Shown: positions 1-64,000 of the stretch, one piece after another | How positions within the stretch are numbered: the stretch's first letter is position 1 | Layout: each line of letters begins with the position of its first letter | Assembly: GCA_001789205.1 (NCBI GenBank) | Contig: MFYT01000007.1 | Location: forward strand, 3,848-67,847 | Reading direction: 5' to 3' | From: Candidatus Raymondbacteria bacterium RIFOXYA2_FULL_49_16 | GTDB lineage: Bacteria; Fibrobacterota; OXYB2-FULL-49-7; XYB2-FULL-49-35 | DNA length: 64,000 nucleotides | Position numbers and translations under genes: made by a program | The notes under the pieces: model-generated | Databases searched by the model: none | Seen by the model: the letters and a program-made list of their open reading frames with translations, nothing else | What the model was told of the DNA's origin: nothing

Positions 1-1
1 G

Positions 2-778
2 GTTTTTTCAAGGAACATGGCGGCCATCTGCGATACGCTTCTAAACAGAAATATTGTCCCCATTGTTTTTGTCATACCGGACGGCGTGCCTGGCGGCAAC
101 TGGGGTTCAGCCGGTGCGCTTGCCCTCTATCCTGAATACGCGGACTCCATGGTTGCCATGGCGCAACGGAAAAACATCCCCTGCGCCGATCTGCGGGGCG
201 GATGCCAGACGTCCGTCAATATGGGAGCCGCGACTCTGACCGCAGGGTCATTATTAAACGACCAGGTGCACTACCGCTGGAACACGACTCCTCCTGCCAA
301 TACAAACTCTTTGCACGATTGGGGCGGAGCCATGAACATTGCCATGCACGAGCTGGCCCACCTTATCGGGTATATGTATGATTGCGGCGCAAAATCACCG
401 GTAATCGGCAATACCGTATACTACCCAAGCGGTCTGCCCTTGGATTCACTCAGGACGGCCTGGACTACTATTGAAAACAAACCAATTGCCGTGCCCACAC
501 CAATGTCTGGGACAACCATTGCCGCTGCGCCGAATCCTTTCAACCCATCCACCGAAATCACCTGCATTTTTGCCGGGATGCAGAGCTACAAAGTATCGCT
601 GGACATCTATGACCTTACAGGCAAACTGATAACGCATCTCTATTCGGGAACTATCCATGGAAAACAAGCGGCGGCAAAATTTACCTGGAACGCTTCCGGT
701 ATTGCCGCGGGCATGTATGTCACCATGCTGCGTGCGAATGGAAAAGTGTATTCCCAGAAACTCATTCTAGCAAGATAA
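2..778 (+). CDS. secreted protein, 5' end cut by window edge; HExxH metallopeptidase-like motif plus C-terminal T9SS-type (Por_Secre_tail / FlgD-Ig-like) sorting domain
   Basis: Frame is open from nt 2 (no stop before the first ATG at 17) and the first Met lacks a signal peptide, so the gene probably starts upstream. Motif AMHELAHLIGY. The last ~85 aa ([12 protein letters not shown]...YVTMLRANGKVYSQKLILAR) align with the tails of the ORFs ending at 2341, 14177 and 24826. Confidence 0.7.
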   Translation, partial: VFSRNMAAICDTLLNRNIVPIVFVIPDGVPGGNWGSAGALALYPEYADSMVAMAQRKNIPCADLRGGCQTSVNMGAATLTAGSLLNDQVHYRWNTTPPANTNSLHDWGGAMNIAMHELAHLIGYMYDCGAKSPVIGNTVYYPSGLPLDSLRTAWTTIENKPIAVPTPMSGTTIAAAPNPFNPSTEITCIFAGMQSYKVSLDIYDLTGKLITHLYSGTIHGKQAAAKFTWNASGIAAGMYVTMLRANGKVYSQKLILAR

Positions 779-790
779 GGTGGTACACAT

Positions 791-2341
791 ATGACCTATC
801 AATTCATTATTTCCTGTATTCTTGTGGCAAGCGCCGTACACGCCTATGTCACCTTTGACGGCAAAACCGTGCCACCACTGCCACAAACAGCCAACGTGTA
901 TAATTGTACAACGGCGTTCCAGTTCCGCGCAGCCCTGAATACCCAGACTGCAAACAGGACCATTGTCCTGGCCAATGGCACCTATGCCATGGGCAACTAT
1001 GAATATCTGACCCTTACTGCGGACGGACTGACCATCAGAGGAGCGACGGACGATCCCAATGGCGTTGTAATAGTGGGAAAGGGCATGGATAATTGCGTGG
1101 ATGTTGAGGAAGAGATATTCAGGTTCGAAGGAGCGAACAACGTCACCATCGCCAACCTGACAATTTCTGAATGCCGTTGCAATGCGGTAAAATTTCAAAG
1201 CGGACCTAACGCCAATGTTATTTTACAGAACATCCATTTCCTCAATGTCGGCGAACGGATGATTAAGGGCCCCCACACTCTTGATGCCCAGGCATGCTCA
1301 ATACGCTACTGTCTCTTTGAAAATACACGGGTCCCGCCATCCATACGGTGTGGCGGCAGCACCGTTGATTCTAGCGGCGACTATATTGCCGGCATGGATA
1401 TTATGAACGCCGACAACTGGGTAGTACACGACAACTGTTTTTTAAATATCAAAGGCGCCACAGGACAGGGCCGCGCCGCCTGTTTTTTTTGGCATGGGGA
1501 TACAAACATAATCGTCGAAAGAAACACGTTCATTAACTGCGACAGGGCCATCAGCTATGGCAGCCCCGGCGGCGGCGACGGCACTACAATGGTTGTTGGA
1601 GGGTATATTCGGAACAATATGATTCTTGCGGGCGGAACAATCGGCATTGATTTAAATGGGTCTACAAACGTGAAAGTCTATAACAACACTTCCTTTTCTT
1701 CACTTGGCAGCTCAGGAGGCATCATTTCCAACCAAAACCAGGGTTGTGAAATAAAGAACAATATTCTTCTGGGCAGTATAACATACCTTGGTGAGGGCGA
1801 AGCTCCCGATACCGCGAAAAACGTATTTGTCTCACGTACCCAGAAAGCCATTATTGCACGTTGGTTTCAGGACGAGGCTAATGCCGATCTGCACTTGAAA
1901 ACTGATACTGCAAGCGTGGTGAATTGCGGGCTTAACTTGTCCGGTGTGACCAATGACTGGGACAATCTTCCACGCTCTGACGGCCAGACAGACATTGGCG
2001 CGGATGAGTACTCGAACAATCCAGCGGATATTGATGTGGCGGCTGTTGTATCGGGTAAAACATACCTGGGCAATCCAACGCCAAACCCGTTCAATCCATC
2101 CACACTCATCAGATATGGCATTTCGAACAACCGAAGCGGGGCTTTTATAACAATCACAATCATTTCACCGGATGGCAGGCGTATGAAAACCCTAGTAAAA
2201 CGCCATCAATTGGCTGGAAACTATGCCATTGTATGGGACGGGACCAATGAAATGGGGCACAAGGCCGCAAGCGGCATGTATTGTATCCGTCTTTCCACGG
2301 GCAGGGAAGTAATGACAACCAAAGCTGTGTTTATACAATAG
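791..2341 (+). CDS. secreted right-handed parallel beta-helix (pectate-lyase-fold) protein with T9SS-type C-terminal sorting domain
   Basis: 516 aa with an N-terminal signal-like segment (MTYQFIISCILVASAVHA). Repeated N/G-rich beta-helix turns (NVTIANLTI, NNMILAGG, NVKVYNN, IKNNILLG). Tail is [15 protein letters not shown]...GMYCIRLSTGREVMTTKAVFIQ. Confidence 0.75.
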   Translation: MTYQFIISCILVASAVHAYVTFDGKTVPPLPQTANVYNCTTAFQFRAALNTQTANRTIVLANGTYAMGNYEYLTLTADGLTIRGATDDPNGVVIVGKGMDNCVDVEEEIFRFEGANNVTIANLTISECRCNAVKFQSGPNANVILQNIHFLNVGERMIKGPHTLDAQACSIRYCLFENTRVPPSIRCGGSTVDSSGDYIAGMDIMNADNWVVHDNCFLNIKGATGQGRAACFFWHGDTNIIVERNTFINCDRAISYGSPGGGDGTTMVVGGYIRNNMILAGGTIGIDLNGSTNVKVYNNTSFSSLGSSGGIISNQNQGCEIKNNILLGSITYLGEGEAPDTAKNVFVSRTQKAIIARWFQDEANADLHLKTDTASVVNCGLNLSGVTNDWDNLPRSDGQTDIGADEYSNNPADIDVAAVVSGKTYLGNPTPNPFNPSTLIRYGISNNRSGAFITITIISPDGRRMKTLVKRHQLAGNYAIVWDGTNEMGHKAASGMYCIRLSTGREVMTTKAVFIQ

Positions 2342-2431
2342 TGAGGGTTTTCAAGTTCTTTTTTAGCTCGGTAAACGTGTAATGAGGAAAACGTATCAGT
2401 AGCGCTATGACAAGTCAACAGGGTGGGCAGT

Positions 2432-2736
2432 GAAATTGTTTTCTATAATATCAAAGGAGCGACAGGCGCGGGGTCAGGGGAGGTATTTTCTTTTGGGGCG
2501 GGAACCCTGGATACACCAACACTAACATGATTGTGGAACGGTGCACGTTCGTGGGGTGCGACAGGGCGATCTCCTATGGAAACACCTCAATAACATTGTT
2601 TTCGGCAATATAATCCATTTGTATTGCCAACGACCGGGTGGTATGGAACGCTGCTGGCATGGCAAGCGGTGTGTATGTATTGCGGATAAAAAGCGGGAAT
2701 CATGTATACACAAAAAGACTATTTTTGGCTCAATAA
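2432..2736 (+). pseudogene. decayed tandem paralog of the upstream beta-helix gene (frameshift, in-frame stop, large internal deletion)
   Basis: Frame 2 from 2432 reads EIVFYNIKGATGAGSGE. Frame 1 from 2461 reads GGIFFWGGNPGYTNTNMIVERCTFVGCDRAISYGN, then TAA at 2611-2613, then VVWNAAGMASGVYVLRIKSGNHVYTKRLFLAQ* ending at 2736. Compare the intact gene: NCFLNIKGATGQGRAACFFWHGDTNIIVERNTFINCDRAISYGS and IVWDGTNEMGHKAASGMYCIRLSTGREVMTTKAVFIQ*. Confidence 0.8.
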
Positions 2737-2951
2737 TGCATTGGCCAAGCCCCCGTCAGTTCCGTTGCGTTCTGCGGCGGAGCTGACTCTATTGTTTTCC
2801 TGGCGTATGGTCCAGAAGGATTGTATTGTTAATGAACAACTTCAAATGGACTGGTCCCTCTGTTTGTGTAGATAATTAATTGATATAAAACAAGATAGGA
2901 TAATACTAAGCCGTTTGGCCGGGCATTTTGTTTTTCCATTTGTAAAAACGC

Positions 2952-2979
2952 TCAAGCTTTTTCCGGATTGTTCCGATAT
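2952..2979 (+). promoter_or_regulatory. candidate sigma-28 (FliA) promoter of flagellin
   Basis: TCAAGCTT-N12-TCCGATAT compared with consensus TAAAGTTT-N11/12-GCCGATAA (6/8 and 6/8). It lies 88 nt upstream of the fliC ATG. Confidence 0.5.
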
Positions 2980-3011
2980 CTTTCCTGAAGGCAGCCCACT
3001 ATCGCTGCCTC

Positions 3012-3032
3012 GAAGGACAAAGGATGTCCTTC
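3012..3032 (+). promoter_or_regulatory. 5'UTR hairpin presenting GGA in its loop (CsrA-type site); a second GGA lies in the SD at 3056-3060
   Basis: GAAGGAC-AAAGGAT-GTCCTTC forms a perfect 7-bp stem with a 7-nt loop containing GGA. The Shine-Dalgarno GGAGG (3056-3060) carries the second GGA. Confidence 0.45.
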
Positions 3033-3066
3033 ATCAAGTACCAAACACAAAACATGGAGGTTTTGT

Positions 3067-3909
3067 ATGCGTATCAATCACAACATCAGCTCAATGATCA
3101 CGCAGGGTGCCCTGCGTCAGGTCAACAGGGACATGAACACTTCCCTGGAACGTCTTTCCACAGGTCTCCGTATCAATCGCGCCAGTGACGATGCTGCGGG
3201 TCTCAGCGTATCAGAACAAATGCGCACCCAGGTGCGCGGCATGCATCAGGCCAAATCGAACGCGCAGGACGGTATTGCCCTGCTCCAGATCGCTGAAGGA
3301 GCTGCGAACGAAATCGAATCAATGCTCCAGAGAATGCGTGAACTGGCTGTCCAATCGACCAATGACACGCTCACTACCACTGAACGCGCGTATACCAACC
3401 AGGAATACACCTCGCTCATGAGCGAAATCGACCGCATCACCAACGTAACCCAGTACAACACACAGACACTGCTCGATGGTCAGATCGGCTCTTTTGGCGC
3501 AACCGGCAGCGGATCGTGCATACTGCATATTGGTCCCAATTCCTCGTCCAATGATCAGTTCACGGTCACCATCAGCGGCACATCGATTGGCGCCATGGGT
3601 CTTACCAGCTCAAGCATTACCACGCAGATGCGCGCCAACAGCGCCCTTACCTCAATCGACGTCGCGCTCGGTTCGATCAACCAGCTGCGCAGCGATCTTG
3701 GCGCCTATGTCAACCGTCTCGAGCACGCCATCAACAACCTGGACAACCAGGAGCACAACACGCAGGCCGCCGAGTCATTGATACGCGATGTGGATTTCGC
3801 GTCAGAGACCTCGCAGTTCACGCGGAACCAGATCCTCACGCAATCGGCGACCGCCATGTTGGCCCAGGCCAACGCGATCCCGCAGAACGTGCTGACGCTG
3901 CTCCAGTAA
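3067..3909 (+). CDS. fliC: flagellin
   Basis: MRINHNISSMITQGALRQVN...LSTGLRINRASDDAAGLSVSEQMR at the N-terminus. C-terminal D0/D1 segment LGAYVNRLEHAINNL...NQILTQSATAMLAQANAIPQNVLTLLQ. 280 aa. Confidence 0.97.
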   Translation: MRINHNISSMITQGALRQVNRDMNTSLERLSTGLRINRASDDAAGLSVSEQMRTQVRGMHQAKSNAQDGIALLQIAEGAANEIESMLQRMRELAVQSTNDTLTTTERAYTNQEYTSLMSEIDRITNVTQYNTQTLLDGQIGSFGATGSGSCILHIGPNSSSNDQFTVTISGTSIGAMGLTSSSITTQMRANSALTSIDVALGSINQLRSDLGAYVNRLEHAINNLDNQEHNTQAAESLIRDVDFASETSQFTRNQILTQSATAMLAQANAIPQNVLTLLQ

Positions 3910-3948
3910 CCAGGTCGGACAACGTACGCGGACACGGCGAATAGATAC

Positions 3949-3979
3949 GCCTCCTCCAGTGATGGAGGGGGCGTTTTTT
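3949..3979 (+). terminator. rho-independent terminator after fliC
   Basis: GCCTCCTCCA-GTGA-TGGAGGGGGC gives a 10-bp stem with one G.U pair, followed by G and T6. Confidence 0.8.
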
Positions 3980-4001
3980 AATTATATTCACCTAACGAAC
4001 C

Positions 4002-5393
4002 ATGGCATATGAAAAGATACTCGTCATTGCTCTGCACAAGCATGGCGATAATGTGCAGGTTACCCCGCTTTTCAAAGCGCTGAAAGAGCTCTATCCCGGA
4101 GCGCACCTGGCGTGCCTTGTTGAAAAAGGCTATTCTTTTGCCTTTGAGAACAACCCCCATATCGATGAAATGGTCCTCTTTGACCGGACCAATCCCGCGT
4201 TGGCGCGTCAATGCATCACGAACGGGGAATTTTCCCTGGTAATCAACCGCCAGAGCTCGGCAGAGGGCGCTGACCTGGCAAGCCTGGCGCGTTCAGCTAA
4301 GATACGGGGAGTGCACCTCGATGATACGGGAAGCATTGTCATTGACGATCCCTGGACCAGGCTCCTCTTTGCCCTGGTAAAAAACAGGCGTATCAATCCC
4401 TTCAACCTGGTCGATTATGGCCTGCATGTCGCGGGCGCTCATACGGGCGAACGGCGCCTCGATCTCTATTTTGATCCCCATACGGCTGACGCATATGCCG
4501 CATTGCTTCGTGCCAGGTCAGAGGGGCCGCTCCTTGCCGTACAGGCGGGGTCGCAGGCTGAATACCGGAAATGGCCGGCGCAGAGTTTTCTCCAGGCCAT
4601 TAAACGCCTGCTTCTGCGCGGTCCCTGCACTGTGGCGCTTCTCGGTTCATCGGAAGACTACCGCGCAAACCAGGAGATAGTGGCGGCAATACCTGGCCAT
4701 CTGCGCGCGCGGGTCATTGATACCTCGGGTATTGTGACCTTGCCCATGCTTCCGGCGCTGCTCAAAAAGTGCGGCCTTCTCATTACCAACGATACGGGTC
4801 CCATGCACATTGCGGCTGCTGCGGGTTGCAAGGTGCTGGCGCTCTATTTTGGCGGTTCGTTTCTTTCTGAAACCGGGCCTTATTCTCCGGGAAACCTCAT
4901 TTTATGCGGCCGCATGGATTGCCTGCCCTGCGCCTTTGGCCATGAGTGCAAAAAGGCGTATGCGTGCAAGGAAATGGTGTTGCCGGACCAGGTCGCTGAG
5001 CTTGCCGCCTATGGCGCGGGAATGGCTGATACGGTGAATGAGAAACTTTTTGCGCAGGGCATGGTTTATTGTTCGCCGCACAAGGCCTGGGACCAGCCCC
5101 TGGTCTATTTGCCCTTTTTCAGGACACGCCTTGGCAGCGATGAACTCACGCGCCTGGTACTCTACGGCGCCCTTTCTTCAGCACTGCTTCATACGCCAAT
5201 CGATGTCCGCGTTTTTGCCAGCCGGATTGCGGCCTGTTACACCAATGCCCGGCAAGCGTTCAACGCGCCTTTTTCCGTTCCATTGGACCTTTTCCATCCG
5301 GTGTTTCCCCATGCGGGCCATTTGGCCCAGTTTGGAAAGACGGTTGTTGAAACCATGGAAGCATTGCGTTCGGCCCTTGCCGCCGTTGCCTAG
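4002..5393 (+). CDS. glycosyltransferase family 9 (heptosyltransferase-like) with ~130 aa C-terminal extension
   Basis: ILVIALHKHGDNVQVTPLFKALKELYPGAHLACLVEK at the N-terminus. LLITNDTGPMHIAAAAGCKVLALYFG nucleotide-sugar motif and a CLPC...C cluster. Confidence 0.75.
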   Translation: MAYEKILVIALHKHGDNVQVTPLFKALKELYPGAHLACLVEKGYSFAFENNPHIDEMVLFDRTNPALARQCITNGEFSLVINRQSSAEGADLASLARSAKIRGVHLDDTGSIVIDDPWTRLLFALVKNRRINPFNLVDYGLHVAGAHTGERRLDLYFDPHTADAYAALLRARSEGPLLAVQAGSQAEYRKWPAQSFLQAIKRLLLRGPCTVALLGSSEDYRANQEIVAAIPGHLRARVIDTSGIVTLPMLPALLKKCGLLITNDTGPMHIAAAAGCKVLALYFGGSFLSETGPYSPGNLILCGRMDCLPCAFGHECKKAYACKEMVLPDQVAELAAYGAGMADTVNEKLFAQGMVYCSPHKAWDQPLVYLPFFRTRLGSDELTRLVLYGALSSALLHTPIDVRVFASRIAACYTNARQAFNAPFSVPLDLFHPVFPHAGHLAQFGKTVVETMEALRSALAAVA

Positions 5394-6304
5394 GCGCGCG
5401 AGCGTTTGCGCATTTTCTTTTGTTCCCGCTGGTATTGGAGCTCCTGATAGAGTTGGGAGAAATTCTGGGTAGTGAAGGACATTTCCGAACCCAGGATAAT
5501 GATAAGCGCAAGCATAAGGAGCGAGACAATAAAGACCGGTAGAATGCTGAGTGAACCGTAAAGCTTGCTATATGCGAATGTTTCGCTGATAAAGTATTTG
5601 AAGATGATACGGCCTATTTCATAGAAAGCAGCGGCGAGAATGCCGCCCATGAGCGCGGCGCGTTTTTTCACCTGCGCGCGCGGCAGGCGTTCATAGAGAA
5701 TGGAAAAAGCGAAACTTAGGAGAAAAAACGAAAAAATGCGGCCGGGAATTTTGATTATCAGGTTTTGTTCAAGAATAAAGCCCTGGACGCGCACGGAAAG
5801 GGAGAAAACCGCGGTAAAGAAAATGATGATGAATGTGATGAGTCCTAGCCTTCGGTGATATGGCCGCGGTTCAGGTACGTTCCAGGTCACATTAAATATG
5901 TCGATGAGCAGATCGACCAGAAGCACCAGGGTAATGATAAAGATGCCCGTCCCAATCCATCCCACTGTCATGGCGTTCCCCGCAAATGAGGCAATGTACT
6001 GGTTGATCTCTTCAGAGGTATAAGGGAGAATCTTGAGAATGAAGGCATTGACTTCCTGTTGATTCAGGAAGAGTTGTATTTTCAGTTTATTCAGTTTGTA
6101 CAAATGGTTCATGAAAAGCGACAAAGAAGCGATGAGCGGTATGACCGCGAAAAGGAGCGAATAGGCCAGGGCCGAGGACCTCATGAAACCTTTTTTCTTT
6201 CTAAATTGGATGAGCGTCAGGAGTATATATATGTATATTACTTTCAGGAGCCTGAAAGGCAGAATGACGATCCTGGAAAATATTAAGAATCTGAAAAGGC
6301 GCAT
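5390..6304 (-). CDS. YihY/BrkB family inner-membrane protein
   Basis: RSSALAYSLLFAVIPLIASLSLF signature followed by about 6 TM segments. The stop overlaps the convergent GT9 stop at CTAG. Confidence 0.7.
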   Translation of the reverse strand: MRLFRFLIFSRIVILPFRLLKVIYIYILLTLIQFRKKKGFMRSSALAYSLLFAVIPLIASLSLFMNHLYKLNKLKIQLFLNQQEVNAFILKILPYTSEEINQYIASFAGNAMTVGWIGTGIFIITLVLLVDLLIDIFNVTWNVPEPRPYHRRLGLITFIIIFFTAVFSLSVRVQGFILEQNLIIKIPGRIFSFFLLSFAFSILYERLPRAQVKKRAALMGGILAAAFYEIGRIIFKYFISETFAYSKLYGSLSILPVFIVSLLMLALIIILGSEMSFTTQNFSQLYQELQYQREQKKMRKRSRA

Positions 6305-6357
6305 ATGTACTTTGAAGATACAAAATGGTCGCGGTCCAATAAAAGAGTGAAGCTGTC

Positions 6358-6894
6358 ATGAGGCTCTTTGTCGCGGCAGTGCCGGATGCAATGTGCCGTC
6401 AGCGGCTTTCTGAATACATTGGGCTGTGCGGCGCGTACCCAGACCTCCGGTGGACGCGGCCCGAGAACCTGCATTGCACACTTCTTTTTATCGGTGAGGT
6501 CCACGATGATCATGCGTCCCTTATCGACCAAGGTTTGCGCCAGGCATTGCGCGGTGTGCCAGCCCTCAGATGCGTACTGCGGATCACGGGGTTTTTCAAG
6601 AACAGGGAGGGTGCGGTCCTCTGGGTGGGTATTGAGCCTCCTGAACCGATTATGGATCTGGCCGCACGCATCAGGCAGGCGTGCCCCGGGTTTGGTGATG
6701 CCAAGCCTTTCAAACCGCATCTAACTATTGGCCGCGGTCAGGGCAGGAAGGACTGGAGAAAGATGATGAAACCCTTAGCCCCTCTCGCATGGCATATTGA
6801 CCGTATTTTTCTGCTCCAGAGCAGGCTTATGCCCGAGGGCGCGGTCTATACGGTTAATAGTGAGTTTACCCTTTCACAAATTGACCCCTTATGA
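6358..6894 (+). CDS. thpR: RNA 2',3'-cyclic phosphodiesterase (2H phosphoesterase, ThpR/LigT)
   Basis: Two H-x-T motifs are present: ENLHCTLLFIGEV and FKPHLTIGRG. 178 aa. Confidence 0.85.
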   Translation: MRLFVAAVPDAMCRQRLSEYIGLCGAYPDLRWTRPENLHCTLLFIGEVHDDHASLIDQGLRQALRGVPALRCVLRITGFFKNREGAVLWVGIEPPEPIMDLAARIRQACPGFGDAKPFKPHLTIGRGQGRKDWRKMMKPLAPLAWHIDRIFLLQSRLMPEGAVYTVNSEFTLSQIDPL

Positions 6895-6925
6895 AGTCAG
6901 ACATTATATTTTCTTTGTCGTACCT

Positions 6926-8572
6926 ATGATTAAAGAATTCGGCAAATATAGCATTGAAAAGGAATTGGGCAAAGGCGGTATGGCAACCGTCTATCTTGCC
7001 ATGCACCGCGACCTCTATCGCCATGTGGCGCTCAAGATAATGCATCCCCATCTTGCTTCCGAGGAGCAGTTCCGGGTGCGCTTCGAGCTTGAGGCGCGCG
7101 CCATTGCCCAGGTTGAACATATCAACCTTCTCCAGGTATATGATTATGGGAAACAGGGCGACCACTACTATATTGCCATGGAATACATCGATGGGGAAGA
7201 AGCGGAGCAGCTGGTAAAAAAACACGGTCCTTTTCCCGCGGAAGTGGCCGCGGTCGTGTTCCATGGCGTGGCAGCGGGGCTCAGCGAGGCGCACAAGAAG
7301 AAGATCATCCACCGCGACATCAAACTCTCCAATATCATTATAAAAAACGATGGTCTGGTCAAACTTTCTGATTTTGGCATTGTTAAAATGGAGGATGTGG
7401 CCGGTCTTACCAACACCCAGGATGTGGTGGGCACACCCTACTATGTCTCACCCGAACAGATCCGTGGTGACAAACCATCGGCCCAGTCCGATATCTTTTC
7501 TCTGGGCGTGTCCCTGTATTTCGCGGTAACGGGCAAGTTCCCCTTTACCGCGCCCACTATTCCAGCCATCTTCAATCTGATTTCCCAGGGAAATTATACG
7601 CCAGTCAGGGAGACCGGCATCTATGTGCCCGACGAGTTGGCGTTTGTCATCTCGAATTGCCTGGAAAAGGAGCCCCGGAAAAGGTACGACACTGTGGCAC
7701 GGGTGGCAGAGGAATTGAACGCCTTTCTTCACCGCCACGAAATTTCGAACGATAAAGACCTTGTCGAGAACTACCTAAAAGACCCCAAAGGCTTTGCCGC
7801 GGGTCTCAAGGTGCGGAGTATCACCACCAAAATCACCAGGGGCAAGTCCTTTCAGGAAAAAGGGCTGATTTTTGAGGCGCTCAAGGAATACGAATCCATT
7901 CTGCAGCTCGATCCCGGGAACAAAGAGGTCAAGGAGCATATTGTCCAAATCCGGCAGGCAAATCCAGTGACCCAAGACACCAGCGTGACCCTCGACACCA
8001 TCCTGGTGCCCAGGAGAAAAAAGACCGGCCTTATGGTCGCGGGAGTAGCGGCCTTTTTGCTGCTCTGCGTCATGGGCGCGGGCATCTATTATTCGCAGCA
8101 GCAACGCCAGCACGAGGCCGTACGTGCCCAGGAACGGTGGGACTCGCTTTCCGCCCTGCGCGAGATCGACACTATCATGTTTCCCGCGTTGCCCCGTCCT
8201 GAGGCAGTGGCAGTTGCGGCAAAAGCTCCTCCATCTGCTCCCAGAAAGGCGATGCAGAAAAAAATCATTGTCCCGGCCGATGCCAGGCCCGCACCTCTGG
8301 CCGAAGCCAAGGCCGATACCCCAACGGTCCAGCCGGCACAGCCTGCGCATGAGTGCTTTGGGTATCTTTTTGTTTTTTCTGAAGTATGGGCCACTATATT
8401 GCTTGATGAAAAAGATTATGGAAAATCGCCCACAAAAACCAAGATCAAAGTGCCCTGCGGCGAATATTCCCTGCGGCTCGAAAGCCCCGGAGGAAAACGG
8501 TACACTGCCCGTGCGGTGATTACCGAGGAACAGACCACCCGTTTCCAGGTGGGACAGGCAGATTTTCAATGA
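6926..8572 (+). CDS. membrane Ser/Thr protein kinase (Hanks type) with TPR-like segment, one TM helix and a PEGA-like C-terminal domain
   Basis: GKGGMATVYLA, VALKIM, HRDIKLSNIII, DFG and YYVSPEQ. TM helix MVAGVAAFLLLCVMGAGIYY. The start was moved from the track ORF (6797, overlapping thpR) to ATG 6926 just before the Gly-loop; an upstream TTG start cannot be excluded. Confidence 0.9.
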   Translation: MIKEFGKYSIEKELGKGGMATVYLAMHRDLYRHVALKIMHPHLASEEQFRVRFELEARAIAQVEHINLLQVYDYGKQGDHYYIAMEYIDGEEAEQLVKKHGPFPAEVAAVVFHGVAAGLSEAHKKKIIHRDIKLSNIIIKNDGLVKLSDFGIVKMEDVAGLTNTQDVVGTPYYVSPEQIRGDKPSAQSDIFSLGVSLYFAVTGKFPFTAPTIPAIFNLISQGNYTPVRETGIYVPDELAFVISNCLEKEPRKRYDTVARVAEELNAFLHRHEISNDKDLVENYLKDPKGFAAGLKVRSITTKITRGKSFQEKGLIFEALKEYESILQLDPGNKEVKEHIVQIRQANPVTQDTSVTLDTILVPRRKKTGLMVAGVAAFLLLCVMGAGIYYSQQQRQHEAVRAQERWDSLSALREIDTIMFPALPRPEAVAVAAKAPPSAPRKAMQKKIIVPADARPAPLAEAKADTPTVQPAQPAHECFGYLFVFSEVWATILLDEKDYGKSPTKTKIKVPCGEYSLRLESPGGKRYTARAVITEEQTTRFQVGQADFQ

Positions 8573-9258
8573 AGATATTTCAGGCAATTGTTTGTACTGT
8601 GCTGTTCGCGTCCGTCGCGTCCTGGGCGCAGGAATCCCCGGCCTTCGAGGAAGAACGCTGCTTTGACCATTACCGGCAGGGTGAATACGAACGCGTTGTC
8701 GATTGTCTCAACAGCTTCCTGTATACCGCAACCACCACTGATACCGCGCGGCTCATTGCGGCGTATGAATATCTCGGTGTGTGCCTCATGATGGTCGATA
8801 AGAAGCTTCCTGCGCGCGCGGCATTTGACAAGCTCCTGGGCATGGACGCCGATTACGAACTGAACCCCAATAAATACCTTCCCGAGGTAATTTCGCTTTT
8901 CCAGATAGCAAAGTTCGAAAAAAAGACCTCCCTGCGCGTTATGATAGTCGATTCCATGCCCGCCTATTCCGCGGTTTTCAACCTCATTCCAGGCGGCGCG
9001 CCCCAATATATGAACGGCGAGAAGAAGAAGGCGTTCCTGCTTGGCGTAACAAGCATCGCCTCGCTTGCGCTCTCCATCTATGCCTATACCCGGGAATCAT
9101 CGTTTGAATCCGGCACGTACGGGTATAGGGAAGAGGACGTGGCAAAGGCGCGACGGTATCATGTCATGCACCAGATTTCAGTCACCGTTTTTCTTGGCGG
9201 GTATCTCTATGGCATCATTGACGGGTTTGTCAACAAGCGTATTGTGGTCAAGCAGTAA
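8569..9258 (+). CDS. hypothetical exported/membrane protein (signal peptide, TPR-like region, 2 TM helices)
   Basis: MKIFQAIVCTVLFASVASWAQ signal peptide. ATGA start/stop overlap with the kinase. No catalytic motif recognised. Confidence 0.6.
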   Translation: MKIFQAIVCTVLFASVASWAQESPAFEEERCFDHYRQGEYERVVDCLNSFLYTATTTDTARLIAAYEYLGVCLMMVDKKLPARAAFDKLLGMDADYELNPNKYLPEVISLFQIAKFEKKTSLRVMIVDSMPAYSAVFNLIPGGAPQYMNGEKKKAFLLGVTSIASLALSIYAYTRESSFESGTYGYREEDVAKARRYHVMHQISVTVFLGGYLYGIIDGFVNKRIVVKQ

Positions 9259-9267
9259 GGAGTTTGC

Positions 9268-11292
9268 GTGGCGCGTATCGTGGTGACTAAAGCCGGCAAG
9301 GAGCTTTTCAGGCATGAGATCAGGAAAAAACTGGTCTCCATAGGCCGCTCTCCCCAGTGCGATATCGTTCTTGCCGAGGCCGATGTCTCTTCGCTCCACG
9401 CCAATGTGCTTGGGCTCAGAGACGGCTACCAGCTGGTCGACCTCGACAGCACCAACGGCACACAGGTCAATGGCGCTCCGGTCACCGAACAGACGCTCAG
9501 GCATGCCATGGTTTTTTCCATAGGGCAATTCGCGCTCAGGTTCGAGGAGGCGCCTGCGGCCGCTGAAGGCGTCACGGCCTTGTTCCCTGGCGCGGACAGC
9601 CTGCGCGAAAGTAGCGATTTGCTCAAAACCATCCGCTATTCCCATCTCTCACATATCGCCCAGGCGAACAAAGGCGCGGGCATTGCCCTCGAACGGTCGC
9701 TTACCGATCTTGAGGCTGCCATTGCGTCGGCTGAACGGTCCAACGCCCAGCTTGCCATTCTTTTTGAACTTGCGGAAGCCATCAACTCCGCAAAGGGATA
9801 TACCGTCATACTCGAAATCATCCTTGAAAAAGCCCTTTTAGCAACAGGCATGGAGCGCGGCGCTGTGGTGCTCTACACTGCCGAAGCCGCGCTCGAACCA
9901 GTCGCTTCCGTGGGCATGGAGCAGGATGTGGCTGATAAAAATGCCTTTGTCATGAGCCATAGTATCATCAACAAGGCCATTGAGGCGGACCAGCCCCTGG
10001 TGGTGGCCGACACCCATGCAACTTCTGAATTCAACGCGGCCAGTAGCATTGTAACGCAGGGCATAAAAAGTTCTATCTGCCTGCCGCTGAAAAGCAGGAG
10101 CAGAAAAATGCTGGGCGGCCTGTATCTCGACAGCAGGTTTGCTTCCATGCATCCGGACAATACGCGTCCTGAATTTCTGCGCATCTTCAGCATTTTCACG
10201 GCCACGGCCATTGAGACGCGCCAGGCGGCCCAGCGTGAAAAAGAAATGGCGGAGGAGCTTGCCGCAGCGCGCGAACGGGAAAAATACAACCGCCGGCTCC
10301 AGGAACTGGAACAGGAAAACAAGCGGCTGGTGAAAAAGGCGGGCGCAAACCGCAGACACGATGTGCTGGGAGAAAGTCCCGCCATACGCAACCTTTTTGA
10401 CATGGTCGAAAAGGTCGCGCCCACGGACGTTCCCCTTCTGCTCACGGGCGAAACAGGCACGGGAAAAAGCCTCTTGGCAAAATTCATTCACGATTTTTCA
10501 GAGCGCAGGCAGGCCGAATGCGTGATCATCGACTGCGCCTCCATTCCTTCGGAACTGCTTGAGTCCGAGCTTTTCGGATACGAAAAGGGCGCCTTTACCG
10601 GCGCCGCTGCTCAGAAAAAGGGCAAAATAGAAACCGCGGACAATGGCACTCTTTTTCTCGACGAGATCGGCGACATGCCGCTTGCGCTCCAGGCCAAGAT
10701 GCTCCGTTTTCTCCAGGACCGCCAATTTGAGCGCGTGGGCGGTACCAAGACTATTTCCATCAACGTGCGCATCATTGCCGCTTCCAATAAAGATTTGAAA
10801 AACGCGGTTTCCCTCAAACTCTTCAGGGAAGATCTCTTTTACCGGCTCTGCGGGGTCACGCTCGATATGCCGCCGCTGCGCGAGCGGGGAGAAGACATCC
10901 TGATCATGGCGAGCTCCTTCCTGAACGAAGTGGCAACGCGGAACAGTCTTACCATCAAGGGGTTTACTCCCGAGGCGCGCAACCTGGTGCTTGCCTACGC
11001 ATGGCCCGGCAATGTCCGGGAGCTGCGGAATGTGGTCCAGCGGGCCGCCATTTTGTGCAAAGGTGAATTCATTGAGCCGGACGACCTTGGACTCGATAGC
11101 GCGGGCATAGACCGGAAAAAGGAACAGACGCTCAAAGAAGCGCGCGACGAAGTGGATAAAAAGGTTGTTCAACAGCAGCTTATTGAACAAAAAGGGAACC
11201 TTTCCAAAGTGGCCCGCATTCTCGATCTTGATCGGGGCACGTTACGCGAACTTATAAAAAAGCATAATCTGTCCCTGCAGGAGGAACCGTGA
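9268..11292 (+). CDS. sigma-54-dependent transcriptional activator with N-terminal FHA and central GAF domains
   Basis: FHA segment LVSIGRSPQCDIVLAEADVSSLHANV...DLDSTNGTQVNG. AAA+ segment LLLTGETGTGKSLLAKFIH, with the GAFTGA loop (YEKGAFTGA) and DEIGDMPLALQAKMLRFLQ. C-terminal HTH GNLSKVARILDLDRGTLRELIKKH. GTG start. Confidence 0.92.
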   Translation: MARIVVTKAGKELFRHEIRKKLVSIGRSPQCDIVLAEADVSSLHANVLGLRDGYQLVDLDSTNGTQVNGAPVTEQTLRHAMVFSIGQFALRFEEAPAAAEGVTALFPGADSLRESSDLLKTIRYSHLSHIAQANKGAGIALERSLTDLEAAIASAERSNAQLAILFELAEAINSAKGYTVILEIILEKALLATGMERGAVVLYTAEAALEPVASVGMEQDVADKNAFVMSHSIINKAIEADQPLVVADTHATSEFNAASSIVTQGIKSSICLPLKSRSRKMLGGLYLDSRFASMHPDNTRPEFLRIFSIFTATAIETRQAAQREKEMAEELAAAREREKYNRRLQELEQENKRLVKKAGANRRHDVLGESPAIRNLFDMVEKVAPTDVPLLLTGETGTGKSLLAKFIHDFSERRQAECVIIDCASIPSELLESELFGYEKGAFTGAAAQKKGKIETADNGTLFLDEIGDMPLALQAKMLRFLQDRQFERVGGTKTISINVRIIAASNKDLKNAVSLKLFREDLFYRLCGVTLDMPPLRERGEDILIMASSFLNEVATRNSLTIKGFTPEARNLVLAYAWPGNVRELRNVVQRAAILCKGEFIEPDDLGLDSAGIDRKKEQTLKEARDEVDKKVVQQQLIEQKGNLSKVARILDLDRGTLRELIKKHNLSLQEEP

Positions 11293-12620
11293 AGCGCTGG
11301 AAGAAACCCGGTATGGCCGCTGTTTTAGTCATTGCTCTTGCATTGGCCGCTGGGTGCGGGTATTTCGAATCAGCCATTACCCCCATTGAGGCTGGACAGA
11401 CCCAGCTTGAGGGCCGGGTGGTTGACGCTCTTTCGCGCCAGGGCGTTCCGGGCGCAATCATTACGCTGAGTGGCAAGAACGATACTACGGTAATCAGCGG
11501 AGAGGGAGGGACGTTTCGGTTCCCCTATGCGGCAACAGGGAAAAAATCGCTCCAGGTCAGCGCGCCAGGATACAATCCCTTTGCCCTTGAAACAGATCTT
11601 ACACTCGACCTTAATGATATAGATTCACTCTTTCTTGTCCGCACCAACAATCCCCCGCTTTTTATCAGCGCGCTCTATCCGTTGTCAAACGAGCAGGAGG
11701 TGCCGCTTACCCTGCAGTTCAGTTTTGCGGTTGCAGATTCTGATTTTGCCCGCGATTATACCTGTGAAGCGCTCTCTTTTTCCTTCTATTTTGGCGACTT
11801 TCAGCCGCCGGCGCTTGTATTTCAGGGCAGGGTCGACACGTTGGCCTCTCGTCTGTATGGCCGGCACCCAGGCTTTAATTCGTATATTATCAATGCTCCC
11901 GATACCGCGCTTGCGCTTACGGCCGGGCAAACCTATTTCTGGAAACTTGTGATCAGCGACACGCTGGGTGATTCAGTGGTCCATGGAATAGACTCCTTTG
12001 TTACCCGGTCGAGTTTTGATTCGACGTGTCCGCAAGAGATGGCGCTTGTAGAAATGGAGACGCTTTCATTCTGCATGGACAAATATGAATTCACAAATGC
12101 GGATTACGAGGAATTTGACACGCTCTATACCAGCGCTGACTACCGGTGGTATTCCCAACGCACTGACGGTCCGGTGATCTTCAAGAGCTGGCAAGATGCA
12201 CGCCAAGCATGCCAATCGCTGGGGAAAAGGCTTTGTACCATGAGCGAGTGGGAGGCCGCAAGCAGTGGATACCAGCGGTGGAACTATCCCTATGGGCCAG
12301 TGTACGACTCTTCAAAATGCAATACAGAGCTTCTCGATACCACTCAGAACCCTTTTAATGGATCTGCCCAGGCCGTGGGTGACAAGCCTGACTGTGTTTC
12401 GTGGGCAGGTATCTACGATTTATCAGGGAATGTTGAAGAATGGATTATGCTAAGTAAGAATATGCCGTTTCAATTTGACCAGAATACCGGACTGCAGGTT
12501 TATTCTTATATTGGCGGTTTTTGGGGTAGTAGCGAACGGGCGACATCGTTCAGCGTAAAAACAACCAGTTATAACTACAATGATTTCATAGGGTTCAGAT
12601 GTTGTAAAGATATTGAATGA
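11289..12620 (+). CDS. lipoprotein with carboxypeptidase-regulatory-like domain and C-terminal FGE/SUMF1 (sulfatase-modifying-factor fold) domain
   Basis: Lipobox LALAAGC. LEGRVVDALSRQGVPGAIITLSG. DCVSWAGIYDLSGNVEEWI, GGFWGSS and a terminal IGFRCCK. GTG start overlapping the activator stop by 4 nt. Confidence 0.75.
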   Translation: MKRWKKPGMAAVLVIALALAAGCGYFESAITPIEAGQTQLEGRVVDALSRQGVPGAIITLSGKNDTTVISGEGGTFRFPYAATGKKSLQVSAPGYNPFALETDLTLDLNDIDSLFLVRTNNPPLFISALYPLSNEQEVPLTLQFSFAVADSDFARDYTCEALSFSFYFGDFQPPALVFQGRVDTLASRLYGRHPGFNSYIINAPDTALALTAGQTYFWKLVISDTLGDSVVHGIDSFVTRSSFDSTCPQEMALVEMETLSFCMDKYEFTNADYEEFDTLYTSADYRWYSQRTDGPVIFKSWQDARQACQSLGKRLCTMSEWEAASSGYQRWNYPYGPVYDSSKCNTELLDTTQNPFNGSAQAVGDKPDCVSWAGIYDLSGNVEEWIMLSKNMPFQFDQNTGLQVYSYIGGFWGSSERATSFSVKTTSYNYNDFIGFRCCKDIE

Positions 12621-12625
12621 TAAAT

Positions 12626-12646
12626 GATGGTGAAAATTTCACCATC
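12626..12646. promoter_or_regulatory. perfect palindrome GATGGTGAAA-A-TTTCACCATC; candidate enhancer (UAS) half of a pair, or terminator hairpin of the upstream operon
   Basis: 10+10 nt perfect dyad beginning 6 nt after the stop at 12620. Its centre is ~115 bp upstream of the -24 GG at 12750. Confidence 0.45.
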
Positions 12647-12655
12647 TGTCCTTAT

Positions 12656-12677
12656 TTGATGGTGGAAAAACCATCAA
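12656..12677. promoter_or_regulatory. inverted repeat TTGATGGT-N6-ACCATCAA; candidate enhancer (UAS) site
   Basis: Perfect 8+8 dyad sharing the GATGGT/ACCATC half-site with 12626-12646. Its centre is ~84 bp upstream of the -24 GG. Confidence 0.45.
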
Positions 12678-12748
12678 GAAATCATGAAACGCTTTGTGAT
12701 ATAAGTTATAAGCCAATAAAAAACAGCATCTTATATTAATTAATGTTT

Positions 12749-12764
12749 TGGCATGGAAAATGCT
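12749..12764 (+). promoter_or_regulatory. candidate sigma-54 (-24/-12) promoter
   Basis: TGGCATGGAAAATGCT compared with TGGCAC-N5-TTGCW. GG (12750-51) and GC (12762-63) are in the canonical register. Confidence 0.55.
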
Positions 12765-12788
12765 CTATTAATCTTTGAGAAGATAATT

Positions 12789-14177
12789 ATGAACTGGAAA
12801 GCAAAATTAATAATTTCGCTCGTTGAAGCAGCAGGTTTCTGTCTGCCGCTTTTTGCGGGCGGAAACTATAGTCCAACCCCAAGGGAGTTGGAAGCTTTCA
12901 GGAACCTCTATACTGGTGTCACGCAATGGCCTGTGTGGAAAATCAGCAACAGCCGGATTGCATTGGATGGCAAGCTGGACGAGGTTGAATGGCAGCATGC
13001 ACAGAAGATATATCTCACTGGTGAGAAAATGTGGAACGACAAATTTTACTCGCACCCCTTTCTCTGGACTGGCCTCAAAGATTTTATCGCTGTCTGGCGT
13101 TTCCTGTACGATGCCCAGTATTTATACATTTCGTGCGAATTTTTCGATAATTTCCACAGCGAAGGCGATAAAAGCAGCGATGGCGCGCTTGCCACCGAAC
13201 CCTGGTGGTTCAACGATGCAGTGGAAATCGCCCTGCTTCCCTCGATTCCCGCACAAATGGGAAGTACTCCGCTTGCGATAAACTGGGCCCAGCATATGGT
13301 GCAGTTCACCAGGAAATTCACTGGTGAAATCGGTCTTGTGGGCAATATTTGGGGTGCCAGGGTCCCGGCTGAGCCATACGATACTGAAGGCAATTGGCTC
13401 ACGGTCCCCGAGGGCAGTGATATCATCGCGGGCATTGAAACCCGGGCCCTGCCGCATCCCGATATCGTGCGTCTTTTCGCATATCCCGGGGCTTGGTGCA
13501 TGGAAATACGCATTCCCTTTGCCGGCATATTTCCCGAAAAAGGCAATGGGTTCATACCGCCTACGGGAAGTGTCTTTAAAATGAATCCTTCCATTTGCGA
13601 TGATGACAATCTGCTGCGAGCGCCCGATGACAATACTTCTCACCGGATCGACATGGACCGGTTTAAAGTCGATTCCCTTGCCTGGTGGGGAGCAATAAAT
13701 GCCAGCGATACCGCCCTGTTCAATAGCTGGAGAAATCCCGCCTTTTTTCCCACATTTGCCTTTGCTGGTCTGCGCAATGGTACATCTGTTTGGGAAAAAA
13801 TGCCCGATGAATTAAACCTCTATTGCGGCGCCACCCCGGCCAAATATGAGGAAATTATTTTGACCGCTACTTCCGTTGAAGCCGGAAATGGCGCGTTTCC
13901 CGCCGCACCAGCGCTGCATGTGTCTCCCAATCCTTTTGCTTCCAGTGCGGCAATCACCTTCTCCGTGCCAAAACGCAGCGTAGTCAGTCTCAAGGTATTT
14001 GATCTGTCAGGCGCTTTGGTAGGCGATCTTGGCAACGCGACCTATGCGGCGGGTACGCATACTGTCCTGTGGAACGGTAAAACAATACACAACCTTCAGG
14101 CCGCTCCTGCGGTGTATCTGGTCCGTCTGAACACAGGCTTCCAGATACTTATAAAAAGAATAACAATAGCCCGGTAG
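12789..14177 (+). CDS. secreted CBM9/DOMON-like carbohydrate-binding protein with T9SS-type C-terminal sorting domain
   Basis: IALDGKLDEVEWQHAQKI...AVWRFLYDAQYLYISCEFFD is CBM9-like. Tail is VSPNPFASSAAITFSVP...VYLVRLNTGFQILIKRITIAR. Start set at ATG 12789 (MNWKAKLIISLVEAAGFCLPLFAG, signal-like), because the first ATG (12753) lies inside the -24 promoter element. Confidence 0.7.
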   Translation: MNWKAKLIISLVEAAGFCLPLFAGGNYSPTPRELEAFRNLYTGVTQWPVWKISNSRIALDGKLDEVEWQHAQKIYLTGEKMWNDKFYSHPFLWTGLKDFIAVWRFLYDAQYLYISCEFFDNFHSEGDKSSDGALATEPWWFNDAVEIALLPSIPAQMGSTPLAINWAQHMVQFTRKFTGEIGLVGNIWGARVPAEPYDTEGNWLTVPEGSDIIAGIETRALPHPDIVRLFAYPGAWCMEIRIPFAGIFPEKGNGFIPPTGSVFKMNPSICDDDNLLRAPDDNTSHRIDMDRFKVDSLAWWGAINASDTALFNSWRNPAFFPTFAFAGLRNGTSVWEKMPDELNLYCGATPAKYEEIILTATSVEAGNGAFPAAPALHVSPNPFASSAAITFSVPKRSVVSLKVFDLSGALVGDLGNATYAAGTHTVLWNGKTIHNLQAAPAVYLVRLNTGFQILIKRITIAR

Positions 14178-14212
14178 ACAATTTTTAGCTTCACTCTCTT
14201 TTCACAGAAGCG

Positions 14213-14245
14213 CTGATGGCCCTGCTTAGTGCGCAGGGTCGTCAG
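14213..14245 (+). terminator. 13-bp hairpin downstream of the CBM9-like gene (no U-tract)
   Basis: CTGATGGCCCTGC-TTAGTGC-GCAGGGTCGTCAG with two G.U pairs. The terminator function is uncertain. Confidence 0.3.
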
Positions 14246-14338
14246 TGCATTATACCTGCAGAAATGGTTTTTAACACCGCGTAGTGTAATTTCTGATCCA
14301 AAGGAGCAAGTTCATTATATTATATTCAATAGGATATA

Positions 14339-15535
14339 ATGGTACGCAAAATCCTCTATCTTATCGGCCCCGGCTGCATTACAGCCTCGCTGGTCATTGG
14401 TCCAGGATCAGTTACTGTTGCTACAAAGGTCGGGTCGCTTTTTGGCTTTGATCTTGTCTGGTGGCTGGCGGTGCTTTGGCTTTTCATGGTCACCTTTACG
14501 CTTATGAGCGCGCGGATCGGTCTGTTTGCCGGATCCAGCTTTATGACGCTGGCTGCGCGCAAACTCGGCAGGCCCTTTACCATTGTACTCGGTATTTCCG
14601 TATTTCTCATCTGCTGCTCTTTCCAGGCCGGCGATGTCATTGGCGTAAGTTCGTCCCTTGCCGCGATCACCAATGCGCCCGAGACCTTTTTCAAGGTGGC
14701 TTTTCCCTTGCTCTGTCTTACACTCTATTTTTTCTCGCCCAATATCTATACGTATATCGAACGGCTCATGCTTGCCATGGTCGTCATCATGCTGGGGTCG
14801 TTTCTCACTAATCTTATCATGGCGCGGCCATCACTGACCCTGCTTGCCGCTGGTTTTGTGCCGAAAATGCCCCATGCCGGACAAATGAGACTCTTTACGG
14901 CCATGGCTGCCACGAACTTTGTCGTTGCCGCGGCGCTTTATCAATCCTACTTGGTCCGTGAAAAAGGATGGAGCAGTGAGGATTATTCCCGTGTCCGCGC
15001 TGATACCATCATTGGTATTTCAGTCCTCTTTCTTCTGGTTGGCGTTATTACCGTCACCTCTGCAACAGTGCTCAAGCCGCGCGGCATCAATGTCCAAACA
15101 GCGGCTGATATGGCGTTACAACTCGAACCCCTCCTTGGCGCGTTCAGCAAATACCTCTTCTGTTGCGGTCTTTTCGCAGCCTCATTCTCGTCCCTTGCGG
15201 TGAACGCGCTCACCGGCGCGACCCTGCTTTCCGACAGTCTGGGAAGGGGAGGGGACATGAAGTCAGGAAGCGTTAAAATCCTTGCTTCATGTATCATGCT
15301 ATTCGGGCTTGGCGTGTCGCTTTGCATGGGAGGCGCGCCGGTCAAATCAATCATTCTGCTCCAGCGTCTTACTCTACTCACGGTGCCGCTTCTGGCTTTT
15401 GCGCTGGTGTACCTTGCAAACACGCGCGAGATTACCGCGCACCGGAAGGCCGGAATAGCCATGAATTGCATCGCGGGCTTGGCGTGCTGCCTTGTCGTGC
15501 ACCTTTTTATGAATCTTGTCAAGTCGTTTTTTTAA
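14339..15535 (+). CDS. NRAMP-family-like membrane transporter with non-canonical binding-site motifs
   Basis: 11-12 TM helices. The N-terminus GPGCITASLVIGPGSVTVATKVG aligns to MntH [23 protein letters not shown], with GPGS in place of DPGN. No MPH motif is seen in the TM6-equivalent segment (AMAATNFVVAAALYQS). Confidence 0.7.
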   Translation: MVRKILYLIGPGCITASLVIGPGSVTVATKVGSLFGFDLVWWLAVLWLFMVTFTLMSARIGLFAGSSFMTLAARKLGRPFTIVLGISVFLICCSFQAGDVIGVSSSLAAITNAPETFFKVAFPLLCLTLYFFSPNIYTYIERLMLAMVVIMLGSFLTNLIMARPSLTLLAAGFVPKMPHAGQMRLFTAMAATNFVVAAALYQSYLVREKGWSSEDYSRVRADTIIGISVLFLLVGVITVTSATVLKPRGINVQTAADMALQLEPLLGAFSKYLFCCGLFAASFSSLAVNALTGATLLSDSLGRGGDMKSGSVKILASCIMLFGLGVSLCMGGAPVKSIILLQRLTLLTVPLLAFALVYLANTREITAHRKAGIAMNCIAGLACCLVVHLFMNLVKSFF

Positions 15536-15551
15536 ACAAGGAGTTGTGTAT

Positions 15552-16331
15552 ATGGGAAAAAAACCGTGGAAATTGGCAGACATAACCCAAAAGGACGTGC
15601 TTGGGCTTGGTTCGCCGGCATATGAAGTGGCAATCATTCCCTTTGGCTCAACAGAACCGCATAATTTCCATCTACCCTATGGGTCTGATCATTATGAGGC
15701 TTCGCACATCGCTGACGCACTCTGCGCCCGGGCATGGCAAAAGGGCGCGCGCGTGGTGCAGCTTCCCACAGTGCCCTATGGCGTGGACTGGAACATGATC
15801 GAATTTCCCATGGCCATACACATGAGCCCCAGCACCCATCTGGCCATTTTGCGCGATATCTTAAAATCGCTCAAGGCGCACAACATCATGAAGGTGATTG
15901 TGCTTAATTCCCACGGCGGCAATGAATTCAAAGGACATCTACGCGAACTGCATGCTGAAACGGATCAATTCCTTTGTCTCGTGGATTGGTGGAAGTGCTG
16001 CCAGGACAAGGCGGAGAAGATTTTTTCCACGCAGGGCGAGCATGCCGGACAGATGGAGACCAGCGTATGTCTGCACTTTTTCCCTGAACTGGTGAACATG
16101 AAGCACGCGACCAAAGGCAAGACCAGAAAGTCGCGTTTCAAGGAAATTGAGAATGGCAGCGTCTGGATGTCGCGCCCCTGGCATCTGCTCACCGAGAATT
16201 CGGGCCATGGCGACCCCATGGACTCCAGCGCTGAAAAGGGAAAGCGATATATGGAGGCGATTACCGAGGAGCTAGGGCAGTTTATCGCGGAGCTCTCGGC
16301 AGCGAAGATGGATAAGAAGTTTCCCTATTAA
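15552..16331 (+). CDS. creatininase-family amidohydrolase
   Basis: FGSTEPHNFHLPYGSD, NSHGGN and GEHAGQMETS. Start moved to ATG 15552, which is preceded by AAGGAG. Confidence 0.8.
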   Translation: MGKKPWKLADITQKDVLGLGSPAYEVAIIPFGSTEPHNFHLPYGSDHYEASHIADALCARAWQKGARVVQLPTVPYGVDWNMIEFPMAIHMSPSTHLAILRDILKSLKAHNIMKVIVLNSHGGNEFKGHLRELHAETDQFLCLVDWWKCCQDKAEKIFSTQGEHAGQMETSVCLHFFPELVNMKHATKGKTRKSRFKEIENGSVWMSRPWHLLTENSGHGDPMDSSAEKGKRYMEAITEELGQFIAELSAAKMDKKFPY

Positions 16332-16392
16332 AAGACACGGTCTTTTATAACCTCTTTATCGAATGAGTATAGCTTGTATTTTTCTTATATAA

Positions 16393-16938
16393 TTATTTCA
16401 AAATCTTGATGATTTCCCGGAAGGCCGCGTGTTCGGCTGTTTTTAAAAGTTCAAACACGGCCATTTCAGTGCTGGAGATAATGGCGCCTTCTGCCTTCAT
16501 TCTATCCAGGGCAATCTGTTTGTTCTGGGGCAGTCGTGATGATACGGCATCTGCCAGCACATGCACCTCATACTTCTGACGCAGCAAATCGGAAACTGTC
16601 TGGTATACGCATACATGGGCCTCAATGCCCGCGACCAGGACTTGTTTGCGGTGATATGACCTTAAAACCCCAATAAAGGCTTCGCATCCATAACAACTGA
16701 AACTCATTTTAGGGATAGGGTCTGCTGTTGGCAGCAATTGAGCTATTTCAGGGATTGTCTGGCCCAGGCCTGTGGGATTTTGCTCTGCCAGAAGCACAGG
16801 GACTTTCAGGATAGCAGCGCACTTCACCAGGCGTTGTATGTTGGCGTGCATGGTCTCCTTATCATGTACCAGATGGGCCAGCTTGCCCTGTACATCGATA
16901 ATTACCAGCGCGGAATTGTTTGGTTCCAATCCAGGCAT
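16393..16938 (-). CDS. isochorismatase-family cysteine hydrolase
   Basis: ALVIIDVQGKL and VAGIEAHVCVYQTVSDLL (nucleophile Cys). 181 aa. Confidence 0.85.
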   Translation of the reverse strand: MPGLEPNNSALVIIDVQGKLAHLVHDKETMHANIQRLVKCAAILKVPVLLAEQNPTGLGQTIPEIAQLLPTADPIPKMSFSCYGCEAFIGVLRSYHRKQVLVAGIEAHVCVYQTVSDLLRQKYEVHVLADAVSSRLPQNKQIALDRMKAEGAIISSTEMAVFELLKTAEHAAFREIIKILK

Positions 16939-16994
16939 ATGTTTTCCTCGTTGCCGCTAAAGGCGGTCCTCATGACAAATGTGGGCCTGTTCAA

Positions 16995-17630
16995 CTAGAA
17001 CAGCAGCCCTCCTGAAATCGCTACCTTGGAAACGGTCTCACTTTCAATGTTATGGTAGCTAAAATTAAAATTAAGCAGGATTCGTGTTCCGGTGAACGGA
17101 ATGGCATAGCCTGCCCCTGCAAGAAAACCGAAGCCAGCGTCGCTGCTGGAGGCGTTGCCAAAAGTAGTTTGGACCACCATCCTTGCCAGACCAAGGTCGC
17201 CGCGGAGGAAAAACCCGTCGCCGATATTGCGGCTGACGAAGTGCATGACACTGGCCCCGTAAATGTATTGGTTGATTTGGACCCATATGCCTCCTTCAGA
17301 CACACGGTCGCCAGCGCCGTTTATAATGAACCCTATGGCGGTCCGGTGCTGGTTGACGGGGAAGTAAAATCCAAGAAAATCAAATTCAACGCATGTACGG
17401 CTTACTCCGGGAATATTTTCAATAGTGTTCATCAGTTCCTGCAAATTCTTTGGATAGGTAATACCAGTCCATCCCAGGCCCCAATAGGTGTACCAGGACT
17501 CGTTTTTTGTCCGCAGATTGGTTTCGGCAACAAATTCATTATCACCCGGACTAGCAAGTGTTTCCTCTTGGGCAATCGGGTAAGACAGAGCTGCAAACCC
17601 AATGATCAGCACTGTCAGGAGGATTTTCAT
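16995..17630 (-). CDS. outer-membrane beta-barrel protein (hypothetical)
   Basis: Signal peptide MKILLTVLIIGFAALSYPIAQE, alternating beta-strand pattern and a terminal ...ISGGLLF. The track ORF's 72-aa N-terminal extension was rejected. Confidence 0.6.
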   Translation of the reverse strand: MKILLTVLIIGFAALSYPIAQEETLASPGDNEFVAETNLRTKNESWYTYWGLGWTGITYPKNLQELMNTIENIPGVSRTCVEFDFLGFYFPVNQHRTAIGFIINGAGDRVSEGGIWVQINQYIYGASVMHFVSRNIGDGFFLRGDLGLARMVVQTTFGNASSSDAGFGFLAGAGYAIPFTGTRILLNFNFSYHNIESETVSKVAISGGLLF

Positions 17631-17924
17631 TCGGAACCCCTTTGGTTTTTGTGGTGTGGCCATTGCGCTATTCAGTACCTTTATACATGCTGCGCCAGCG
17701 TTACTTTTAAGTAAGATTATATTTCCGTCAAAGAAAAAGCAAACTTTTTGTTTCAGTTTAACATCGGCCAAAAAATTCCGTTTTCTCATGCGCCTGCGTC
17801 TCTGGAAAATGGTCATTTTTTTGCCTAGGCCCGAGATTCGCGCCAACTGCCTAATATTGTTTTCTGCTTAACTAATATTTAAAGCAGGAAAAATTTGTGT
17901 TAAAAAAGACAGAAGAAATATTTG

Positions 17925-19073
17925 CTACGGCAGAAATGTCTTAGAGTGCTTCAGCTTGTACGGCAGGTATTCGTCCATCACATAGTTGAGCGTATGGGCC
18001 GCAAAGGCCTGTTGCTCGGCGCGTACGCCCATTTCAATCAACTGATTAATGGCTTTTTGCCATTCTTTGTGGTGTTTGAAGAAGGGATCATTTTTCAGCG
18101 CATCCTTTGCCCGCTTAATGTCCACTTCCTGCAATGGATGCGTGGGAAGCTTAAAATCTTTGATGTCCTGTGGCGTAACCCCTAGGTATTGCGCATGGGG
18201 TACGCAAAAGAACCTGTTGATGTGCGCCGCGTTTCCCGAACCAACCTTGAGAGTACGGTATATATTGGAAAAACCGTAGGGGTCGCAGTCAACAAACGCG
18301 TAGACCGGGAGTTTGCATTGTTCTGACAGTCTGCGGACAAACCGCCGGGTTGCCCGGGTGGGTACGCCGCCCAGCGAAACCAGGATGCAGTTGGCTTTTG
18401 CCCAGTATTTATGGCTTTGGAGCCGCTGAAAAATACCGCCAGTCTCAATCGCCAGGACGAATTTCGCCTTGGTCTCGAATTTCAAGTGTTCATTCAGGCT
18501 GGGAATGGAGTAGGCGCCCGATCCAAAGCGTGTACAATCGATTTTCTCGATTTTCCCGCTTTCAAGGTCTTTGTCGTATACGATGAGCTTGCCCGCAACC
18601 GCACCGCCATGCTCTTCCGGAATAAATCTGAGTTGTTCGCGTGATACTTCGTATATAGAGAACATGGCCTCAATATCATCCATGACCGTGTCCGACTCTT
18701 CCTGCTCGTCAAATCGCGCCTCTTCCCAGTTTTTTGACTGGTAATACGCGTCCCTCTTTGTGGCAAAGTCATTTGTTTCAATAAGGCCTTTTGAGAGCGA
18801 CATCATGCGCAGGGTCTGGGCAAAGGGTTTTACCGTGCTTACCGAAAGCGTGCGTGATTTTTTTTGGTTCAGGATCTTAAAAAAGCCCTCGGCAGCGTCG
18901 TATCTTACATTGGAAAGCGCGCGCAGGGGGAAATAGAGCGAGGGCGTGGTTTTTTTCAAGATTTTACCATGGATATCTGACGCGGTTTTTTTAATATATC
19001 CGACAATTTGTTTGTCGTTGATCTCGGGTCTGATGTCCAATGTTATCTTACGTTCCTGCTTTTTTGGACTCAT
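17925..19073 (-). CDS. top6A: DNA topoisomerase VI subunit A (Spo11/Top6A)
   Basis: KRDAYYQS (catalytic Tyr position). Toprim motifs FVLAIETGG and [10 protein letters not shown]. 382 aa. ATGA overlap with top6B. Confidence 0.9.
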
Positions 19074-20656
19074 ATGGCCCTCTTTTTCTCAAGCACTTCG
19101 GTGAGGGTGGTTACAGCCCGTTTCACCTCTTTTTCATTCAGGCCAAGGATGTCCTTGAGCGCAATACCGATCTGAGGGATATAGGTCTGGATGTAATTTA
19201 TTTTTTGGAGCGCATCGGCCACTCGCCGTTTGTGGCTTATGTGGGCGGAAATTTTTCTGCCGCACTCCTGGAGAGCCAGGCGCATCTCCTTGATGACCTC
19301 ATCATAGCTGGCAATAGCTTCTTTGCTCTCCGAAGTGAAAGGCACCCAAACCGACGCCATATGCACCATGATAACCAGGGGACCGGAAGGCAGGGCGCCT
19401 CGCGCCTGATCGAGACCGTAGTTTTTCCAGTCAATGCCCTGCACAGTTTTGAAAATGGCGCAGGCAGACTGCTGGTAGAGGAGGGGAACGCGGTTGGCAA
19501 ACCTGAATACCTGGGCAAGCTCGTCACCCGGCAGTTTTCCCCCATAGGCAATCCCCGCCTCTATCTGGAATGGGTTGCCGCGGTATACGGAAGGCGGTCT
19601 GGTCGTTGCCACGAATATCTCAGCTTCAACTTGCTGTTTGAGTCCGCTGACAATAAGATCCTCGCCAATGGGCGAAATGCAGTCAGTGGGTGGGTTCATT
19701 ATTTTTACTTTTTGTATGGCCCTGAATAAATTGTCAGCCTCTTTGAGTGCAATGGCCTTGGGCGATGCGTTGGGATTCAGGTTCGCGGCAGCGCATATTT
19801 CCCCTGCTACCTTTGAGCTTACACGCGAAAAGTCTGACTGTAACGCGCCTTTGAGCGCGCGTGAGTTGGTGGTTTTGAGCATCTTCATGAGCATACCCAA
19901 TTCAACGCCATATGGATGCGGCTTGATCTCCTTTGGCGGAAGCGGCAGCTGTTTTACACTCCGGATATATTCTGCCTTTTCCTCCCCGGTAAGCAGTTGG
20001 AGAGTATAGGTGATGGAAACGTGCGGGTTGGCAATGGCTGTCTGGCGGACATATTCGTCAACCGATGAACGGCCCTTTTGGTATCTTCCTTCCAACTCGA
20101 TTTCAACCAGAGTGCCGTGGTCTTTTGGCCAGTCCATCTCAATATCACGCAGAATTTCTGGTTTGTTTTGGGTTGTATTCAGATGCAGATGGTAATGGTG
20201 CGCGGGTTTGCCTTTGCCTATTTTCGAGGTTATCTTAATTGGCTGGCCTGTTGTAAGCTGCCCGTACATGCCGGCCGCTGAAATACCAATGCCCTGTTGG
20301 CCCCGTGACATCTTCATTGAATGGAATTTTGAACCGTAGAGCAGTTTGGCAAAGATATTGGGTATCTGGTTTTTAACAATGCCAGGACCGTTGTCTTCCA
20401 CAGACATTGAAAAGCGATCTTCGCTCAATTCTTTGAGGGTAACCGTGAGATCAGGTAGAATGCCAGCTTCTTCGCATGCGTCGAGGGAATTGTCCACGGC
20501 CTCTTTGACAGCGGTCAGAAGCGCGCGGCGCGGGTTGTCGAATCCGAGTAAATGCCTGTTTTTGGAGAAAAATTCAGAAACAGAGATGGTCCTCTGTTTC
20601 TCCGCCATTTGTTCCGCGTCAGCGTAGACGTTTTTCTGTTTCTTAGGCACCGGCAT
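19070..20656 (-). CDS. top6B: DNA topoisomerase VI subunit B (GHKL ATPase)
   Basis: Bergerat-fold boxes [19 protein letters not shown] and [11 protein letters not shown], with a transducer-length C-terminus. 528 aa. Confidence 0.9.
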
Positions 20657-20903
20657 CTGATACTTTGGCGCTCAAATTGGCGAGTTGTTCCGCCAGCATC
20701 TTTTCGTAGTTTTGTCCCAGCACTTCCACTTTTTTCATGTAGCGAGTGCAGAAAGTTGCCACGTTGGTCAGCGCTTTGGCGTTCAGGTCGTCGATGAGCT
20801 CTTTCAGTGAGTTGATGTTGAGTATTTCGTTTGTTGAAACTTCGAAATAGATGTTGGGACGGCTGGTAATGCGGTTCTGGATGTCGGACGCCATGAGAAC
20901 CAT
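20643..20903 (-). CDS. hypothetical 86-aa protein, overlaps top6B start by 14 nt
   Basis: ORF only, with no recognised motif. Its frame stays open 147 nt upstream of its ATG (see findings). Confidence 0.4.
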
Positions 20904-20959
20904 GTCAGCGATGATGGATTCATTGCTTTCGTCTGTTTTGAACAGATCGATACCTTTAA

Positions 20960-21658
20960 TTAGCTGGTCGACCAGATATCTGCCGTTAAAGACATATTTC
21001 CGGGCGTTTCTTCGGCGGGCGCTTGCACTGTTTCCTGTTTGGACAGCGTCTCAATTGGCGTCTGGTTGGGTGACGCCGCTGAAACTACCTGAGCTGTTGC
21101 GACCTCGTCCTTCAGGATAATGACTGTGTAGAGGCTGTCGATGACCTCTTTCTCGTTGGTTGAAAGCTTCTGGAACAAGGTCTCGCTTTTTTCCTTGACC
21201 TCTTTTTCCTTAAGCCTGAGCTTTTCCTGCTTTGCCCTGAGAAAATCGATCTCCTGGGTGCATTCTTCCAGTTCCTGTATTATTTGGGCGAGGTCTTTCT
21301 GCCATTTCCTTTTTTCGTCAATAAGCTTCACGGATTCCTTGCCGATGGATTTGAGGCGCTCCTCTTTTTCGCGCACGTTGTCTATTTTTTTCTGGTAGTA
21401 GTCAATGAGCATGTCGATGGTTTTCGCGTCTTCCTCGCGTCCGCTTTTTTTCAGCAGCCACAGTTCCTCAAGCGCCCGCTTGCTGTTCTCTTTCTCACGC
21501 TCAATCATGCGCCCGGAAATATCGAACATGTTTTCCTGGCCGCGTTCTGTCTCGGCTTTTTTCAGGGCGTCAAAAATGCGGTTGTTGCCTGCCACGGGAG
21601 AAGCCGGCCCATTTATGGTGATTGGAGAGGGAACCCACCTTTTTTCATTTTCTTCCAT
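20960..21658 (-). CDS. hypothetical coiled-coil protein (first gene of the Topo VI operon)
   Basis: Long K/E/L heptad-rich segment (EELWLLKKSGREEDAKTIDMLIDYYQKKIDNVREKEERLKSIGKE...LRAKQEKLRLKEKEVKEK). Start set at ATG 21658 (AGGGG 8 nt upstream). The track start at 21691 is a GTG lying at or upstream of the predicted transcription start. Confidence 0.5.
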   Translation of the reverse strand: MEENEKRWVPSPITINGPASPVAGNNRIFDALKKAETERGQENMFDISGRMIEREKENSKRALEELWLLKKSGREEDAKTIDMLIDYYQKKIDNVREKEERLKSIGKESVKLIDEKRKWQKDLAQIIQELEECTQEIDFLRAKQEKLRLKEKEVKEKSETLFQKLSTNEKEVIDSLYTVIILKDEVATAQVVSAASPNQTPIETLSKQETVQAPAEETPGNMSLTADIWSTS

Positions 21659-21694
21659 AACAAACCCCTGTCTATGGTTGAATGCCTTCACTAT

Positions 21695-21723
21695 AATATA
21701 AATTTGCAGAGGGGAATTGTAAA
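21695..21723 (-). promoter_or_regulatory. sigma-70-like promoter for the coiled-coil/Topo VI operon
   Basis: Minus strand reads TTTACA-17 nt-TATATT. Confidence 0.5.
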
Positions 21724-21744
21724 ACGAAAAATATTTTAGAGCGT

Positions 21745-22641
21745 TTATTCACCCGCTTGCCCGCATACGGAGAAATAGTGACTGAAAAACCTATCACTGT
21801 CCACGGATAGTGCAATGGCATGCGGACCCGGTTTGGTCCCGGGTGTCCATAGAGTTTTCCCGCTGTATTTTCCTTCATGCAGATCTACAGTAACTTTTCC
21901 TTGAGCAAACCCGCATATGTTCGGATTGAAAATGGTTACAGCGGCAAGGGGATCGTGAAAGGTGATAGTGTTGCGTTCCCGGAACCAGACACGGGCGAAG
22001 TCGAGCACCGGACGCAGCAGACGCGTCTGAAAGCGCTGTGTGACCTCGTCGGTATTCATGACAACCTTGGTGGTCACGTCCAATCCTATAGACCGGTGCG
22101 TACGCACAGGCGCGTTGAACACGATCGCGGATGCGTGCGGATCGACCAGTGAATTCCACTCTGCAAGGGGAAGCGTCCGGTCTTTCCGGTTAAAAACACC
22201 GATCATCATGACCAGGGCCTTTAGTAGATGCGGGATCTCCGGATCCACACAAAACAGGAGTGCGATGTTGGTCATTGGCCCAATGGCCAGCAGGGTGATC
22301 TCTCCCGGGTGCTTCCGGATGGTTCGCCTCATGAAGTCAATGGCTTGACCCAGGGGAAACTTAGTGTCATGTTTCCACTTCCCAAGCGCCGCGGACTGGG
22401 GAACCAGAGGCTGTTTCTGAGGGATAATGAGCGGGTCCCGTGAGCCGGGGAATATAGGGATTTCCCTGCCTGCGAGCCTGCATAGCACGCTTGCGAGCAT
22501 GGCGCGCTTCACGGTATCGCCGGTGACTGTTGTGATACCGAGCAGGTCGCATTTGGGCTGGGAAAGGAGATAGGCGAGACACACTGAGTCGTCGATGTCT
22601 GAACCAATGTCTGTGTCCAGGAGGATCTTTATTTTTTTCAT
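21745..22641 (-). CDS. nucleoside hydrolase (inosine/uridine-preferring family)
   Basis: [26 protein letters not shown] (DxDxxxDD motif). Start moved to ATG 22641; the track's 53-aa extension was rejected. Confidence 0.85.
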
Positions 22642-22706
22642 TTGTCTAAAAAAATACACCTTCCAGCCCTGAAAAACAAGTCTGAGAATAGGCGTGAGCG
22701 ATTCAT

Positions 22707-22735
22707 TTGACAATGAGTAAGAATTGGTATATATT
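22707..22735 (+). promoter_or_regulatory. sigma-70-like promoter
   Basis: TTGACA-17 nt-TATATT, 25 nt upstream of ATG 22760. Confidence 0.6.
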
Positions 22736-22759
22736 AAATAAAAAGAAAGTGGGGGTATT

Positions 22760-24826
22760 ATGAGACAATGCGTCCTTTCCCTGTTTTTGCTTTCATCCAT
22801 CGCATGCGCAGGCGGGTTAACAGGTCATACGGGAACAAATATCGACATCTACTGCGCGGAATTCACTCCTGAAATGGTCACGTATCTTAAAACCCTGAAT
22901 GCCAAGTGGAACCTCAATAGCGGATGGAGCAAATACCGGACTATAACGTTTGGTAACAGCATCACGGTTGACGGCAATCACTGGTCGCCGCTTGCGAATA
23001 ACGTCACCGGTATTGCGAACGCCACGGACATCAACGCATTCAAGGATTCCACCATCAACCTGGGTACATGGATAGCAAACGGCAAGGTCGCGGAGAGCGG
23101 TCGCACTATACAATGGGTCTCCAAACAGGTCGCCTCAGCGCTTTCAAACCGCAAGCCCATGTTTGCGGTGATAATGATAGGCACCAACGATATTTCCATC
23201 AGCCATCCGCCTGCCGACCAATGCGAACCGTCGAATGACTGTTGGGGAGATACGGTGCATTACAAACAAATCACCGACCAGCTTATCAATGTTGGCGTCA
23301 TTCCTATTATAACCACCATTCCTCCAATCGATTTTTCGCTTATGGGCAATGCGTCAAACAGGGAACCCGCGTTGAGGGCATACAACAATAATCTCCGAAC
23401 CTTTGCTGAAAACCACAAGTTCCCTCTCATCGATCTCCACCGGTGGAGCGATGACCACGGTCCTGTATCAGCCCTTTTAGGCGATTGGGCGCATCCGTCT
23501 GGATGTAGCGACGGATCAGCCAGCTTTTCCGACAATTGCCTTGACGGTGGTTCGTCCGGCGGGCTTCAAAACGTGCGTAACTATATGATTATTATGGCTG
23601 TTAACGACTTGATACGATATGTGGTTTTTAACGAACCTGTTCCGGTGGACACTATTCCCCCCGGTGTTGTTACAAACCTTTCCGCAATAACCGGCGCGGG
23701 CAATGGAACAGTGGTTCTTTCCTGGACCGCTCCTGGCAGTGACAGTACCGGCGGCCGGTATGTCCGGTCCCTTGATATACGATATTCGCAGAGCAATATA
23801 ACAGAGCAAAATTTTTCTTCTCTTCCCAGACTGCCTAACATTCCCAAGCCGGTCTTGTCCGGCACCTTGCAAAGCATGAACGTCCTCAATCTCACTCCGG
23901 GACAAACCTATTATTTTGCCATGAAGGCCGCGGACCGTACCGATACCAGCGCTCTCTCCAATGTAGCGAGCGTGCAGGCCAGGTCTGGACTGCCGCTGGT
24001 GAAGGACAGCGTACGCCTCGATGCCTATCAGGATACTTATTTCAAAAAGAACGAAACCGACAACAAGGGCGGCCTTGCTTGGCTTTCGCTCAGTTCAGCA
24101 TATAATGGAATCACCTATTTGCGTTTCGATATGTCCGTCTGTACAAAAATGCCCGATTCAGCGGTCATTGTTTTGCAGCCCTGTGAATGGGGCGCCACCA
24201 CGTTCCAATACACGACAGTGATCCGGCCCGTGACCAAAGCCATGACCGAAGACGCCTTTTTTGCAGGAGGGCCCATTGCCTTCTGGCTAGGAAACGCCTT
24301 GGAATATCCTTCAGCATCATATACAGGCCCCTATAACGGCCAGACCAAGTACTATTTTCCCGTTGCGCGTGAAGCCATTCAGATGTATGCGCAGGGAACG
24401 GCCTATGGCCTTGCCATTATCAATACAGACAGCGCCAATGCGGCCAATCAGTTCTGGAGCAAGGACCGGGGGGCCGCTGAAAGTCCCTATATGATAGTGT
24501 ATTCGGGATTGGACAATGTTTCCGCCGAACAGCCGGATGACTTTTCCGTTGGTCCGGCAATACTCACAGTCATGCCCAATCCATTCAATCCGTCAACTAC
24601 AATAACGATTTCGAATTGCAAGTCGCACATTGCGGAAGAGGAATTGAAAATATACAACGTTAAAGGGGAAATGGTTGACGATTTGTCCTTATTGATTAAC
24701 AACGCAGAATTTCCAATTCGTAATTCCATCATATGGGATGCGTCCCGCCGGCAAAGCGGCGTGTATGTTGTCAAGGCAAAGATTGGTGGCCAGGTTCTGA
24801 CAAAGACAATTACGTTTCTTAAATAA
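22760..24826 (+). CDS. secreted SGNH/GDSL-type hydrolase with Fn3-like and beta-rich middle domains and T9SS-type C-terminal sorting domain
   Basis: Signal peptide [23 protein letters not shown] blocks [15 protein letters not shown] and GDWAHPSG. Tail is [14 protein letters not shown]...[22 protein letters not shown]. Confidence 0.75.
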
Positions 24827-24848
24827 GTACCAAATTGACCAAATAACG

Positions 24849-25748
24849 TCAGCGGAAGGCTTTCCGGCAAATCCAGGCGGCAAAGGTGATGCAGGCGGCG
24901 CCGATCATAAAACGGAGTCCTGGCGGGGTATTGAGATAGAGACCAGATACGCAGGTGGCTAGTATAGGGGTAAAATAAGAAGCGGAAGCCACCAGTACCA
25001 TGTCGCCTTTGCGCATGGCCAGTTCAAAGAAAAGATACGCTGTAACGGTCAATACCGCCATGAGACCGGCCAACGCGAGTGTAGAGGCCGAAAAGACCGG
25101 ATTTTCAGCAGCGCGCCATCTCAGGACCAGCAGTACAATTCCTGCAACAGCCATGAATAGAAAAACCGCCGAGCCTTGGGCTTGCGCCGCATATTTCCGG
25201 CTGAAATTGGAATAGAGCCCCCACGTAAGAGCGCAGATGAACGCCAGACCATAGGGAAACGGATTGTGCGTCACTCGTGCGGCAGCGGCAGACAGATCGA
25301 GTCCAGAACTTAAGGCAACAATGACGCCCGAGCAAGCCAGCAGTACGCCCGGTAGCAGGAGCATTGTGGGCCGGGTAGACAGAATGGGCATTGAGAACAG
25401 CAGAATAAAGGTGGGCCAGAGATAGTTGATGAGCGCCACTTCGAGTGCTTGATGCCGCGAGGCCGCGCTGGTCAGCGCCTGGTAGATACAAGGCATATAA
25501 AGCGCGAACAAAGAGCCGCAGACAACAAGGTACTTCCAGGAGAAGGAACGATACACGCGAAGGCCATGCGGCAGGAGAAAGGCCTGCAACGTGAGTCCGG
25601 CCGCGCCGCCAGCTAGATATACTGCCGCGCCTGCTGAATAGGGACCCAGCCGTTCGCCGAGGACACGGACCATGCCCGGGGTCACACTCCATATGGCAAG
25701 TGCGATAAACCCAAGGAGAGTAAAAGACCGGGATGGGGAAATGGTCAT
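24849..25748 (-). CDS. EamA/DMT-family transporter
   Basis: About 10 TM helices in two EamA-like halves. Start moved to ATG 25748 (MTISPSRSFTLLGFIALAIW). Confidence 0.7.
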   Translation of the reverse strand: MTISPSRSFTLLGFIALAIWSVTPGMVRVLGERLGPYSAGAAVYLAGGAAGLTLQAFLLPHGLRVYRSFSWKYLVVCGSLFALYMPCIYQALTSAASRHQALEVALINYLWPTFILLFSMPILSTRPTMLLLPGVLLACSGVIVALSSGLDLSAAAARVTHNPFPYGLAFICALTWGLYSNFSRKYAAQAQGSAVFLFMAVAGIVLLVLRWRAAENPVFSASTLALAGLMAVLTVTAYLFFELAMRKGDMVLVASASYFTPILATCVSGLYLNTPPGLRFMIGAACITFAAWICRKAFR

Positions 25749-25918
25749 GGTGTTACAATGTGGAAGGCATGGTCTTTTTGGATTTGCATGTTTGTTAAGA
25801 AAAATAACCCTTGCATACGTGTGAAACAAGGGAAAATGAAAAACCGCTTTTTCGCACTGGCGTCTGGATACCTGGAAATCATTGATTTCGTTTACCTTAT
25901 TTGTTATTTTCATTGTAA

Positions 25919-26437
25919 ATGAATTGGTTGGACCTGATCATTCTTGTTGTGCTTGCTGTTTGTATTTTCCTCGGAGTAAAACGAGGGGTCTTTCAAAGCC
26001 TTTTCAGTCTTCTTGCGATTATTGCGGCTTTTTATCTTGCCAGCTACATTTCAGTCATGTTCAGTCACATAATAGGAAACAACAAACTTATCAGTTGGGT
26101 GGTTTTTACAGGAATTTTTATCGGATCAGCTATCTTATTGATGTTCATTGGCAAATTCATCCGGTTTATCGCCATTACGGTTCTTTCCGGACTTATTGAT
26201 CGGCTTGGCGGTTTTGCCATCGGAGCACTGCAGGGTATTGTGATCTGCGGTCTCCTGCTTTTCGGCGTATTGGTCCTTGGGTTTGAAAAATCAGGCCCAA
26301 TCAAAGGTTCTGCCATTGCTCCGGCTATTCTTGTGTCTATCAAGGGTTTGGTGGCCGGCACCCCAATAGGAATCAAGAACCGTTTTGACGAGAAGCTCAA
26401 AGAAACCCTCAAAGCAGGCAAAGAACTTATTAAATAG
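25919..26437 (+). CDS. cvpA: CvpA-family membrane protein
   Basis: MNWLDLIILVVLAVCIFLGVKRGVFQSLFSLLAIIAAFYLA, with 4 TM helices. 172 aa. Confidence 0.75.
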   Translation: MNWLDLIILVVLAVCIFLGVKRGVFQSLFSLLAIIAAFYLASYISVMFSHIIGNNKLISWVVFTGIFIGSAILLMFIGKFIRFIAITVLSGLIDRLGGFAIGALQGIVICGLLLFGVLVLGFEKSGPIKGSAIAPAILVSIKGLVAGTPIGIKNRFDEKLKETLKAGKELIK

Positions 26438-26491
26438 TAGCCCCAGTTTTAGCGAAATTCGTGCCCATATCTGTAACTTCAAAAATATTAT

Positions 26492-26521
26492 TTGACATCA
26501 ACTTTTTAAATAATTTATACT
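26492..26521 (+). promoter_or_regulatory. sigma-70-like promoter of the tRNA-tuf transcription unit
   Basis: TTGACA-18 nt-TATACT, 30 nt upstream of tRNA-Thr. Confidence 0.6.
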
Positions 26522-26550
26522 TAACGGTCTATATTCACGGGGATTGTATT

Positions 26551-26623
26551 GCCTGCGTAGCTCAGTTGGTAGAGCAGCTGATTTGTAATCAGCTTGTCGG
26601 CGGTTCGATTCCGTTCGCAGGCT
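26551..26623 (+). tRNA. tRNA-Thr (anticodon UGU)
   Basis: Manual cloverleaf: acceptor GCCTGCG/CGCAGGC, anticodon loop TTTGTAA, T-loop TTCGATT. 73 nt, CCA not encoded. Confidence 0.9.
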
Positions 26624-26651
26624 TGGATAATAGCTTTTCTTTGAAATGTAT

Positions 26652-26734
26652 GGACAGATGCCCGAGTGGTTAAAGGGGACGGACTGTAAATCCGTTGGCA
26701 ATTGTCTACGGTGGTTCAAATCCACCTCTGTCCA
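26652..26734 (+). tRNA. tRNA-Tyr (anticodon GUA)
   Basis: Acceptor GGACAGA/TCTGTCC, anticodon loop CTGTAAA, long variable arm. 83 nt. Confidence 0.9.
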
Positions 26735-26741
26735 TTTTTTT

Positions 26742-26813
26742 GCGGGCGTAACTCAATGGTAGAGTACCACCCTTCCAAGGTGGTCGTTGTGAGTTCGAAT
26801 CTCATCGCCCGCT
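26742..26813 (+). tRNA. tRNA-Gly (anticodon UCC)
   Basis: Acceptor GCGGGCG/CGCCCGC, anticodon loop CTTCCAA. 72 nt. Confidence 0.9.
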
Positions 26814-26820
26814 GGTACTC

Positions 26821-26894
26821 GCCCAAGTAGCTCAGTCGGTAGAGCACGTCCTTGGTAAGGACGAGGTTCACGGGTTCGAATCCCGTCTTGGGCT
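26821..26894 (+). tRNA. tRNA-Thr (anticodon GGU)
   Basis: Acceptor GCCCAAG/CTTGGGC, anticodon loop TTGGTAA. 74 nt. Confidence 0.9.
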
Positions 26895-26957
26895 CATTTG
26901 AGATAAGGCGTACGATGTACTTAAATCGTAAAATAACAAATCTAAAAGGAGTCTTTC

Positions 26958-28163
26958 ATGGCAAAAGAAAAGTTTGAACGAAAGAAACCGCACGTCAATG
27001 TCGGTACCATAGGTCACGTTGACCACGGGAAAACCACGCTGACAGCAGCCATTACCGCTGTCATGGCGACAAAGGGTCTGGCGAAGTTCATTTCGTACGA
27101 TCAGGTGGCCAAAGCCTCCGAATCCCAGGGCCGCCGCGATGAAACCAAAATTCTTACTATCGCGACATCGCATGTTGAGTACGAGTCTGATAATCGCCAC
27201 TACGCGCATGTCGATTGCCCCGGCCACGCAGACTATGTTAAGAATATGATTACTGGCGCCGCCCAAATGGACGGTGCTATCCTTGTTGTCAGCGCTGCCG
27301 ATGGCCCAATGCCCCAGACGCGCGAACACATTCTGCTTGCCCGTCAGGTAAACGTGCCCTATATCGTCGTCTTTCTGAACAAAGTCGACGTTGTTGACGA
27401 TCCAGAGCTCCTCGATTTGGTCGAGCTCGAAATCCGCGAACTTTTATCAAAGTACCAGTTCCCAGGTGACACAGCGCCCATTATCAGAGGCAGCGCTCTT
27501 GGCGCTCTACAAAACCCCACGGATCCCGAGAAAACAAAAGCTATATTCGAGCTGCTTGATGCGGTCGATAAAAACGTTCCGCTTCCCAAGCGTGATGTCG
27601 ATAAACCCTTCCTTTTACCCGTCGAAGATGTTTTTAGCATTACAGGACGCGGTACTGTGGGTACCGGCCGTATCGAACGCGGCAAGGTCAAAGTCGGTGA
27701 AGAACTCGAAATCGTGGGTCTCAGGGACACGCGGAAAACTGTTTGTACTGGTGTCGAGATGTTCCGTAAGTTGCTCGATTATGGTGAAGCTGGCGACAAT
27801 GTTGGTCTCCTTCTCCGCGGCGTCGACAAGGAAGAGCTCGAACGCGGCATGGTACTTGCAAAACCCGGTTCGGTCACGCCGCACCGTAAGTTTAAGGCCG
27901 AGGTATACGTGCTCACCAAGGAAGAAGGTGGACGCCATACACCGTTTTTCAACAACTACCGTCCCCAGTTTTATTTCCGCACCACAGATGTCACGGGCTC
28001 CATCAAACTGAACCCGGGTACGGAAATGATTATGCCGGGTGACAACACAAATATTGAAGTTGAACTCATTTCGAGCATCGCCTTGGAAAAAGGCAACCGG
28101 TTTGCGGTCCGCGAGGGCGGTCGTACCGTGGGCGCCGGCGTTGTTCTCGATATCATTGAATAG
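26958..28163 (+). CDS. tuf: elongation factor Tu
   Basis: [36 protein letters not shown] and NKVD. 401 aa. Confidence 0.99.
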
Positions 28164-28171
28164 GGGAACTT

Positions 28172-28321
28172 GTGAGGGATATCATTACGCTCGAATGCAC
28201 TGTGTGCAAAGACAGGAATTATTCAACCGACAAGAACAAACGCACGCATTCTGAGCGGGCTGAGTTCAAGAAATTCTGCCGCAAGTGCAACAAGCATACG
28301 GCGCACAAGGAAACTCGTTGA
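28172..28321 (+). CDS. rpmG: 50S ribosomal protein L33 (Zn-ribbon form)
   Basis: Not in the ORF track (<60 aa). GTG start. Translation is [49 protein letters not shown]. Confidence 0.9.
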
Positions 28322-28327
28322 GAGAAT

Positions 28328-28400
28328 AGGTCTGTAGCTCAACTGGTAGAGTAGTGGTCTCCAAAACCATTGGTTGGGGGTTCAAATCCCTCCAGACCTG
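28328..28400 (+). tRNA. tRNA-Trp (anticodon CCA)
   Basis: Acceptor AGGTCTG/CAGACCT, anticodon loop CTCCAAA. 73 nt. Confidence 0.9.
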
Positions 28401-28411
28401 TTAAAAAAATT

Positions 28412-28597
28412 ATGCAAAAACTAATTCTGTATCTGAACGATGTCGTGGCCGAACTGAAAAAGGTCGTCTGGCCTACTCGAGACATGCTTACTCAGTCTAC
28501 AATTATCGTCATTGTGATAAGTCTCCTCTTTTCGATTTATATCCTGGGCGTCGATAAAGTGCTCAATTTTATTGTTGGATTCATTTTGCGGGAATAG
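28412..28597 (+). CDS. secE: preprotein translocase subunit SecE
   Basis: 61 aa with a single TM helix. AELKKVVWPTRDMLTQSTIIVIVISLLF. Start moved out of tRNA-Trp to ATG 28412. Confidence 0.88.
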   Translation: MQKLILYLNDVVAELKKVVWPTRDMLTQSTIIVIVISLLFSIYILGVDKVLNFIVGFILRE

Positions 28598-28607
28598 GAT
28601 TACCTGT

Positions 28608-29135
28608 ATGGCGAAAAAATGGTATGTGGTGCACACGCTTTCCGGTCACGAAGCGCGCGTAAAATCCCATCTCGAGCACGTCATTGATAGCGAGGAAATG
28701 AAGGATCAGTTCGGCCAGATCCTGCTGCCTACGCAGGAAGTACTCACTATAAAGAAAGGCAAACGGGTCACACAGACCAAGAAATTTTTTCCGAGCTATC
28801 TGGTCATCGAGATGGAAGACAACGCTCAGACCGTGCACCTTGTCACCTCGACCCCCGGTGTTACTAATTTCATCGGGGGTAAGAAACCCCAGCCCCTCAA
28901 GGCCGCTGAGGTGGAGCGCATCATTGGCCAGATTGATCCGCAAAAGCGCAAACAGGAGTCCGATATCCCATTCCTTATCGGCGACGCGGTTAAAATCAAA
29001 GATGGTCCGTTTCGCGAGTTTGACGGAACGGTAGATGAAATTTCGGTTGAAAAAGGAAAACTCAAGGTCATGGTGAGCGTTTTTGGACGGCTCACCCCTG
29101 TGGAACTCGATTTTCTGCAGGTCACTCCGTTGTAA
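28608..29135 (+). CDS. nusG: transcription termination/antitermination factor NusG
   Basis: MAKKWYVVHTLSGHEARV (NGN domain) and GDAVKIKDGPFREFDG (KOW domain). Confidence 0.95.
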   Translation: MAKKWYVVHTLSGHEARVKSHLEHVIDSEEMKDQFGQILLPTQEVLTIKKGKRVTQTKKFFPSYLVIEMEDNAQTVHLVTSTPGVTNFIGGKKPQPLKAAEVERIIGQIDPQKRKQESDIPFLIGDAVKIKDGPFREFDGTVDEISVEKGKLKVMVSVFGRLTPVELDFLQVTPL

Positions 29136-29155
29136 AGAGATAAAGGAAGGTACCC

Positions 29156-29578
29156 GTGGCAAAGAAAGAAATCGCGAAAATAAAGCTGCAGATTCCGGCT
29201 GGATCAGCAAATCCCGCCCCGCCCGTTGGATCCGCCCTGGGTCCTCACGGCGTCAATATTATGGAATTTTGCAAGTCGTTCAATGCTAAAACACAGAACG
29301 ACCGAGGCCTCATTATTCCGGTGGTTATCACGGTTTTCTCTGACCGGTCTTTCACGTTTATTACCAAGACGCCTCCGGCGTCGATATTGTTGAAAAAATA
29401 CGCCAAGCTTGAATCCGGTTCGGGTGAGCCAAACCGCGTCAAAGTGGGGAAGGTGACTAAGGCCCAGGTCAGGGAAATCGCCGAACTTAAAATGAAGGAT
29501 CTCACGGCCGCAACCGTTGAAGCTGCCATGTCGCAGGTCGAAGGCACCGCACGCAGTATGGGCATTGAAGTGGTTTAA
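29156..29578 (+). CDS. rplK: 50S ribosomal protein L11
   Basis: [42 protein letters not shown] start. Confidence 0.97.
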
Positions 29579-29598
29579 CGGAATACAGGGGAAGAGCA

Positions 29599-30294
29599 AT
29601 GAAAGTCGCGAAACGCATCACCGCATACGCAAGCCTTGTTGACAAGGCAAAGGAATACTCTATTGAGGATGCTGTTAAGGTCCTCAAAGAGTGCCACAAA
29701 GTAAAATTTGACGAAACTGTCGACGTGGCGGTCCGTCTGGGTATCGATCCCAAAAAGTCGGATCAGGCCATCCGCGGAGCGGTTGCCATGCCGCATGGTT
29801 TGGGTAAAAAGGTTCGCGTCCTGGTTTTTGCCAAAGAGCCCAAGGCCGCTGAGGCCACGGCCGCAGGCGCCGATTATGTCGGCGCTGAAGATCTGGTTGA
29901 AAAAATCACAGGAGGCTGGCTCGATTTTGATGTGGTTGTCGCCACACCAGATATGATGAAAATCATCGGTAAATTGGGGAAAATTCTTGGCACCAAGGGG
30001 CTCATGCCCAATCCCAAGACCGGAACAGTCACCATGGAAGTGGGTAAAACGGTCAAGGAACTGAAATCCGGCAAGGCGGTCTACCGAATTGACAAAGCCG
30101 GCATCATCCATTCGGCCGTGGGCAAAATATCTTTTGAAGCCACGGCACTCACTGAGAATATCAAAACGCTGATGCACGCGCTGGTAAAGGCGCGTCCCGC
30201 AACGGCAAAAGGTACGTTTATCCGGAAGATCAGTCTTTCCACTACCATGGGCCCGGGCCTCAAGCTCGACCGGTCCTTTCTGGAAGCCGCCTGA
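29599..30294 (+). CDS. rplA: 50S ribosomal protein L1
   Basis: [35 protein letters not shown]. Confidence 0.97.
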
Positions 30295-30323
30295 TCACAC
30301 TGCGCTAAGATCGGAGAACAGAC

Positions 30324-30860
30324 ATGAAATACAAAGTTGCTGACAAAGAAAAAGCCGTTAACGCTATGTGTGAACGGTTCAAAAAGTCCAATGCGGTATA
30401 TCTTATCAACGCTCTTGGACTCACGGTCGAAGAATCCACGGAACTGCGCCGGAGACTCCGCGAGGCGGACGTGTATATGAAGGTGCAGAAAAATACGCTT
30501 CTTTCCCGTGCTTTCGCCAATGCTGGGATAACCGGTCTCGACGACTATCTCGTTGGTCCCACCGCGGTTGTGGTTGCAGGGGCCGACGAAGTCGCGCCAG
30601 CGCGTATCATCACCGAGTTTGCGAAGAAACAGGTTAAAAAACTTCCCGCGTTCAAGAGCGCGGTGGTCGAAGGCAAGGTGATATCCGAGAGCCAGATAGT
30701 CGTTCTTTCGACCCTGCCCAATAAAAAACAATTGCTCGGTATGCTGGCCTCGGCGCTCAATCAGCCCACGACCAAACTAGCCGCTGTCATGCAGGCGCTC
30801 ACCACCCAGATCGCGTATGCGGTCCAGGCGGTCAAGGAACATAAGGAAAAACAGGAATAG
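30324..30860 (+). CDS. rplJ: 50S ribosomal protein L10
   Basis: Position between rplA and rplL, plus GLTVEESTELRRRLREADVYMKVQKNTL. Confidence 0.95.
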   Translation: MKYKVADKEKAVNAMCERFKKSNAVYLINALGLTVEESTELRRRLREADVYMKVQKNTLLSRAFANAGITGLDDYLVGPTAVVVAGADEVAPARIITEFAKKQVKKLPAFKSAVVEGKVISESQIVVLSTLPNKKQLLGMLASALNQPTTKLAAVMQALTTQIAYAVQAVKEHKEKQE

Positions 30861-30902
30861 AAATACGACCAAATCATTTTCAGTACAAAAAAGGAGGTAG
30901 CT

Positions 30903-31283
30903 GTGTCCGCTGCATTGTCAAATGAAGAAATCGTAACTGCCATAGGGAACAAAACAGTGCTGGAACTGTCAGAACTAGTCAAAATGATCGAGCAGACGTT
31001 TGGAGTAACCGCGGCCGCTCCGGTCGCCGTTGCCGCCGGCCCCGCAGCTGCTGCGCCCGCCGCCGAGGAACAGACTGAATTTGCTGTTGTTCTCGAAAGC
31101 GCCGGTCCCGATAAAATCAAGGTCATCAAAGTTGTGCGTGAAATCACTGGTCTTGGTCTCAAGGAGGCCAAAGACCTGGTCGATGGCGCTCCCAAGATGG
31201 TCAAAGATGCTCTGCCGAAAGCCGAGGCTGAGGAACTCAAGAAAAAAATTGAAGCACAGGGTGCCAAGGTTGTCTTGAAGTAA
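30903..31283 (+). CDS. rplL: 50S ribosomal protein L7/L12
   Basis: Ala-rich hinge and C-terminal [21 protein letters not shown]...[20 protein letters not shown] start. Confidence 0.97.
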
Positions 31284-31298
31284 TTATGAAGTAATTAT
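31277..31298 (+). repeat. perfect 11-bp tandem duplication GAAGTAATTAT x2 spanning the rplL stop codon
   Basis: The sequences at 31277-31287 and 31288-31298 are identical. Confidence 0.9.
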
Positions 31299-31346
31299 AA
31301 AGAGCAGCCCTGTTAAAGCAACCCTCTTTGTATTGAAAGGACCTCA

Positions 31347-34300
31347 ATGAACGAACGTATGTCGTTTTCGCGGATAAAGAACAAGGTACCCATCCCCAAC
31401 CTTCTTGATATCCAGTTGCAGTCCTTCAAGGATTTTTTACAGGAAGACGTGCCACCCACCTCACGCAGGAAACATGGGTTGCATCAGGTTTTTCTCTATA
31501 TGTTTCCCATTTCCGATCCCAAGGGGCTTTTTTCCCTGGAGTATGTCGAGTATTCTCTCGGTGTTCCCAAGTATTCCATAGAGGAATGCAAAGACCGCGA
31601 CATGTCCTTCTCTGTTCCCTTAAAGGCGGTACTCAGCCTTCTTTCTTATGAAAAAGACGGCGATACCAAACGGTTTAAGGAGAAGATCACGAATGAAGTG
31701 TATCTGGGCGACATTCCCTATATGACCGAAACCGGCACCTTTGTCATCAATGGCGCTGAGCGGGTTATTGTCAGCCAGCTTCATCGTTCTCCTGGCGTCT
31801 TTTTCGGACAAGAAAGCAGCGTCACGGACCAGAAGCAGCTCAAGGGACGGATTATTCCTTTCAAGGGAGCCTGGCTCGAGTTTATTATTACGGTCAGGAA
31901 TGTCATTTACGTCAGTATCGACCGCAGGAGAAAATTTCCGGCCACCACCTTCCTGAGAGCGCTGGGGTATTCGAAGAATATAGATATTCTAAATATCTTT
32001 TTTGATAAAGAGGAAGTCAGCGTAACGGGAAAGCATAAAGAGTCTTTGCTCAACCGCGTGCTCAGCGAAGCTATTGTCAACAAGGAAAGCGGTGAGATCG
32101 TGGTCGATTCCGGCGAGGTGCTTACCGAAGAGAAAATTGCGCGTATCATCGAGCTTGGGGTAAAGAATATCACCGTGGTAAAAGGCGAGGATGTCGCCGG
32201 CTCAATTGTACATAGCACACTCGTCAGCGACCCCACCCGGTCCGAGGAAGATGCGCTTATCTTCATCTACACACAGATGCGCGCGGGCGAACCGCCCAAC
32301 GTCGAGACCGCCCGGCAGTTCTTCACCAAACTCTTTTTCGATCCAAAACGGTACGATCTCGGGGCCGTTGGACGCTACAAAATTAATCAGAAACTCTACC
32401 GGAACCAGGACGAGAAGGCCACCATTCTTAATACCAAGGACATTGTCGAGACGGTGAAATACCTGGTGCGTGTGTTCGAGGGCGACCCCACCTATATACT
32501 CGATGATATTGACCATCTCGGCAACCGCCGCGCCCGCACTGTGGGCGAGCTGCTCACCAGCCAGTTTGAGGCGGCCTTCATGCGTATGTCACGTACAGTC
32601 AAGGAACGGCTTTCCATCAGGGACAACGAGACGCTCACCCCCAAAGACCTTATCAACGCCCGCGCGGTTACTTCGGTCATTGGTTCCTTCTTCGGCAGCA
32701 GCCAGCTGTCACAGTTCCTCGACGAGACTAATCCGCTAGCCTCACTCACCCATAAGCGCCGCATCAGCGCCTTGGGCCCGGGCGGCCTTTCGCGCGAACG
32801 CGCCGGTTTTGAAGTACGCGACGTGCATCATTCGCACTACGGCCGTTTCTGCCCCATTGAAACGCCTGAAGGACCGAACATCGGCCTTATTTCCTCACTA
32901 TGCACCTACGCCAAGTTCAACGAATACGGTTTTCTCGAATCGCCATATTTTGTTGTCAAAAGCGGACGTGTCACCGAGGAAATCGTCTATCTCAGCGCGG
33001 ACGACGAAGACCACTATGCCATCGCACAGGCCAACGCGCCGCTTACCCCGAAGCGCACCTTTGCCAACCCACTGGTCTCGTGCAGGCAGAAGGGTGATTT
33101 TCCCTTCCTGCCGCCGGACAAGGTCGATCTTATGGACGTTTCACCTACGCAGCTTGTCAGTGTTGCCGCAGGTCTTATTCCTTTTCTCGAACACGACGAC
33201 GCCAACCGCGCACTTATGGGTTCGAACATGCAGCGCCAGGCGGTTCCACTCCTCATGCCCGAAGCACCCATCGTGGGGACCGGTCTCGAGGGCACAGCCG
33301 CATACGATTCCGGGGTCATGGCCATTGCAAAGCACGCGGGTGTTGTCGAGCGTGTATACGCCGACCGTATTGTCGTACGGCGCAAGGGCAAAGCCCAGGA
33401 CGATGATGAATACGCTGAATTTCCCGAATTCGACACGTATATTCTTCGTAAATTCAAACGGTCTAACCAGGACACTTGTTTTAATCAGAAACCCATTGTC
33501 GACGCGGGCAACAAGGTCGAAAAGGGCATGGTACTTGCAGACGGTCCGGCAACGCAGAAGGGTGAATTGGCCTTGGGCCGTAATGTTCTCATCGCTTTCA
33601 TGCCTTGGCGGGGATACAACTTTGAGGATGCCATTATCCTGAACGAACGCCTTGTCAAAGAGGACGTTTTTACCTCGGTCCATATCGAGGAATTTCAGCT
33701 CGAAGTCCGTGATACCAAGCGCGGCGCCGAGGAGATCACGCGCGAAATACCCAATGTAAGCGAAGACGCCCTTCGCAATTTGGATGAGAGCGGCATCATC
33801 CGCGTAGGCGCCGAAGTTGAACAAGGCGACATCCTGGTCGGTAAAGTCACCCCCCGCGGCGAAACTGAGCTTACTCCTGAAGAGAGGTTGCTTCGAGCCA
33901 TTTTTGGCGAAAAGGCAAGCGACGTGAAGGATAGTTCGCTGAAAGTGCCTCCCGGTATCAAGGGTATAGTTTTAGATACGAAGTCGTTCTCCCGTAAAGA
34001 CCGGAGTAAAAACGCCCGCAAAAGGGATAAACAGGTCATCGAGAACATGCAGGAGGAAATCGGTCGCCAAATCGCGGTTGTCAAGAAATTGCGCGACAAA
34101 AAGCTGATAGAACTTCTGAAAGGCGCGGAACTTTGCGAATTCCGCAGTCCCGAGACCAACGAGGTTCTCATCAAGGAAGGAACAAAATTTTCCGCCGATT
34201 CCCTGAAAAAGGTCGATTTTACCCGGCTCATCTCCTCGCAGGATATTGTGGCCGATAAACGTCTGAATCGGAAGATTAAAGAATTGTTGCATATAGCCAA

Positions 34301-35117
34301 TCGTCGCATCATCGAACTTGAAGATCGTCTTGAGAAGGAGATCGACAAGATAGTCCGTGGCGACGAACTCAAACCTGGCGTACTTCAGCTGGTCAAAGTT
34401 TTTATCGCAAAGAAGCGCAAGATATCAGTTGGGGACAAAATGGCCGGAAGGCACGGCAACAAAGGGGTCATTGCCAAGATCGTACCTGAAGAGGACATGC
34501 CTGTTCTCCCGAATGGTAATACTATCGACGTCATCCTGAATCCTCTGGGGGTTCCCTCGCGTATGAACGTGGGCCAGGTGCTCGAAACGCACGCAGGTTT
34601 TGCAGCCAAAAAACTTGGCGCTACGGTGGAAACCGCGGTTTTTGACGGGGCGAAGTACGGTGACATCACGGACCTCCTAAAAAGGGCGGATTTACCACTA
34701 AACGGAAAAATGCGTCTGCTTGACGGACGTACGGGCGAATATTTTGACGAGGAAATCACCATTGGCCAGATGTACCTCATGAAACTGGCTCATCTAGTCG
34801 ATGATAAAATCCACGCCCGTTCCATCGGACCGTATTCGCTGGTCACGCAGCAGCCATTGGGTGGAAAGTCGCAGTTCGGCGGCCAGCGTTTCGGCGAAAT
34901 GGAGGTATGGGCGCTCGAGGCATACGGGGCGGCCTATACCCTCCAGGAACTGCTTACGGTCAAGAGCGACGATGTTATCGGCCGTTCACGGATCTACGAA
35001 TCCATCGTAAAGGGCGAGAATACGCCACGTCCCGGCGTTCCAGAGTCTTTCAATGTACTGGTGAAAGAAATCCAGGCGCTCTGCCTCGATATGAGGATCA
35101 TTGAGGAAGAGAGCTAA
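31347..35117 (+). CDS. rpoB: DNA-directed RNA polymerase subunit beta
   Basis: 1256 aa. [46 protein letters not shown] and [13 protein letters not shown]. Confidence 0.99.
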
Positions 35118-35176
35118 CCCGATATTCGCCAGATAGAAGTAAACCGGCGTATTGTGTACAATACGGGAGGAAAACC

Positions 35177-38100
35177 TTGAGCGAAAAAATCACGTCTTCC
35201 ATCGAGAAATTAGCGGGCATCAGCATAAAGATAGCCTCTCCGGAGGTCATCCGGAGTTGGTCGTTTGGCGAAGTCACCAAGCCGGAAACTATTAACTACC
35301 GTTCATACAAACCCGAGAAAGATGGTCTTTTCTGCGAAAAGATATTTGGGCCTGTCAAAAATTGGGAATGCTCCTGCGGCAAATACAAACGTATCCGGTA
35401 TCGCGGGGTCATCTGTGATCGATGCGGCGTTGAAGTAACCCATTCACGTGTACGTCGCGAACGTATGGGACACGTTGATCTTGCGGTCCCTGTGGCGCAT
35501 ATCTGGTTTTTCAAGTCAATGCCGTGCAAAATTGGATATCTCCTCGGCATGACCACTTCTGGTCTCGAAAAGGTCATTTATTACGAAAATTACATTGTTT
35601 TGGAACCTGGCGATTCAGGCAAGGCCAAGAAGGAACTTATTAACGAGGAAGAATACCTTGCCCTCGAGGAAGCGGGCAAGAATTTCAAGGCTGAAATGGG
35701 TTCGGGTGCGCTGAAAAAAATGCTGTCAGAACTCAATCTTGATACATTGGCGCAGCAGCTGCGCGAGGTCTACCGTAAGGATAAATCGGATCAGCGCCGC
35801 CTCGACGCCATGAAGCGTCTCAAAGTCGTCGAAGCTTTCCGGAAATCCGGCAACAGGCCAGAGTGGATGGTACTCGATGTATTACCAGTCATTCCGCCTG
35901 ACCTTCGACCCCTGGTTCCTCTAGAAGGCGGCCGGTTCGCAACGTCCGACCTTAACGATCTTTATCGAAGGGTTATCAACAGGAACAACCGGCTGCGAAA
36001 ACTCATCGAAGTTCAGGCTCCAGAAGTCATTCTCCGAAACGAGAAGCGTATGCTCCAAGAAGCCGTTGACGCTTTATTCGACAATGGCAGACGCACCTAT
36101 ACCCTCCGTGGCGAGGGCAAGGCGCCCCTCAAGTCCCTAAGCGAATTGCTCAAGGGAAAACAGGGACGGTTCCGCCAGAACCTTCTGGGAAAACGGGTCG
36201 ATTATTCAGGCAGATCAGTCATTGTCGTTGGTCCCGAACTCAAGATTCATCAGTGCGGCCTCCCCAAAAGCATGGCTCTCGAATTGTACAAGCCGTTCAT
36301 TATCCGGAAACTTGAGGAGAAAGGCTACGTTCAGACGATAAAAAACGCGAAAAAATTCGTTGAGAAAGAACGCCCCGAGGTTTGGGATATCCTTGAGGAG
36401 ATCATCGAGGACCATCCTGTGCTGCTCAATCGAGCTCCAACGCTTCACCGTCTTGGGATACAGGCCTTCTACCCCGTTCTCATTGAAGGCAAAGCCATCC
36501 GTCTGCATCCTTTTGTTTGCGCAGCCTTCAATGCGGATTTCGATGGCGACCAGATGGCCGTCCATCTGCCTCTTTCATACGAGGCACAGCTTGAAGCGCG
36601 CGTTATCATGCTCTCTTCGCACAATATCCTCCATCCGGCAAACGGCCTGCCACTCGCGGTGCCCAGCCAGGATGTGGTCATTGGATGCTATTATCTTACC
36701 AAAGAAAAAGCGGGAAAAGCAAAGGCAAAGGGCCTGGAAAACATTTTTAACGGGGCCAATGACGTTCTACTAGCCCTAGACATGAAGGCGATCACACTTC
36801 ACGAACCCATCAAGGTCAGTATCAGCGGCCAAGCCATCCGGACTACTCCCGGCCGCGTTGCTTTTAATCAGATTGTTCCCGAAGAGCTAGGTTTTGTCAA
36901 CGATACGCTCGACAAAAAGAAGATCATCAAACTCATCGACCGTTATCACAAAATTGTGGGCAACAGCAAGGCCTGCGAATTTCTCGACAGGCTGAAGGCG
37001 ACTGGTTTCGAATATGCCACTCGCGGCGGTCTTACCGTATCTATTGATGATATGCTTATTCCTGATGAAAAGGAACGGATGATCAAAGAAGCTCAGAAAT
37101 CGGTCGATGAAGTGAACAGGCAATACCGCAAAGGCGTTATTACCGATGGTGAACGTTACAACAAGGTCATCGATGTCTGGACCCATACCACAAACGATGT
37201 CGCTGAAGTCATGTTCAACAAGCTTGCGGAAGACCGTGACGGTTTCAACCCAGTCTTCATGATGGCCGATTCGGGTGCACGCGGCAGCAAAGACCAGATC
37301 AAACAGCTTGCGGGCATGCGTGGTCTTATGGCCAAACCTCAGAAGAAAATCGCGGGTCAGATGGGCGAAATCATCGAGAATCCCATCACGTCGAACTTCA
37401 AGGAAGGTCTTACGGTCCTCGAATATTTCATTTCAACACACGGCGCGCGCAAGGGTCTTGCTGATACGGCGCTCAAGACGGCCGATGCGGGATATCTTAC
37501 CCGCCGTCTTGTCGATGTTGCCCAGGATCTTATCATTTCCGAAGAGGATTGCGGCACGGTGCGCGGTCTCGAGATCGAGGCGCTTAAAGAGGGTGAGGAA
37601 GTCATTGAGAGTCTCGCCAATCGTATTAGAGGACGGTTTCTCCAGCAGGACATCTATCATCCGGTTTCTGACAAACTCATCGGTGGTCAGGGTGAATATA
37701 TCACAAACGATATCGCGGAGGCCATCGAGGATGCGGGAATAGAGCAGGTCATGATCCGGTCGGTTCTCACGTGCGAATCGGACCGGGGGGTATGCATCAA
37801 ATGTTACGGACGCAACCTTGCAGACGGTAAAATTGTCAAGATAGGAGAGGCTATCGGCGTCATGGCGGCCCAGTCGATCGGGGAACCCGGTACACAGCTT
37901 ACCCTTCGTACTTTCCATATCGGCGGGACATCGGGCCGTATCGCCGCCCAAACCCGCATGGAAATGAAGAAAAGCGGTATTATTCGTTACAAAAATGTCA
38001 ATATTGTCCAGAACGATCTCGGTGTCATCGTCATTTCGCGTAACGGTGAACTTTTCGCTGAAGACGAGAACGGCCGCCGTCTCAATCATTATATAGTTCC

Positions 38101-39280
38101 TTATGGCGCGCAATTACGTGTCAAGGATGGTGACGTGGTTGCCAAGGGCGCTATTTTGTTTGAATGGGACCCGTACAACATGCTCATTTTGGCCGATAAA
38201 AATGGCACAGTCAAGTTCGAAGGCATCATTGAACGTGAGACCGTACGCGAGGAATATGACGAAACCACGGGCCTTAAAAACCTGGTGATCATCGAACACC
38301 GCGCTAAAAAAATCCATCCGCAGATTCAATTGCTTGATGAGAAAAGTGAGAAACAGAGCAGCATCTCTTTGCCGACGGGCGCCTATCTGGTGGTCGAGCA
38401 GGGCGCAACGGTTAAAGCAGGCGATACTCTTGTCAAAATCCCGCGCGAAAGTTCAAAGACGCGTGATATCACGGGAGGCTTGCCGCGCGTGTCGGAGCTT
38501 TTCGAGGCGCGCAAGCCTAAGAATCCCGCCGTTGTCTCCGATGTCGATGGTATCGTCGCTTTCGACGACGATGAACGCGGCCAGCGGAAAATAGTGGTTG
38601 TTGACGAAAACAATGAAAAACATCCCTACCTCATTCCGCACGGAAAACATCTCCGTGTGCATGCCGGCGATCGCGTCTTAGCGGGCGAACGGCTGTGCGA
38701 GGGTCCGGTCGATCCGCACGATATTCTCAGGATCAATGGCGAAAGCGCGGTACAGAAGTATCTTGTCAATGAAATTCAGGAGGTATACCGTCTCCAGGGC
38801 GTAAGTATTAACGACAAACACATAGAATCCATTGTTCGCCAGATGATGCGGCGCGTCCGCGTCACGAGCGAGGGAGATTCTGATTTTATCGTAGGTGAGA
38901 GTACTAGCAAGGCGGAAGTCCAGAAAATCAACCGTATTCTTCAGGAGAGTGGTAAAACCCCTTCCGGATACAAACCACAACTGCTCGGTATCACCAAGTC
39001 GTCCTTGGCGACTGATAGTTTTATTTCAGCGGCATCGTTCCAGGAGACCACCCGTGTGCTTTCTGATGCGGCAGTCGCGGGCAGGGTCGACCGTCTCCAC
39101 GGACTCAAGGAAAACGTTATTATGGGCAACCTCATTCCGTGCGGCACGGGAGCTCCTGCTTATCGCTACCTGAAGATCAAGGACCTTGATTCTGAAATGA
39201 AGCTTGAGATGGAACACGATAGTGAGGATGTCCTTGATATGATGAAGAAAGGGGAGGAGTCTGAAGAGGTGCTTTATTAA
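35177..39280 (+). CDS. rpoC: DNA-directed RNA polymerase subunit beta'
   Basis: 1367 aa. Zn finger [23 protein letters not shown] and catalytic [15 protein letters not shown] start after GGGAGG. Confidence 0.99.
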
Positions 39281-39318
39281 CCCCGTGAATGAGCCACGGT
39301 CTCCTGTAATAAAAGGTA

Positions 39319-39348
39319 TTGACATAAACATATGTAATGGGTTATCTT
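39319..39348 (+). promoter_or_regulatory. sigma-70-like promoter upstream of rpsL
   Basis: TTGACA-18 nt-TATCTT in the rpoC-rpsL spacer. Confidence 0.45.
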
Positions 39349-39383
39349 TTAAGACTTTACAAAAAAGAGGATTTTGACACAAA

Positions 39384-39761
39384 ATGCCGACGATCAACCA
39401 GTTAATCAGAAAAGGGCGGTCAAAGGTTTTTTCCAAGACCTCTGCGCCAGCCCTCCGAGGAAGTCCGCAGAAACGGGGCATCTGTACCCGTGTGTACACC
39501 ACAACGCCCAAGAAGCCGAATTCGGCGCTCCGGAAAGTGGCGCGCGTCCGTCTGACAAACAAGATGGAGGTCATTTGCTATATTCCCGGTGAAGGCCACA
39601 ATCTGCAGGAGCATTCCATTGTTCTCATCCGCGGCGGCCGTGTCAAAGACGTTCCCGGCGTGCGCTATCATATTGTGCGCGGTTCTCTCGACGCAAGCGG
39701 CGTCGAGGGTCGCAAACGGAGCCGTTCGAAGTATGGTGTCAAACGTCCGAAAAAGGCCTAA
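39384..39761 (+). CDS. rpsL: 30S ribosomal protein S12
   Basis: [12 protein letters not shown]...[16 protein letters not shown]. Confidence 0.99.
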
Positions 39762-39779
39762 CCCCACTAGGGAGAAATC

Positions 39780-40253
39780 ATGTCACGTAGAAGAAGAGCT
39801 GAAAAACGCCCAGTAATACCGGATCCAAAGTTTAATAATGTTCTTGTCGCTCTTTTTATTAACGGGATTATGCGTCGCGGCAAGAAGGGTACTGCCGAGC
39901 GTATTCTTTACCGTGCCATAGATATTGCTGGCGATAAGCTCAAGACCGATGGAATCAGTGTGTTAAAAAAGGCCATAAACAATGTCAAACCCACTGTCGA
40001 AGTAAAGTCTCGCCGTATTGGAGGCGCAAACTATCAGATCCCCATCGAAGTACCCCCGGATCGACGGATGGCGCTTTGTATCCGCTGGCTCTCCGAAGCG
40101 GCCTGGGAACGCAAGGAAAAATCTATGGCGGAAAAACTGGGTTTGGAAATAGCAGCGGCTTCGAACAATGAAGGAATAGCAATCAAGAAAAAGGAAGATA
40201 CGCACCGCATGGCCGAGGCAAACAAGGCCTTTGCGCATTTCCGCTGGAGATAA
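39780..40253 (+). CDS. rpsG: 30S ribosomal protein S7
   Basis: MSRRRRAEKRPVIPDPKF...VEVKSRRIGGANYQIPIEV. Confidence 0.98.
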   Translation: MSRRRRAEKRPVIPDPKFNNVLVALFINGIMRRGKKGTAERILYRAIDIAGDKLKTDGISVLKKAINNVKPTVEVKSRRIGGANYQIPIEVPPDRRMALCIRWLSEAAWERKEKSMAEKLGLEIAAASNNEGIAIKKKEDTHRMAEANKAFAHFRWR

Positions 40254-40256
40254 TCA

Positions 40257-42344
40257 ATGGCTTCCGGCGATGATGGCATGCCGCAACGCATACGCAACAT
40301 CGGAATCATTGCCCATATTGATGCGGGAAAAACGACAACGACTGAGAGGATTTTACTTTATACAGGAAAAATACATAGGCCCGGCGAAGTCCACGATGGA
40401 AATACTATCATGGATTGGATGGACCAAGAGAGGGAACGAGGCATAACAATCACCGCGGCAGCAACGACCTGCAGGTGGAAAGAGCATACGATCAACATCA
40501 TCGATACGCCGGGGCATGTTGATTTTACTGTTGAAGTTGAACGTTCTTTGAGAGTTCTGGATGGCGCTGTAGTAGTGTTTTGCGCTGTCGGGGGCGTGCA
40601 GCCCCAGTCCGAGACCGTCTGGCACCAGGCGGACAAATACCGGATACCACGTCTTACGTTTATCAATAAAATGGATCGCGTGGGAGCTGATTTTCTTGGA
40701 ACGGTCGAGGCAATGAGAAAAAAGCTCAATGCCCGGCCGCTCATCCTTCAGATGCCTATCGGTTCTGAAGAGGCGTTTATCGGTATTGTTGACCTGGTCG
40801 AATTCAAGGCGGCCTATTTTTCAGAGGACGATTATGGTTCTCATGTTCGGTACGAAGAAATACCGGAAGGATTGGTTGCAGAGGCACGTACGCGACGAAT
40901 GGAAATGCTTGAAGAGCTGTCGCACGACAGTGATGTCATTCTGGAAAAGCTTCTTGAGGATAAGGAGATCGAGGCGGTCGAAATCCAGCAGGCCCTGCGA
41001 ACGGCAATAGTTCAATCGCGTATGTTTCCCGTATTGTGCGGAAGCGCGTTCAAGAACAAAGGCGTTCAGCAGCTGCTCGATGCGGTCGTTGCATATCTTC
41101 CATCGCCCCTAGATCGGGGAACTGTTTCAGGACATTCGCTGAGAACGCCCGAGGATATAGAGACCCGTTTCCCATCGGAAAAGGAGCCTTTATCGGCACT
41201 GGCATTCAAAATTCAGAGTGATCAGTTTGTCGGAAGGCTCGTGTTTACGCGGGTATATTCAGGAATTCTTCGGGTTGGTGATGCTGTGTTTAACGCCAAT
41301 ACAGGGAAACGAGAAAGGGTCCAACGAATTTTCCAGATGCATGCCGACAAACGAATCGAAATAGACCGGGCTAGATGCGGCGACATCGTCGCGCTCACCG
41401 GATTGCGGCAGACAGTTACCGGCAATACGCTTTGCGATGACAAACGCCCCCTTCTTTTTGAAGCCATCTCGTTTCCGACACCGGTCATTGAGATTGCAAT
41501 CGAACCCAAGTCAAAGGCTGATCAGGAAAAGTTAGGAATGTCTCTGGCAAAATTGAGCGAAGACGATCCAACCTTCAAGGTCAGAAGTGATGAAAACACG
41601 GGCCAGACACTTATTTCGGGAATGGGCGAGCTTCATCTTGAGGTTATTACAACCCGGCTGATGCGGGAGTTTCATGTCGAGGCAAATGTCGGTAAGCCAT
41701 ATGTCTCGTACAGTGAAACGATCACCCGGAGCATTGATCGCGATTTCCGGTATCAGAAGCAGACCGGTGGCAAAGGACACTATGCGCATATCATCTTTTC
41801 GGTTGGTCCGGGAAAGCCCAATAGCGGCTTTATCTTCAGGAACGATATTGTCGGCGGTCAGGTTCCCCGCGAATTTATTCCTGCTATTGAGCATGGCATG
41901 AAAGATGCGCTCAATTTCGGGCCGCGAGCTGGATATCCGGTCACCGATGTTCAGGTGGTGCTTACAGGAGGCAGCAGTCATTCGGTTGATTCGTCAGATC
42001 TTGCCTTCAGGATTGCTGGTTCATTGGGAATCAAGGAAGCGCTGGCTCAGGCCGCACCGATTATCCTTGAACCAATTATGAAGGTAAACGTGTTTGTTCC
42101 GGAAGAATATACCGGACAAGTGACTGGCGACATTAATAAAAGGAACGCGCAGATTCTCGGGATTGAGAACAAGGGCAATTTTCAAATCATCACAGCCGAG
42201 GTGCCGCTTGCCGAAATGTTCGGTTATGCGACAACGGCGAGATCACTCAGTCAGGGAAGGGCGTCGTTCGCAATGGAGTTCTCACACATAAAAGAGGTTT
42301 CGAAGGAAACATATAAACGTCTGACCGGAGATATGACGGTCTGA
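40257..42344 (+). CDS. fusA: elongation factor G
   Basis: [30 protein letters not shown] and NKMD. 695 aa. Confidence 0.98.
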
Positions 42345-42399
42345 CGACCAAACATAAAAGAAAGTATTTAAAAGAGAATATTGGAAACAGGGGAAGACC

Positions 42400-42708
42400 G
42401 TGGCAGGAGAAACAATTCGCATTAAGTTGAAGTCGTTCGACCATAATATGCTTGATAAGTCGGCGGCGGATATTGTCCGTACGGCAAAGACGTCGGGTGC
42501 ACGTATCTATGGGCCTATTCCGTTACCGACCAAGAAAAAAGTGTATACTGTGCTGAGGTCACCATTCGTAAATAAAAAGTCCCGCGAACAATTCGAGGTG
42601 CGTGTACACAAGCGTCTCATTGACATCATTGATTCAACGCCTCAAACCATAGATTCGCTTATGAAACTCGATCTGCCCGCTGGCGTCGATGTTGAAATCA
42701 AAGTATAG
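42400..42708 (+). CDS. rpsJ: 30S ribosomal protein S10
   Basis: [21 protein letters not shown]...GPIPLPT. GTG start. Confidence 0.97.
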
Positions 42709-42717
42709 GACATAGAT

Positions 42718-43350
42718 ATGCTGAACAAAGTATTTGCAAAGAAAATAGGAATGACCTCCGTGTTCAATAGTGAAGGACAGCGGCTCGGCGTCACGGTGCT
42801 TCAGGCCTTTCCATTGAAAATTCTTCAGATCAAGACAAAAGAACATGATGGGTACAACGCTTTGGTCGTCGGATTTAACCGGTGCAGGGAGAAATCAATC
42901 CGCGCTCCGCAGCGAGGCCTGTTAAAAAAGGCCGGTTCTGATCCGGTTCGCTGTATTGCCGAGACGACAGCTGACGATTTTTCGAAATATTCCGTTGGTC
43001 AGGAAGTCGGACTCGACGCTTTTACAGGGGTCTCCAAGGTTGATATTTCAGGGACCTCAAAAGGGCGAGGATTTGCGGGCGGTATAAAACGCCATCATTT
43101 CCATCGTGGACGAGAAACCCACGGAAACAAGATGCATCGTGAAGGCGGTTCTATTGGTCAGCATACTGATCCATCGAACGTCTGGAAAGGGAAGCGCATG
43201 GCCGGACGCATGGGCGGGAAACCGGCCACGGTCCGAAATGTTGAGATTTTCAGCATTGATACTGAAAAAAACATCATCATCATAGAAGGCGCTGTTCCGG
43301 GCGCTAACAGCGGTGTTATCAATATTACCCGCGCATACGGAAGAAAGTAG
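42718..43350 (+). CDS. rplC: 50S ribosomal protein L3
   Basis: KKIGMTSVF and GTSKGRGFAGGIKRHHF. Confidence 0.97.
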   Translation: MLNKVFAKKIGMTSVFNSEGQRLGVTVLQAFPLKILQIKTKEHDGYNALVVGFNRCREKSIRAPQRGLLKKAGSDPVRCIAETTADDFSKYSVGQEVGLDAFTGVSKVDISGTSKGRGFAGGIKRHHFHRGRETHGNKMHREGGSIGQHTDPSNVWKGKRMAGRMGGKPATVRNVEIFSIDTEKNIIIIEGAVPGANSGVINITRAYGRK

Positions 43351-43359
43351 GCTATCTCT

Positions 43360-44001
43360 ATGACAGAAGCAGTAGTGTATACAAAAGAAGGCGTGCAAAA
43401 AGGAACAGTAATGCTTGATGCCGCCCTGTTTGAAAAAAAAGTGAACGATAATCTCATATGGGAATATGTAAAGCATTTTCAGACCAACCAGCGTCAGGGA
43501 ACCGCCAAGGCAAAAGGACGCGGTGAAGTGTCGGGTGGCGGAATTAAACCTTGGCGGCAGAAAGGAACGGGACGGGCTCGTTCAGGATCAAACACATCAC
43601 CCATCTGGGTACGCGGCGGCAAGGCCTTTCATCCGGTTCCCCGCGATTATTACGATGCGCTTCCGCGGCGTAAACGCCGTGCTGCTATGCTTGCGGCTCT
43701 TTCACTCAGGGCCCAGGAGAACAATGTCCGGGTCATCGAAGACTTATCGGTGCAAAGCGGCAAAACCCGTGACTTTGTTTCTGTGTTGGATGCTTTGAAT
43801 CTGGGCGATGGACGTGTTTTGTTTATCACCGAAAATAATAATAAGAGTCTCTATCTGGCCGCTCGTAATGTTCCGAATGCGGATGTCCAGAGCGTCGCTA
43901 CGGTCAATGCCTACGATGTTATCAAGTGCGCAAATGTCGTTCTTTCGGCAAAGGCGATTGAGGGGCTCAAGAAGAAATTGTCAGAAGAAAAGGACGGCTA
44001 A
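43360..44001 (+). CDS. rplD: 50S ribosomal protein L4
   Basis: GGGIKPWRQKGTGRARSGS. Confidence 0.97.
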   Translation: MTEAVVYTKEGVQKGTVMLDAALFEKKVNDNLIWEYVKHFQTNQRQGTAKAKGRGEVSGGGIKPWRQKGTGRARSGSNTSPIWVRGGKAFHPVPRDYYDALPRRKRRAAMLAALSLRAQENNVRVIEDLSVQSGKTRDFVSVLDALNLGDGRVLFITENNNKSLYLAARNVPNADVQSVATVNAYDVIKCANVVLSAKAIEGLKKKLSEEKDG

Positions 44002-44288
44002 TGTTGTACCGTGACCTCATCCGTGTACCATCGGTAACGGAAAAGAACAATATCATGCGGATGGAACAGAATAAATATGTTTTTGAAGTGGATCCATCGG
44101 CGAATAAAATAGAGATCAAGAAGGCCGTTGAAACCATATTCAACGTGAAAGTGATCTCGGTCAATACGCAGAACATCATGGGTAAAATGAAACGCATGGG
44201 CCGGTACGCGGGCCAACGGCCATCATGGAAAAAAGCGGTGGTTAAGTTGCAGAAGGGCGCTTCCATCCCGATTTTTGAGGGAGCATAA
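44001..44288 (+). CDS. rplW: 50S ribosomal protein L23
   Basis: [25 protein letters not shown]. Confidence 0.96.
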
Positions 44289-44290
44289 GC

Positions 44291-45130
44291 ATGGGCATCA
44301 AACGCTTTAAACCAGTAACCAAGACACTTCGGTTCAAAACAATGCTCGATTTTTCCGAGCTGTTGAAAAAAGAACCTGAGAAATCCCTTTTAGCGCCTCT
44401 GCATAAAACAGGCGGCAGAAACGCACGTGGCCGTATTACTTCCCGCAGGCGCGGCGGCGGACATAAGCAGAAATACCGCATTGTCGATTTTACACGCAAC
44501 AAAGTCGGTATCTCGTCAGTTGTCGTGGGAATTGAATACGATCCCAATCGAAGTGCTCGTATCGCGCTTCTTAAATATGCTGATGGCGAGCGCGCCTACA
44601 TTTTGTCCCCAGCCGGGTTGAAAACTGGTGATGTGGTAATTTCAGGTTCTCAGGTGCCAATCAAGACAGGCAATGCTATGCCTCTTGGCGAGATACCGGC
44701 TGGTACCGATGTCCACAATATCGAACTAGTACGCGGTAAGGGCGCGCAAATAGCACGGTCGGCAGGATCGTACTGCACTGTCATGGCAAAAGAAGGTGAT
44801 ATGGTTCAGTTGCGCCTTCCATCAGGTGAAATCCGTATTGTCCACAATAATTGCTTTGCGACCATTGGACAAGTGGGGAACGCCGACCATGAGAATGTTT
44901 CGTTGGGCAAGGCAGGCCGAACCAGATGGCTTGGCCGGCGACCCAAGGTTCGTGGTATGGTGATGAATCCTGTTGACCATCCTATGGGGGGCGGCGAAGG
45001 CCGTTCAAAGAGCGGTGGCGGCAGGCAGCACCCGGAATCACCGTGGGGTCTTAACGCCAAAGGTAAAAAAACCAGGCGAAGGAAGAAGGCCAGTTCTCGT
45101 TTTATCATTAGTCGGCGCACCAAGAAATAG
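44291..45130 (+). CDS. rplB: 50S ribosomal protein L2
   Basis: [18 protein letters not shown] and [14 protein letters not shown]. Confidence 0.98.
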
Positions 45131-45145
45131 CCGGGAGGAAAAGTA

Positions 45146-45442
45146 ATGGGCCGTTCAATCAAAAAGGGACCGTTCATCGATCTGCATCTGTTAAAAAAGA
45201 TCCTTGAGCAGAACGAAAAGAGTGAGAAGAAGATAATCAAAACGTGGTCACGGCGTTCCACTATAACACCCGATTTTATCGGGCACACCTTTTCTGTATA
45301 CAACGGCAAGAAGTTCATTCCGGTGTATGTCACTGAAAACATGGTCGGGCACAAGTTGGGTGAGTTCGCTCCTACCCGTACCTTTAAAGGTCATAGTGGA
45401 AAACTTTCTGAGCGCACACCGGCAACAACCACAGTCAAGTAA
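45146..45442 (+). CDS. rpsS: 30S ribosomal protein S19
   Basis: [12 protein letters not shown] and [17 protein letters not shown]. Confidence 0.98.
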
Positions 45443-45459
45443 CGCGGAGCACAAACGTC

Positions 45460-45798
45460 ATGGAAAAGAAAGCATTGCTGAAATATACCAAGATCGGACC
45501 TCGTAAAGCCCGACGCATCGCTGACCAGATACGAAAGAAAACGGTCGACCAAGCGCTTTTTTTTCTTGGCGCCATGAAAAATCGGCAGAAGGCGATTGAA
45601 CCCATTGAAAAAACGCTCAAGTCGGCGGTGGCAAATCTAGCGGTTGAGCAACCGAATATCGACACGGAAAAACTTTTTGTGAAGGAAGTCCTGGTCGATG
45701 GAGGTCCCATGCAGAAACGCATACGGCCCCGCGCACAGGGCCGTGCGTATAGCAGGCTCAAAAGAACAAGCCATATCACCATCATTATTTCAGATTAA
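45460..45798 (+). CDS. rplV: 50S ribosomal protein L22
   Basis: [17 protein letters not shown] and [22 protein letters not shown]. Confidence 0.97.
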
Positions 45799-45817
45799 CG
45801 AGGAGTGGAGGAACAAG

Positions 45818-46468
45818 TTGGGACAGAAAGTAAATCCGATCGGCCTGCGGCTGGGAATTAATAAGACCTGGAGTTCCCGATGGTTTGCAAAAAGCAATAA
45901 GTTTGCCGACCTGCTCAAAGAAGACATGCTTATTAGACGATATATCGGTATTCGTCTGCAGAAAGCAAGCATCTCCAGTGTGGGTATCGACCGTACCGCG
46001 AAGAAGATTATCGTAAATATTTTCACCGCTCGACCTGGTATTGTCATTGGAAAAAAAGGTGAGGAAGTAGAACGTCTCAAGGAAGAGTTGCAGCAGATTA
46101 CGCAGAAAGAAGTGTATATAAACATCCGTGAAATAAAACGGCCCGAGATTGACGCACAACTGGTGGCCGAAAATATTGCCCACCAGATCGAACGGCGCAT
46201 TTCCTTTAAAAGGGCCATGAAGAAATCAATATCCTCTGCTGTCAAGATGGGGATACAAGGGATTAAAATAAAATGCGGGGGCAGACTCGGCGGTTCTGAA
46301 ATAGCCCGAACGGCAGAAATGAAGGAGGGACGTATTCCGCTGCATACGCTCCGGGCCGATATCGATTACGCCACTTCACTTGCAAAGACTACGTATGGCA
46401 TTATCGGTATTAAGGTCTGGATTTTCAAGGGAATGATCATTAAAGTAGAAAAACAACAAGAAAATTAA
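45818..46468 (+). CDS. rpsC: 30S ribosomal protein S3
   Basis: TTG start giving (M)[22 protein letters not shown], with GGAGTGGAGG upstream. The track ORF start at 45698 overlaps rplV and was rejected. Confidence 0.96.
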
Positions 46469-46486
46469 TACTGGCGTGGAGCATAC

Positions 46487-46897
46487 ATGTTAAGTCCGAA
46501 AAAAGTAAAATGGCGCAAGGTTATGAAGGGCCGGATCCGGGGGCATGCGACTCGCGGGCAGCATCTCAGCTTCGGTGATTACGGTCTCCAGGCAGTGGAG
46601 GCCGGGTGGATAACTAACCGGCAAATTGAAGCGGCCCGCGTGGCTATCTCCCGGTTCGTGAAAAAGGGTGCCAAATTGTGGATCCGTATTTTTCCGGACA
46701 AACCAATAACCAAGAAGCCCGCTGAAACCCGTATGGGTGGCGGTAAAGGCAACCCTGAATACTGGGTGGCAGTCATCAAACCGGGACGGATACTGTTCGA
46801 ACTAGCGGGTTGCGATTCTGCGCATGCGCAGGAGGCGTTGCGGCGGGGCGGGAACAAGCTGCCTCTGAACACCGGTTTTGTCACAGAAGAGGGATAA
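46487..46897 (+). CDS. rplP: 50S ribosomal protein L16
   Basis: [16 protein letters not shown] and [15 protein letters not shown]. Confidence 0.97.
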
Positions 46898-46904
46898 TTA
46901 CACT

Positions 46905-47129
46905 ATGGCAAAGGCAAAAGACCTCCGCGTACTCGCGGATACTGAGTTGCAACAAAAAGAACTCGACCTCCGTGAAGAGTTGTTTAACGTCAGATTTCAG
47001 CAGACCGTTGGACAATTGGAAAACCCGGTCAGAAAACGCCTGCTGCGAAAGGATATCGCACGGGTCAAGACACTTAAGCGCGAACGGGCCTTATCGGCGA
47101 ACATAGCGCAAGCCAAGACGGGAGCATAA
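46905..47129 (+). CDS. rpmC: 50S ribosomal protein L29
   Basis: MAKAKDLRVLADTELQQKELDLREELFNVRFQ. Confidence 0.95.
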   Translation: MAKAKDLRVLADTELQQKELDLREELFNVRFQQTVGQLENPVRKRLLRKDIARVKTLKRERALSANIAQAKTGA

Positions 47130-47384
47130 ATGGACCGCAACAAGAGAAGGGTACGGACAGGTATCGTCATAAAAAATGCGATGGATAAAAGCATTGTGGT
47201 GAAGGTCGAACGAGCGCAGGCGCATTTGTTGTACGATAAAGTTGTTAAGAAAAAAAGCACATTCATGGCGCACGACGATAAAAATGAGTGTAACATCGGC
47301 GATTTAGTTGAGATTGCGGAAACGCGGCCCTTGAGCAAAATGAAGCGGTGGCGCCTTACGCGAATTATACAGAAAGTGCAGTGA
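47130..47384 (+). CDS. rpsQ: 30S ribosomal protein S17
   Basis: RTGIVIKNAMDKSIVVKVER and GDLVEIAETRPLSKMKRW. Confidence 0.96.
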   Translation: MDRNKRRVRTGIVIKNAMDKSIVVKVERAQAHLLYDKVVKKKSTFMAHDDKNECNIGDLVEIAETRPLSKMKRWRLTRIIQKVQ

Positions 47385-47412
47385 TTGAACGTTTTGACGG
47401 TGGAGTGACACC

Positions 47413-47781
47413 ATGATTCTTGCAGAAACAAGACTGTTGGTTGCGGATAACTCGGGTGCTAAAAAGGTCGCTTGCATCAAGGTATTGGGTGGTAGCAAGC
47501 GGCGGTATGCATCCGTGGGAGACATTATTGTCGCGTCTGTAAAAGATGCGTTACCAACGAGCAATGTGAAAAAAGGCGATGTTGTGAGAGCCGTAGTCGT
47601 CAGGACTCTTAAGGAAATGTCCCGTAAGGACGGTACATATGTGCGATTCAGCGACAATGCGGTGGTTCTGATCAATCCTCAGAACGAGCCGATTGGCACC
47701 CGTATTTTCGGGCCTATAGCCCGTGAATTACGCGATAGAAACTTCATGAAAATCGTGTCGTTGGCGCCAGAAGTTCTCTAG
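47413..47781 (+). CDS. rplN: 50S ribosomal protein L14
   Basis: [20 protein letters not shown]. Confidence 0.98.
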
Positions 47782-47800
47782 TGAGTAAGGAGTAGATACA

Positions 47801-48124
47801 GTGAAACTGAAAAAAGGTGATCAGGTTCAAATTATCGCGGGCAAAGGCGCCGCCGGCAACAAGGTTGTCACCGGCAAGGTACTCAAAGTGTTCCTGAAAA
47901 AGGACCGGGTGCTGGTCGAAGGTTACAATATGATCAAGCGCCATCGGAAGCCAACGTCCAAAAGTCCGCAAGGCGGTATCATCGAGAAAGAAGCGCCCAT
48001 CCACGTTTCAAATGTCATGCTCGTGTCTCCAAAATCGGGAAAGATAACGCGTGTTGGGGCGAAATTTCTTGAGAATAACAAGAAGGTACGCTATTCACGC
48101 ACACTACAGGAAGAGATTGACTGA
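47801..48124 (+). CDS. rplX: 50S ribosomal protein L24
   Basis: KLKKGDQVQIIAGKGAAGNK (KOW domain). GTG start. Confidence 0.95.
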   Translation: MKLKKGDQVQIIAGKGAAGNKVVTGKVLKVFLKKDRVLVEGYNMIKRHRKPTSKSPQGGIIEKEAPIHVSNVMLVSPKSGKITRVGAKFLENNKKVRYSRTLQEEID

Positions 48125-48126
48125 TT

Positions 48127-48744
48127 ATGACACGTCTAAAACAGTATTATCACGAACAAGTTGTTCCTACCCTGATGCAGAAAATACAGTATAAAAATGT
48201 GCACCAGGTGCCCACAATCAAGCGGATTATTCTCAATGTCGGTACAGGCGAACCGTCAGCCAATCCTGGTCTGCATGAGGATGCCCTGAAGACGCTTTCT
48301 CTCATTACCGGCCAGAAAGCGGTGCCTACCAAGGCAAAAAAGGCGATTTCGAATTTCAAGATCAGACTCGGACAGCCCATCGGCTGCAGAGTTTCACTCA
48401 CGGGCGACCGCATGTGGGAATTTCTCGACCGTTTCATCAATCTTGCGGTACCCCGTATACGCGATTTCAGAGGGCTTTCGCGCCGCGGCATGGACGGCAG
48501 GGGCAATTTTACACTCGGCCTCAAGGAACAGATTATCTTTCACGAGGTCGATCCTGACAAGATCAAGAAGCTCCACGGTATGAATATCACGGTCTGCACA
48601 TCGGCCCCCACTGACAACGAGGGTATAGAACTGCTTGGGGCCCTCGGCATGCCCTTTAGAAAAGAAAAGGAAAATCTTGATAAAAAGAAGAAGAGGAAAA
48701 AGGTTCAGTCGTCTAACCAAGAAATTCCGCAAGAGAAAGAATAA
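48127..48744 (+). CDS. rplE: 50S ribosomal protein L5 (with K/E-rich C-terminal tail)
   Basis: RLKQYYHEQVVPTLMQK and FRGLSRRGMDGRGNFTLGLKEQIIFHE. 205 aa. Confidence 0.97.
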   Translation: MTRLKQYYHEQVVPTLMQKIQYKNVHQVPTIKRIILNVGTGEPSANPGLHEDALKTLSLITGQKAVPTKAKKAISNFKIRLGQPIGCRVSLTGDRMWEFLDRFINLAVPRIRDFRGLSRRGMDGRGNFTLGLKEQIIFHEVDPDKIKKLHGMNITVCTSAPTDNEGIELLGALGMPFRKEKENLDKKKKRKKVQSSNQEIPQEKE

Positions 48745-48756
48745 GGAGGTATGTGA

Positions 48757-48942
48757 GTGGCCACCAAGTGCTGGGTTGAAAAATCGAAACGAAAGCCGAA
48801 ATTTAAAACGCGTAAGGTAAACAGGTGCCAGCGGTGCGGAAGACGCCGCGGCTATATGGGTGATTTCGGCCTGTGCAGAATATGTTTCCGGGACATGGCC
48901 CTCAATGGGCTCATACCCGGGGTAACCAAAGCCAGCTGGTAA
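48757..48942 (+). CDS. rpsN: 30S ribosomal protein S14, short Zn-ribbon type (type Z)
   Basis: 61 aa. [25 protein letters not shown] start. Confidence 0.96.
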
Positions 48943-48977
48943 AGCGGGCCACTAAAACAAAGGAGAAGGCTAATCTC

Positions 48978-49373
48978 ATGGCAGTCACCGATCCAATTGC
49001 AGATATGCTCACGCGGATCAGAAATGCGATCCAGGCCCGGCAGAAGACGGTCTCTTTTCCAGCATCGTACGTAAAGCGGGAAATCTGCCGCATCCTTGTG
49101 GAGCGTAAATTTTTGCGCAAATTCGTTGTCGTCAGCGAAGGCAACCGGAATGTTATAAAAGCCCTGCTGAAATTCAAAAATGGCGAGAGCGTGATACAGG
49201 GTTTGCAACGCATCTCTACTCCCGGACGGCGCGTTTATCGAAGTGCCGATACTCTGCCCAAGGTTCTGAATGGTCTGGGCATCGCCATCATCTCAACCTC
49301 GCGCGGCATGATGACCGATTACGACGCCAAACAGAACAAGGTGGGCGGCGAAGTCATGTGCAAGGTGTGGTAA
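48978..49373 (+). CDS. rpsH: 30S ribosomal protein S8
   Basis: MAVTDPIADMLTRIRNA. The track ORF start at 48873 overlaps rpsN and was rejected. Confidence 0.97.
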   Translation: MAVTDPIADMLTRIRNAIQARQKTVSFPASYVKREICRILVERKFLRKFVVVSEGNRNVIKALLKFKNGESVIQGLQRISTPGRRVYRSADTLPKVLNGLGIAIISTSRGMMTDYDAKQNKVGGEVMCKVW

Positions 49374-49391
49374 TATGAAGAAGGGGAACCC

Positions 49392-49928
49392 ATGTCACGG
49401 ATAGGAAAATTACCGATTTCAATTCCCGATAAAGTCAAAGTCAATCTTACTGGGTGTACGCTTAGCGTGCAGGGGCCAAAAGGAGCACTTTCCCAGGAAA
49501 TTAATCCTCTGGTTAGTGTTGAGATTTCCGGGAATACAGTCGTTATCAAACGCAGCTCTGATGAGAAAACGGTGCGTGCACTTCACGGATTGTACCGAGC
49601 GCTTGTTCAGAATATGGTCGTGGGAGTAACTCAAGGATATGAAAAGGCGCTTGAGGTTATCGGCGTGGGTTACAAGGCGATTATGAAGGGCAGGGACGTG
49701 GAAGTATCAGTGGGTTTCAGTAGCCCGCGTCTTTTCAAATGTCCGGAAAATGTGAAGGTCGCTTGCGAGGGAACGAATAAAATCCGTATTTCAGGGTGTG
49801 ATAAAAAATTGGTCGGCCAAGTTGCCGCGAATATTCGTAAGATCCGTCCACCAGAACCGTACAAAGGTAAAGGCATCAAATACGCTGACGAATACATTAA
49901 GCGCAAGGTTGGTAAGGCAACCGCATAA
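49392..49928 (+). CDS. rplF: 50S ribosomal protein L6
   Basis: MSRIGKLPISIPDKVKV and PEPYKGKGIKY. Confidence 0.97.
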   Translation: MSRIGKLPISIPDKVKVNLTGCTLSVQGPKGALSQEINPLVSVEISGNTVVIKRSSDEKTVRALHGLYRALVQNMVVGVTQGYEKALEVIGVGYKAIMKGRDVEVSVGFSSPRLFKCPENVKVACEGTNKIRISGCDKKLVGQVAANIRKIRPPEPYKGKGIKYADEYIKRKVGKATA

Positions 49929-49945
49929 CCAGCACCGAGGACACT

Positions 49946-50299
49946 ATGAGCACATACAAATCACGGCATGAGCGGCGCGAAGCCAAAAAAAAGGCGATCC
50001 GGGAAAAGCTTATGCTCTCTCCCGGCAGGCCCCGTCTTTGCATACGCAGGACCCTTCAGCATATGATTGCGCAGGTCGTCGATGACTCCAAAGGAGTCTC
50101 GCTTGTCCAGATCAATTCAAAGGCACTCAATATTAAAGGTAAAAAGACGGCAGTGGCAAAGGAACTGGGAAAGGCCATGGCCGAAAAACTCATTGCCATG
50201 GGTATTTCAAAGGTCGTTTTTGACCGGAGCGGATACCTGTATCACGGCCGTGTCAAGGCACTGGCCGATGGCGCGCGTGAAAAGGGCCTTGTATTTTAG
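49946..50299 (+). CDS. rplR: 50S ribosomal protein L18
   Basis: [19 protein letters not shown] and [24 protein letters not shown]. Confidence 0.97.
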
Positions 50300-50317
50300 G
50301 CGTAGAGGAGGGTTCGT

Positions 50318-50818
50318 TTGATAGCACAACATGTCATGGACGGCAGCGACCGGAGAGCTGAAGGCAGCGAATTCGAGGAACGTGTCGTATCCATCAAGCG
50401 GGTCGCCAAAGTCGTAAAGGGCGGTCGGCGGTTCGGATTCAGCGCTTTCGTGGTTGTTGGCAACAAAAGCGGCAAGGTGGGCATTGGTCTTGGAAAAGCA
50501 AATGAAGTGTCCGCAGCGATCCACAAGGGAACCGATGTTGCCAAACGGCATCTGGTAGACATTGTATTACGCGGTAATACTATTCCCCACGAAATGCTGG
50601 GAGAGTTTAATGCGGCAAAGGTGGTATTGCGTCCTGCTGCACCGGGAACGGGTGTTATTGCTGGCGGCGCTGCGCGTGCGGTACTTGAACTCGTGGGAGT
50701 TTCCGATGTACTCACTAAGTCCCTGGGATCAAACAATGCCCAGAATATTGCGAAAGCCACTCTCGAAGGTCTCAAGGCCCTCAGAGACAAATCACAGTTT
50801 ACCGAGTTACGCAACTAA
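50318..50818 (+). CDS. rpsE: 30S ribosomal protein S5
   Basis: [30 protein letters not shown] start 8 nt after GAGGAGG; ATG 50336 is an alternative start. Confidence 0.95.
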
Positions 50819-50839
50819 CTTTTTTTGAACGGACGAGGT

Positions 50840-51022
50840 ATGGCAGGAAAAATTAGAATTATTCAGAAGCGGGGCCTTTCAGGCTGCACACAGCGTCAGA
50901 TCGATACGGTCAGGGGGTTGGGTCTCCGGAAAATCCGGCATGCTGTTGAACAGAACAAGACTCCGGCGGTCTTGGGTATGGTTAAAACTGTTTCACACTT
51001 AGTAACCATAGAGGAAATCTAA
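50840..51022 (+). CDS. rpmD: 50S ribosomal protein L30
   Basis: MAGKIRIIQKRGLSGCTQRQIDTVRGLGLRKI. Confidence 0.93.
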   Translation: MAGKIRIIQKRGLSGCTQRQIDTVRGLGLRKIRHAVEQNKTPAVLGMVKTVSHLVTIEEI

Positions 51023-51027
51023 ATCCT

Positions 51028-51471
51028 ATGTATCTTTCAAATCTTACACGAAACAAAGGCGCCGCCCGGAAATCCAAGAAAATTGGACGGGGTAGCGGTA
51101 GCGGGCATGGTTGTACCGCTTGCAAGGGAAACAATGGGGCAAACGCGCGATCAGGTGCTCGTCACAAGCCTGGTTTTGAAGGCGGTCAGATGCCGCTCCA
51201 GCGTCGGCTCCCCAAGCGCGGATTCTATAACCATTTCAGCGAAGAACTGGTCGCGGTCAATTTGAGCGACATTGTGCGTCATTTGGGCGACGCTTCCTTA
51301 GTGGATACGGAATTTCTGTTTAAAAAGGGCATCGTGAAGTCACCAACAGTCCCGGTCAAGGTTTTAGGGGATGGTAACCTCGATAAGGCAGTCACTATAC
51401 GTGCAGCCAGTTTCAGCGCCTCTGCCAAAGAAAAAATCGAAAAAAATGGCGGTAAGGCCGAAATTGTTTAA
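51028..51471 (+). CDS. rplO: 50S ribosomal protein L15
   Basis: GRGSGSGHGCTACKGNNG and FEGGQMPLQRRLPKRGF. Confidence 0.96.
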   Translation: MYLSNLTRNKGAARKSKKIGRGSGSGHGCTACKGNNGANARSGARHKPGFEGGQMPLQRRLPKRGFYNHFSEELVAVNLSDIVRHLGDASLVDTEFLFKKGIVKSPTVPVKVLGDGNLDKAVTIRAASFSASAKEKIEKNGGKAEIV

Positions 51472-51526
51472 GCAGAGAGTTCTGGGTGTTTTAGATAAAC
51501 TATAATAGGGAAAAGGATACTGACTT

Positions 51527-52852
51527 TTGACAGACCTACTCGAAACCTTTAAAAATATTTTAAAGATTCCCGATCTCCGGCGGAAAATCGGGTATACCTT
51601 ATTTATTCTCGCCATCTATCGACTCGGTGGCCATGTCCCAACGCCAGGCATTGATCCCATTGCTCTGGGAGAATTCTTTAAAGAATCTCAGAATACGCTT
51701 TTTGGCCTATACGATATGTTTGCCGGAGGTGCTTTCAAGCGGGTAACCGTCTTTGCCCTTGGGATCATGCCGTATATCAGCGCTTCAATTATTCTGCAGC
51801 TTCTTGGCACTGTTTTTCCTGTTCTTCAGAAATTGCAGCGTGAAGGCCAGGAAGGGCGCCAGAAAATTACCCAATATACGCGGTATGGAACCGTTCTGCT
51901 TTCGATGGTTCAGGCTTTTGGTATCGCAATATTCCTTGAAAACATTCAGACTAGGTCGGGCCAGGGAGTGGTTCTTTTTCCCGGCCTTGGCTTCAAATTC
52001 CTGACAATGCTTATTCTGACAACTGGTACCATGTTTATTATGTGGCTTGGTGAGCAGATCAATTCCAAGGGAATCGGAAATGGCATTTCCCTGATTATTT
52101 TCATTGGGATTGTAGCCCAGCTTCCTAACGCTATTTTTTCTGAAGCCCAGGCTTTTTTAACGGGCACCCGGTCTTTAGTTCAGGAAATTGTCCTTCTTGC
52201 AATCGTATTTGCCACAGTGGGATTTATTGTCCTTGTTTCCCAAGGTATTCGAAAGATCCCGATACAGACACCGAAACGGGTTATTGGCAGAAAAGTATAT
52301 GGCGGCCAGACTTCGCACTTGCCGTTGCGGGTGAATACCGCGGGAGTCATTCCAGTTATCTTCGCTTCTTCAATCATGTTTGCGCCCAATACTCTCGCCC
52401 AGTTTTTGCCCAATGTTGAATTCGCCCAGAACATTAGTCTCTGGTTTTCTCCTGGCGCAGCAATGTACAATATTTTCTACGGACTATTAATAATCTTTTT
52501 TACCTATTTTTACACGGCTATCATTTTTAATCCCGTGGATATTGCAGACAACTTAAAGAAAAATGGGGGCTTTATTCCCGGCATCCGCCCCGGCAAGCAT
52601 ACAGCTGAATTTCTTGATAAAATCCTTACCCGCATAACCCTGCCGGGAGCTATTTTCCTGGCATTTATTTCGATCGCCCCCTTTGCTCTTATCAGCGTCA
52701 TGAATGTATCATTTTTTCTTGGTGGTACCAGCGTGCTTATTGTCGTCGGTGTTGCGCTCGACTTCATCCAGCAGCTTGAGTCGCATCTATTGATGAGGCA
52801 TTACGATGGGTTTACTAAAAAGGGACGGATAATAGGACGACGCGGGTATTAA
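51527..52852 (+). CDS. secY: preprotein translocase subunit SecY
   Basis: DLRRKIGYTLFILAIYRLGGHVPTPGID and FALGIMPYISASIILQLL, with 10 TM helices. TTG start. Confidence 0.97.
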   Translation: MTDLLETFKNILKIPDLRRKIGYTLFILAIYRLGGHVPTPGIDPIALGEFFKESQNTLFGLYDMFAGGAFKRVTVFALGIMPYISASIILQLLGTVFPVLQKLQREGQEGRQKITQYTRYGTVLLSMVQAFGIAIFLENIQTRSGQGVVLFPGLGFKFLTMLILTTGTMFIMWLGEQINSKGIGNGISLIIFIGIVAQLPNAIFSEAQAFLTGTRSLVQEIVLLAIVFATVGFIVLVSQGIRKIPIQTPKRVIGRKVYGGQTSHLPLRVNTAGVIPVIFASSIMFAPNTLAQFLPNVEFAQNISLWFSPGAAMYNIFYGLLIIFFTYFYTAIIFNPVDIADNLKKNGGFIPGIRPGKHTAEFLDKILTRITLPGAIFLAFISIAPFALISVMNVSFFLGGTSVLIVVGVALDFIQQLESHLLMRHYDGFTKKGRIIGRRGY

Positions 52853-52885
52853 TGCTCTTTGACAGCGCAGGTAATATACGGTGAT

Positions 52886-53632
52886 ATGATCAATATCTAC
52901 TCACGGGAAGAGATTGATAAGATCCGTAAAGCCTGTAGTCTGATCCCAGCAATATTCCGGAATATCCGGGATATGATACAGCCGGGAATCCAGACCAAAG
53001 AACTTAATGACATCATCGAAAGCCTGATTCGTGAAGGAAATGCGGAACCGGCTTTTCTCGGATATCGTGGGTTTCCTGCGGCATCGTGTATTTCGGTGAA
53101 CGAAACGGTGGTGCATGGTATACCCGGCGACCGGCGGATTAGGGAAGGTGATATAGTTTCAATAGATATCGGAATATATCGTGATGGATTTTATGGGGAC
53201 GCAGCCTTTACCTATCCGGTCGGGCGCATTGGCCGGGAGAAGGAGCGGCTCATCGCTATCACACGCAAAGCACTCGATGAAGGTATCAAGAAAGCGGTTG
53301 CGGGAAACCGGATTTCGGACATTTCAGCGGTTATCGAAGATGTGGTAACCGCCGAAAAGTGCAGTCCGGTACGCGAACTTGTTGGGCACGGAGTGGGGCG
53401 GATGCTCCACGAGGAGCCCCAGATCCCCAACTATCGTTCGCAGGGGACAGAGTATCGCATTAAGGAAGGCATGGTCATGGCAATTGAACCCATGATCAAT
53501 TTGGGAACGTATGAAGTTGAAACACTTGATGATCAATGGACCGTGGTCACCAAAGACCGGAAATCGTCGGCCCATTTTGAGCATACAGTTGCCATTGTAA
53601 ATGGACGGGCTGAAATTTTGACAAACGAGTAG
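52886..53632 (+). CDS. map: type I methionine aminopeptidase
   Basis: [20 protein letters not shown] and EPMI metal-ligand blocks. ATG 52886 is preferred over the track start at 52859. Confidence 0.93.
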
Positions 53633-53637
53633 TATTT

Positions 53638-53856
53638 ATGGCAAAGGTCGAAGCAATAAAAATCGAAGGTACCGTGCTGGAAGCACTGCCAAACGCGATG
53701 TTTAACGTCGAGCTCGAGAGCGGCCACAAGGTACTTGCTCACATTTCCGGTAAAATGCGTATGCATTATATCCGCATTTTACCTGGGGACAAGGTCATGC
53801 TGGAATTGTCCCCCTATGACCTGACCAGGGGACGCATAACGTACCGGCAAAAATAA
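53638..53856 (+). CDS. infA: translation initiation factor IF-1
   Basis: [35 protein letters not shown]. Confidence 0.98.
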
Positions 53857-53866
53857 AGGAGCACGC

Positions 53867-53980
53867 ATGAAAGTGCAGGCCTCAGTAAAAAAAATATGTG
53901 AAGACTGTAAAGTTGTTAAAAGAAAAAGACGGGTATATATAATCTGTAAGAACCCGAAGCATAAACAGAGACAAGGTTAA
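53867..53980 (+). CDS. rpmJ: 50S ribosomal protein L36 (Zn form)
   Basis: Not in the ORF track. Translation is [37 protein letters not shown]. Confidence 0.93.
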
Positions 53981-53992
53981 AGGAGGTGCAGA

Positions 53993-54373
53993 TTGGCTCG
54001 TATTGCTGGCGTTGATATTCCAAATAACAAGCAGGCGGAAATAGGTCTTACATACATTTTTGGATTGGGTCGCACCAGTGCTCGCAAAGTGCTGGTAGAA
54101 GTCAATATAAGTCCCGATAAAAAAATTGGGGACCTCACTGAAGAAGAGATTGGCGCCATTAGGCGCGTTCTTGAATCGAAGTATCAGGTCGAGGGCGCTC
54201 TTCGCACTGAACGCATGATGAACATCAGACGTCTTATAGATATTGGTTCGTACCGTGGACTGCGTCATCGTCGTGGTTTACCGGTACGGGGACAGCGTAC
54301 GCGGACAAATGCGCGTACAAGGAAAGGGCCTCGTAAAACAATCGCGAACAAGAAAAAAGCAGTTGTAGGATAA
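53993..54373 (+). CDS. rpsM: 30S ribosomal protein S13
   Basis: (M)[28 protein letters not shown] start after AAAGGAGG. Confidence 0.97.
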
Positions 54374-54385
54374 GGAGTACCGCGC

Positions 54386-54784
54386 ATGACGACTACTGTC
54401 ACACAGAAAAAAGAAGTAAAAAAAACAAAAAAACGGGTTGAGGTTGCCGGTGTTGCCCATATCAGGGCGACCTTCAACAACACGATTATTTCCATTGCGA
54501 ATCCCAATGGTGAAGTTGTGGCGTGGGCCTCATCGGGGCGCGCTGGTTTTAAGGGATCACGCAAGAGCATGCCCTATGCGGCAACCGTGGCAGCCGAAGG
54601 TGTTGCCAAGGCAGCGCTCGATGCAGGCATGAAAAAAGTAGATGTTCATATCAGAGGGGGCGGCGCTGGACGCGAATCAGCCGTCCGCGCCCTGAAGGCC
54701 GCGGGTCTAGAAATTCTCTCGTTGAAGGACTTCACGGCGATACCCCACAACGGATGCAGACGGCCGAAGCGAAGGAGAATATAA
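54386..54784 (+). CDS. rpsK: 30S ribosomal protein S11
   Basis: [30 protein letters not shown]. Confidence 0.97.
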
Positions 54785-54786
54785 TC

Positions 54787-55422
54787 ATGATTGTTTCAAA
54801 CGGTCCCCAATGCAAACTCTGCCGCAGGGAAGGCGCCAAGCTCATGTTGAAGGGCAACCGGTGCTATCTCGATAAATGCGCCATGGAACGTCGCGACTAC
54901 GCACCTGGACAGCATGGGGCGGTACAGCGCCGTAAAAAATCATCAAGTGGTTTTGCCGAACAGCTTCGTGAAAAACAGAAGATCAAACGCATGTACGGTC
55001 TGCGCGAACAGCAATTCAGAAACACTTTCAAGAAAGCGGTCCGTATGCCTGGTGTCACCGGCGAGAATTTTTTGCGGATACTCGAGTTGCGGCTTGATAA
55101 TATTGTTTTCCGCATGGGATTCGCTCCTTCGCGAAATGCCGCGCGTCAGCTGGTAAAGCACGGTCATTTTCTTGTCAATGGAAAGAAGGTTGACATACCA
55201 TCGTTTCAACTGAGAGCCGGTGACGTCGTCTCTATCAAAGAGCGGAGCAGAAAGGTTGAAGTTGTCCATGCGGCGCTTTCGAACCAGGGGCGGGGGGTTT
55301 CCATTGATTGGATACAGGTTGACAAGGTAAAGCTCAGCGGTACAGTGGCCGCCGTTCCCACACGGGACCAGATCCCAACACCGGTCAATGAGCTGCTAGT
55401 CGTTGAATTGTATTCTAAATAA
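54787..55422 (+). CDS. rpsD: 30S ribosomal protein S4 (Zn-finger form)
   Basis: [26 protein letters not shown] and [25 protein letters not shown]. The track start at 54754 overlaps rpsK and was rejected. Confidence 0.96.
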
Positions 55423-55447
55423 TTCATTTTGAAAGGAAATAGACCTC

Positions 55448-56431
55448 ATGAAATGGAAAAATCTTCAGATACCCAAGGGCTACTCGAAGGACGACAGTTC
55501 CGACGAGAAAAGCAATTACGGGAAGTTCGTTGTCGAACCTCTGGAACGGGGATTTGGGATAACCATCGGCAATGCGTTAAGGCGCACGCTGCTCTCTTCG
55601 CTTACCGGCGCGGCGGTCACGCATGTCCGCATCGGCGGTGTGCAGCATGAATTTTCAACCATTCCCGGAATCGCAAAGGAAGACGTGTCCGAAGTCATGC
55701 TTAATCTGAAAAAACTTCGTTTCAACCTTAAAGTCGATGAACCGGTGGTCCTGAAACTCGATGTGCAGGGTGAAGGCGCCGTTACGGCTGAAAATTTTGA
55801 GGAAAATCCCGACTGCGATATTATCTCCAAGGACCAGCATGTCTGTACCATCAACGAGGACGCGGATCTTTCCATGGAAATCACCGTATCTCCCGGGCGG
55901 GGATACAAGACCGCCGAGATGAACAAAAGGGAAAATGATCCTATCGCTATCATTCCTATTGACGCGAATTTCTCCCCGGTCACCAAAGTCAATTTTTCTA
56001 TCGAAAATACCCGTGTAGGACAGCGGCTCGATTACGACAAATTGTTGCTTGAAATTTGGACCGATGGCAGCATCAAACCAGAAGATGCTTTGGCATACGC
56101 GGCAAAGCTTTTAAGTAATAATTTAAAGATTTTTATCAATTTTGAGGGTGAGCTCAAGGAAGCCGAGGAGGCCAAGAGTGAGGATGCTGATAAGAAGCGT
56201 ATCAGGGAACTCTTAAAAATGCGGGTTGACGAACTTGAACTTTCGGTTCGTTCGAGTAATTGCTTGCGTCTCGCGAATATCCATACCATAGAGGATTTAG
56301 TAAAGAACAAGGAGAGCGAGATCCTGAAATACAAGAATTTCGGACGGAAGTCACTTATCGAGCTGAACGAGATTCTCCAGAAAATGGGACTTTCGTTCGG
56401 TATGGATTTGGTATTATACCGGGATAATTAA
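55448..56431 (+). CDS. rpoA: DNA-directed RNA polymerase subunit alpha
   Basis: GKFVVEPLERGFGITIGNALRR and C-terminal domain LELSVRSSNCLRLANIHTIEDL. Confidence 0.98.
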   Translation: MKWKNLQIPKGYSKDDSSDEKSNYGKFVVEPLERGFGITIGNALRRTLLSSLTGAAVTHVRIGGVQHEFSTIPGIAKEDVSEVMLNLKKLRFNLKVDEPVVLKLDVQGEGAVTAENFEENPDCDIISKDQHVCTINEDADLSMEITVSPGRGYKTAEMNKRENDPIAIIPIDANFSPVTKVNFSIENTRVGQRLDYDKLLLEIWTDGSIKPEDALAYAAKLLSNNLKIFINFEGELKEAEEAKSEDADKKRIRELLKMRVDELELSVRSSNCLRLANIHTIEDLVKNKESEILKYKNFGRKSLIELNEILQKMGLSFGMDLVLYRDN

Positions 56432-56449
56432 TCAAAAGGACTATGAATC

Positions 56450-56896
56450 ATGCGGCATCAGAAACGGGGACGAAAACTTAACAGAACCTCCGAACACCGC
56501 AGAGCCATGCTCTGTAATCTGGCGACCTCAATTTTCGAATTCCACAGAGTAGAAACCGGGCATGCAAAGGCGCTTGAAGTGCGCCGGGTTGTAGAGCGCC
56601 TGATCACCTATGGTAAACGGGGAGATCTCAATTCACGTAGAATGGCGTCGAGGTATATCCGCAACAAGGCAATACTGCGGAAACTCTTCCAGGAAATTGC
56701 GCCCAAATTCCAGGAACGCAATGGTGGATATACCCGGGTCATTAAAAAGGGGTTCAGACGAGGCGATAGTGCCGCTGTTTCTATCATCGAACTAGTGGGT
56801 ATACCCAGGATCGAAAAGAAGGCAGTTGTTCCTGAGACGACGGAAAAAGCGTCAGACGGGAAGAATACCGAGTCCAAGGAACAATCGAAAAAATAG
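56450..56896 (+). CDS. rplQ: 50S ribosomal protein L17 (with ~25 aa K/E/T-rich tail)
   Basis: MRHQKRGRKLNRTSEHRRAMLCNLATS and NGGYTRVIK. Confidence 0.97.
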   Translation: MRHQKRGRKLNRTSEHRRAMLCNLATSIFEFHRVETGHAKALEVRRVVERLITYGKRGDLNSRRMASRYIRNKAILRKLFQEIAPKFQERNGGYTRVIKKGFRRGDSAAVSIIELVGIPRIEKKAVVPETTEKASDGKNTESKEQSKK

Positions 56897-56922
56897 CGGC
56901 ATCGTACTTTCTAGAGTGTACA

Positions 56923-56962
56923 CTGGCCCTTTCCCTGCATGGGAAAGGGCCAGTTTTATTTT
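56923..56962 (+). terminator. strong rho-independent terminator of the alpha operon; its T-tract overlaps the stop of convergent cca
   Basis: CTGGCCCTTTCCC-TGCAT-GGGAAAGGGCCAG is a perfect 13-bp stem, followed by TTTTATTTT. Confidence 0.9.
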
Positions 56963-58293
56963 GTATCCAGTGGAAAAGTAGTTCGGACAAATTGTTCCGC
57001 TTCCTCAAACGTTTGTATGGTTTCTTCGAGCTGAAGGTCTTCAACAGCGGTCAGCATTTCCTTGAAACGGGGCCCGGGCGCATATCCCATCTCAAGGAGT
57101 TGTTTGCCTGTGAGGAGTGGGGGGGGGGAGATCTTTTCGTTTCCAAATTCCTGAATTTTCCTTTTAAGGAAATCGTATGTCGAGAGGTCGCCATGACTGG
57201 CTAAACAGTCCAGACGGTGAAGGTCTAACTCGACGGCAAAAACGGGATGCCTGATAAAACGTTTGAGCCGGTTTTGGCGCATTTTGGGAGCATTGATGAA
57301 ATTCATATGGTTATTGACGATATGACAAACGTTTTTAATGGTGTCATTCGGGATTCGCCACCGTTTGAGCAGTTCGCCGGAAATCCGGCTTCCCACATAA
57401 TTATGGTTGTGGAAACGAATGCGGTCTTCAGCCTCTCTGAAGGTCGCTGGTTTTCCGATGTCGTGCAGAAGTATCGCAAGCACAAGAGTCTCGTTCCGTT
57501 CAACAGTATCAAGGGTGTCGAGAAGGCGGAACATCTTCAGCGTATGGTCGTATACATCGCCTTCTGGATGGAATTCCTCTGGCTGGCGTACTCCTTTCAG
57601 CGCATGTATTTCAGGGGCAATGGACAGAAGAAGCCCGCTGGCGAATAGAAGCTCAAGAGCGGTTACGGTATTTTGCTGCAGAAGCATTTTTAGCAGCTCA
57701 TCGCGGATACGTTCCCAACTGACCGCGAGAATGCCAGGAGCGGTCCTTGTAAGAGCAGACCAGGTATTTTTTTCAATGATAAAGTCGAAACGCGCGGCAA
57801 AACGTATGGCCCGCATAAGGCGCAGTTTGTCTTCGTCAAACCGCTGGAGAGGGTCGCCGATAGTGCGGATTGTTTTTGAAGCGATATCATCCAGTCCTTG
57901 TATATAATCTATTACTTTGTCCCGGATAATATCGAACAAAAGACCATTAATGGTGAAATCACGGCGCATGACATCTTCGCGGGCGGATACAAAACGGACT
58001 GATTCGGGGCGCCTGCCATCGATATACCGGTCGTCTGCGCGAAATGTGGCTACTTCGAACTGGTTGTCCCCTTCGAGGACCAGGACAACTCCGAATTGGG
58101 CGCCGACCGCCACGGTATGGGGGAAAAGACGCATGACCTGTTCCGGTGGCGCCGAAGTGGCGATATCGAAGTCGGCTATTGGCCTATGCATAACCATGTC
58201 GCGGACGCAGCCGCCGACCAGATAGGCCTCGCATCCATCAGCGTGAAGATGGCGGATGATTTTATAGGCAATGTCTTTTTTTGACTGCGCCAT
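56956..58293 (-). CDS. cca: CCA-adding tRNA nucleotidyltransferase with HD domain
   Basis: AYLVGGCVRDMVMHRPIADFDIAT, RFAARF and LAILLHDIGKP. Confidence 0.88.
   Translation of the reverse strand: MAQSKKDIAYKIIRHLHADGCEAYLVGGCVRDMVMHRPIADFDIATSAPPEQVMRLFPHTVAVGAQFGVVLVLEGDNQFEVATFRADDRYIDGRRPESVRFVSAREDVMRRDFTINGLLFDIIRDKVIDYIQGLDDIASKTIRTIGDPLQRFDEDKLRLMRAIRFAARFDFIIEKNTWSALTRTAPGILAVSWERIRDELLKMLLQQNTVTALELLFASGLLLSIAPEIHALKGVRQPEEFHPEGDVYDHTLKMFRLLDTLDTVERNETLVLAILLHDIGKPATFREAEDRIRFHNHNYVGSRISGELLKRWRIPNDTIKNVCHIVNNHMNFINAPKMRQNRLKRFIRHPVFAVELDLHRLDCLASHGDLSTYDFLKRKIQEFGNEKISPPPLLTGKQLLEMGYAPGPRFKEMLTAVEDLQLEETIQTFEEAEQFVRTTFPLDTK
57119..57128. repeat. G10 (C10 on coding strand) homopolymer inside cca
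   Basis: Ten consecutive G residues, encoding ISPPPLL on the minus strand. Confidence 0.95.
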
Positions 58294-58313
58294 GGAAGGG
58301 CAACCGGGGAAGG

Positions 58314-58637
58314 TCAGTTTTTTAACGCGGCCGTGATGCGATCCTGGAGGTCTTTTTTTGAGAGCGCGCCGACGATCTGGTTTATCACAGCGCCGTTCCT
58401 GAATATAAGGAGCGTTGGAATGGACATTATGCCGTATCTGCCGGCAATATCAGGACAGTCGTCAACATTCACTTTCCCGATCGTGATGGTCTCCTTCATG
58501 GTTTCGGCAAGTTCTTCCAGGGCCGGTGCAATGGCCTTACAGGGTCCGCACCAGGGGGCCCAGAAGTCGATGAGGACCGGTTTCTGCGCATTGAGCACTT
58601 CAGCGTCAAAATTTGAAGCATTGAATTCTTTTGCCAC
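58314..58637 (-). CDS. trxA: thioredoxin
   Basis: DFWAPWCGPCKAIAP. 107 aa. GTG start after AGGAGG. Confidence 0.97.
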   Translation of the reverse strand: MAKEFNASNFDAEVLNAQKPVLIDFWAPWCGPCKAIAPALEELAETMKETITIGKVNVDDCPDIAGRYGIMSIPTLLIFRNGAVINQIVGALSKKDLQDRITAALKN

Positions 58638-58770
58638 AACATCCTCCTGTTATAATTCCTGAATTCCGTATAAAATCTAATATTCGCGGGCAAAGTATGC
58701 AAATACTTTTTCTGGCAACGTTCAATTCATTTTCATGGAATGAGCGGGCCGTGTTTTTTATTTTAAGAGC

Positions 58771-59544
58771 ATGAAGGTAACCTTTCTAGGAACCGGAACA
58801 TCGTTTGGGATCCCTATCCCCGGATGCCGCTGCAGGGTATGCGGTTCAACAAAGAGCAAAAACCGGCGCCTGCGGCCCGCAGTCCTGGTGTCGACCGGAG
58901 GGAAAAACATCCTGATCGACACTCCACCAGAGCTTCGGATTCAGCTTGTCGAAAATTTTGTCGACCGGATCGATGCAATCTTGTTCACCCACTGTCATGC
59001 GGACCATGTATACGGACTCGATGATATCAGGGTGTTCAGCATGGTAAAGCGAATGCCTGTCTATGGGTCACCAAACACGTTAAACGAAATAAAGAGGATT
59101 TTCCCATACATTTTCATCAGGACGCAGCAAGGCGGGGGAAAACCCAAACTCAAACTCACAGGGGTACATGGCAGGTTCAGGTTTTCGGGAATCACTATTA
59201 TCCCCCTTCCTGTGTTTCATGGAAAGCGGAGTGTTTTTGGGTTTCGGATAGGCGCTTTTGCCTATATCCCCGATTGCAGCGCTATTCCAGCGGCAACATT
59301 CGTGCTTTTACGCGATCTTGATGTCCTCGCGCTTGATGGCCTTAGAAAAGAGCCGCACCCCACTCATTTTTCCTTGGATCAGGCCATTGAGGCCGCACGT
59401 CGCATTGGGGCTCGCCAGACTTTTCTGACGCATATCAGCCATAATCTTGATCATTATTCAACAAACGCGGCTTTGCCCGCAGGCGTGCAGCTGGCCTACG
59501 ACCGGTTGCACGTCACTATTCGACAAACGAGGGAGCCAAGATGA
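58771..59544 (+). CDS. MBL-fold metallo-hydrolase (PhnP/PqqB-like)
   Basis: FLGTGTSFGIPIPGCRCRVC and THCHADHVYGLDD. Confidence 0.75.
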   Translation: MKVTFLGTGTSFGIPIPGCRCRVCGSTKSKNRRLRPAVLVSTGGKNILIDTPPELRIQLVENFVDRIDAILFTHCHADHVYGLDDIRVFSMVKRMPVYGSPNTLNEIKRIFPYIFIRTQQGGGKPKLKLTGVHGRFRFSGITIIPLPVFHGKRSVFGFRIGAFAYIPDCSAIPAATFVLLRDLDVLALDGLRKEPHPTHFSLDQAIEAARRIGARQTFLTHISHNLDHYSTNAALPAGVQLAYDRLHVTIRQTREPR

Positions 59545-60443
59545 ACGAATCAAAACGATGGAAAGTCGGTATAGCAATCCTTGTGCTTCTTTTCCTTGGC
59601 GGGGTCGGTATCGTTACTGTGCTGGGAATTTACTCCTATATGTCCAAGGACAGTGTTGTGGACGGAATGCTAGCCAGCGACCGTATCGCGGTAATCAGGG
59701 TCGACAATATCATTATCGCCTCTGAAACAACGGTGGACCGGCTTGAGAAGTTGAGGACAGACGCGTCGGTAAAGGCGATAGTTCTTCGCCTCAACAGCCC
59801 CGGCGGAGGTGTTGCCGCATCGCAGGAAATCTACGAGGCGGTGAAGAACTGCAAGGCAGAGGGAAAAAGGATCGTCGTATCAATGGGCAGTGTCGCGGCA
59901 TCTGGAGCGTACTATATCGCCTGCGCCGCGGACACAATCGTAGCGAATCCAGGGACCATCACCGGCAGCATAGGCGTCATTTTTCAATTCCCTTATGTTA
60001 AAGATCTTTTCGATAAGATCGGCGTTTCGTTCGAGGTGGTAAAAAGCGGCCGTTACAAGGACGCTGGGTCGGCACACCGCAAGATAACACCCGAAGAACG
60101 CAGGCTCTTTCAAGGCCTAATTGACGATACCTGGATGCAGTTTGTAGAAGCGGTGGTCCAGGGCAGGCGGATGCCAGCTGATTCTGTGAAAGCCATTGCC
60201 GATGGCCGTATTTTTACGGGCAGGCAGGCGAGGGAAATTGGGCTGGTGGATGTACTGGGAACCTTCGAGGACGCGAAATCCCTGGCAAAGAAGATGTGCG
60301 CTCTTCCGGACGACGCAGGTGTCCGCGAATTCCTGCCGCGGCGTAAGCTGCTGGATTGGCTCTCCGGCGACCTGGACAACCTGTTTGGTGCAGTCCGTGA
60401 AAAGGCTGGTCTAAGCGGGCTCTATTATCTTTTTTCTGAATAA
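59541..60443 (+). CDS. sppA: signal peptide peptidase SppA, 36K type
   Basis: N-terminal TM helix. LRLNSPGGGVAAS and GSVAASGAYYIACAADTIVANPGTITGSIGV. Confidence 0.88.
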   Translation: MNESKRWKVGIAILVLLFLGGVGIVTVLGIYSYMSKDSVVDGMLASDRIAVIRVDNIIIASETTVDRLEKLRTDASVKAIVLRLNSPGGGVAASQEIYEAVKNCKAEGKRIVVSMGSVAASGAYYIACAADTIVANPGTITGSIGVIFQFPYVKDLFDKIGVSFEVVKSGRYKDAGSAHRKITPEERRLFQGLIDDTWMQFVEAVVQGRRMPADSVKAIADGRIFTGRQAREIGLVDVLGTFEDAKSLAKKMCALPDDAGVREFLPRRKLLDWLSGDLDNLFGAVREKAGLSGLYYLFSE

Positions 60444-60455
60444 AAAGGAACAGGC

Positions 60456-61106
60456 ATGGCCACGATCCCGGGGATCTACCGGCTTCTGAATGCATGGTAT
60501 GGCGATTGCGGATGGTGGCCGGGTCATTCCCGGCTCGAAATAATCATAGGCGCCATTCTGACCCAGAATACCGCCTGGAGTAATGTCGAAAAAGCCATAG
60601 CTTCCCTGAAACAGTATCGGTTGCTTTCACTTGCCCGGCTACGGGTTATCCTCTGTGCGCGCCTTGCGCGCCACATCAGACCTTCAGGATATTTTAATCA
60701 GAAGAGCAAACGGATCAAAAATTTTATTACATTTCTTGATACTCGCTATCGCGGTTCGTTGCGCGTCATGGCGGCGGCCCCTACTGCCGATCTTCGCGAA
60801 CAGCTTCTTTGCATCAACGGTATTGGCCCTGAGACCGCGGACTCAATTCTTCTCTATGCATGTGATAAGCCGGTTTTTGTCGTTGATGCGTATACGCGGC
60901 GCATTTTCAGCCGTATGGGACTGTTGAAGGAAGATGAGACCTACGATGCCATACAACGGTTTTTTGAAAAGCGAATGCGGTCAGACATCCGGGTATACAA
61001 CCAATATCACGCCCTCATAGTCAATGTAGGTAAGGATTTTTGCCGGAAACTTGACCCTCGCTGCGGTACGTGTCCCTTAGGCAAGGAGTGCGCATGGCAG
61101 GGTTAA
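60456..61106 (+). CDS. endonuclease III-like HhH-GPD DNA glycosylase with 4Fe-4S cluster loop
   Basis: GAILTQNTAWSNVEKAI, INGIGPETADSILLYA, and C-x6-C-x2-C-x5-C (CRKLDPRCGTCPLGKEC). Confidence 0.8.
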   Translation: MATIPGIYRLLNAWYGDCGWWPGHSRLEIIIGAILTQNTAWSNVEKAIASLKQYRLLSLARLRVILCARLARHIRPSGYFNQKSKRIKNFITFLDTRYRGSLRVMAAAPTADLREQLLCINGIGPETADSILLYACDKPVFVVDAYTRRIFSRMGLLKEDETYDAIQRFFEKRMRSDIRVYNQYHALIVNVGKDFCRKLDPRCGTCPLGKECAWQG

Positions 61107-61891
61107 CAGGGTACATACTGGTGTTCACGGGCCTTGGCGGGCTTGCTTTTACCATCTTTAACTCGGGAAAGGCCGGGATCAGGCGGCCACTTGTCCTGCT
61201 TGCGTCGGTGAATGCGCGTTTTGCGCTTTTGGCGCAGAGGCGCTTGTATTCCCTCAAAGCGGCTTGCGCGGGCGCGTCGTTTCCTTTTACCTTCGATGAA
61301 TTTCTCGCTCTCAGAGAGGCGCTTGCTCTTGGCGTTTTTCTGTGTGTCTGGTTCGGATTAGGTATTCCGGCCTCAGCGGCAGGAATATGCGGCGCTCTCG
61401 GTTTTTTTCTCCCTTCCCTTAAACTTAACGACATTGTCAAAAAACGCAGGGCTGAATTCAGACGGTCGTTCATTATATTTCTCGATCTGTTTCTCCTGAT
61501 TCTCGAATCAGGACTCGATTTCGGGCGCGCATTAAAGCTGCTGCTCGATAAATTTCCCCCGGGAATGCTGACAGACGAATTTGAACGCATGCTAGTGGAC
61601 ATGCGCCTGGGCCATTCCCGTGAAGAAGCGCTGTGGCATATGGCCGAACGGATTGGCGATGAGAATTTTTCCGATTTTGCATCCGCAGTGGTGCAGTCCG
61701 ACAGGACTGGCGGGTCGCTTTCACATATAGTGCATGGTCTCCTGGTTTCCATAAAGACCCGGCGCGTGCAGGCTGCTGAAAAAATGGCCCATGAGGCTCC
61801 GGTAAAACTTCTTGGCCCCCTGGTTCTTTTTATCTTCCCCGTTGTTTTCATTGTTCTATTCGGCCCCATTGTTATAGGATTGCTCCAATGA
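61094..61891 (+). CDS. TadB/TadC-like type II secretion system F-domain membrane protein (orphan)
   Basis: T2SSF-type segment FLDLFLLILESGLDFGRALKLL...MRLGHSREEALWHMAERIGDENFSDFASAVVQSDRTGGSL...AEKMAHEAPVKLLGPLVLFIFPVVFIVLFGPIV. ATG 61094 lies 5 nt after AAGGAG; the track start at 61070 is a GTG. Confidence 0.75.
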   Translation: MAGLTGYILVFTGLGGLAFTIFNSGKAGIRRPLVLLASVNARFALLAQRRLYSLKAACAGASFPFTFDEFLALREALALGVFLCVWFGLGIPASAAGICGALGFFLPSLKLNDIVKKRRAEFRRSFIIFLDLFLLILESGLDFGRALKLLLDKFPPGMLTDEFERMLVDMRLGHSREEALWHMAERIGDENFSDFASAVVQSDRTGGSLSHIVHGLLVSIKTRRVQAAEKMAHEAPVKLLGPLVLFIFPVVFIVLFGPIVIGLLQ

Positions 61892-62688
61892 CCGTCTATA
61901 CTCTTGTACCAACGGACAGCGCTGCCGGCATGGTTCCAACAGCGCTTGAAAAGGCAGAGACGGTTGTGGGACGCTGGGCACCCGATTCTCTGCCCGATAT
62001 TGAAATCAGCGGTCCGGGTATTTCACGCAGGCACCTAGTGCTGAAACGGGATAACGACAGGCTCTTTGCGGTCAATCCTGGGTCACGGGATATCCGGATT
62101 AATGGAGAGCCGCTTTCCGGTGAACGGCAATTGCATGGTGGGGAACGCATTGATTTGCTCGATCTGTCATTTGATGTGAAAAAAGGTGCTACCGCTGTTT
62201 CCCGAAGGCATTTTGTCTTTATTTTCCTGTGCCTTTTGGCTGTCGGCGCGTGTTTGTATATTTCACGGCAAACGGCCAACACTGCCGGATCAACCGCGCT
62301 TCCCCCGGTGGAAGCAGCCTATGGTACACATGCGTCATCGTACGTGGAAACGGATGGTCATTCGCTTGCATATGCCACTATACTCCTCCGTGACCGGGAA
62401 ATCCATCCAGCGAACCGGTTTCTCGCATGCGCTGAATTCAAAAAAGCCGCCCAGTCCGGAGTGCCTGATAGCGTGCGCGTTTATTTTGAAAATACCGCGC
62501 ATCGTCTTGAAGCGGAAATTGATTCACTCTATCACGAGTACCGCGACCTTGCCGATATCAGTTTCCGTCAGAAACAATACGGTACAAGCAGGCGTTATCT
62601 GAACGGGATTATGCGCATGATCCCTGATGTGCGCGACGCGCGATATATTTGGGCGGCCACCACACATAGCAGGATATCAGGCAAATGA
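61888..62688 (+). CDS. FHA-domain protein with one TM helix and helical (TPR-like) C-terminal region
   Basis: VVGRWAPDSLPDIEISGPGISRRHLVLKRDNDRLFAVNPGSRDIRINGEPL. TM helix FVFIFLCLLAVGACLYI. ATGA overlaps at both ends. Confidence 0.8.
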   Translation: MTVYTLVPTDSAAGMVPTALEKAETVVGRWAPDSLPDIEISGPGISRRHLVLKRDNDRLFAVNPGSRDIRINGEPLSGERQLHGGERIDLLDLSFDVKKGATAVSRRHFVFIFLCLLAVGACLYISRQTANTAGSTALPPVEAAYGTHASSYVETDGHSLAYATILLRDREIHPANRFLACAEFKKAAQSGVPDSVRVYFENTAHRLEAEIDSLYHEYRDLADISFRQKQYGTSRRYLNGIMRMIPDVRDARYIWAATTHSRISGK

Positions 62689-64000
62689 ACCAGGACAAAA
62701 CCAGGATCATTGTTCCAGCGCAGGGTGTGGATCCGTATCAGACGCGCCATTCCTCCGTACCGGTTGAATTCGAGGAAAAAAAAGGGGCGTGCTTTGGTGA
62801 TTGCGTTATTGAGCATCCCCTGGGAATGGGCGGGGCTGCCGCTGTTTACCTGGCAAAACACCAGAAGCTGGAGGTCCTGCGCGCGATCAAGGTGCTCAAA
62901 GGGCAATTCCGTAATGATTCCCAGTTTAAAAAACGGTTTTTAAAGGAGGCAAAGCTGGTCGCGGGCCTCGACCACCCGGCAATCGTCAGAATACACACAG
63001 TGGGAGAGGCTGACGGTAAGCCTTTTATCGAAATGGAATGGATCGATGGGACATCGCTCCGCAGGCTTTTTGAAGAACGGGGAGCCATGCCGCCCGCTGT
63101 GGCAGTGGCCATTGCCGAACAGGTGGCCCATGCGTTGGCGTATGCACATACGGCACCTATCGCCGATGGGGCCGGAGTGGTCCATCGCGACATTAAACCT
63201 GAGAATATTCTAGTACAGAAGGATGGACGTATCAAACTGGTCGATTTCGGTATTGCACGAACCATGGAGTCGTCGAACGATACCGTGGCCGGCACAATCA
63301 TTGGAACGCTCCACTATATGTCACCAGAACAGATCGATGGTAGAAATGCTGACGCGCGTTCGGATTTATATTCCTTGTCTGTAGTCCTATACGAGATGCT
63401 GACTGGTTTCGCTCCTTTTACGGCAGCGACTTTTACCGCTATAATTAAAAAAATATCAGAAGGCAGGTATGTTTCCCTGAAGCGGGTGAATCCCAGAACT
63501 GCGCGTATAGTATCTGACATTGTGCGTAAAGGACTGCGGTCTCAGGCAGAGGAGCGGTTTCAGACAGCGACCGAGTTGTCTGAGGCGTTCAGAGCCCTGC
63601 GCGTTAGAACACGGCTGGATCCTGACCAAATTGTGCGTGAATGGCTTTTTTCCGGAAAGGCGCCGGATCTGGTGAATACCCGAAAACGGATCCGGTATTT
63701 CGTATATGCGTGTCTGTTCGCGGGCGCTGCCGGCTTATATTTCTACGCAGATCACAATCCGCGTGCAGAGGAAAAGGCCGTTTATACTCAACCTGTTATG
63801 GCCGATTCAGCAGTCCCGATTGTACCTGTGAGGGACACCCTCTCCCGCGCAGTGCCGCAAGGGCAAGAGACCATTATTCCCTCTCAGTCGCTTGTCCGGA
63901 AAGTACGTGTTTTTCCAAAGCTGAAACCAATTGCAAAGAATATGCCGCGGCAGGTACAAAGCCCGGCTGAAACGCGATTCGAGCAGGCTGCGGCGCTTGA
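62685..64000 (+). CDS. Ser/Thr protein kinase (Hanks type), 3' end cut by window edge
   Basis: Absent from the ORF track because no stop occurs before nt 64000. Translation is MNQDKTRIIV...GMGGAAAVYLAKH, AIKVL, HRDIKPENILV, DFGIAR and YMSPEQ. TM helix FVYACLFAGAAGLYFY. Confidence 0.88.
   Translation, partial: MNQDKTRIIVPAQGVDPYQTRHSSVPVEFEEKKGACFGDCVIEHPLGMGGAAAVYLAKHQKLEVLRAIKVLKGQFRNDSQFKKRFLKEAKLVAGLDHPAIVRIHTVGEADGKPFIEMEWIDGTSLRRLFEERGAMPPAVAVAIAEQVAHALAYAHTAPIADGAGVVHRDIKPENILVQKDGRIKLVDFGIARTMESSNDTVAGTIIGTLHYMSPEQIDGRNADARSDLYSLSVVLYEMLTGFAPFTAATFTAIIKKISEGRYVSLKRVNPRTARIVSDIVRKGLRSQAEERFQTATELSEAFRALRVRTRLDPDQIVREWLFSGKAPDLVNTRKRIRYFVYACLFAGAAGLYFYADHNPRAEEKAVYTQPVMADSAVPIVPVRDTLSRAVPQGQETIIPSQSLVRKVRVFPKLKPIAKNMPRQVQSPAETRFEQAAAL

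Follow-up and report, generated by a model that had tools for sequence, protein, structure and literature searches.

The window examined here, the whole 64 kb stretch of DNA that was analysed, contains a gap of 168 bases (12621–12788) in front of a gene encoding a secreted CBM9-like protein, which raises the question of how that gene is controlled. We consider it likely that the gap is the control region of this T9SS-cargo gene, a degree of confidence that we attach to the proposed mechanism as a whole. The genes and predicted signals concerned are the following.

6927–8572, + strand: Ser/Thr protein kinase that carries a PEGA domain at its C terminus and a single predicted membrane span (Pfam; probable start ATG 6927)
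8569–9258, + strand: conserved 229-aa protein between kinase and activator (no Pfam match; orthologues with faint TPR matches)
9268–11292, + strand: candidate activator, an enhancer-binding protein of FHA, GAF, sigma-54 AAA+ and Fis-type HTH domains (Pfam)
11289–12620, + strand: CarboxypepD_reg and FGE-sulfatase-like protein with an invariant Cys23; its start overlaps the activator stop codon
12628–12644, no strand assigned: predicted distal UAS site TGGTGAA-AAT-TTCACCA, the 17-bp core of dyad 1 (20.3 bits)
12660–12676, no strand assigned: predicted proximal UAS site TGGTGGA-AAA-ACCATCA, within dyad 2 (21.4 bits)
12749–12764, + strand: sigma-54 type -24/-12 promoter TGGCAT-GGAAA-ATGCT, with GG at 12750–51 and GC at 12762–63
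12774–12776, + strand: predicted transcription start, ∼11–13 nt past the -12 GC, from established sigma-54 promoter geometry
12777–12782, + strand: Shine-Dalgarno-like GAGAAG, 6 nt before ATG 12789
12789–14177, + strand: CBM9-like secreted protein, 462 aa, ending in an Ig-like sorting domain of T9SS type (Pfam, orthologue alignment)

The promoter element, TGGCATGGAAAATGCT, has GG-N10-GC spacing and agrees with the consensus TGGCAC-N5-TTGCW at 9 of 11 positions. On its own this match is not significant, because the simple pattern TGGCA-N7-TGC occurs at chance frequency in the window (3 found, 2.9 expected). The remaining two matches fall within ORFs 40257–42344 and 35177–39280, which look like fusA and rpoB or rpoC, judged by their position in a ribosomal protein cluster. 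A -24/-12 matrix trained on eight orthologous promoters, with the window left out, gave the element at 12749 a score of 25.2 bits and made it the unique top match in the window; the runner-up on either strand reached 12.9 bits and the maximum of 200 block-shuffles was 21.5 bits. Scanning the + strand of 12621–12788 for sigma-70 promoters gave no promoter-like site. Rfam at its gathering threshold reported five tRNAs only in the window, none of them in 12600–12800.

It is the comparative evidence across family loci that makes the promoter call convincing. Upstream DNA was compared for 14 family genes, whose proteins are 28–41% identical, and in 12 of these a -24/-12 element lies 22–42 nt upstream of the start codon. 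The GG and GC are retained across loci while the spacer between them varies (GGAAA, GGTTT, AAATT, AGTTA, GTAAA, GATTT, GAAAT, GGGTT), and the surrounding DNA of the 12 loci is AT-rich and otherwise unalignable. At -12, L083 has GA in place of GC. Upstream of the CBM9-like gene in L167 and in L171, the most distant homologue, we found neither a -24/-12 element nor a UAS site. The initial annotation had read a sigma-54 promoter at this position; its coordinates are correct, and the reading is now backed by phylogenetic footprinting, with which the cross-validated matrices concur. Judged from these sequence comparisons, a real and evolutionarily conserved promoter of sigma-54 type at 12749–12764 is well supported. 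Transcription from such promoters begins ∼11–13 nt after the -12 GC and needs both sigma-54 and an activator.

Enhancer-binding proteins typically act from dyad sites (UAS) that lie ∼60–150 bp ahead of the -24/-12 element and are often arranged in tandem on one face of the helix. Two dyads had been described upstream of the promoter, and both were found exactly where they had been placed: dyad 1, GATGGTGAAA-A-TTTCACCATC, at 12626–12646, starting 6 nt past the TGA stop codon at 12618–12620, and dyad 2, TTGATGGT-GGAAAA-ACCATCAA, at 12656–12677. The window has two occurrences of GATGGT-N0-20-ACCATC where 0.06 would be expected, and none of 100 shuffles reached two. The proposal that GATGGT/ACCATC with variable spacing is the conserved unit did not survive the comparison, in which a fixed 17-bp 7-3-7 dyad, TGGTGRA-N3-TYCACCA, emerged instead. 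We therefore dropped the half-site (N9 in dyad 1, N6 in dyad 2), as the 17-bp register fits all loci with fixed spacing. The perfect N6 palindrome of dyad 2 is shifted by 1.5 bp from this register. Measured on the palindromes themselves, the geometry proposed earlier is right, with centres at 12636 and 12666.5, ∼114 and 83.5 bp from the GG. The conserved register leaves the first centre at 12636, 114 bp upstream of the -24 GG, and puts the second at 12668, 82 bp upstream of it and 32 bp from the first.

A palindromic matrix of the 17-bp motif, trained on eight orthologous loci only and with the window excluded, ranked the proximal and the distal site first and second in the whole 64 kb. Third came a match of 14.5 bits, and the 95th percentile of the shuffle maxima was 17.7 bits. 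We rejected this third match (12144, inside the FGE-like gene) and another at 9219 (12.1 bits) because they are within chance expectation, shuffled windows giving 0.4 matches of at least 14.5 bits each.

Two clear UAS sites 32–33 bp apart were seen in seven loci (the window, L001, L002, L083, L084, L170 and L172), and four further loci have a weak partner at 30–33 bp (L164, L165, L166b and L168), those of L165 and L168 being below the listing threshold and judged by eye. The held-out loci behaved likewise: L170 and L172 each have two scored sites 32 bp apart and a promoter, and L168 has one scored site, a promoter and, by eye, the weak partner 32 bp upstream. Across loci the UAS centres are found 58–121 bp ahead of the -24 GG. 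Proximal site and promoter are 58–89 bp apart, depending on the locus, and strict helical phasing between the two was not found. UAS sites and promoter are present even in L002 and L172, which have a different gene upstream. A further motif, AAAACAG, lies between UAS and promoter in five of nine loci; it was not above the shuffle null, its positions are variable and we discarded it. Motif (learned elsewhere) and site spacing are both conserved, in agreement with the earlier suggestion that the dyads serve as enhancer sites. Thus, two conserved predicted activator-binding sites 32 bp apart upstream of the sigma-54 promoter are well supported.

The regulated gene has ATG codons at 12753 and 12789. 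The downstream ATG had been suspected to be the true start, and we agree: orthologue N-termini align from 12789, and ATG 12753 sits within the -24 element. The orthologues have AGAGG or GGAGG ahead of the start codon at the same distance as the GAGAAG of the window. The correction matters because gene callers chose ATG 12753, so that the protein as called (P0001) carries 12 surplus N-terminal residues. Pfam detects CBM9_1 in seven of nine family members, plus FlgD_ig or Por_Secre_tail. A contig scan with the single CBM9-like target protein as query found no relatives, and a profile from nine family members found nothing further in a word-indexed protein database; by an exhaustive profile search the family is small and numbers about 22 full-length clusters. 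The predicted structure of the target protein has a mean pLDDT of 49, with the C-terminal Ig-like domain alone confident. The relatives of the window locus are Fibrobacterota MAGs, with L083 lying in CAZPWS01 and L084 in CAWHPS01.

The domain make-up proposed for the 9268–11292 product was borne out by Pfam (PF00158 at 5e-68, HTH_8 at 7e-7) and by its motifs, namely an intact GAFTGA at residue 441, Walker A GETGTGKS and Walker B LFLDEIGD. By these features it looks like a competent enhancer-binding protein. Its HTH spans about residues 610–674, and the HTH recognition helix is conserved in nine orthologues, in step with the conserved dyad motif. The activator is encoded in cis in the window, L001, L083, L084, L164 and L165, all of them with the promoter at the CBM9-like gene, and also in L167, where the CBM9-like gene has neither site nor promoter. 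Synteny of the kinase gene extends to L001 and L163, and the L165 contig ends with a gene fragment at the corresponding place. The kinase is likely the upstream signalling partner of the activator's FHA domain. A second FHA and kinase pair is encoded in the window at 61888–64000.

Promoter, dyad motif, site spacing and gene neighbourhood are demonstrated to be conserved by comparison. Building on them, we propose that sigma-54 RNA polymerase, if present, as the intact GAFTGA of the activator indirectly suggests, would bind TGGCAT-N5-ATGCT (12749–12764) as a closed complex. The dyads at 12628–12644 and 12660–12676, ∼three helical turns apart, would nucleate an enhancer-binding-protein oligomer, which would loop to the promoter and open it using ATP. 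Transcription would then start near 12775, as the promoter geometry predicts, and translation at ATG 12789. Synteny points to the FHA-GAF-AAA+-HTH activator encoded at 9268–11292 as most likely the protein that binds the two dyads. Its activity would presumably be set by the membrane Ser/Thr kinase of the same operon, through phospho-threonine recognition by FHA, and by a GAF ligand. Taken as a whole, a sigma-54 promoter with two UAS dyads and the cis-encoded activator as most likely binder is the probable arrangement.

Three other readings of the region were weighed against this one. The match to -24/-12 could be fortuitous and the gene read from a promoter of sigma-70/sigma-A type or by read-through from the upstream operon. 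The chance frequency of the simple pattern, the two family genes with no such element (L167 and L171) and the outcome of a six-frame RpoN-box search, in which no rpoN was observed in the window and 168 fetched loci (1.5 Mb), would fit this. Nevertheless, we give it hardly any weight, as GG-N10-GC is kept in 12 of 14 family genes amid unalignable AT-rich DNA, the cross-validated promoter score exceeds all 200 shuffles and the gap has no sigma-70 type site on the + strand. The dyads, in turn, might be intrinsic terminator hairpins that close the kinase-activator-FGE operon rather than protein-binding sites. Dyad 1 begins 6 nt after a stop codon and is flagged on both strands by a permissive terminator scan (4 GC pairs and a T-rich tail, with 7 T in the following 12 nt), and the window dyads fold at -11.8 (dyad 1) and -10.5 kcal/mol. 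The orthologous UAS sites, however, form weak stems (-1.3 to -9.7 kcal/mol) without a U-tract, and conservation lies in the sequence TGGTG...CACCA, its fixed register of 17 bp and the spacing of 32 bp. Moreover, a distinct GC-rich terminator precedes the UAS sites in L002 (-22.6 kcal/mol, with a T-run) and L170, and L163 has a GC-rich hairpin, judged by eye, in that position. In L002 and L172, where the UAS sites are downstream of a different gene, they track the promoter and not the end of the upstream gene. The possibility of a terminator, raised for dyad 1 in the initial annotation, is thereby largely answered, and we find terminators very unlikely as the explanation of the dyads. Because the sites follow the promoter and are poor hairpins in the orthologues, a weak terminator role of dyad 1 in this genome would be secondary at most.

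If promoter and sites are real, the dyads could still be recognised by another DNA-binding protein, be it a repressor or some other enhancer-binding protein. The neighbourhoods shown for L002 and L172 have no activator gene, the window encodes the second FHA and kinase pair, and L167 has the activator in cis but a CBM9-like gene with neither site nor promoter. Against this, the activator gene adjoins the regulated gene in the window and five other loci (L001, L083, L084, L164 and L165), the UAS site of L163 abuts the activator stop codon and the HTH of the activator is conserved in step with the dyad motif. The contigs of L002 and L172 are short, 2.5 and 3.3 kb respectively, so an activator could lie just beyond their ends. 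On balance we regard a different binder as unlikely, and the cis-encoded activator as the preferred candidate.

The proposed arrangement resembles the NtrC-activated glnAp2 of enteric bacteria, a sigma-54 promoter with two strong NtrC sites, TGCACCA-N3-TGGTGCA. That system shares with the present one GG-N10-GC, two 17-bp 7-3-7 dyads ∼32 bp apart and ∼100 bp upstream, and an AAA+ activator that ends in a Fis-type HTH. In contrast, the half-site order is reversed here (TGGTG...CACCA), the target is secreted T9SS cargo instead of a nitrogen-assimilation gene, and the activator has FHA and GAF inputs where NtrC has a receiver domain. As FHA and GAF replace the receiver domain, the input is likely to come from a Ser/Thr kinase and not from a histidine kinase. 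In Myxococcus xanthus, FHA-domain enhancer-binding proteins, reportedly described by Jelsbak, Givskov and Kaiser in 2005, likewise combine an N-terminal FHA domain with a sigma-54 AAA+ module and an HTH. By implication, the fusion of FHA to the sigma-54 AAA+/HTH couples Ser/Thr kinase signalling to sigma-54 transcription. The present system differs from that of M. xanthus in belonging to another phylum, in its extra GAF domain, in the fixed, conserved clustering of the genes for kinase, activator, FGE-like protein and target, and in that the binding motif was derived by comparison, not experiment. To our knowledge, FHA/Ser/Thr-kinase coupling to sigma-54 is known so far mainly from Myxococcus, with other targets.

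The mechanism itself is textbook and the switch of an ordinary bacterial type, its host being an uncultured bacterium that resembles Fibrobacterota. The switch would place type IX secretion cargo under sigma-54 control tied to signalling by Ser/Thr kinase and FHA. The predicted target being secreted or at the cell surface is in line with the general theme of sigma-54 as a regulator of the bacterial exterior (Francke et al., 2011; PMC3162934). The text of that paper contains 0 occurrences of either Fibrobacter or FHA, and our literature search for sigma-54 or rpoN in Fibrobacter/Fibrobacterota returned nothing relevant. For a phylum in which we found no sigma-54 literature, promoter, enhancer motif, corrected start and candidate activator make up a testable regulatory map, and the 17-bp motif can be used to find the rest of the regulon across Fibrobacterota genomes.

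A broader reading, which we put forward tentatively and hold to be possible rather than probable, is that five genes give uncultured Fibrobacterota a signalling circuit that is self-contained and lineage-specific. Its members would be the PEGA membrane Ser/Thr kinase, the small TPR-like protein, the FHA-GAF sigma-54 activator, the predicted FGE-like lipoprotein and the CBM9-like T9SS cargo. An envelope or polysaccharide signal, perceived on the outer side of the cytoplasm, would be passed by a threonine-phosphorylation relay through FHA to one secreted protein via a previously undescribed 17-bp enhancer, and the sensor might in turn receive feedback from this secreted cargo and from the FGE-like protein.

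The FGE-like protein's Cys23 is read, from the sequence, as a lipoprotein cysteine. In L085 and L003 the gene occurs without a CBM9-like neighbour and has neither UAS site nor -24/-12 element. It has its own -24/-12 element in L163 and L166, and in L163 a UAS site as well, both signals there following immediately after the activator gene.

The gap at 12621–12788 separates the gene for the secreted CBM9-like protein (the target) from a run of genes on the same strand:

6797–8572, +, ORF of a Ser/Thr kinase with a C-terminal PEGA domain (Pfam)
8569–9258, +, 229-aa protein with no Pfam domain match
9268–11292, +, activator, FHA-GAF-Sigma54_activat-AAA_lid-HTH_8 (Pfam)
11289–12620, +, CarboxypepD_reg and FGE-sulfatase-like protein (Pfam), its start overlapping the activator stop codon
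12789–14177, +, target, 462 or 474 aa depending on the start, with weak CBM9_1 and Por_Secre_tail matches (Pfam)

The translated kinase ORF has a single hydrophobic span, and its start is likely at ATG 6927. An ORF at 6358–6894 (+) ends 33 nt before this likely start and could open the kinase-activator operon; seen in it by eye is HLTIGRG, which looks similar to the HxTx motif of 2H phosphoesterases (LigT-like). The target is followed by unrelated Nramp and creatininase genes (Pfam). As the activator carries Walker A (GETGTGKS), Walker B (LFLDEIGD) and GAFTGA at residue 441, it looks competent to act on sigma-54. The gap has a G+C content of 29%, against 50% for the window, and gave no Rfam match, tRNAs being the sole Rfam matches across the window.

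The target protein is rare. A word-indexed search yielded two real homologues. Searching 1.84 billion representatives exhaustively with a profile gave ∼22 full-length clusters, the remaining matches being restricted to the C-terminal Ig-like domain. Through target-protein homologues, FGE-like orthologues and species-representative genomes we obtained upstream DNA for 14 family genes: the window and the related loci L001, L002, L083, L084, L164, L165, L166 (two tandem copies), L167, L168, L170, L171 and L172. In the ten genes compared, pairwise protein identity is 28–43%, a divergence at which non-coding DNA would not be expected to stay conserved by descent. All related loci carrying organism names are Fibrobacterota MAGs, which suggests this taxon for the window as well. 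The order kinase, small protein, activator, FGE-like gene is complete in L001 and in a further related locus, L163; L164 and L165 match it, but their contigs stop at or before the kinase position. The activator adjoins the FGE-like gene in L083, L084, L085 and L167.

The initial annotation placed a sigma-54 promoter in the gap, and re-reading the sequence gave the same coordinates: TGGCATGGAAAATGCT at 12749–12764, with GG at 12750–51 and GC at 12762–63. TGGCA-N7-TGC occurs three times in the window against 2.9 expected, so the match by itself proves nothing. The other two matches sit inside ORFs 40257–42344 and 35177–39280, which are probably fusA and rpoB or rpoC, judged by their place in a ribosomal-protein cluster. 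In nine of the first ten upstream regions, the best match to TGGCAC-N5-TTGCW agrees at 9/11 positions or more, with the -12 GC 22–42 nt ahead of the start codon. L168 (TGGCATGATTTATGCT), L170 (TGGCACGAAATCTGCT) and L172 (GGGCACGGGTTATGCT) raise the tally to 12 of the 14 family genes. Between loci GG and GC are invariant and the spacer is variable, the pattern that functional constraint would be expected to leave; L083 has GA, not GC, at the -12 position. No -24/-12 match was found upstream of the CBM9-like gene of L167 or of L171, the most distant homologue. With a matrix made from eight orthologous promoters, window excluded, 12749 scores 25.2 bits; the runner-up on either strand of the whole window reaches 12.9 bits, and the maximum in 200 block shuffles was 21.5 bits. 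A sigma-70 scan of the gap gave no candidate on the + strand. The promoter reading is thus upheld by the family tally and by the top match of a window-independent matrix.

ATG codons are present at 12753 and 12789, as annotated. The preference for ATG 12789 also held: ATG 12753 falls within the -24 element and precedes the predicted transcription start, and the orthologue N-termini align from 12789. The SD-like GAGAAG (12777–12782) matches AGAGG or GGAGG at equal distance from the orthologues' starts. P0001, the database copy of the target protein, has 12 extra residues, and therefore the automatic annotation took the wrong start.

Both upstream palindromes were found where first described, dyad 1 (GATGGTGAAA-A-TTTCACCATC) at 12626–12646 and dyad 2 (TTGATGGT-GGAAAA-ACCATCAA) at 12656–12677; GATGGT-N0-20-ACCATC occurs twice in the window against 0.06 expected. 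Palindrome-constrained EM on eight non-window regions, each from the upstream stop codon to the -24 element, converged on TGGTGGAAaTTCCACCA at widths 15–21. The two best matches of the 17-bp matrix in the whole window are:

12660–12676, TGGTGGAAAAACCATCA, 21.4 bits, best
12628–12644, TGGTGAAAATTTCACCA, 20.3 bits, second-best

The third match has 14.5 bits, and the block-shuffle maximum has a mean of 13.5 bits and a 95th percentile of 17.7. Scores above this percentile show that the conserved motif includes the window dyads, a confirmation obtained with a matrix for which they were not used. The two dyads therefore stand, but GATGGT/ACCATC as the unit does not: the conserved register is a fixed 7-3-7, TGGTGRA-N3-TYCACCA, and the earlier arms in part flank the 17-bp core (dyad 1) and in part overlap it with a 3-nt shift (dyad 2, TGA-TGG-TGG-A).

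The centre-to-centre spacing of these putative enhancer sites (UAS) is 32 bp in the window, L002, L083, L084, L170 and L172 and 33 bp in L001. With a weak partner it is 33 bp in L166b, one of the tandem copies (9.1 bits), and 30 bp in L164 (4.3 bits); inspection by eye also showed a partner under the listing threshold in both L165 and L168, at a distance of exactly 32 bp from the site that scored. Proximal centres lie 58–89 bp and distal centres 90–121 bp from the -24 GG, with no strict helical phasing to the promoter across the loci measured. An AAAACAG heptamer lies between UAS and -24 element in 5/9 loci, including the window (12722–12728), L001, L165 and L166b; its recurrence is not above the shuffle null and its distance to the promoter varies.

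The upstream ORF 11289–12620 ends with TGA at 12618–12620, and the initial annotation raised the caveat that the first palindrome might be a terminator hairpin, in place of or besides a binding site. The two window sites have folding energies of -11.8 and -10.5 kcal/mol, and a permissive terminator scan accepts dyad 1, but the orthologous sites are weaker, at -1.3 to -9.7 kcal/mol, and have no U-tracts, and those of L001, L084 and L165 share an asymmetric version, TGAGGGG-TTT-YYCAxCx, that barely pairs. Moreover, L002 and L170 have an unmistakable GC-rich terminator upstream of the sites (in L002 at -22.6 kcal/mol with a T-run), and in L163 a GC-rich hairpin was seen by eye at that place. Sites and promoter are present in L002 and L172, where the upstream gene is not FGE-like, yet both are absent from L085 and L003, where a different gene follows the FGE-like gene; the sites accompany the promoter. 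The evidence thus argues against termination as the main role, and a minor terminator role of dyad 1 in the window's genome is possible.

For the binding sites, the activator at 9268–11292 is the candidate binder. It lies in cis with a promoter-bearing target gene in the window, L001, L083, L084, L164 and L165, and its HTH consensus NLSKxARxLDxDRGTLRELMKKY is conserved in nine orthologues, in step with the motif. As a counterpoint, L167 has activator and FGE-like gene directly upstream of a CBM9-like gene without site or promoter (3418–3677). At L171 1–356, the CBM9-like family gene lacks both the sigma-54 promoter and UAS sites. In L163, the 88-nt gap between activator and FGE-like gene holds, at 4784–4865, a strong site directly 3′ of the activator stop codon, TGGCGGAAAATCCCCCA (20.5 bits), and a -24/-12 element, CGGCACGGAATATGCT; L166 (434–449) has a -24/-12 element, GGGCATGTTTATTGCA, before the FGE-like gene. 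The FGE-like gene would therefore belong to the target's regulon in some genomes. In contrast, the window's FGE-like gene overlaps the activator gene and lacks its own promoter.

Phospho-threonine is the input suggested for the activator by its FHA domain and by the kinase in the operon, as has reportedly been proposed for FHA activators of Myxococcus (Jelsbak et al. 2005, cited in PMC11980068). Another FHA-domain protein (61888–62688, +) has a second Ser/Thr kinase directly after it (62685 onward, past the window end); this genome seems to make repeated use of phospho-threonine signalling.

Judged from sequence, the layout is a classical sigma-54 arrangement, a promoter with tandem 17-bp predicted enhancer sites three turns apart. 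The overall interpretation is supported, with a corrected motif register. The closest likeness is NtrC at glnAp2, from which the window differs in its reversed half-site order, FHA-GAF inputs and T9SS cargo target. The mechanism is unsurprising; the motif together with the promoter offers a handle for finding the regulon. A literature search for work on sigma-54 regulation in Fibrobacterota came back empty. That the target is secreted agrees with sigma-54 being seen as controlling the cell exterior (PMC3162934).

Three more proteins with Por_Secre_tail/FlgD_ig C-termini (17–778, 791–2341 and 22760–24826, +; one of unassigned function, one beta-helix, one GDSL lipase with fn3) make the genome rich in T9SS-type cargo; none of the three genes has a UAS or sigma-54 matrix match. 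The 725-nt gap at 2341–3066 has no long ORF and precedes a flagellin gene (3067–3909, +; Flagellin_N 4e-43, Flagellin_C 6e-28), with a sigma-28-like TCAAG-N16-CCGATAT seen by eye at ∼2951–2978. As Fibrobacter itself is non-motile, the flagellin would deserve notice should the organism be a relative of the Fibrobacterota. Topoisomerase VI, typically found in archaea and plants and uncommon among bacteria, is encoded by adjacent genes at 17925–20656 (-) for subunits A (TOP6A-Spo11 Toprim, 4e-60) and B (Topo-VIb_trans, 4e-61).

Follow-up and report, generated by a model that had tools for sequence, protein, structure and literature searches.

The locus analysed here encodes a genuine, intact topoisomerase VI (Topo VI) gene pair, and the two open reading frames (ORFs) that precede it are the halves of one conserved gene, which we call X, split by a 145-bp deletion. 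It lies in a 64,000-nucleotide stretch (the window) of a genome of Candidatus Raymondbacteria (Raymondiibacteriota), whose relatives carry the label Fibrobacterota. We put at roughly 70% the probability that X, top6B and top6A form a three-gene operon in which X is an operon neighbour and expression platform that Topo VI does not require, and that X has been inactivated in this contig by the deletion. The initial annotation had recognized both topoisomerase genes and had proposed the two upstream ORFs as accessory or regulatory subunits of the enzyme.

The two large minus-strand ORFs are present and overlap as first described (Table 1): the top6B stop and the top6A start share 4 nt, and both genes are full length and free of internal stops. 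Their identification as Top6B and Top6A is borne out by NCBIfam (NF003218, 686.9 bits, cutoff 274; TIGR01052, 527.7 bits, cutoff 380.7) and by the Pfam families TP6A_N, Topo_VI_alpha, TOP6A-Spo11_Toprim and Topo-VIb_trans. Top6B has a GHKL/Bergerat ATP-binding fold (PF02518, PF13589) and a transducer with the switch lysine, with an H2TH region between the two (PF09239, 4.3e-61). It aligns contiguously over residues 14-509 to Top6B of M. mazei (2q2e_B, E = 1.7e-157), including the segment opposite 'FTSESKDAIA'; the 'SESK' motif is aligned, and the N-box, G1 ('EDNGPGI') and G2 are identical or nearly so. Top6A has a 5Y-CAP/winged-helix domain with the catalytic tyrosine ('KRDAYYQS'; PF04406) and a Toprim domain with the metal-binding Glu and DxD, matched over the full 170 positions of PF21180. 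Among solved relatives, M. jannaschii Top6A (1d3y, E = 2e-106) is the best match to it: 'TLREAYYVSKNW' of that protein aligns with the 12-residue catalytic-Tyr segment, and its 'AIETSG' and 'FTDGDPYG' align with the Toprim motifs 'AIETGG' and 'FVDCDPYG'. The A and B genes are paired in the same arrangement in sister loci. Together they would produce a canonical A2B2 type IIB topoisomerase that, by analogy with the characterised archaeal enzymes, is most likely an ATP-dependent decatenase and relaxase. The B-then-A order in a single operon and the full domain set are those of known Topo VI (Top6A2B2; M. mazei 2Q2E, S. shibatae 2ZBK, M. jannaschii Top6A 1D3Y). The window operon differs by its leading third gene, X.

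Table 1. Features of the Topo VI locus, with positions in the window
Feature	Position	Strand	Evidence
top6A (382 aa), Topo VI A subunit	17925..19073	-	Pfam PF21180 3.6e-60, PF04406 1.5e-15, PF20768 3.8e-15
top6B (528 aa), GHKL ATPase and transducer	19070..20656	-	NCBIfam NF003218, TIGR01052; Pfam PF09239, PF02518
Gene X, 3' part (C-terminal domain fragment)	20643..21014	-	tblastn; 100% DNA identity to the intact gene
145-bp deletion junction	21004..21009	-	blastn against sibling assemblies L071, L072, L073
Gene X, 5' part (N-terminal motif, long coiled coil, start of linker)	20960..21658	-	identical to P0092 residues 1-220
Candidate sigma-70-like promoter, TTTACA-17-TATATT	21695..21723	-	consensus scan, 10/12 matches

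The contig is bacterial, as had been noted earlier: it encodes a sigma-54 activator, bacterial RpoB, EF-G and SecY, and a T9SS-tailed lipase. Bacterial Topo VI has been documented before, if only sporadically, and is a known yet poorly understood oddity. The Raymondbacteria locus adds a candidate phylum, related to Fibrobacterota, to its range, and this host is absent from the main text of the 2024 Topo VI survey. Metagenome-assembled genomes (MAGs) place Topo VI in many FCB and PVC lineages, a distribution wider than that in the main text of the published family-level survey. In the Top6B tree, the window copy falls inside a large bacterial (FCB and PVC) clade, next to DPANN and Methanosarcinales sequences, a placement that matches one cluster described in PMC11302465. 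The initial annotation had suggested a phylogeny as a check for horizontal transfer from archaea. A recent transfer is unsupported: Top6B nests among bacterial sequences, and we found no compositional anomaly at the top6 locus, where GC content is unremarkable. These two observations argue for an old and settled acquisition of top6BA. Plasmid-borne Topo VIII and Mini-A are likewise type IIB family members found in bacteria. However, in Topo VIII the two subunits are fused (B-A) and the gene is carried by mobile elements (PMC4117785), whereas the B and A genes in the window are separate, chromosomal and close to canonical Topo VI.

The upstream region had been read as two small genes, whose products, a coiled-coil protein and one of 86 aa, were both proposed as candidate Topo VI subunits. 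The window does have both ORFs open. The 86-aa ORF (20643-20903) overlaps the top6B start by 14 nt, and the coiled-coil ORF has its first ATG at 21658, matching the start 'MEENEK' of its homologues. The program-made ORF list extends this ORF to a GTG at 21691. Gene callers call both genes, and the 86-aa gene is also called in another assembly (L074). Even so, the length of the homologues, the tblastn frames and the sibling contigs leave two separate genes extremely improbable. Each intact homologue is one protein spanning both ORFs (for example P0002, P0003 and P0004, 397-416 aa). P0002 residues 276-391 and P0003 residues 296-409 align by tblastn to the frame of the 86-aa ORF, with homology beginning at 'RNARKYVFNGRY', upstream of the ATG at 20903. 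For about 110 nt before its own ATG, this frame stays open and retains homology, overlapping there the 3' end of the coiled-coil ORF, which is read in a different frame; the two ORFs are therefore pieces of one gene. Indeed, the sibling assemblies L071-L073, which have an identical Top6B, contain a single 386-aa ORF (protein P0092) in place of the two. The window aligns with these siblings as two collinear blocks, offset by 145 bp and otherwise 99.96-100% identical. The deletion takes out 'QAEPQGPLPSIYKTYKQVEQTRFPKSVVKTDRGRILGEYYYDPKVYK' and shifts the frame (145 = 3n+1); past the junction, the 5' ORF continues for a last 12 codons in the wrong frame and then ends early, at a stop at 20960-20962. 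The 145 bp lost here code for 'FPKSVVKT..GRILGEYYYD', which is the strand region most strongly conserved in the C-terminal domain. Thus, what looked like two novel accessory ORFs is a single gene, interrupted by a deletion that only one assembly has.

The split could also be an assembly or consensus artefact, with an intact X in the organism as in its siblings, a reading that we consider possible but doubtful. In a collection of 15 billion proteins, intact X is found on 15 contigs (4 NCBI accessions) and the 232-aa fragment on only one, and two other assemblies break their contigs exactly at the position of the junction. In one of these (L074), a piece of 141 nt is inverted, and the join lies at a 13-nt inverted repeat. 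We set aside an invertible segment at this site because the inverted length equals the k-mer size, and the piece is probably a k=141 assembler artefact. The contig breaks and the inverted piece mark the deletion site as hard to assemble. However, a mixture of two alleles would also break contigs there, the flanks are otherwise collinear and identical, and the microhomology at the junction, A(G/A)ACGC (4-6 bp), is far shorter than any assembler k-mer and is typical of replication slippage or microhomology-mediated deletion. We favor such a deletion, which would have inactivated X in the window contig and produced the two apparent ORFs.

Intact X is a protein of about 390 aa. A short N-terminal motif in helices ('ALEELWxLKK...YYQxKxDxxRxKEE') is followed by a coiled coil some 140 residues long, and a variable, disordered linker separates this from a conserved C-terminal domain ('FPKSVVKT..GxxxGEYYYD...HFEISTNEILN...LGxNY'), which likewise spans about 140 residues. 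The sibling allele has all of these elements, and the window has all but the deleted part. The periodicity of the long helix, 3.55, is heptad-like, and most members have a mildly basic C-terminal domain. The family is well conserved, comprises about 89 representative clusters, and is confined to Fibrobacterota and Raymondbacteria. X and 42 relatives gave no Pfam, NCBIfam or PADLOC family above threshold. The C-terminal fold is confidently predicted by modelling and has no detectable solved relative: nothing beyond coiled-coil and helical-bundle noise came out of a PDB profile search or of a Foldseek comparison between the high-confidence AF2 model and the PDB, with no DNA-binding fold and no similarity to a topoisomerase partner.

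Most X genes have a conserved operon of their own, to our analysis uncharacterised and defined here. We scanned metagenomes with a profile from a 13-member subset alignment, the family-wide alignment being too divergent. In about 60 of the 62 loci recovered, top6B and top6A are missing from the surrounding sequence (up to 8 kb); the two closest loci are the exception. About 85% of the family has no link with Topo VI. The usual order is a TPR protein, X, a membrane AraC-type (HTH_18) regulator and a transglutaminase-like protein: a TPR gene is upstream in 34 loci, a Transglut_core protein is a neighbour in 31, and an HTH_18 protein lies directly 3' of X in 46 of 68 loci, at a median distance of -9.5 nt. 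That spacing indicates that tight coupling to the next gene, whatever it is, is an ancestral feature of X. The AraC-linked members match X with full-length architecture (E down to 1e-60), and this operon is probably the ancestral context of X.

The X-top6B-top6A trio is found in seven lineages, usually with overlapping reading frames, and in the X tree all Topo VI-linked copies fall in one clade. In this clade, top6B and top6A are the two downstream genes. The TPR gene is still found upstream of X in one linked locus (L001), and the window has a nucleoside hydrolase gene at that place. No AraC-type or transglutaminase homologue was found in the linked loci, after top6A or elsewhere in the window. 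A simple insertion of top6BA between X and a surviving AraC-type partner is therefore set aside, and it is more likely that top6BA replaced that partner. We postulate that in one clade top6BA came to fill the slot directly behind X, displacing the AraC and transglutaminase genes, and that it uses the X promoter and is translationally coupled to the X stop codon. The candidate promoter site proposed in the initial annotation is present (Table 1), and a TTGACA hexamer 55-85 nt upstream of X in L001, L079, L141, L143 and L144 shows that a -35-like element is kept at the same position in sister loci. From sequence, this is likely the promoter of X-top6B-top6A, and the promoter and three genes would constitute one operon. 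X would then most likely serve top6BA through its promoter and by translational coupling, and would not be an obligatory subunit.

A different possibility is that X was co-opted in the Raymondbacteria/Fibrobacterota clade as a real accessory or regulatory factor of Topo VI. For example, it could be a dimeric coiled-coil adaptor that tethers or gates A2B2, in a role like that of the plant proteins RHL1 and BIN4, to which it would be unrelated. The part of the earlier proposal that stands is a clade-restricted, tightly coupled X-top6B-top6A cassette, and its conservation does not sit easily with X being a neighbour only. The trio has been kept although X has diverged to 37% identity and although the flanking genes differ among the window, L001 and L145. 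In six of the seven lineages, the end of X and the start of top6B share 8-14 nt, a form of coupling often seen for interacting proteins. The near-invariant family residues are kept in the intact X of three aligned members of the linked clade, so X is under selection there, and it is there without its usual AraC-type and transglutaminase partners. The heptad-like helix and the basic C-terminal domain would suit such a factor, and alternative accessory proteins for bacterial Topo VI have been explicitly speculated on (PMC11302465).

Several findings nevertheless make co-option unlikely. Two of the seven linked lineages, those of the window and L004, have a broken X and an intact top6BA. In L004, X has lost its 77 N-terminal residues and has an in-frame stop and a frameshift; this is a long-read MAG, and the stop and frameshift could be partly sequencing errors, but the missing 77 residues cannot. 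The deletion in the window does not prove dispensability: it could instead be a rare allele of one strain or an error of assembly. The close coupling of X to its downstream gene is an ancestral trait, most of the family lives apart from Topo VI, and X resembles neither a topoisomerase partner nor a DNA-binding protein nor any Pfam family. A more specific proposal is that X was recruited from the TPR-X-AraC-transglutaminase module as the first known bacterial Topo VI partner, co-translated with Top6B and modulating where or when the enzyme acts, its loss being tolerated since the core A2B2 works; we regard this as quite improbable. We prefer the view that X is a neighbour and expression platform for top6BA.

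The distribution of Topo VI outside the clade also bears on an accessory role. The initial annotation had asked whether homologues of the upstream ORFs occur beside other bacterial top6AB genes and had counted their lack of conservation there against such a role; this is largely what we find. X was absent upstream of top6B in all 27 loci with upstream sequence from about eight other bacterial phyla (Eisenbacteria, Gemmatimonadota, Latescibacterota, Planctomycetota, Verrucomicrobiota, Kiritimatiellia and unclassified bacteria). These loci, together with the Topo VI-free loci of the X family, rule out a general co-occurrence of X with bacterial top6BA. An obligatory accessory subunit should occur wherever the group concerned has the enzyme, and its family only with the enzyme; X does neither. 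In vitro, archaeal Topo VI is active as A2B2 alone (PMC11302465, PMC8837201). RHL1 and BIN4 accompany eukaryotic Topo VI almost invariably, and bacteria and archaea are reported to lack them (PMC11302465). All that X has in common with these plant and eukaryotic proteins is the idea of an extra, non-catalytic, Topo VI-associated protein: our family, PDB sequence and fold searches gave no RHL1 or BIN4 match to X, and X occurs mostly without Topo VI, its link to the enzyme being limited to one clade.

Adjacency to top6 genes is a weak guide to function. Other bacterial top6 operons contain unrelated genes, such as a Tsp45I restriction-modification pair, and adjacency there is therefore not evidence of function. 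Similarly, the genes between top6B and top6A in Eisenbacteria, which we considered as accessory subunits, encode unrelated enzymes, a kynureninase and a cyclase-family (kynurenine-formamidase-like) enzyme.

By sequence, the pair of large ORFs in the window is Topo VI, as the initial annotation had proposed, an assignment upheld by NCBIfam, Pfam and alignments to solved structures. The 528-aa protein scores 687 bits against NCBIfam NF003218 (DNA topoisomerase VI subunit B; cutoff 274) and 528 bits against TIGR01052, matches Pfam Topo-VIb_trans (4e-61), and also contains a HATPase_c domain. It aligns with M. mazei Top6B (2q2e_B; residues 14-509 aligned, E 1.7e-157), and the N-box, G1, G2 and 'SESK' switch-lysine motifs are kept. 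The 382-aa protein contains all three Top6A Pfam domains (TP6A_N, Topo_VI_alpha and TOP6A-Spo11_Toprim; Toprim 3.6e-60) and aligns with M. jannaschii Top6A (1d3y; E 2e-106), with the catalytic 'R-x-AYY', 'AIET' and 'DxDPYG' motifs kept. An ORF listing of the window reproduced the positions and overlaps first assigned to the ORFs, and the TTTACA-17-TATATT site claimed with them is present (Table).

Table. Features of the window and of comparison loci (L handles). X is the gene upstream of top6B; negative junctions are overlaps.
Locus	Feature	Position	Strand	Overlap or junction
Window	Top6B ORF, 528 aa	19070-20656	minus	4-nt overlap with 382-aa ORF
Window	Top6A ORF, 382 aa	17925-19073	minus	4-nt overlap with 528-aa ORF
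Window	ORF86, 86 aa	20643-20903	minus	14-nt overlap with start of 528-aa ORF
Window	Coiled-coil ORF	end at 20960	minus	
Window	TTTACA-17-TATATT, candidate sigma-70-like promoter	21723-21695		
Window organism	X/top6B junction			-14 nt
L001, L003	X/top6B junction			-11 nt
L002	X/top6B junction			-8 nt
L004	X/top6B junction			-11 nt
L079	X/top6B junction			X adjoins top6B
L145	X/top6B junction			-8 nt
L144	X/top6B junction			+18 nt
L006	Kynureninase and cyclase between top6B and top6A	7652-9500		
L009	Kynureninase and cyclase between top6B and top6A	7573-9398		
L011	Kynureninase and cyclase between top6B and top6A	7558-9467		
L043	Kynureninase and cyclase between top6B and top6A	1443-3300		
L010	Cyclase only between top6B and top6A	7589-8212		

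The view that the contig is bacterial and not archaeal also held. Among the products of the window are EF-G, SecY, a sigma-54 activator and an RpoB that has the bacterial external domain, and GC content at the Topo VI locus (0.48-0.50) is in line with that of the remaining window. A GDSL lipase (22760-24826, plus strand) has an fn3 domain and a Por_Secre_tail, the type IX secretion (T9SS) sorting domain, as would fit a host of the FCB group. The organism belongs to Candidatus Raymondbacteria (NCBI phylum Raymondiibacteriota). The 'bacterial OMP gene' cited for the same view is not firmly established by the ORF downstream of top6A (16995-17846, minus strand), because its OMP beta-barrel match is below the cutoff (E 8.5e-4; 20 bits vs 28.7).

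The two ORFs upstream of top6B, initially annotated as separate, are one gene (X), broken by a deletion private to the window's contig. Apart from itself, the coiled-coil ORF as query retrieved just two relatives, of 397 and 416 aa, and each runs on via a conserved block to a C-terminal region matching ORF86. In the window, tblastn places the start of the C-terminal homology at 'RNARKYVFNGRY', which lies some 110 nt before the ORF86 ATG. The frame is not that of the coiled-coil ORF, and about 48 codons are absent, among them those of the conserved block. At least 23 contigs, from independent assemblies at NCBI, ENA and JGI, encode an identical Top6B protein; on the long ones (L071-L073), one 386-aa ORF stands in place of the two upstream ORFs and overlaps top6B by 14 nt. 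In DNA, the window and these three contigs show 99.96-100% identity, the sole exception being one 145-bp deletion in the window with its junction at 21004-21009 and A(G/A)ACGC microhomology on the flanks. Because 145 is 3n+1, the X frame shifts. P0092, the intact protein, was seen on 15 contigs and under four NCBI accessions, compared with a single contig, the window's own (98,852 bp), for the 232-aa fragment. We therefore reject two accessory genes, on the single-protein homologues and the deletion relative to sibling contigs.

Contigs of two other, independent assemblies (L074 and L075) end exactly at the junction site. One arm of a 13-nt inverted repeat in X (CGCCCGGAAATAT / ATATTTCCGGGCG; arms at 20994-21006 and 21510-21522) abuts the junction, L074 carries a 141-nt inverted piece (1-141) joined at this repeat, and the L075 contig starts at the site. 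We read the breaks and the inverted piece as either allele heterogeneity or assembly difficulty, and the site could be a rearrangement hotspot or the result of an assembler artefact. The shortness of the microhomology favors a real deletion allele.

X is a real, conserved and previously undescribed family. When 1.84 billion representative proteins were searched exhaustively with HMMER, 89 clusters matched (77 at E ≤ 1e-10), mostly of 360-480 aa and with a common architecture. An AlphaFold2 model built from a 42-sequence alignment predicts, at pLDDT 95-98, a helical region (40-186, in which one helix spans about 115 residues) and an alpha/beta domain (250-390), separated by a disordered linker; the hydrophobic periodicity of the helical region (3.55) is coiled-coil-like. 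The profile searches proposed for the upstream ORFs revealed no known domain: Pfam, NCBIfam and PADLOC gave only sub-threshold coiled-coil noise across 42 members, and neither the family profile against PDB sequences nor the model against the PDB (Foldseek; best E about 1) found a relative.

The initial annotation had suggested the upstream ORFs as candidates for accessory or regulatory subunits of Topo VI, to be judged by their conservation beside top6AB in other bacteria. By that test the suggestion mostly fails. Of 27 bacterial top6B loci examined from other lineages, none carried an X homologue, and in none did any gene abut the start of top6B. Conversely, top6B/A is found at only 2 of 62 metagenome X-family loci, the two closest, and not within up to 8 kb at the remainder. 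Across X loci, a membrane AraC-type HTH_18 protein is directly downstream at 46 of 68 (median distance -9.5 nt), a TPR protein is upstream at 34, and a transglutaminase-like protein is nearby at 31. Fibrobacterota-like metagenome contigs (L081-L137) have a conserved uncharacterized operon of TPR, X, membrane-anchored AraC-type HTH_18 (overlapping X) and transglutaminase-like genes (e.g., L087 6417-9820 and L115 6278-11597), often with a solute-binding protein further upstream.

Other genes also neighbor top6. Eisenbacteria-type MAGs have same-strand kynureninase (Aminotran_5 + KYNU_C) and Cyclase-family (kynurenine-formamidase-like) genes between top6B and top6A; these tryptophan-catabolism genes inside a topoisomerase operon are unexplained. 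A Sedimentisphaerales MAG (L044 1344-3403) has a Tsp45I-type restriction enzyme and an N6/N4 DNA methylase there. Such insertions indicate that adjacency to top6 genes is generally a weak signal.

In the X tree, a single clade holds every member with X directly upstream of top6B plus two unlinked ones (L141 and L143), and those outside it are AraC-linked. No AraC-type or transglutaminase homologues were found in the linked loci or the 64-kb window. A TTGACA hexamer 55-85 nt upstream of X is kept in sister loci. The X-top6B-top6A trio is flanked by nucleoside hydrolase (upstream) and OMP-like (downstream) genes in the window, by TPR and a 305-aa unknown in L001, and by LacI-type and a 551-aa unknown in L145, indicating that it travels as a unit.

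On the most parsimonious view, X is an older, lineage-specific gene that brings its own promoter and tends to overlap whatever gene follows, and top6BA was captured downstream. In one clade, top6BA would have taken the slot behind X, displacing the AraC-type and transglutaminase genes, and would since have become reliant on the X promoter and translational coupling. Such reliance would suffice to hold the three genes together without physical partnership. Alternatively, X could have a clade-specific regulatory role for Topo VI. Persistence of the cassette despite considerable X divergence, and loss of the usual X partners in the linked clade, leave room for such a role, but we consider it improbable, as X is broken in both L004 and the window while top6B and top6A stay intact. 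In L004, X lacks its N-terminal 77 residues and has an in-frame stop and a frameshift. Archaeal Topo VI is functional as A2B2 alone (PMC8837201), and this, with X loss in two linked lineages, argues against X as an obligatory subunit. What remains of interest is the clade-restricted cassette, and also the uncharacterized X family and its TPR-X-AraC-transglutaminase operon.

The X pseudogene of L004, a second Fibrobacterota MAG, lies at 5054-6011 and retains its 3' two-thirds, overlapping the top6B start. This part may be retained because of signals needed for top6B expression.

Bacterial Topo VI is already known, and the locus is a new host lineage, not a new system. A 2024 survey reported Topo VI in at least 17 bacterial families, inferred at least two archaea-to-bacteria transfers, and described the bacteria as without RHL1 and BIN4 (PMC11302465). 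Our literature search found no joint mention of Raymondbacteria and topoisomerases. A scan with the window Top6B, using one genome per GTDB species, gave 68 loci, including Fibrobacterota, Eisenbacteria, Gemmatimonadota, Latescibacterota, Planctomycetota, Verrucomicrobiota and Kiritimatiellia MAGs. In a neighbor-joining tree, the bacterial Top6B of these loci form one clade adjoining a DPANN/Methanosarcinales group, and the window Top6B groups with Fibrobacterota-labelled MAGs. At several Planctomycetota loci (L020, L025, L028, L029, L032, L035), top6A is absent from the roughly 6 kb that follow top6B. Top6A splits into two very different classes, with about 58-68% vs about 29-38% identity to the window Top6A (loci L012, L027, L031, L033, L036-L040, L046-L056 and L061-L068 contrasted with the remaining ones), and the matching Top6B are similarly related to the window Top6B (45-61% identity), which suggests partly separate histories for the two subunits.
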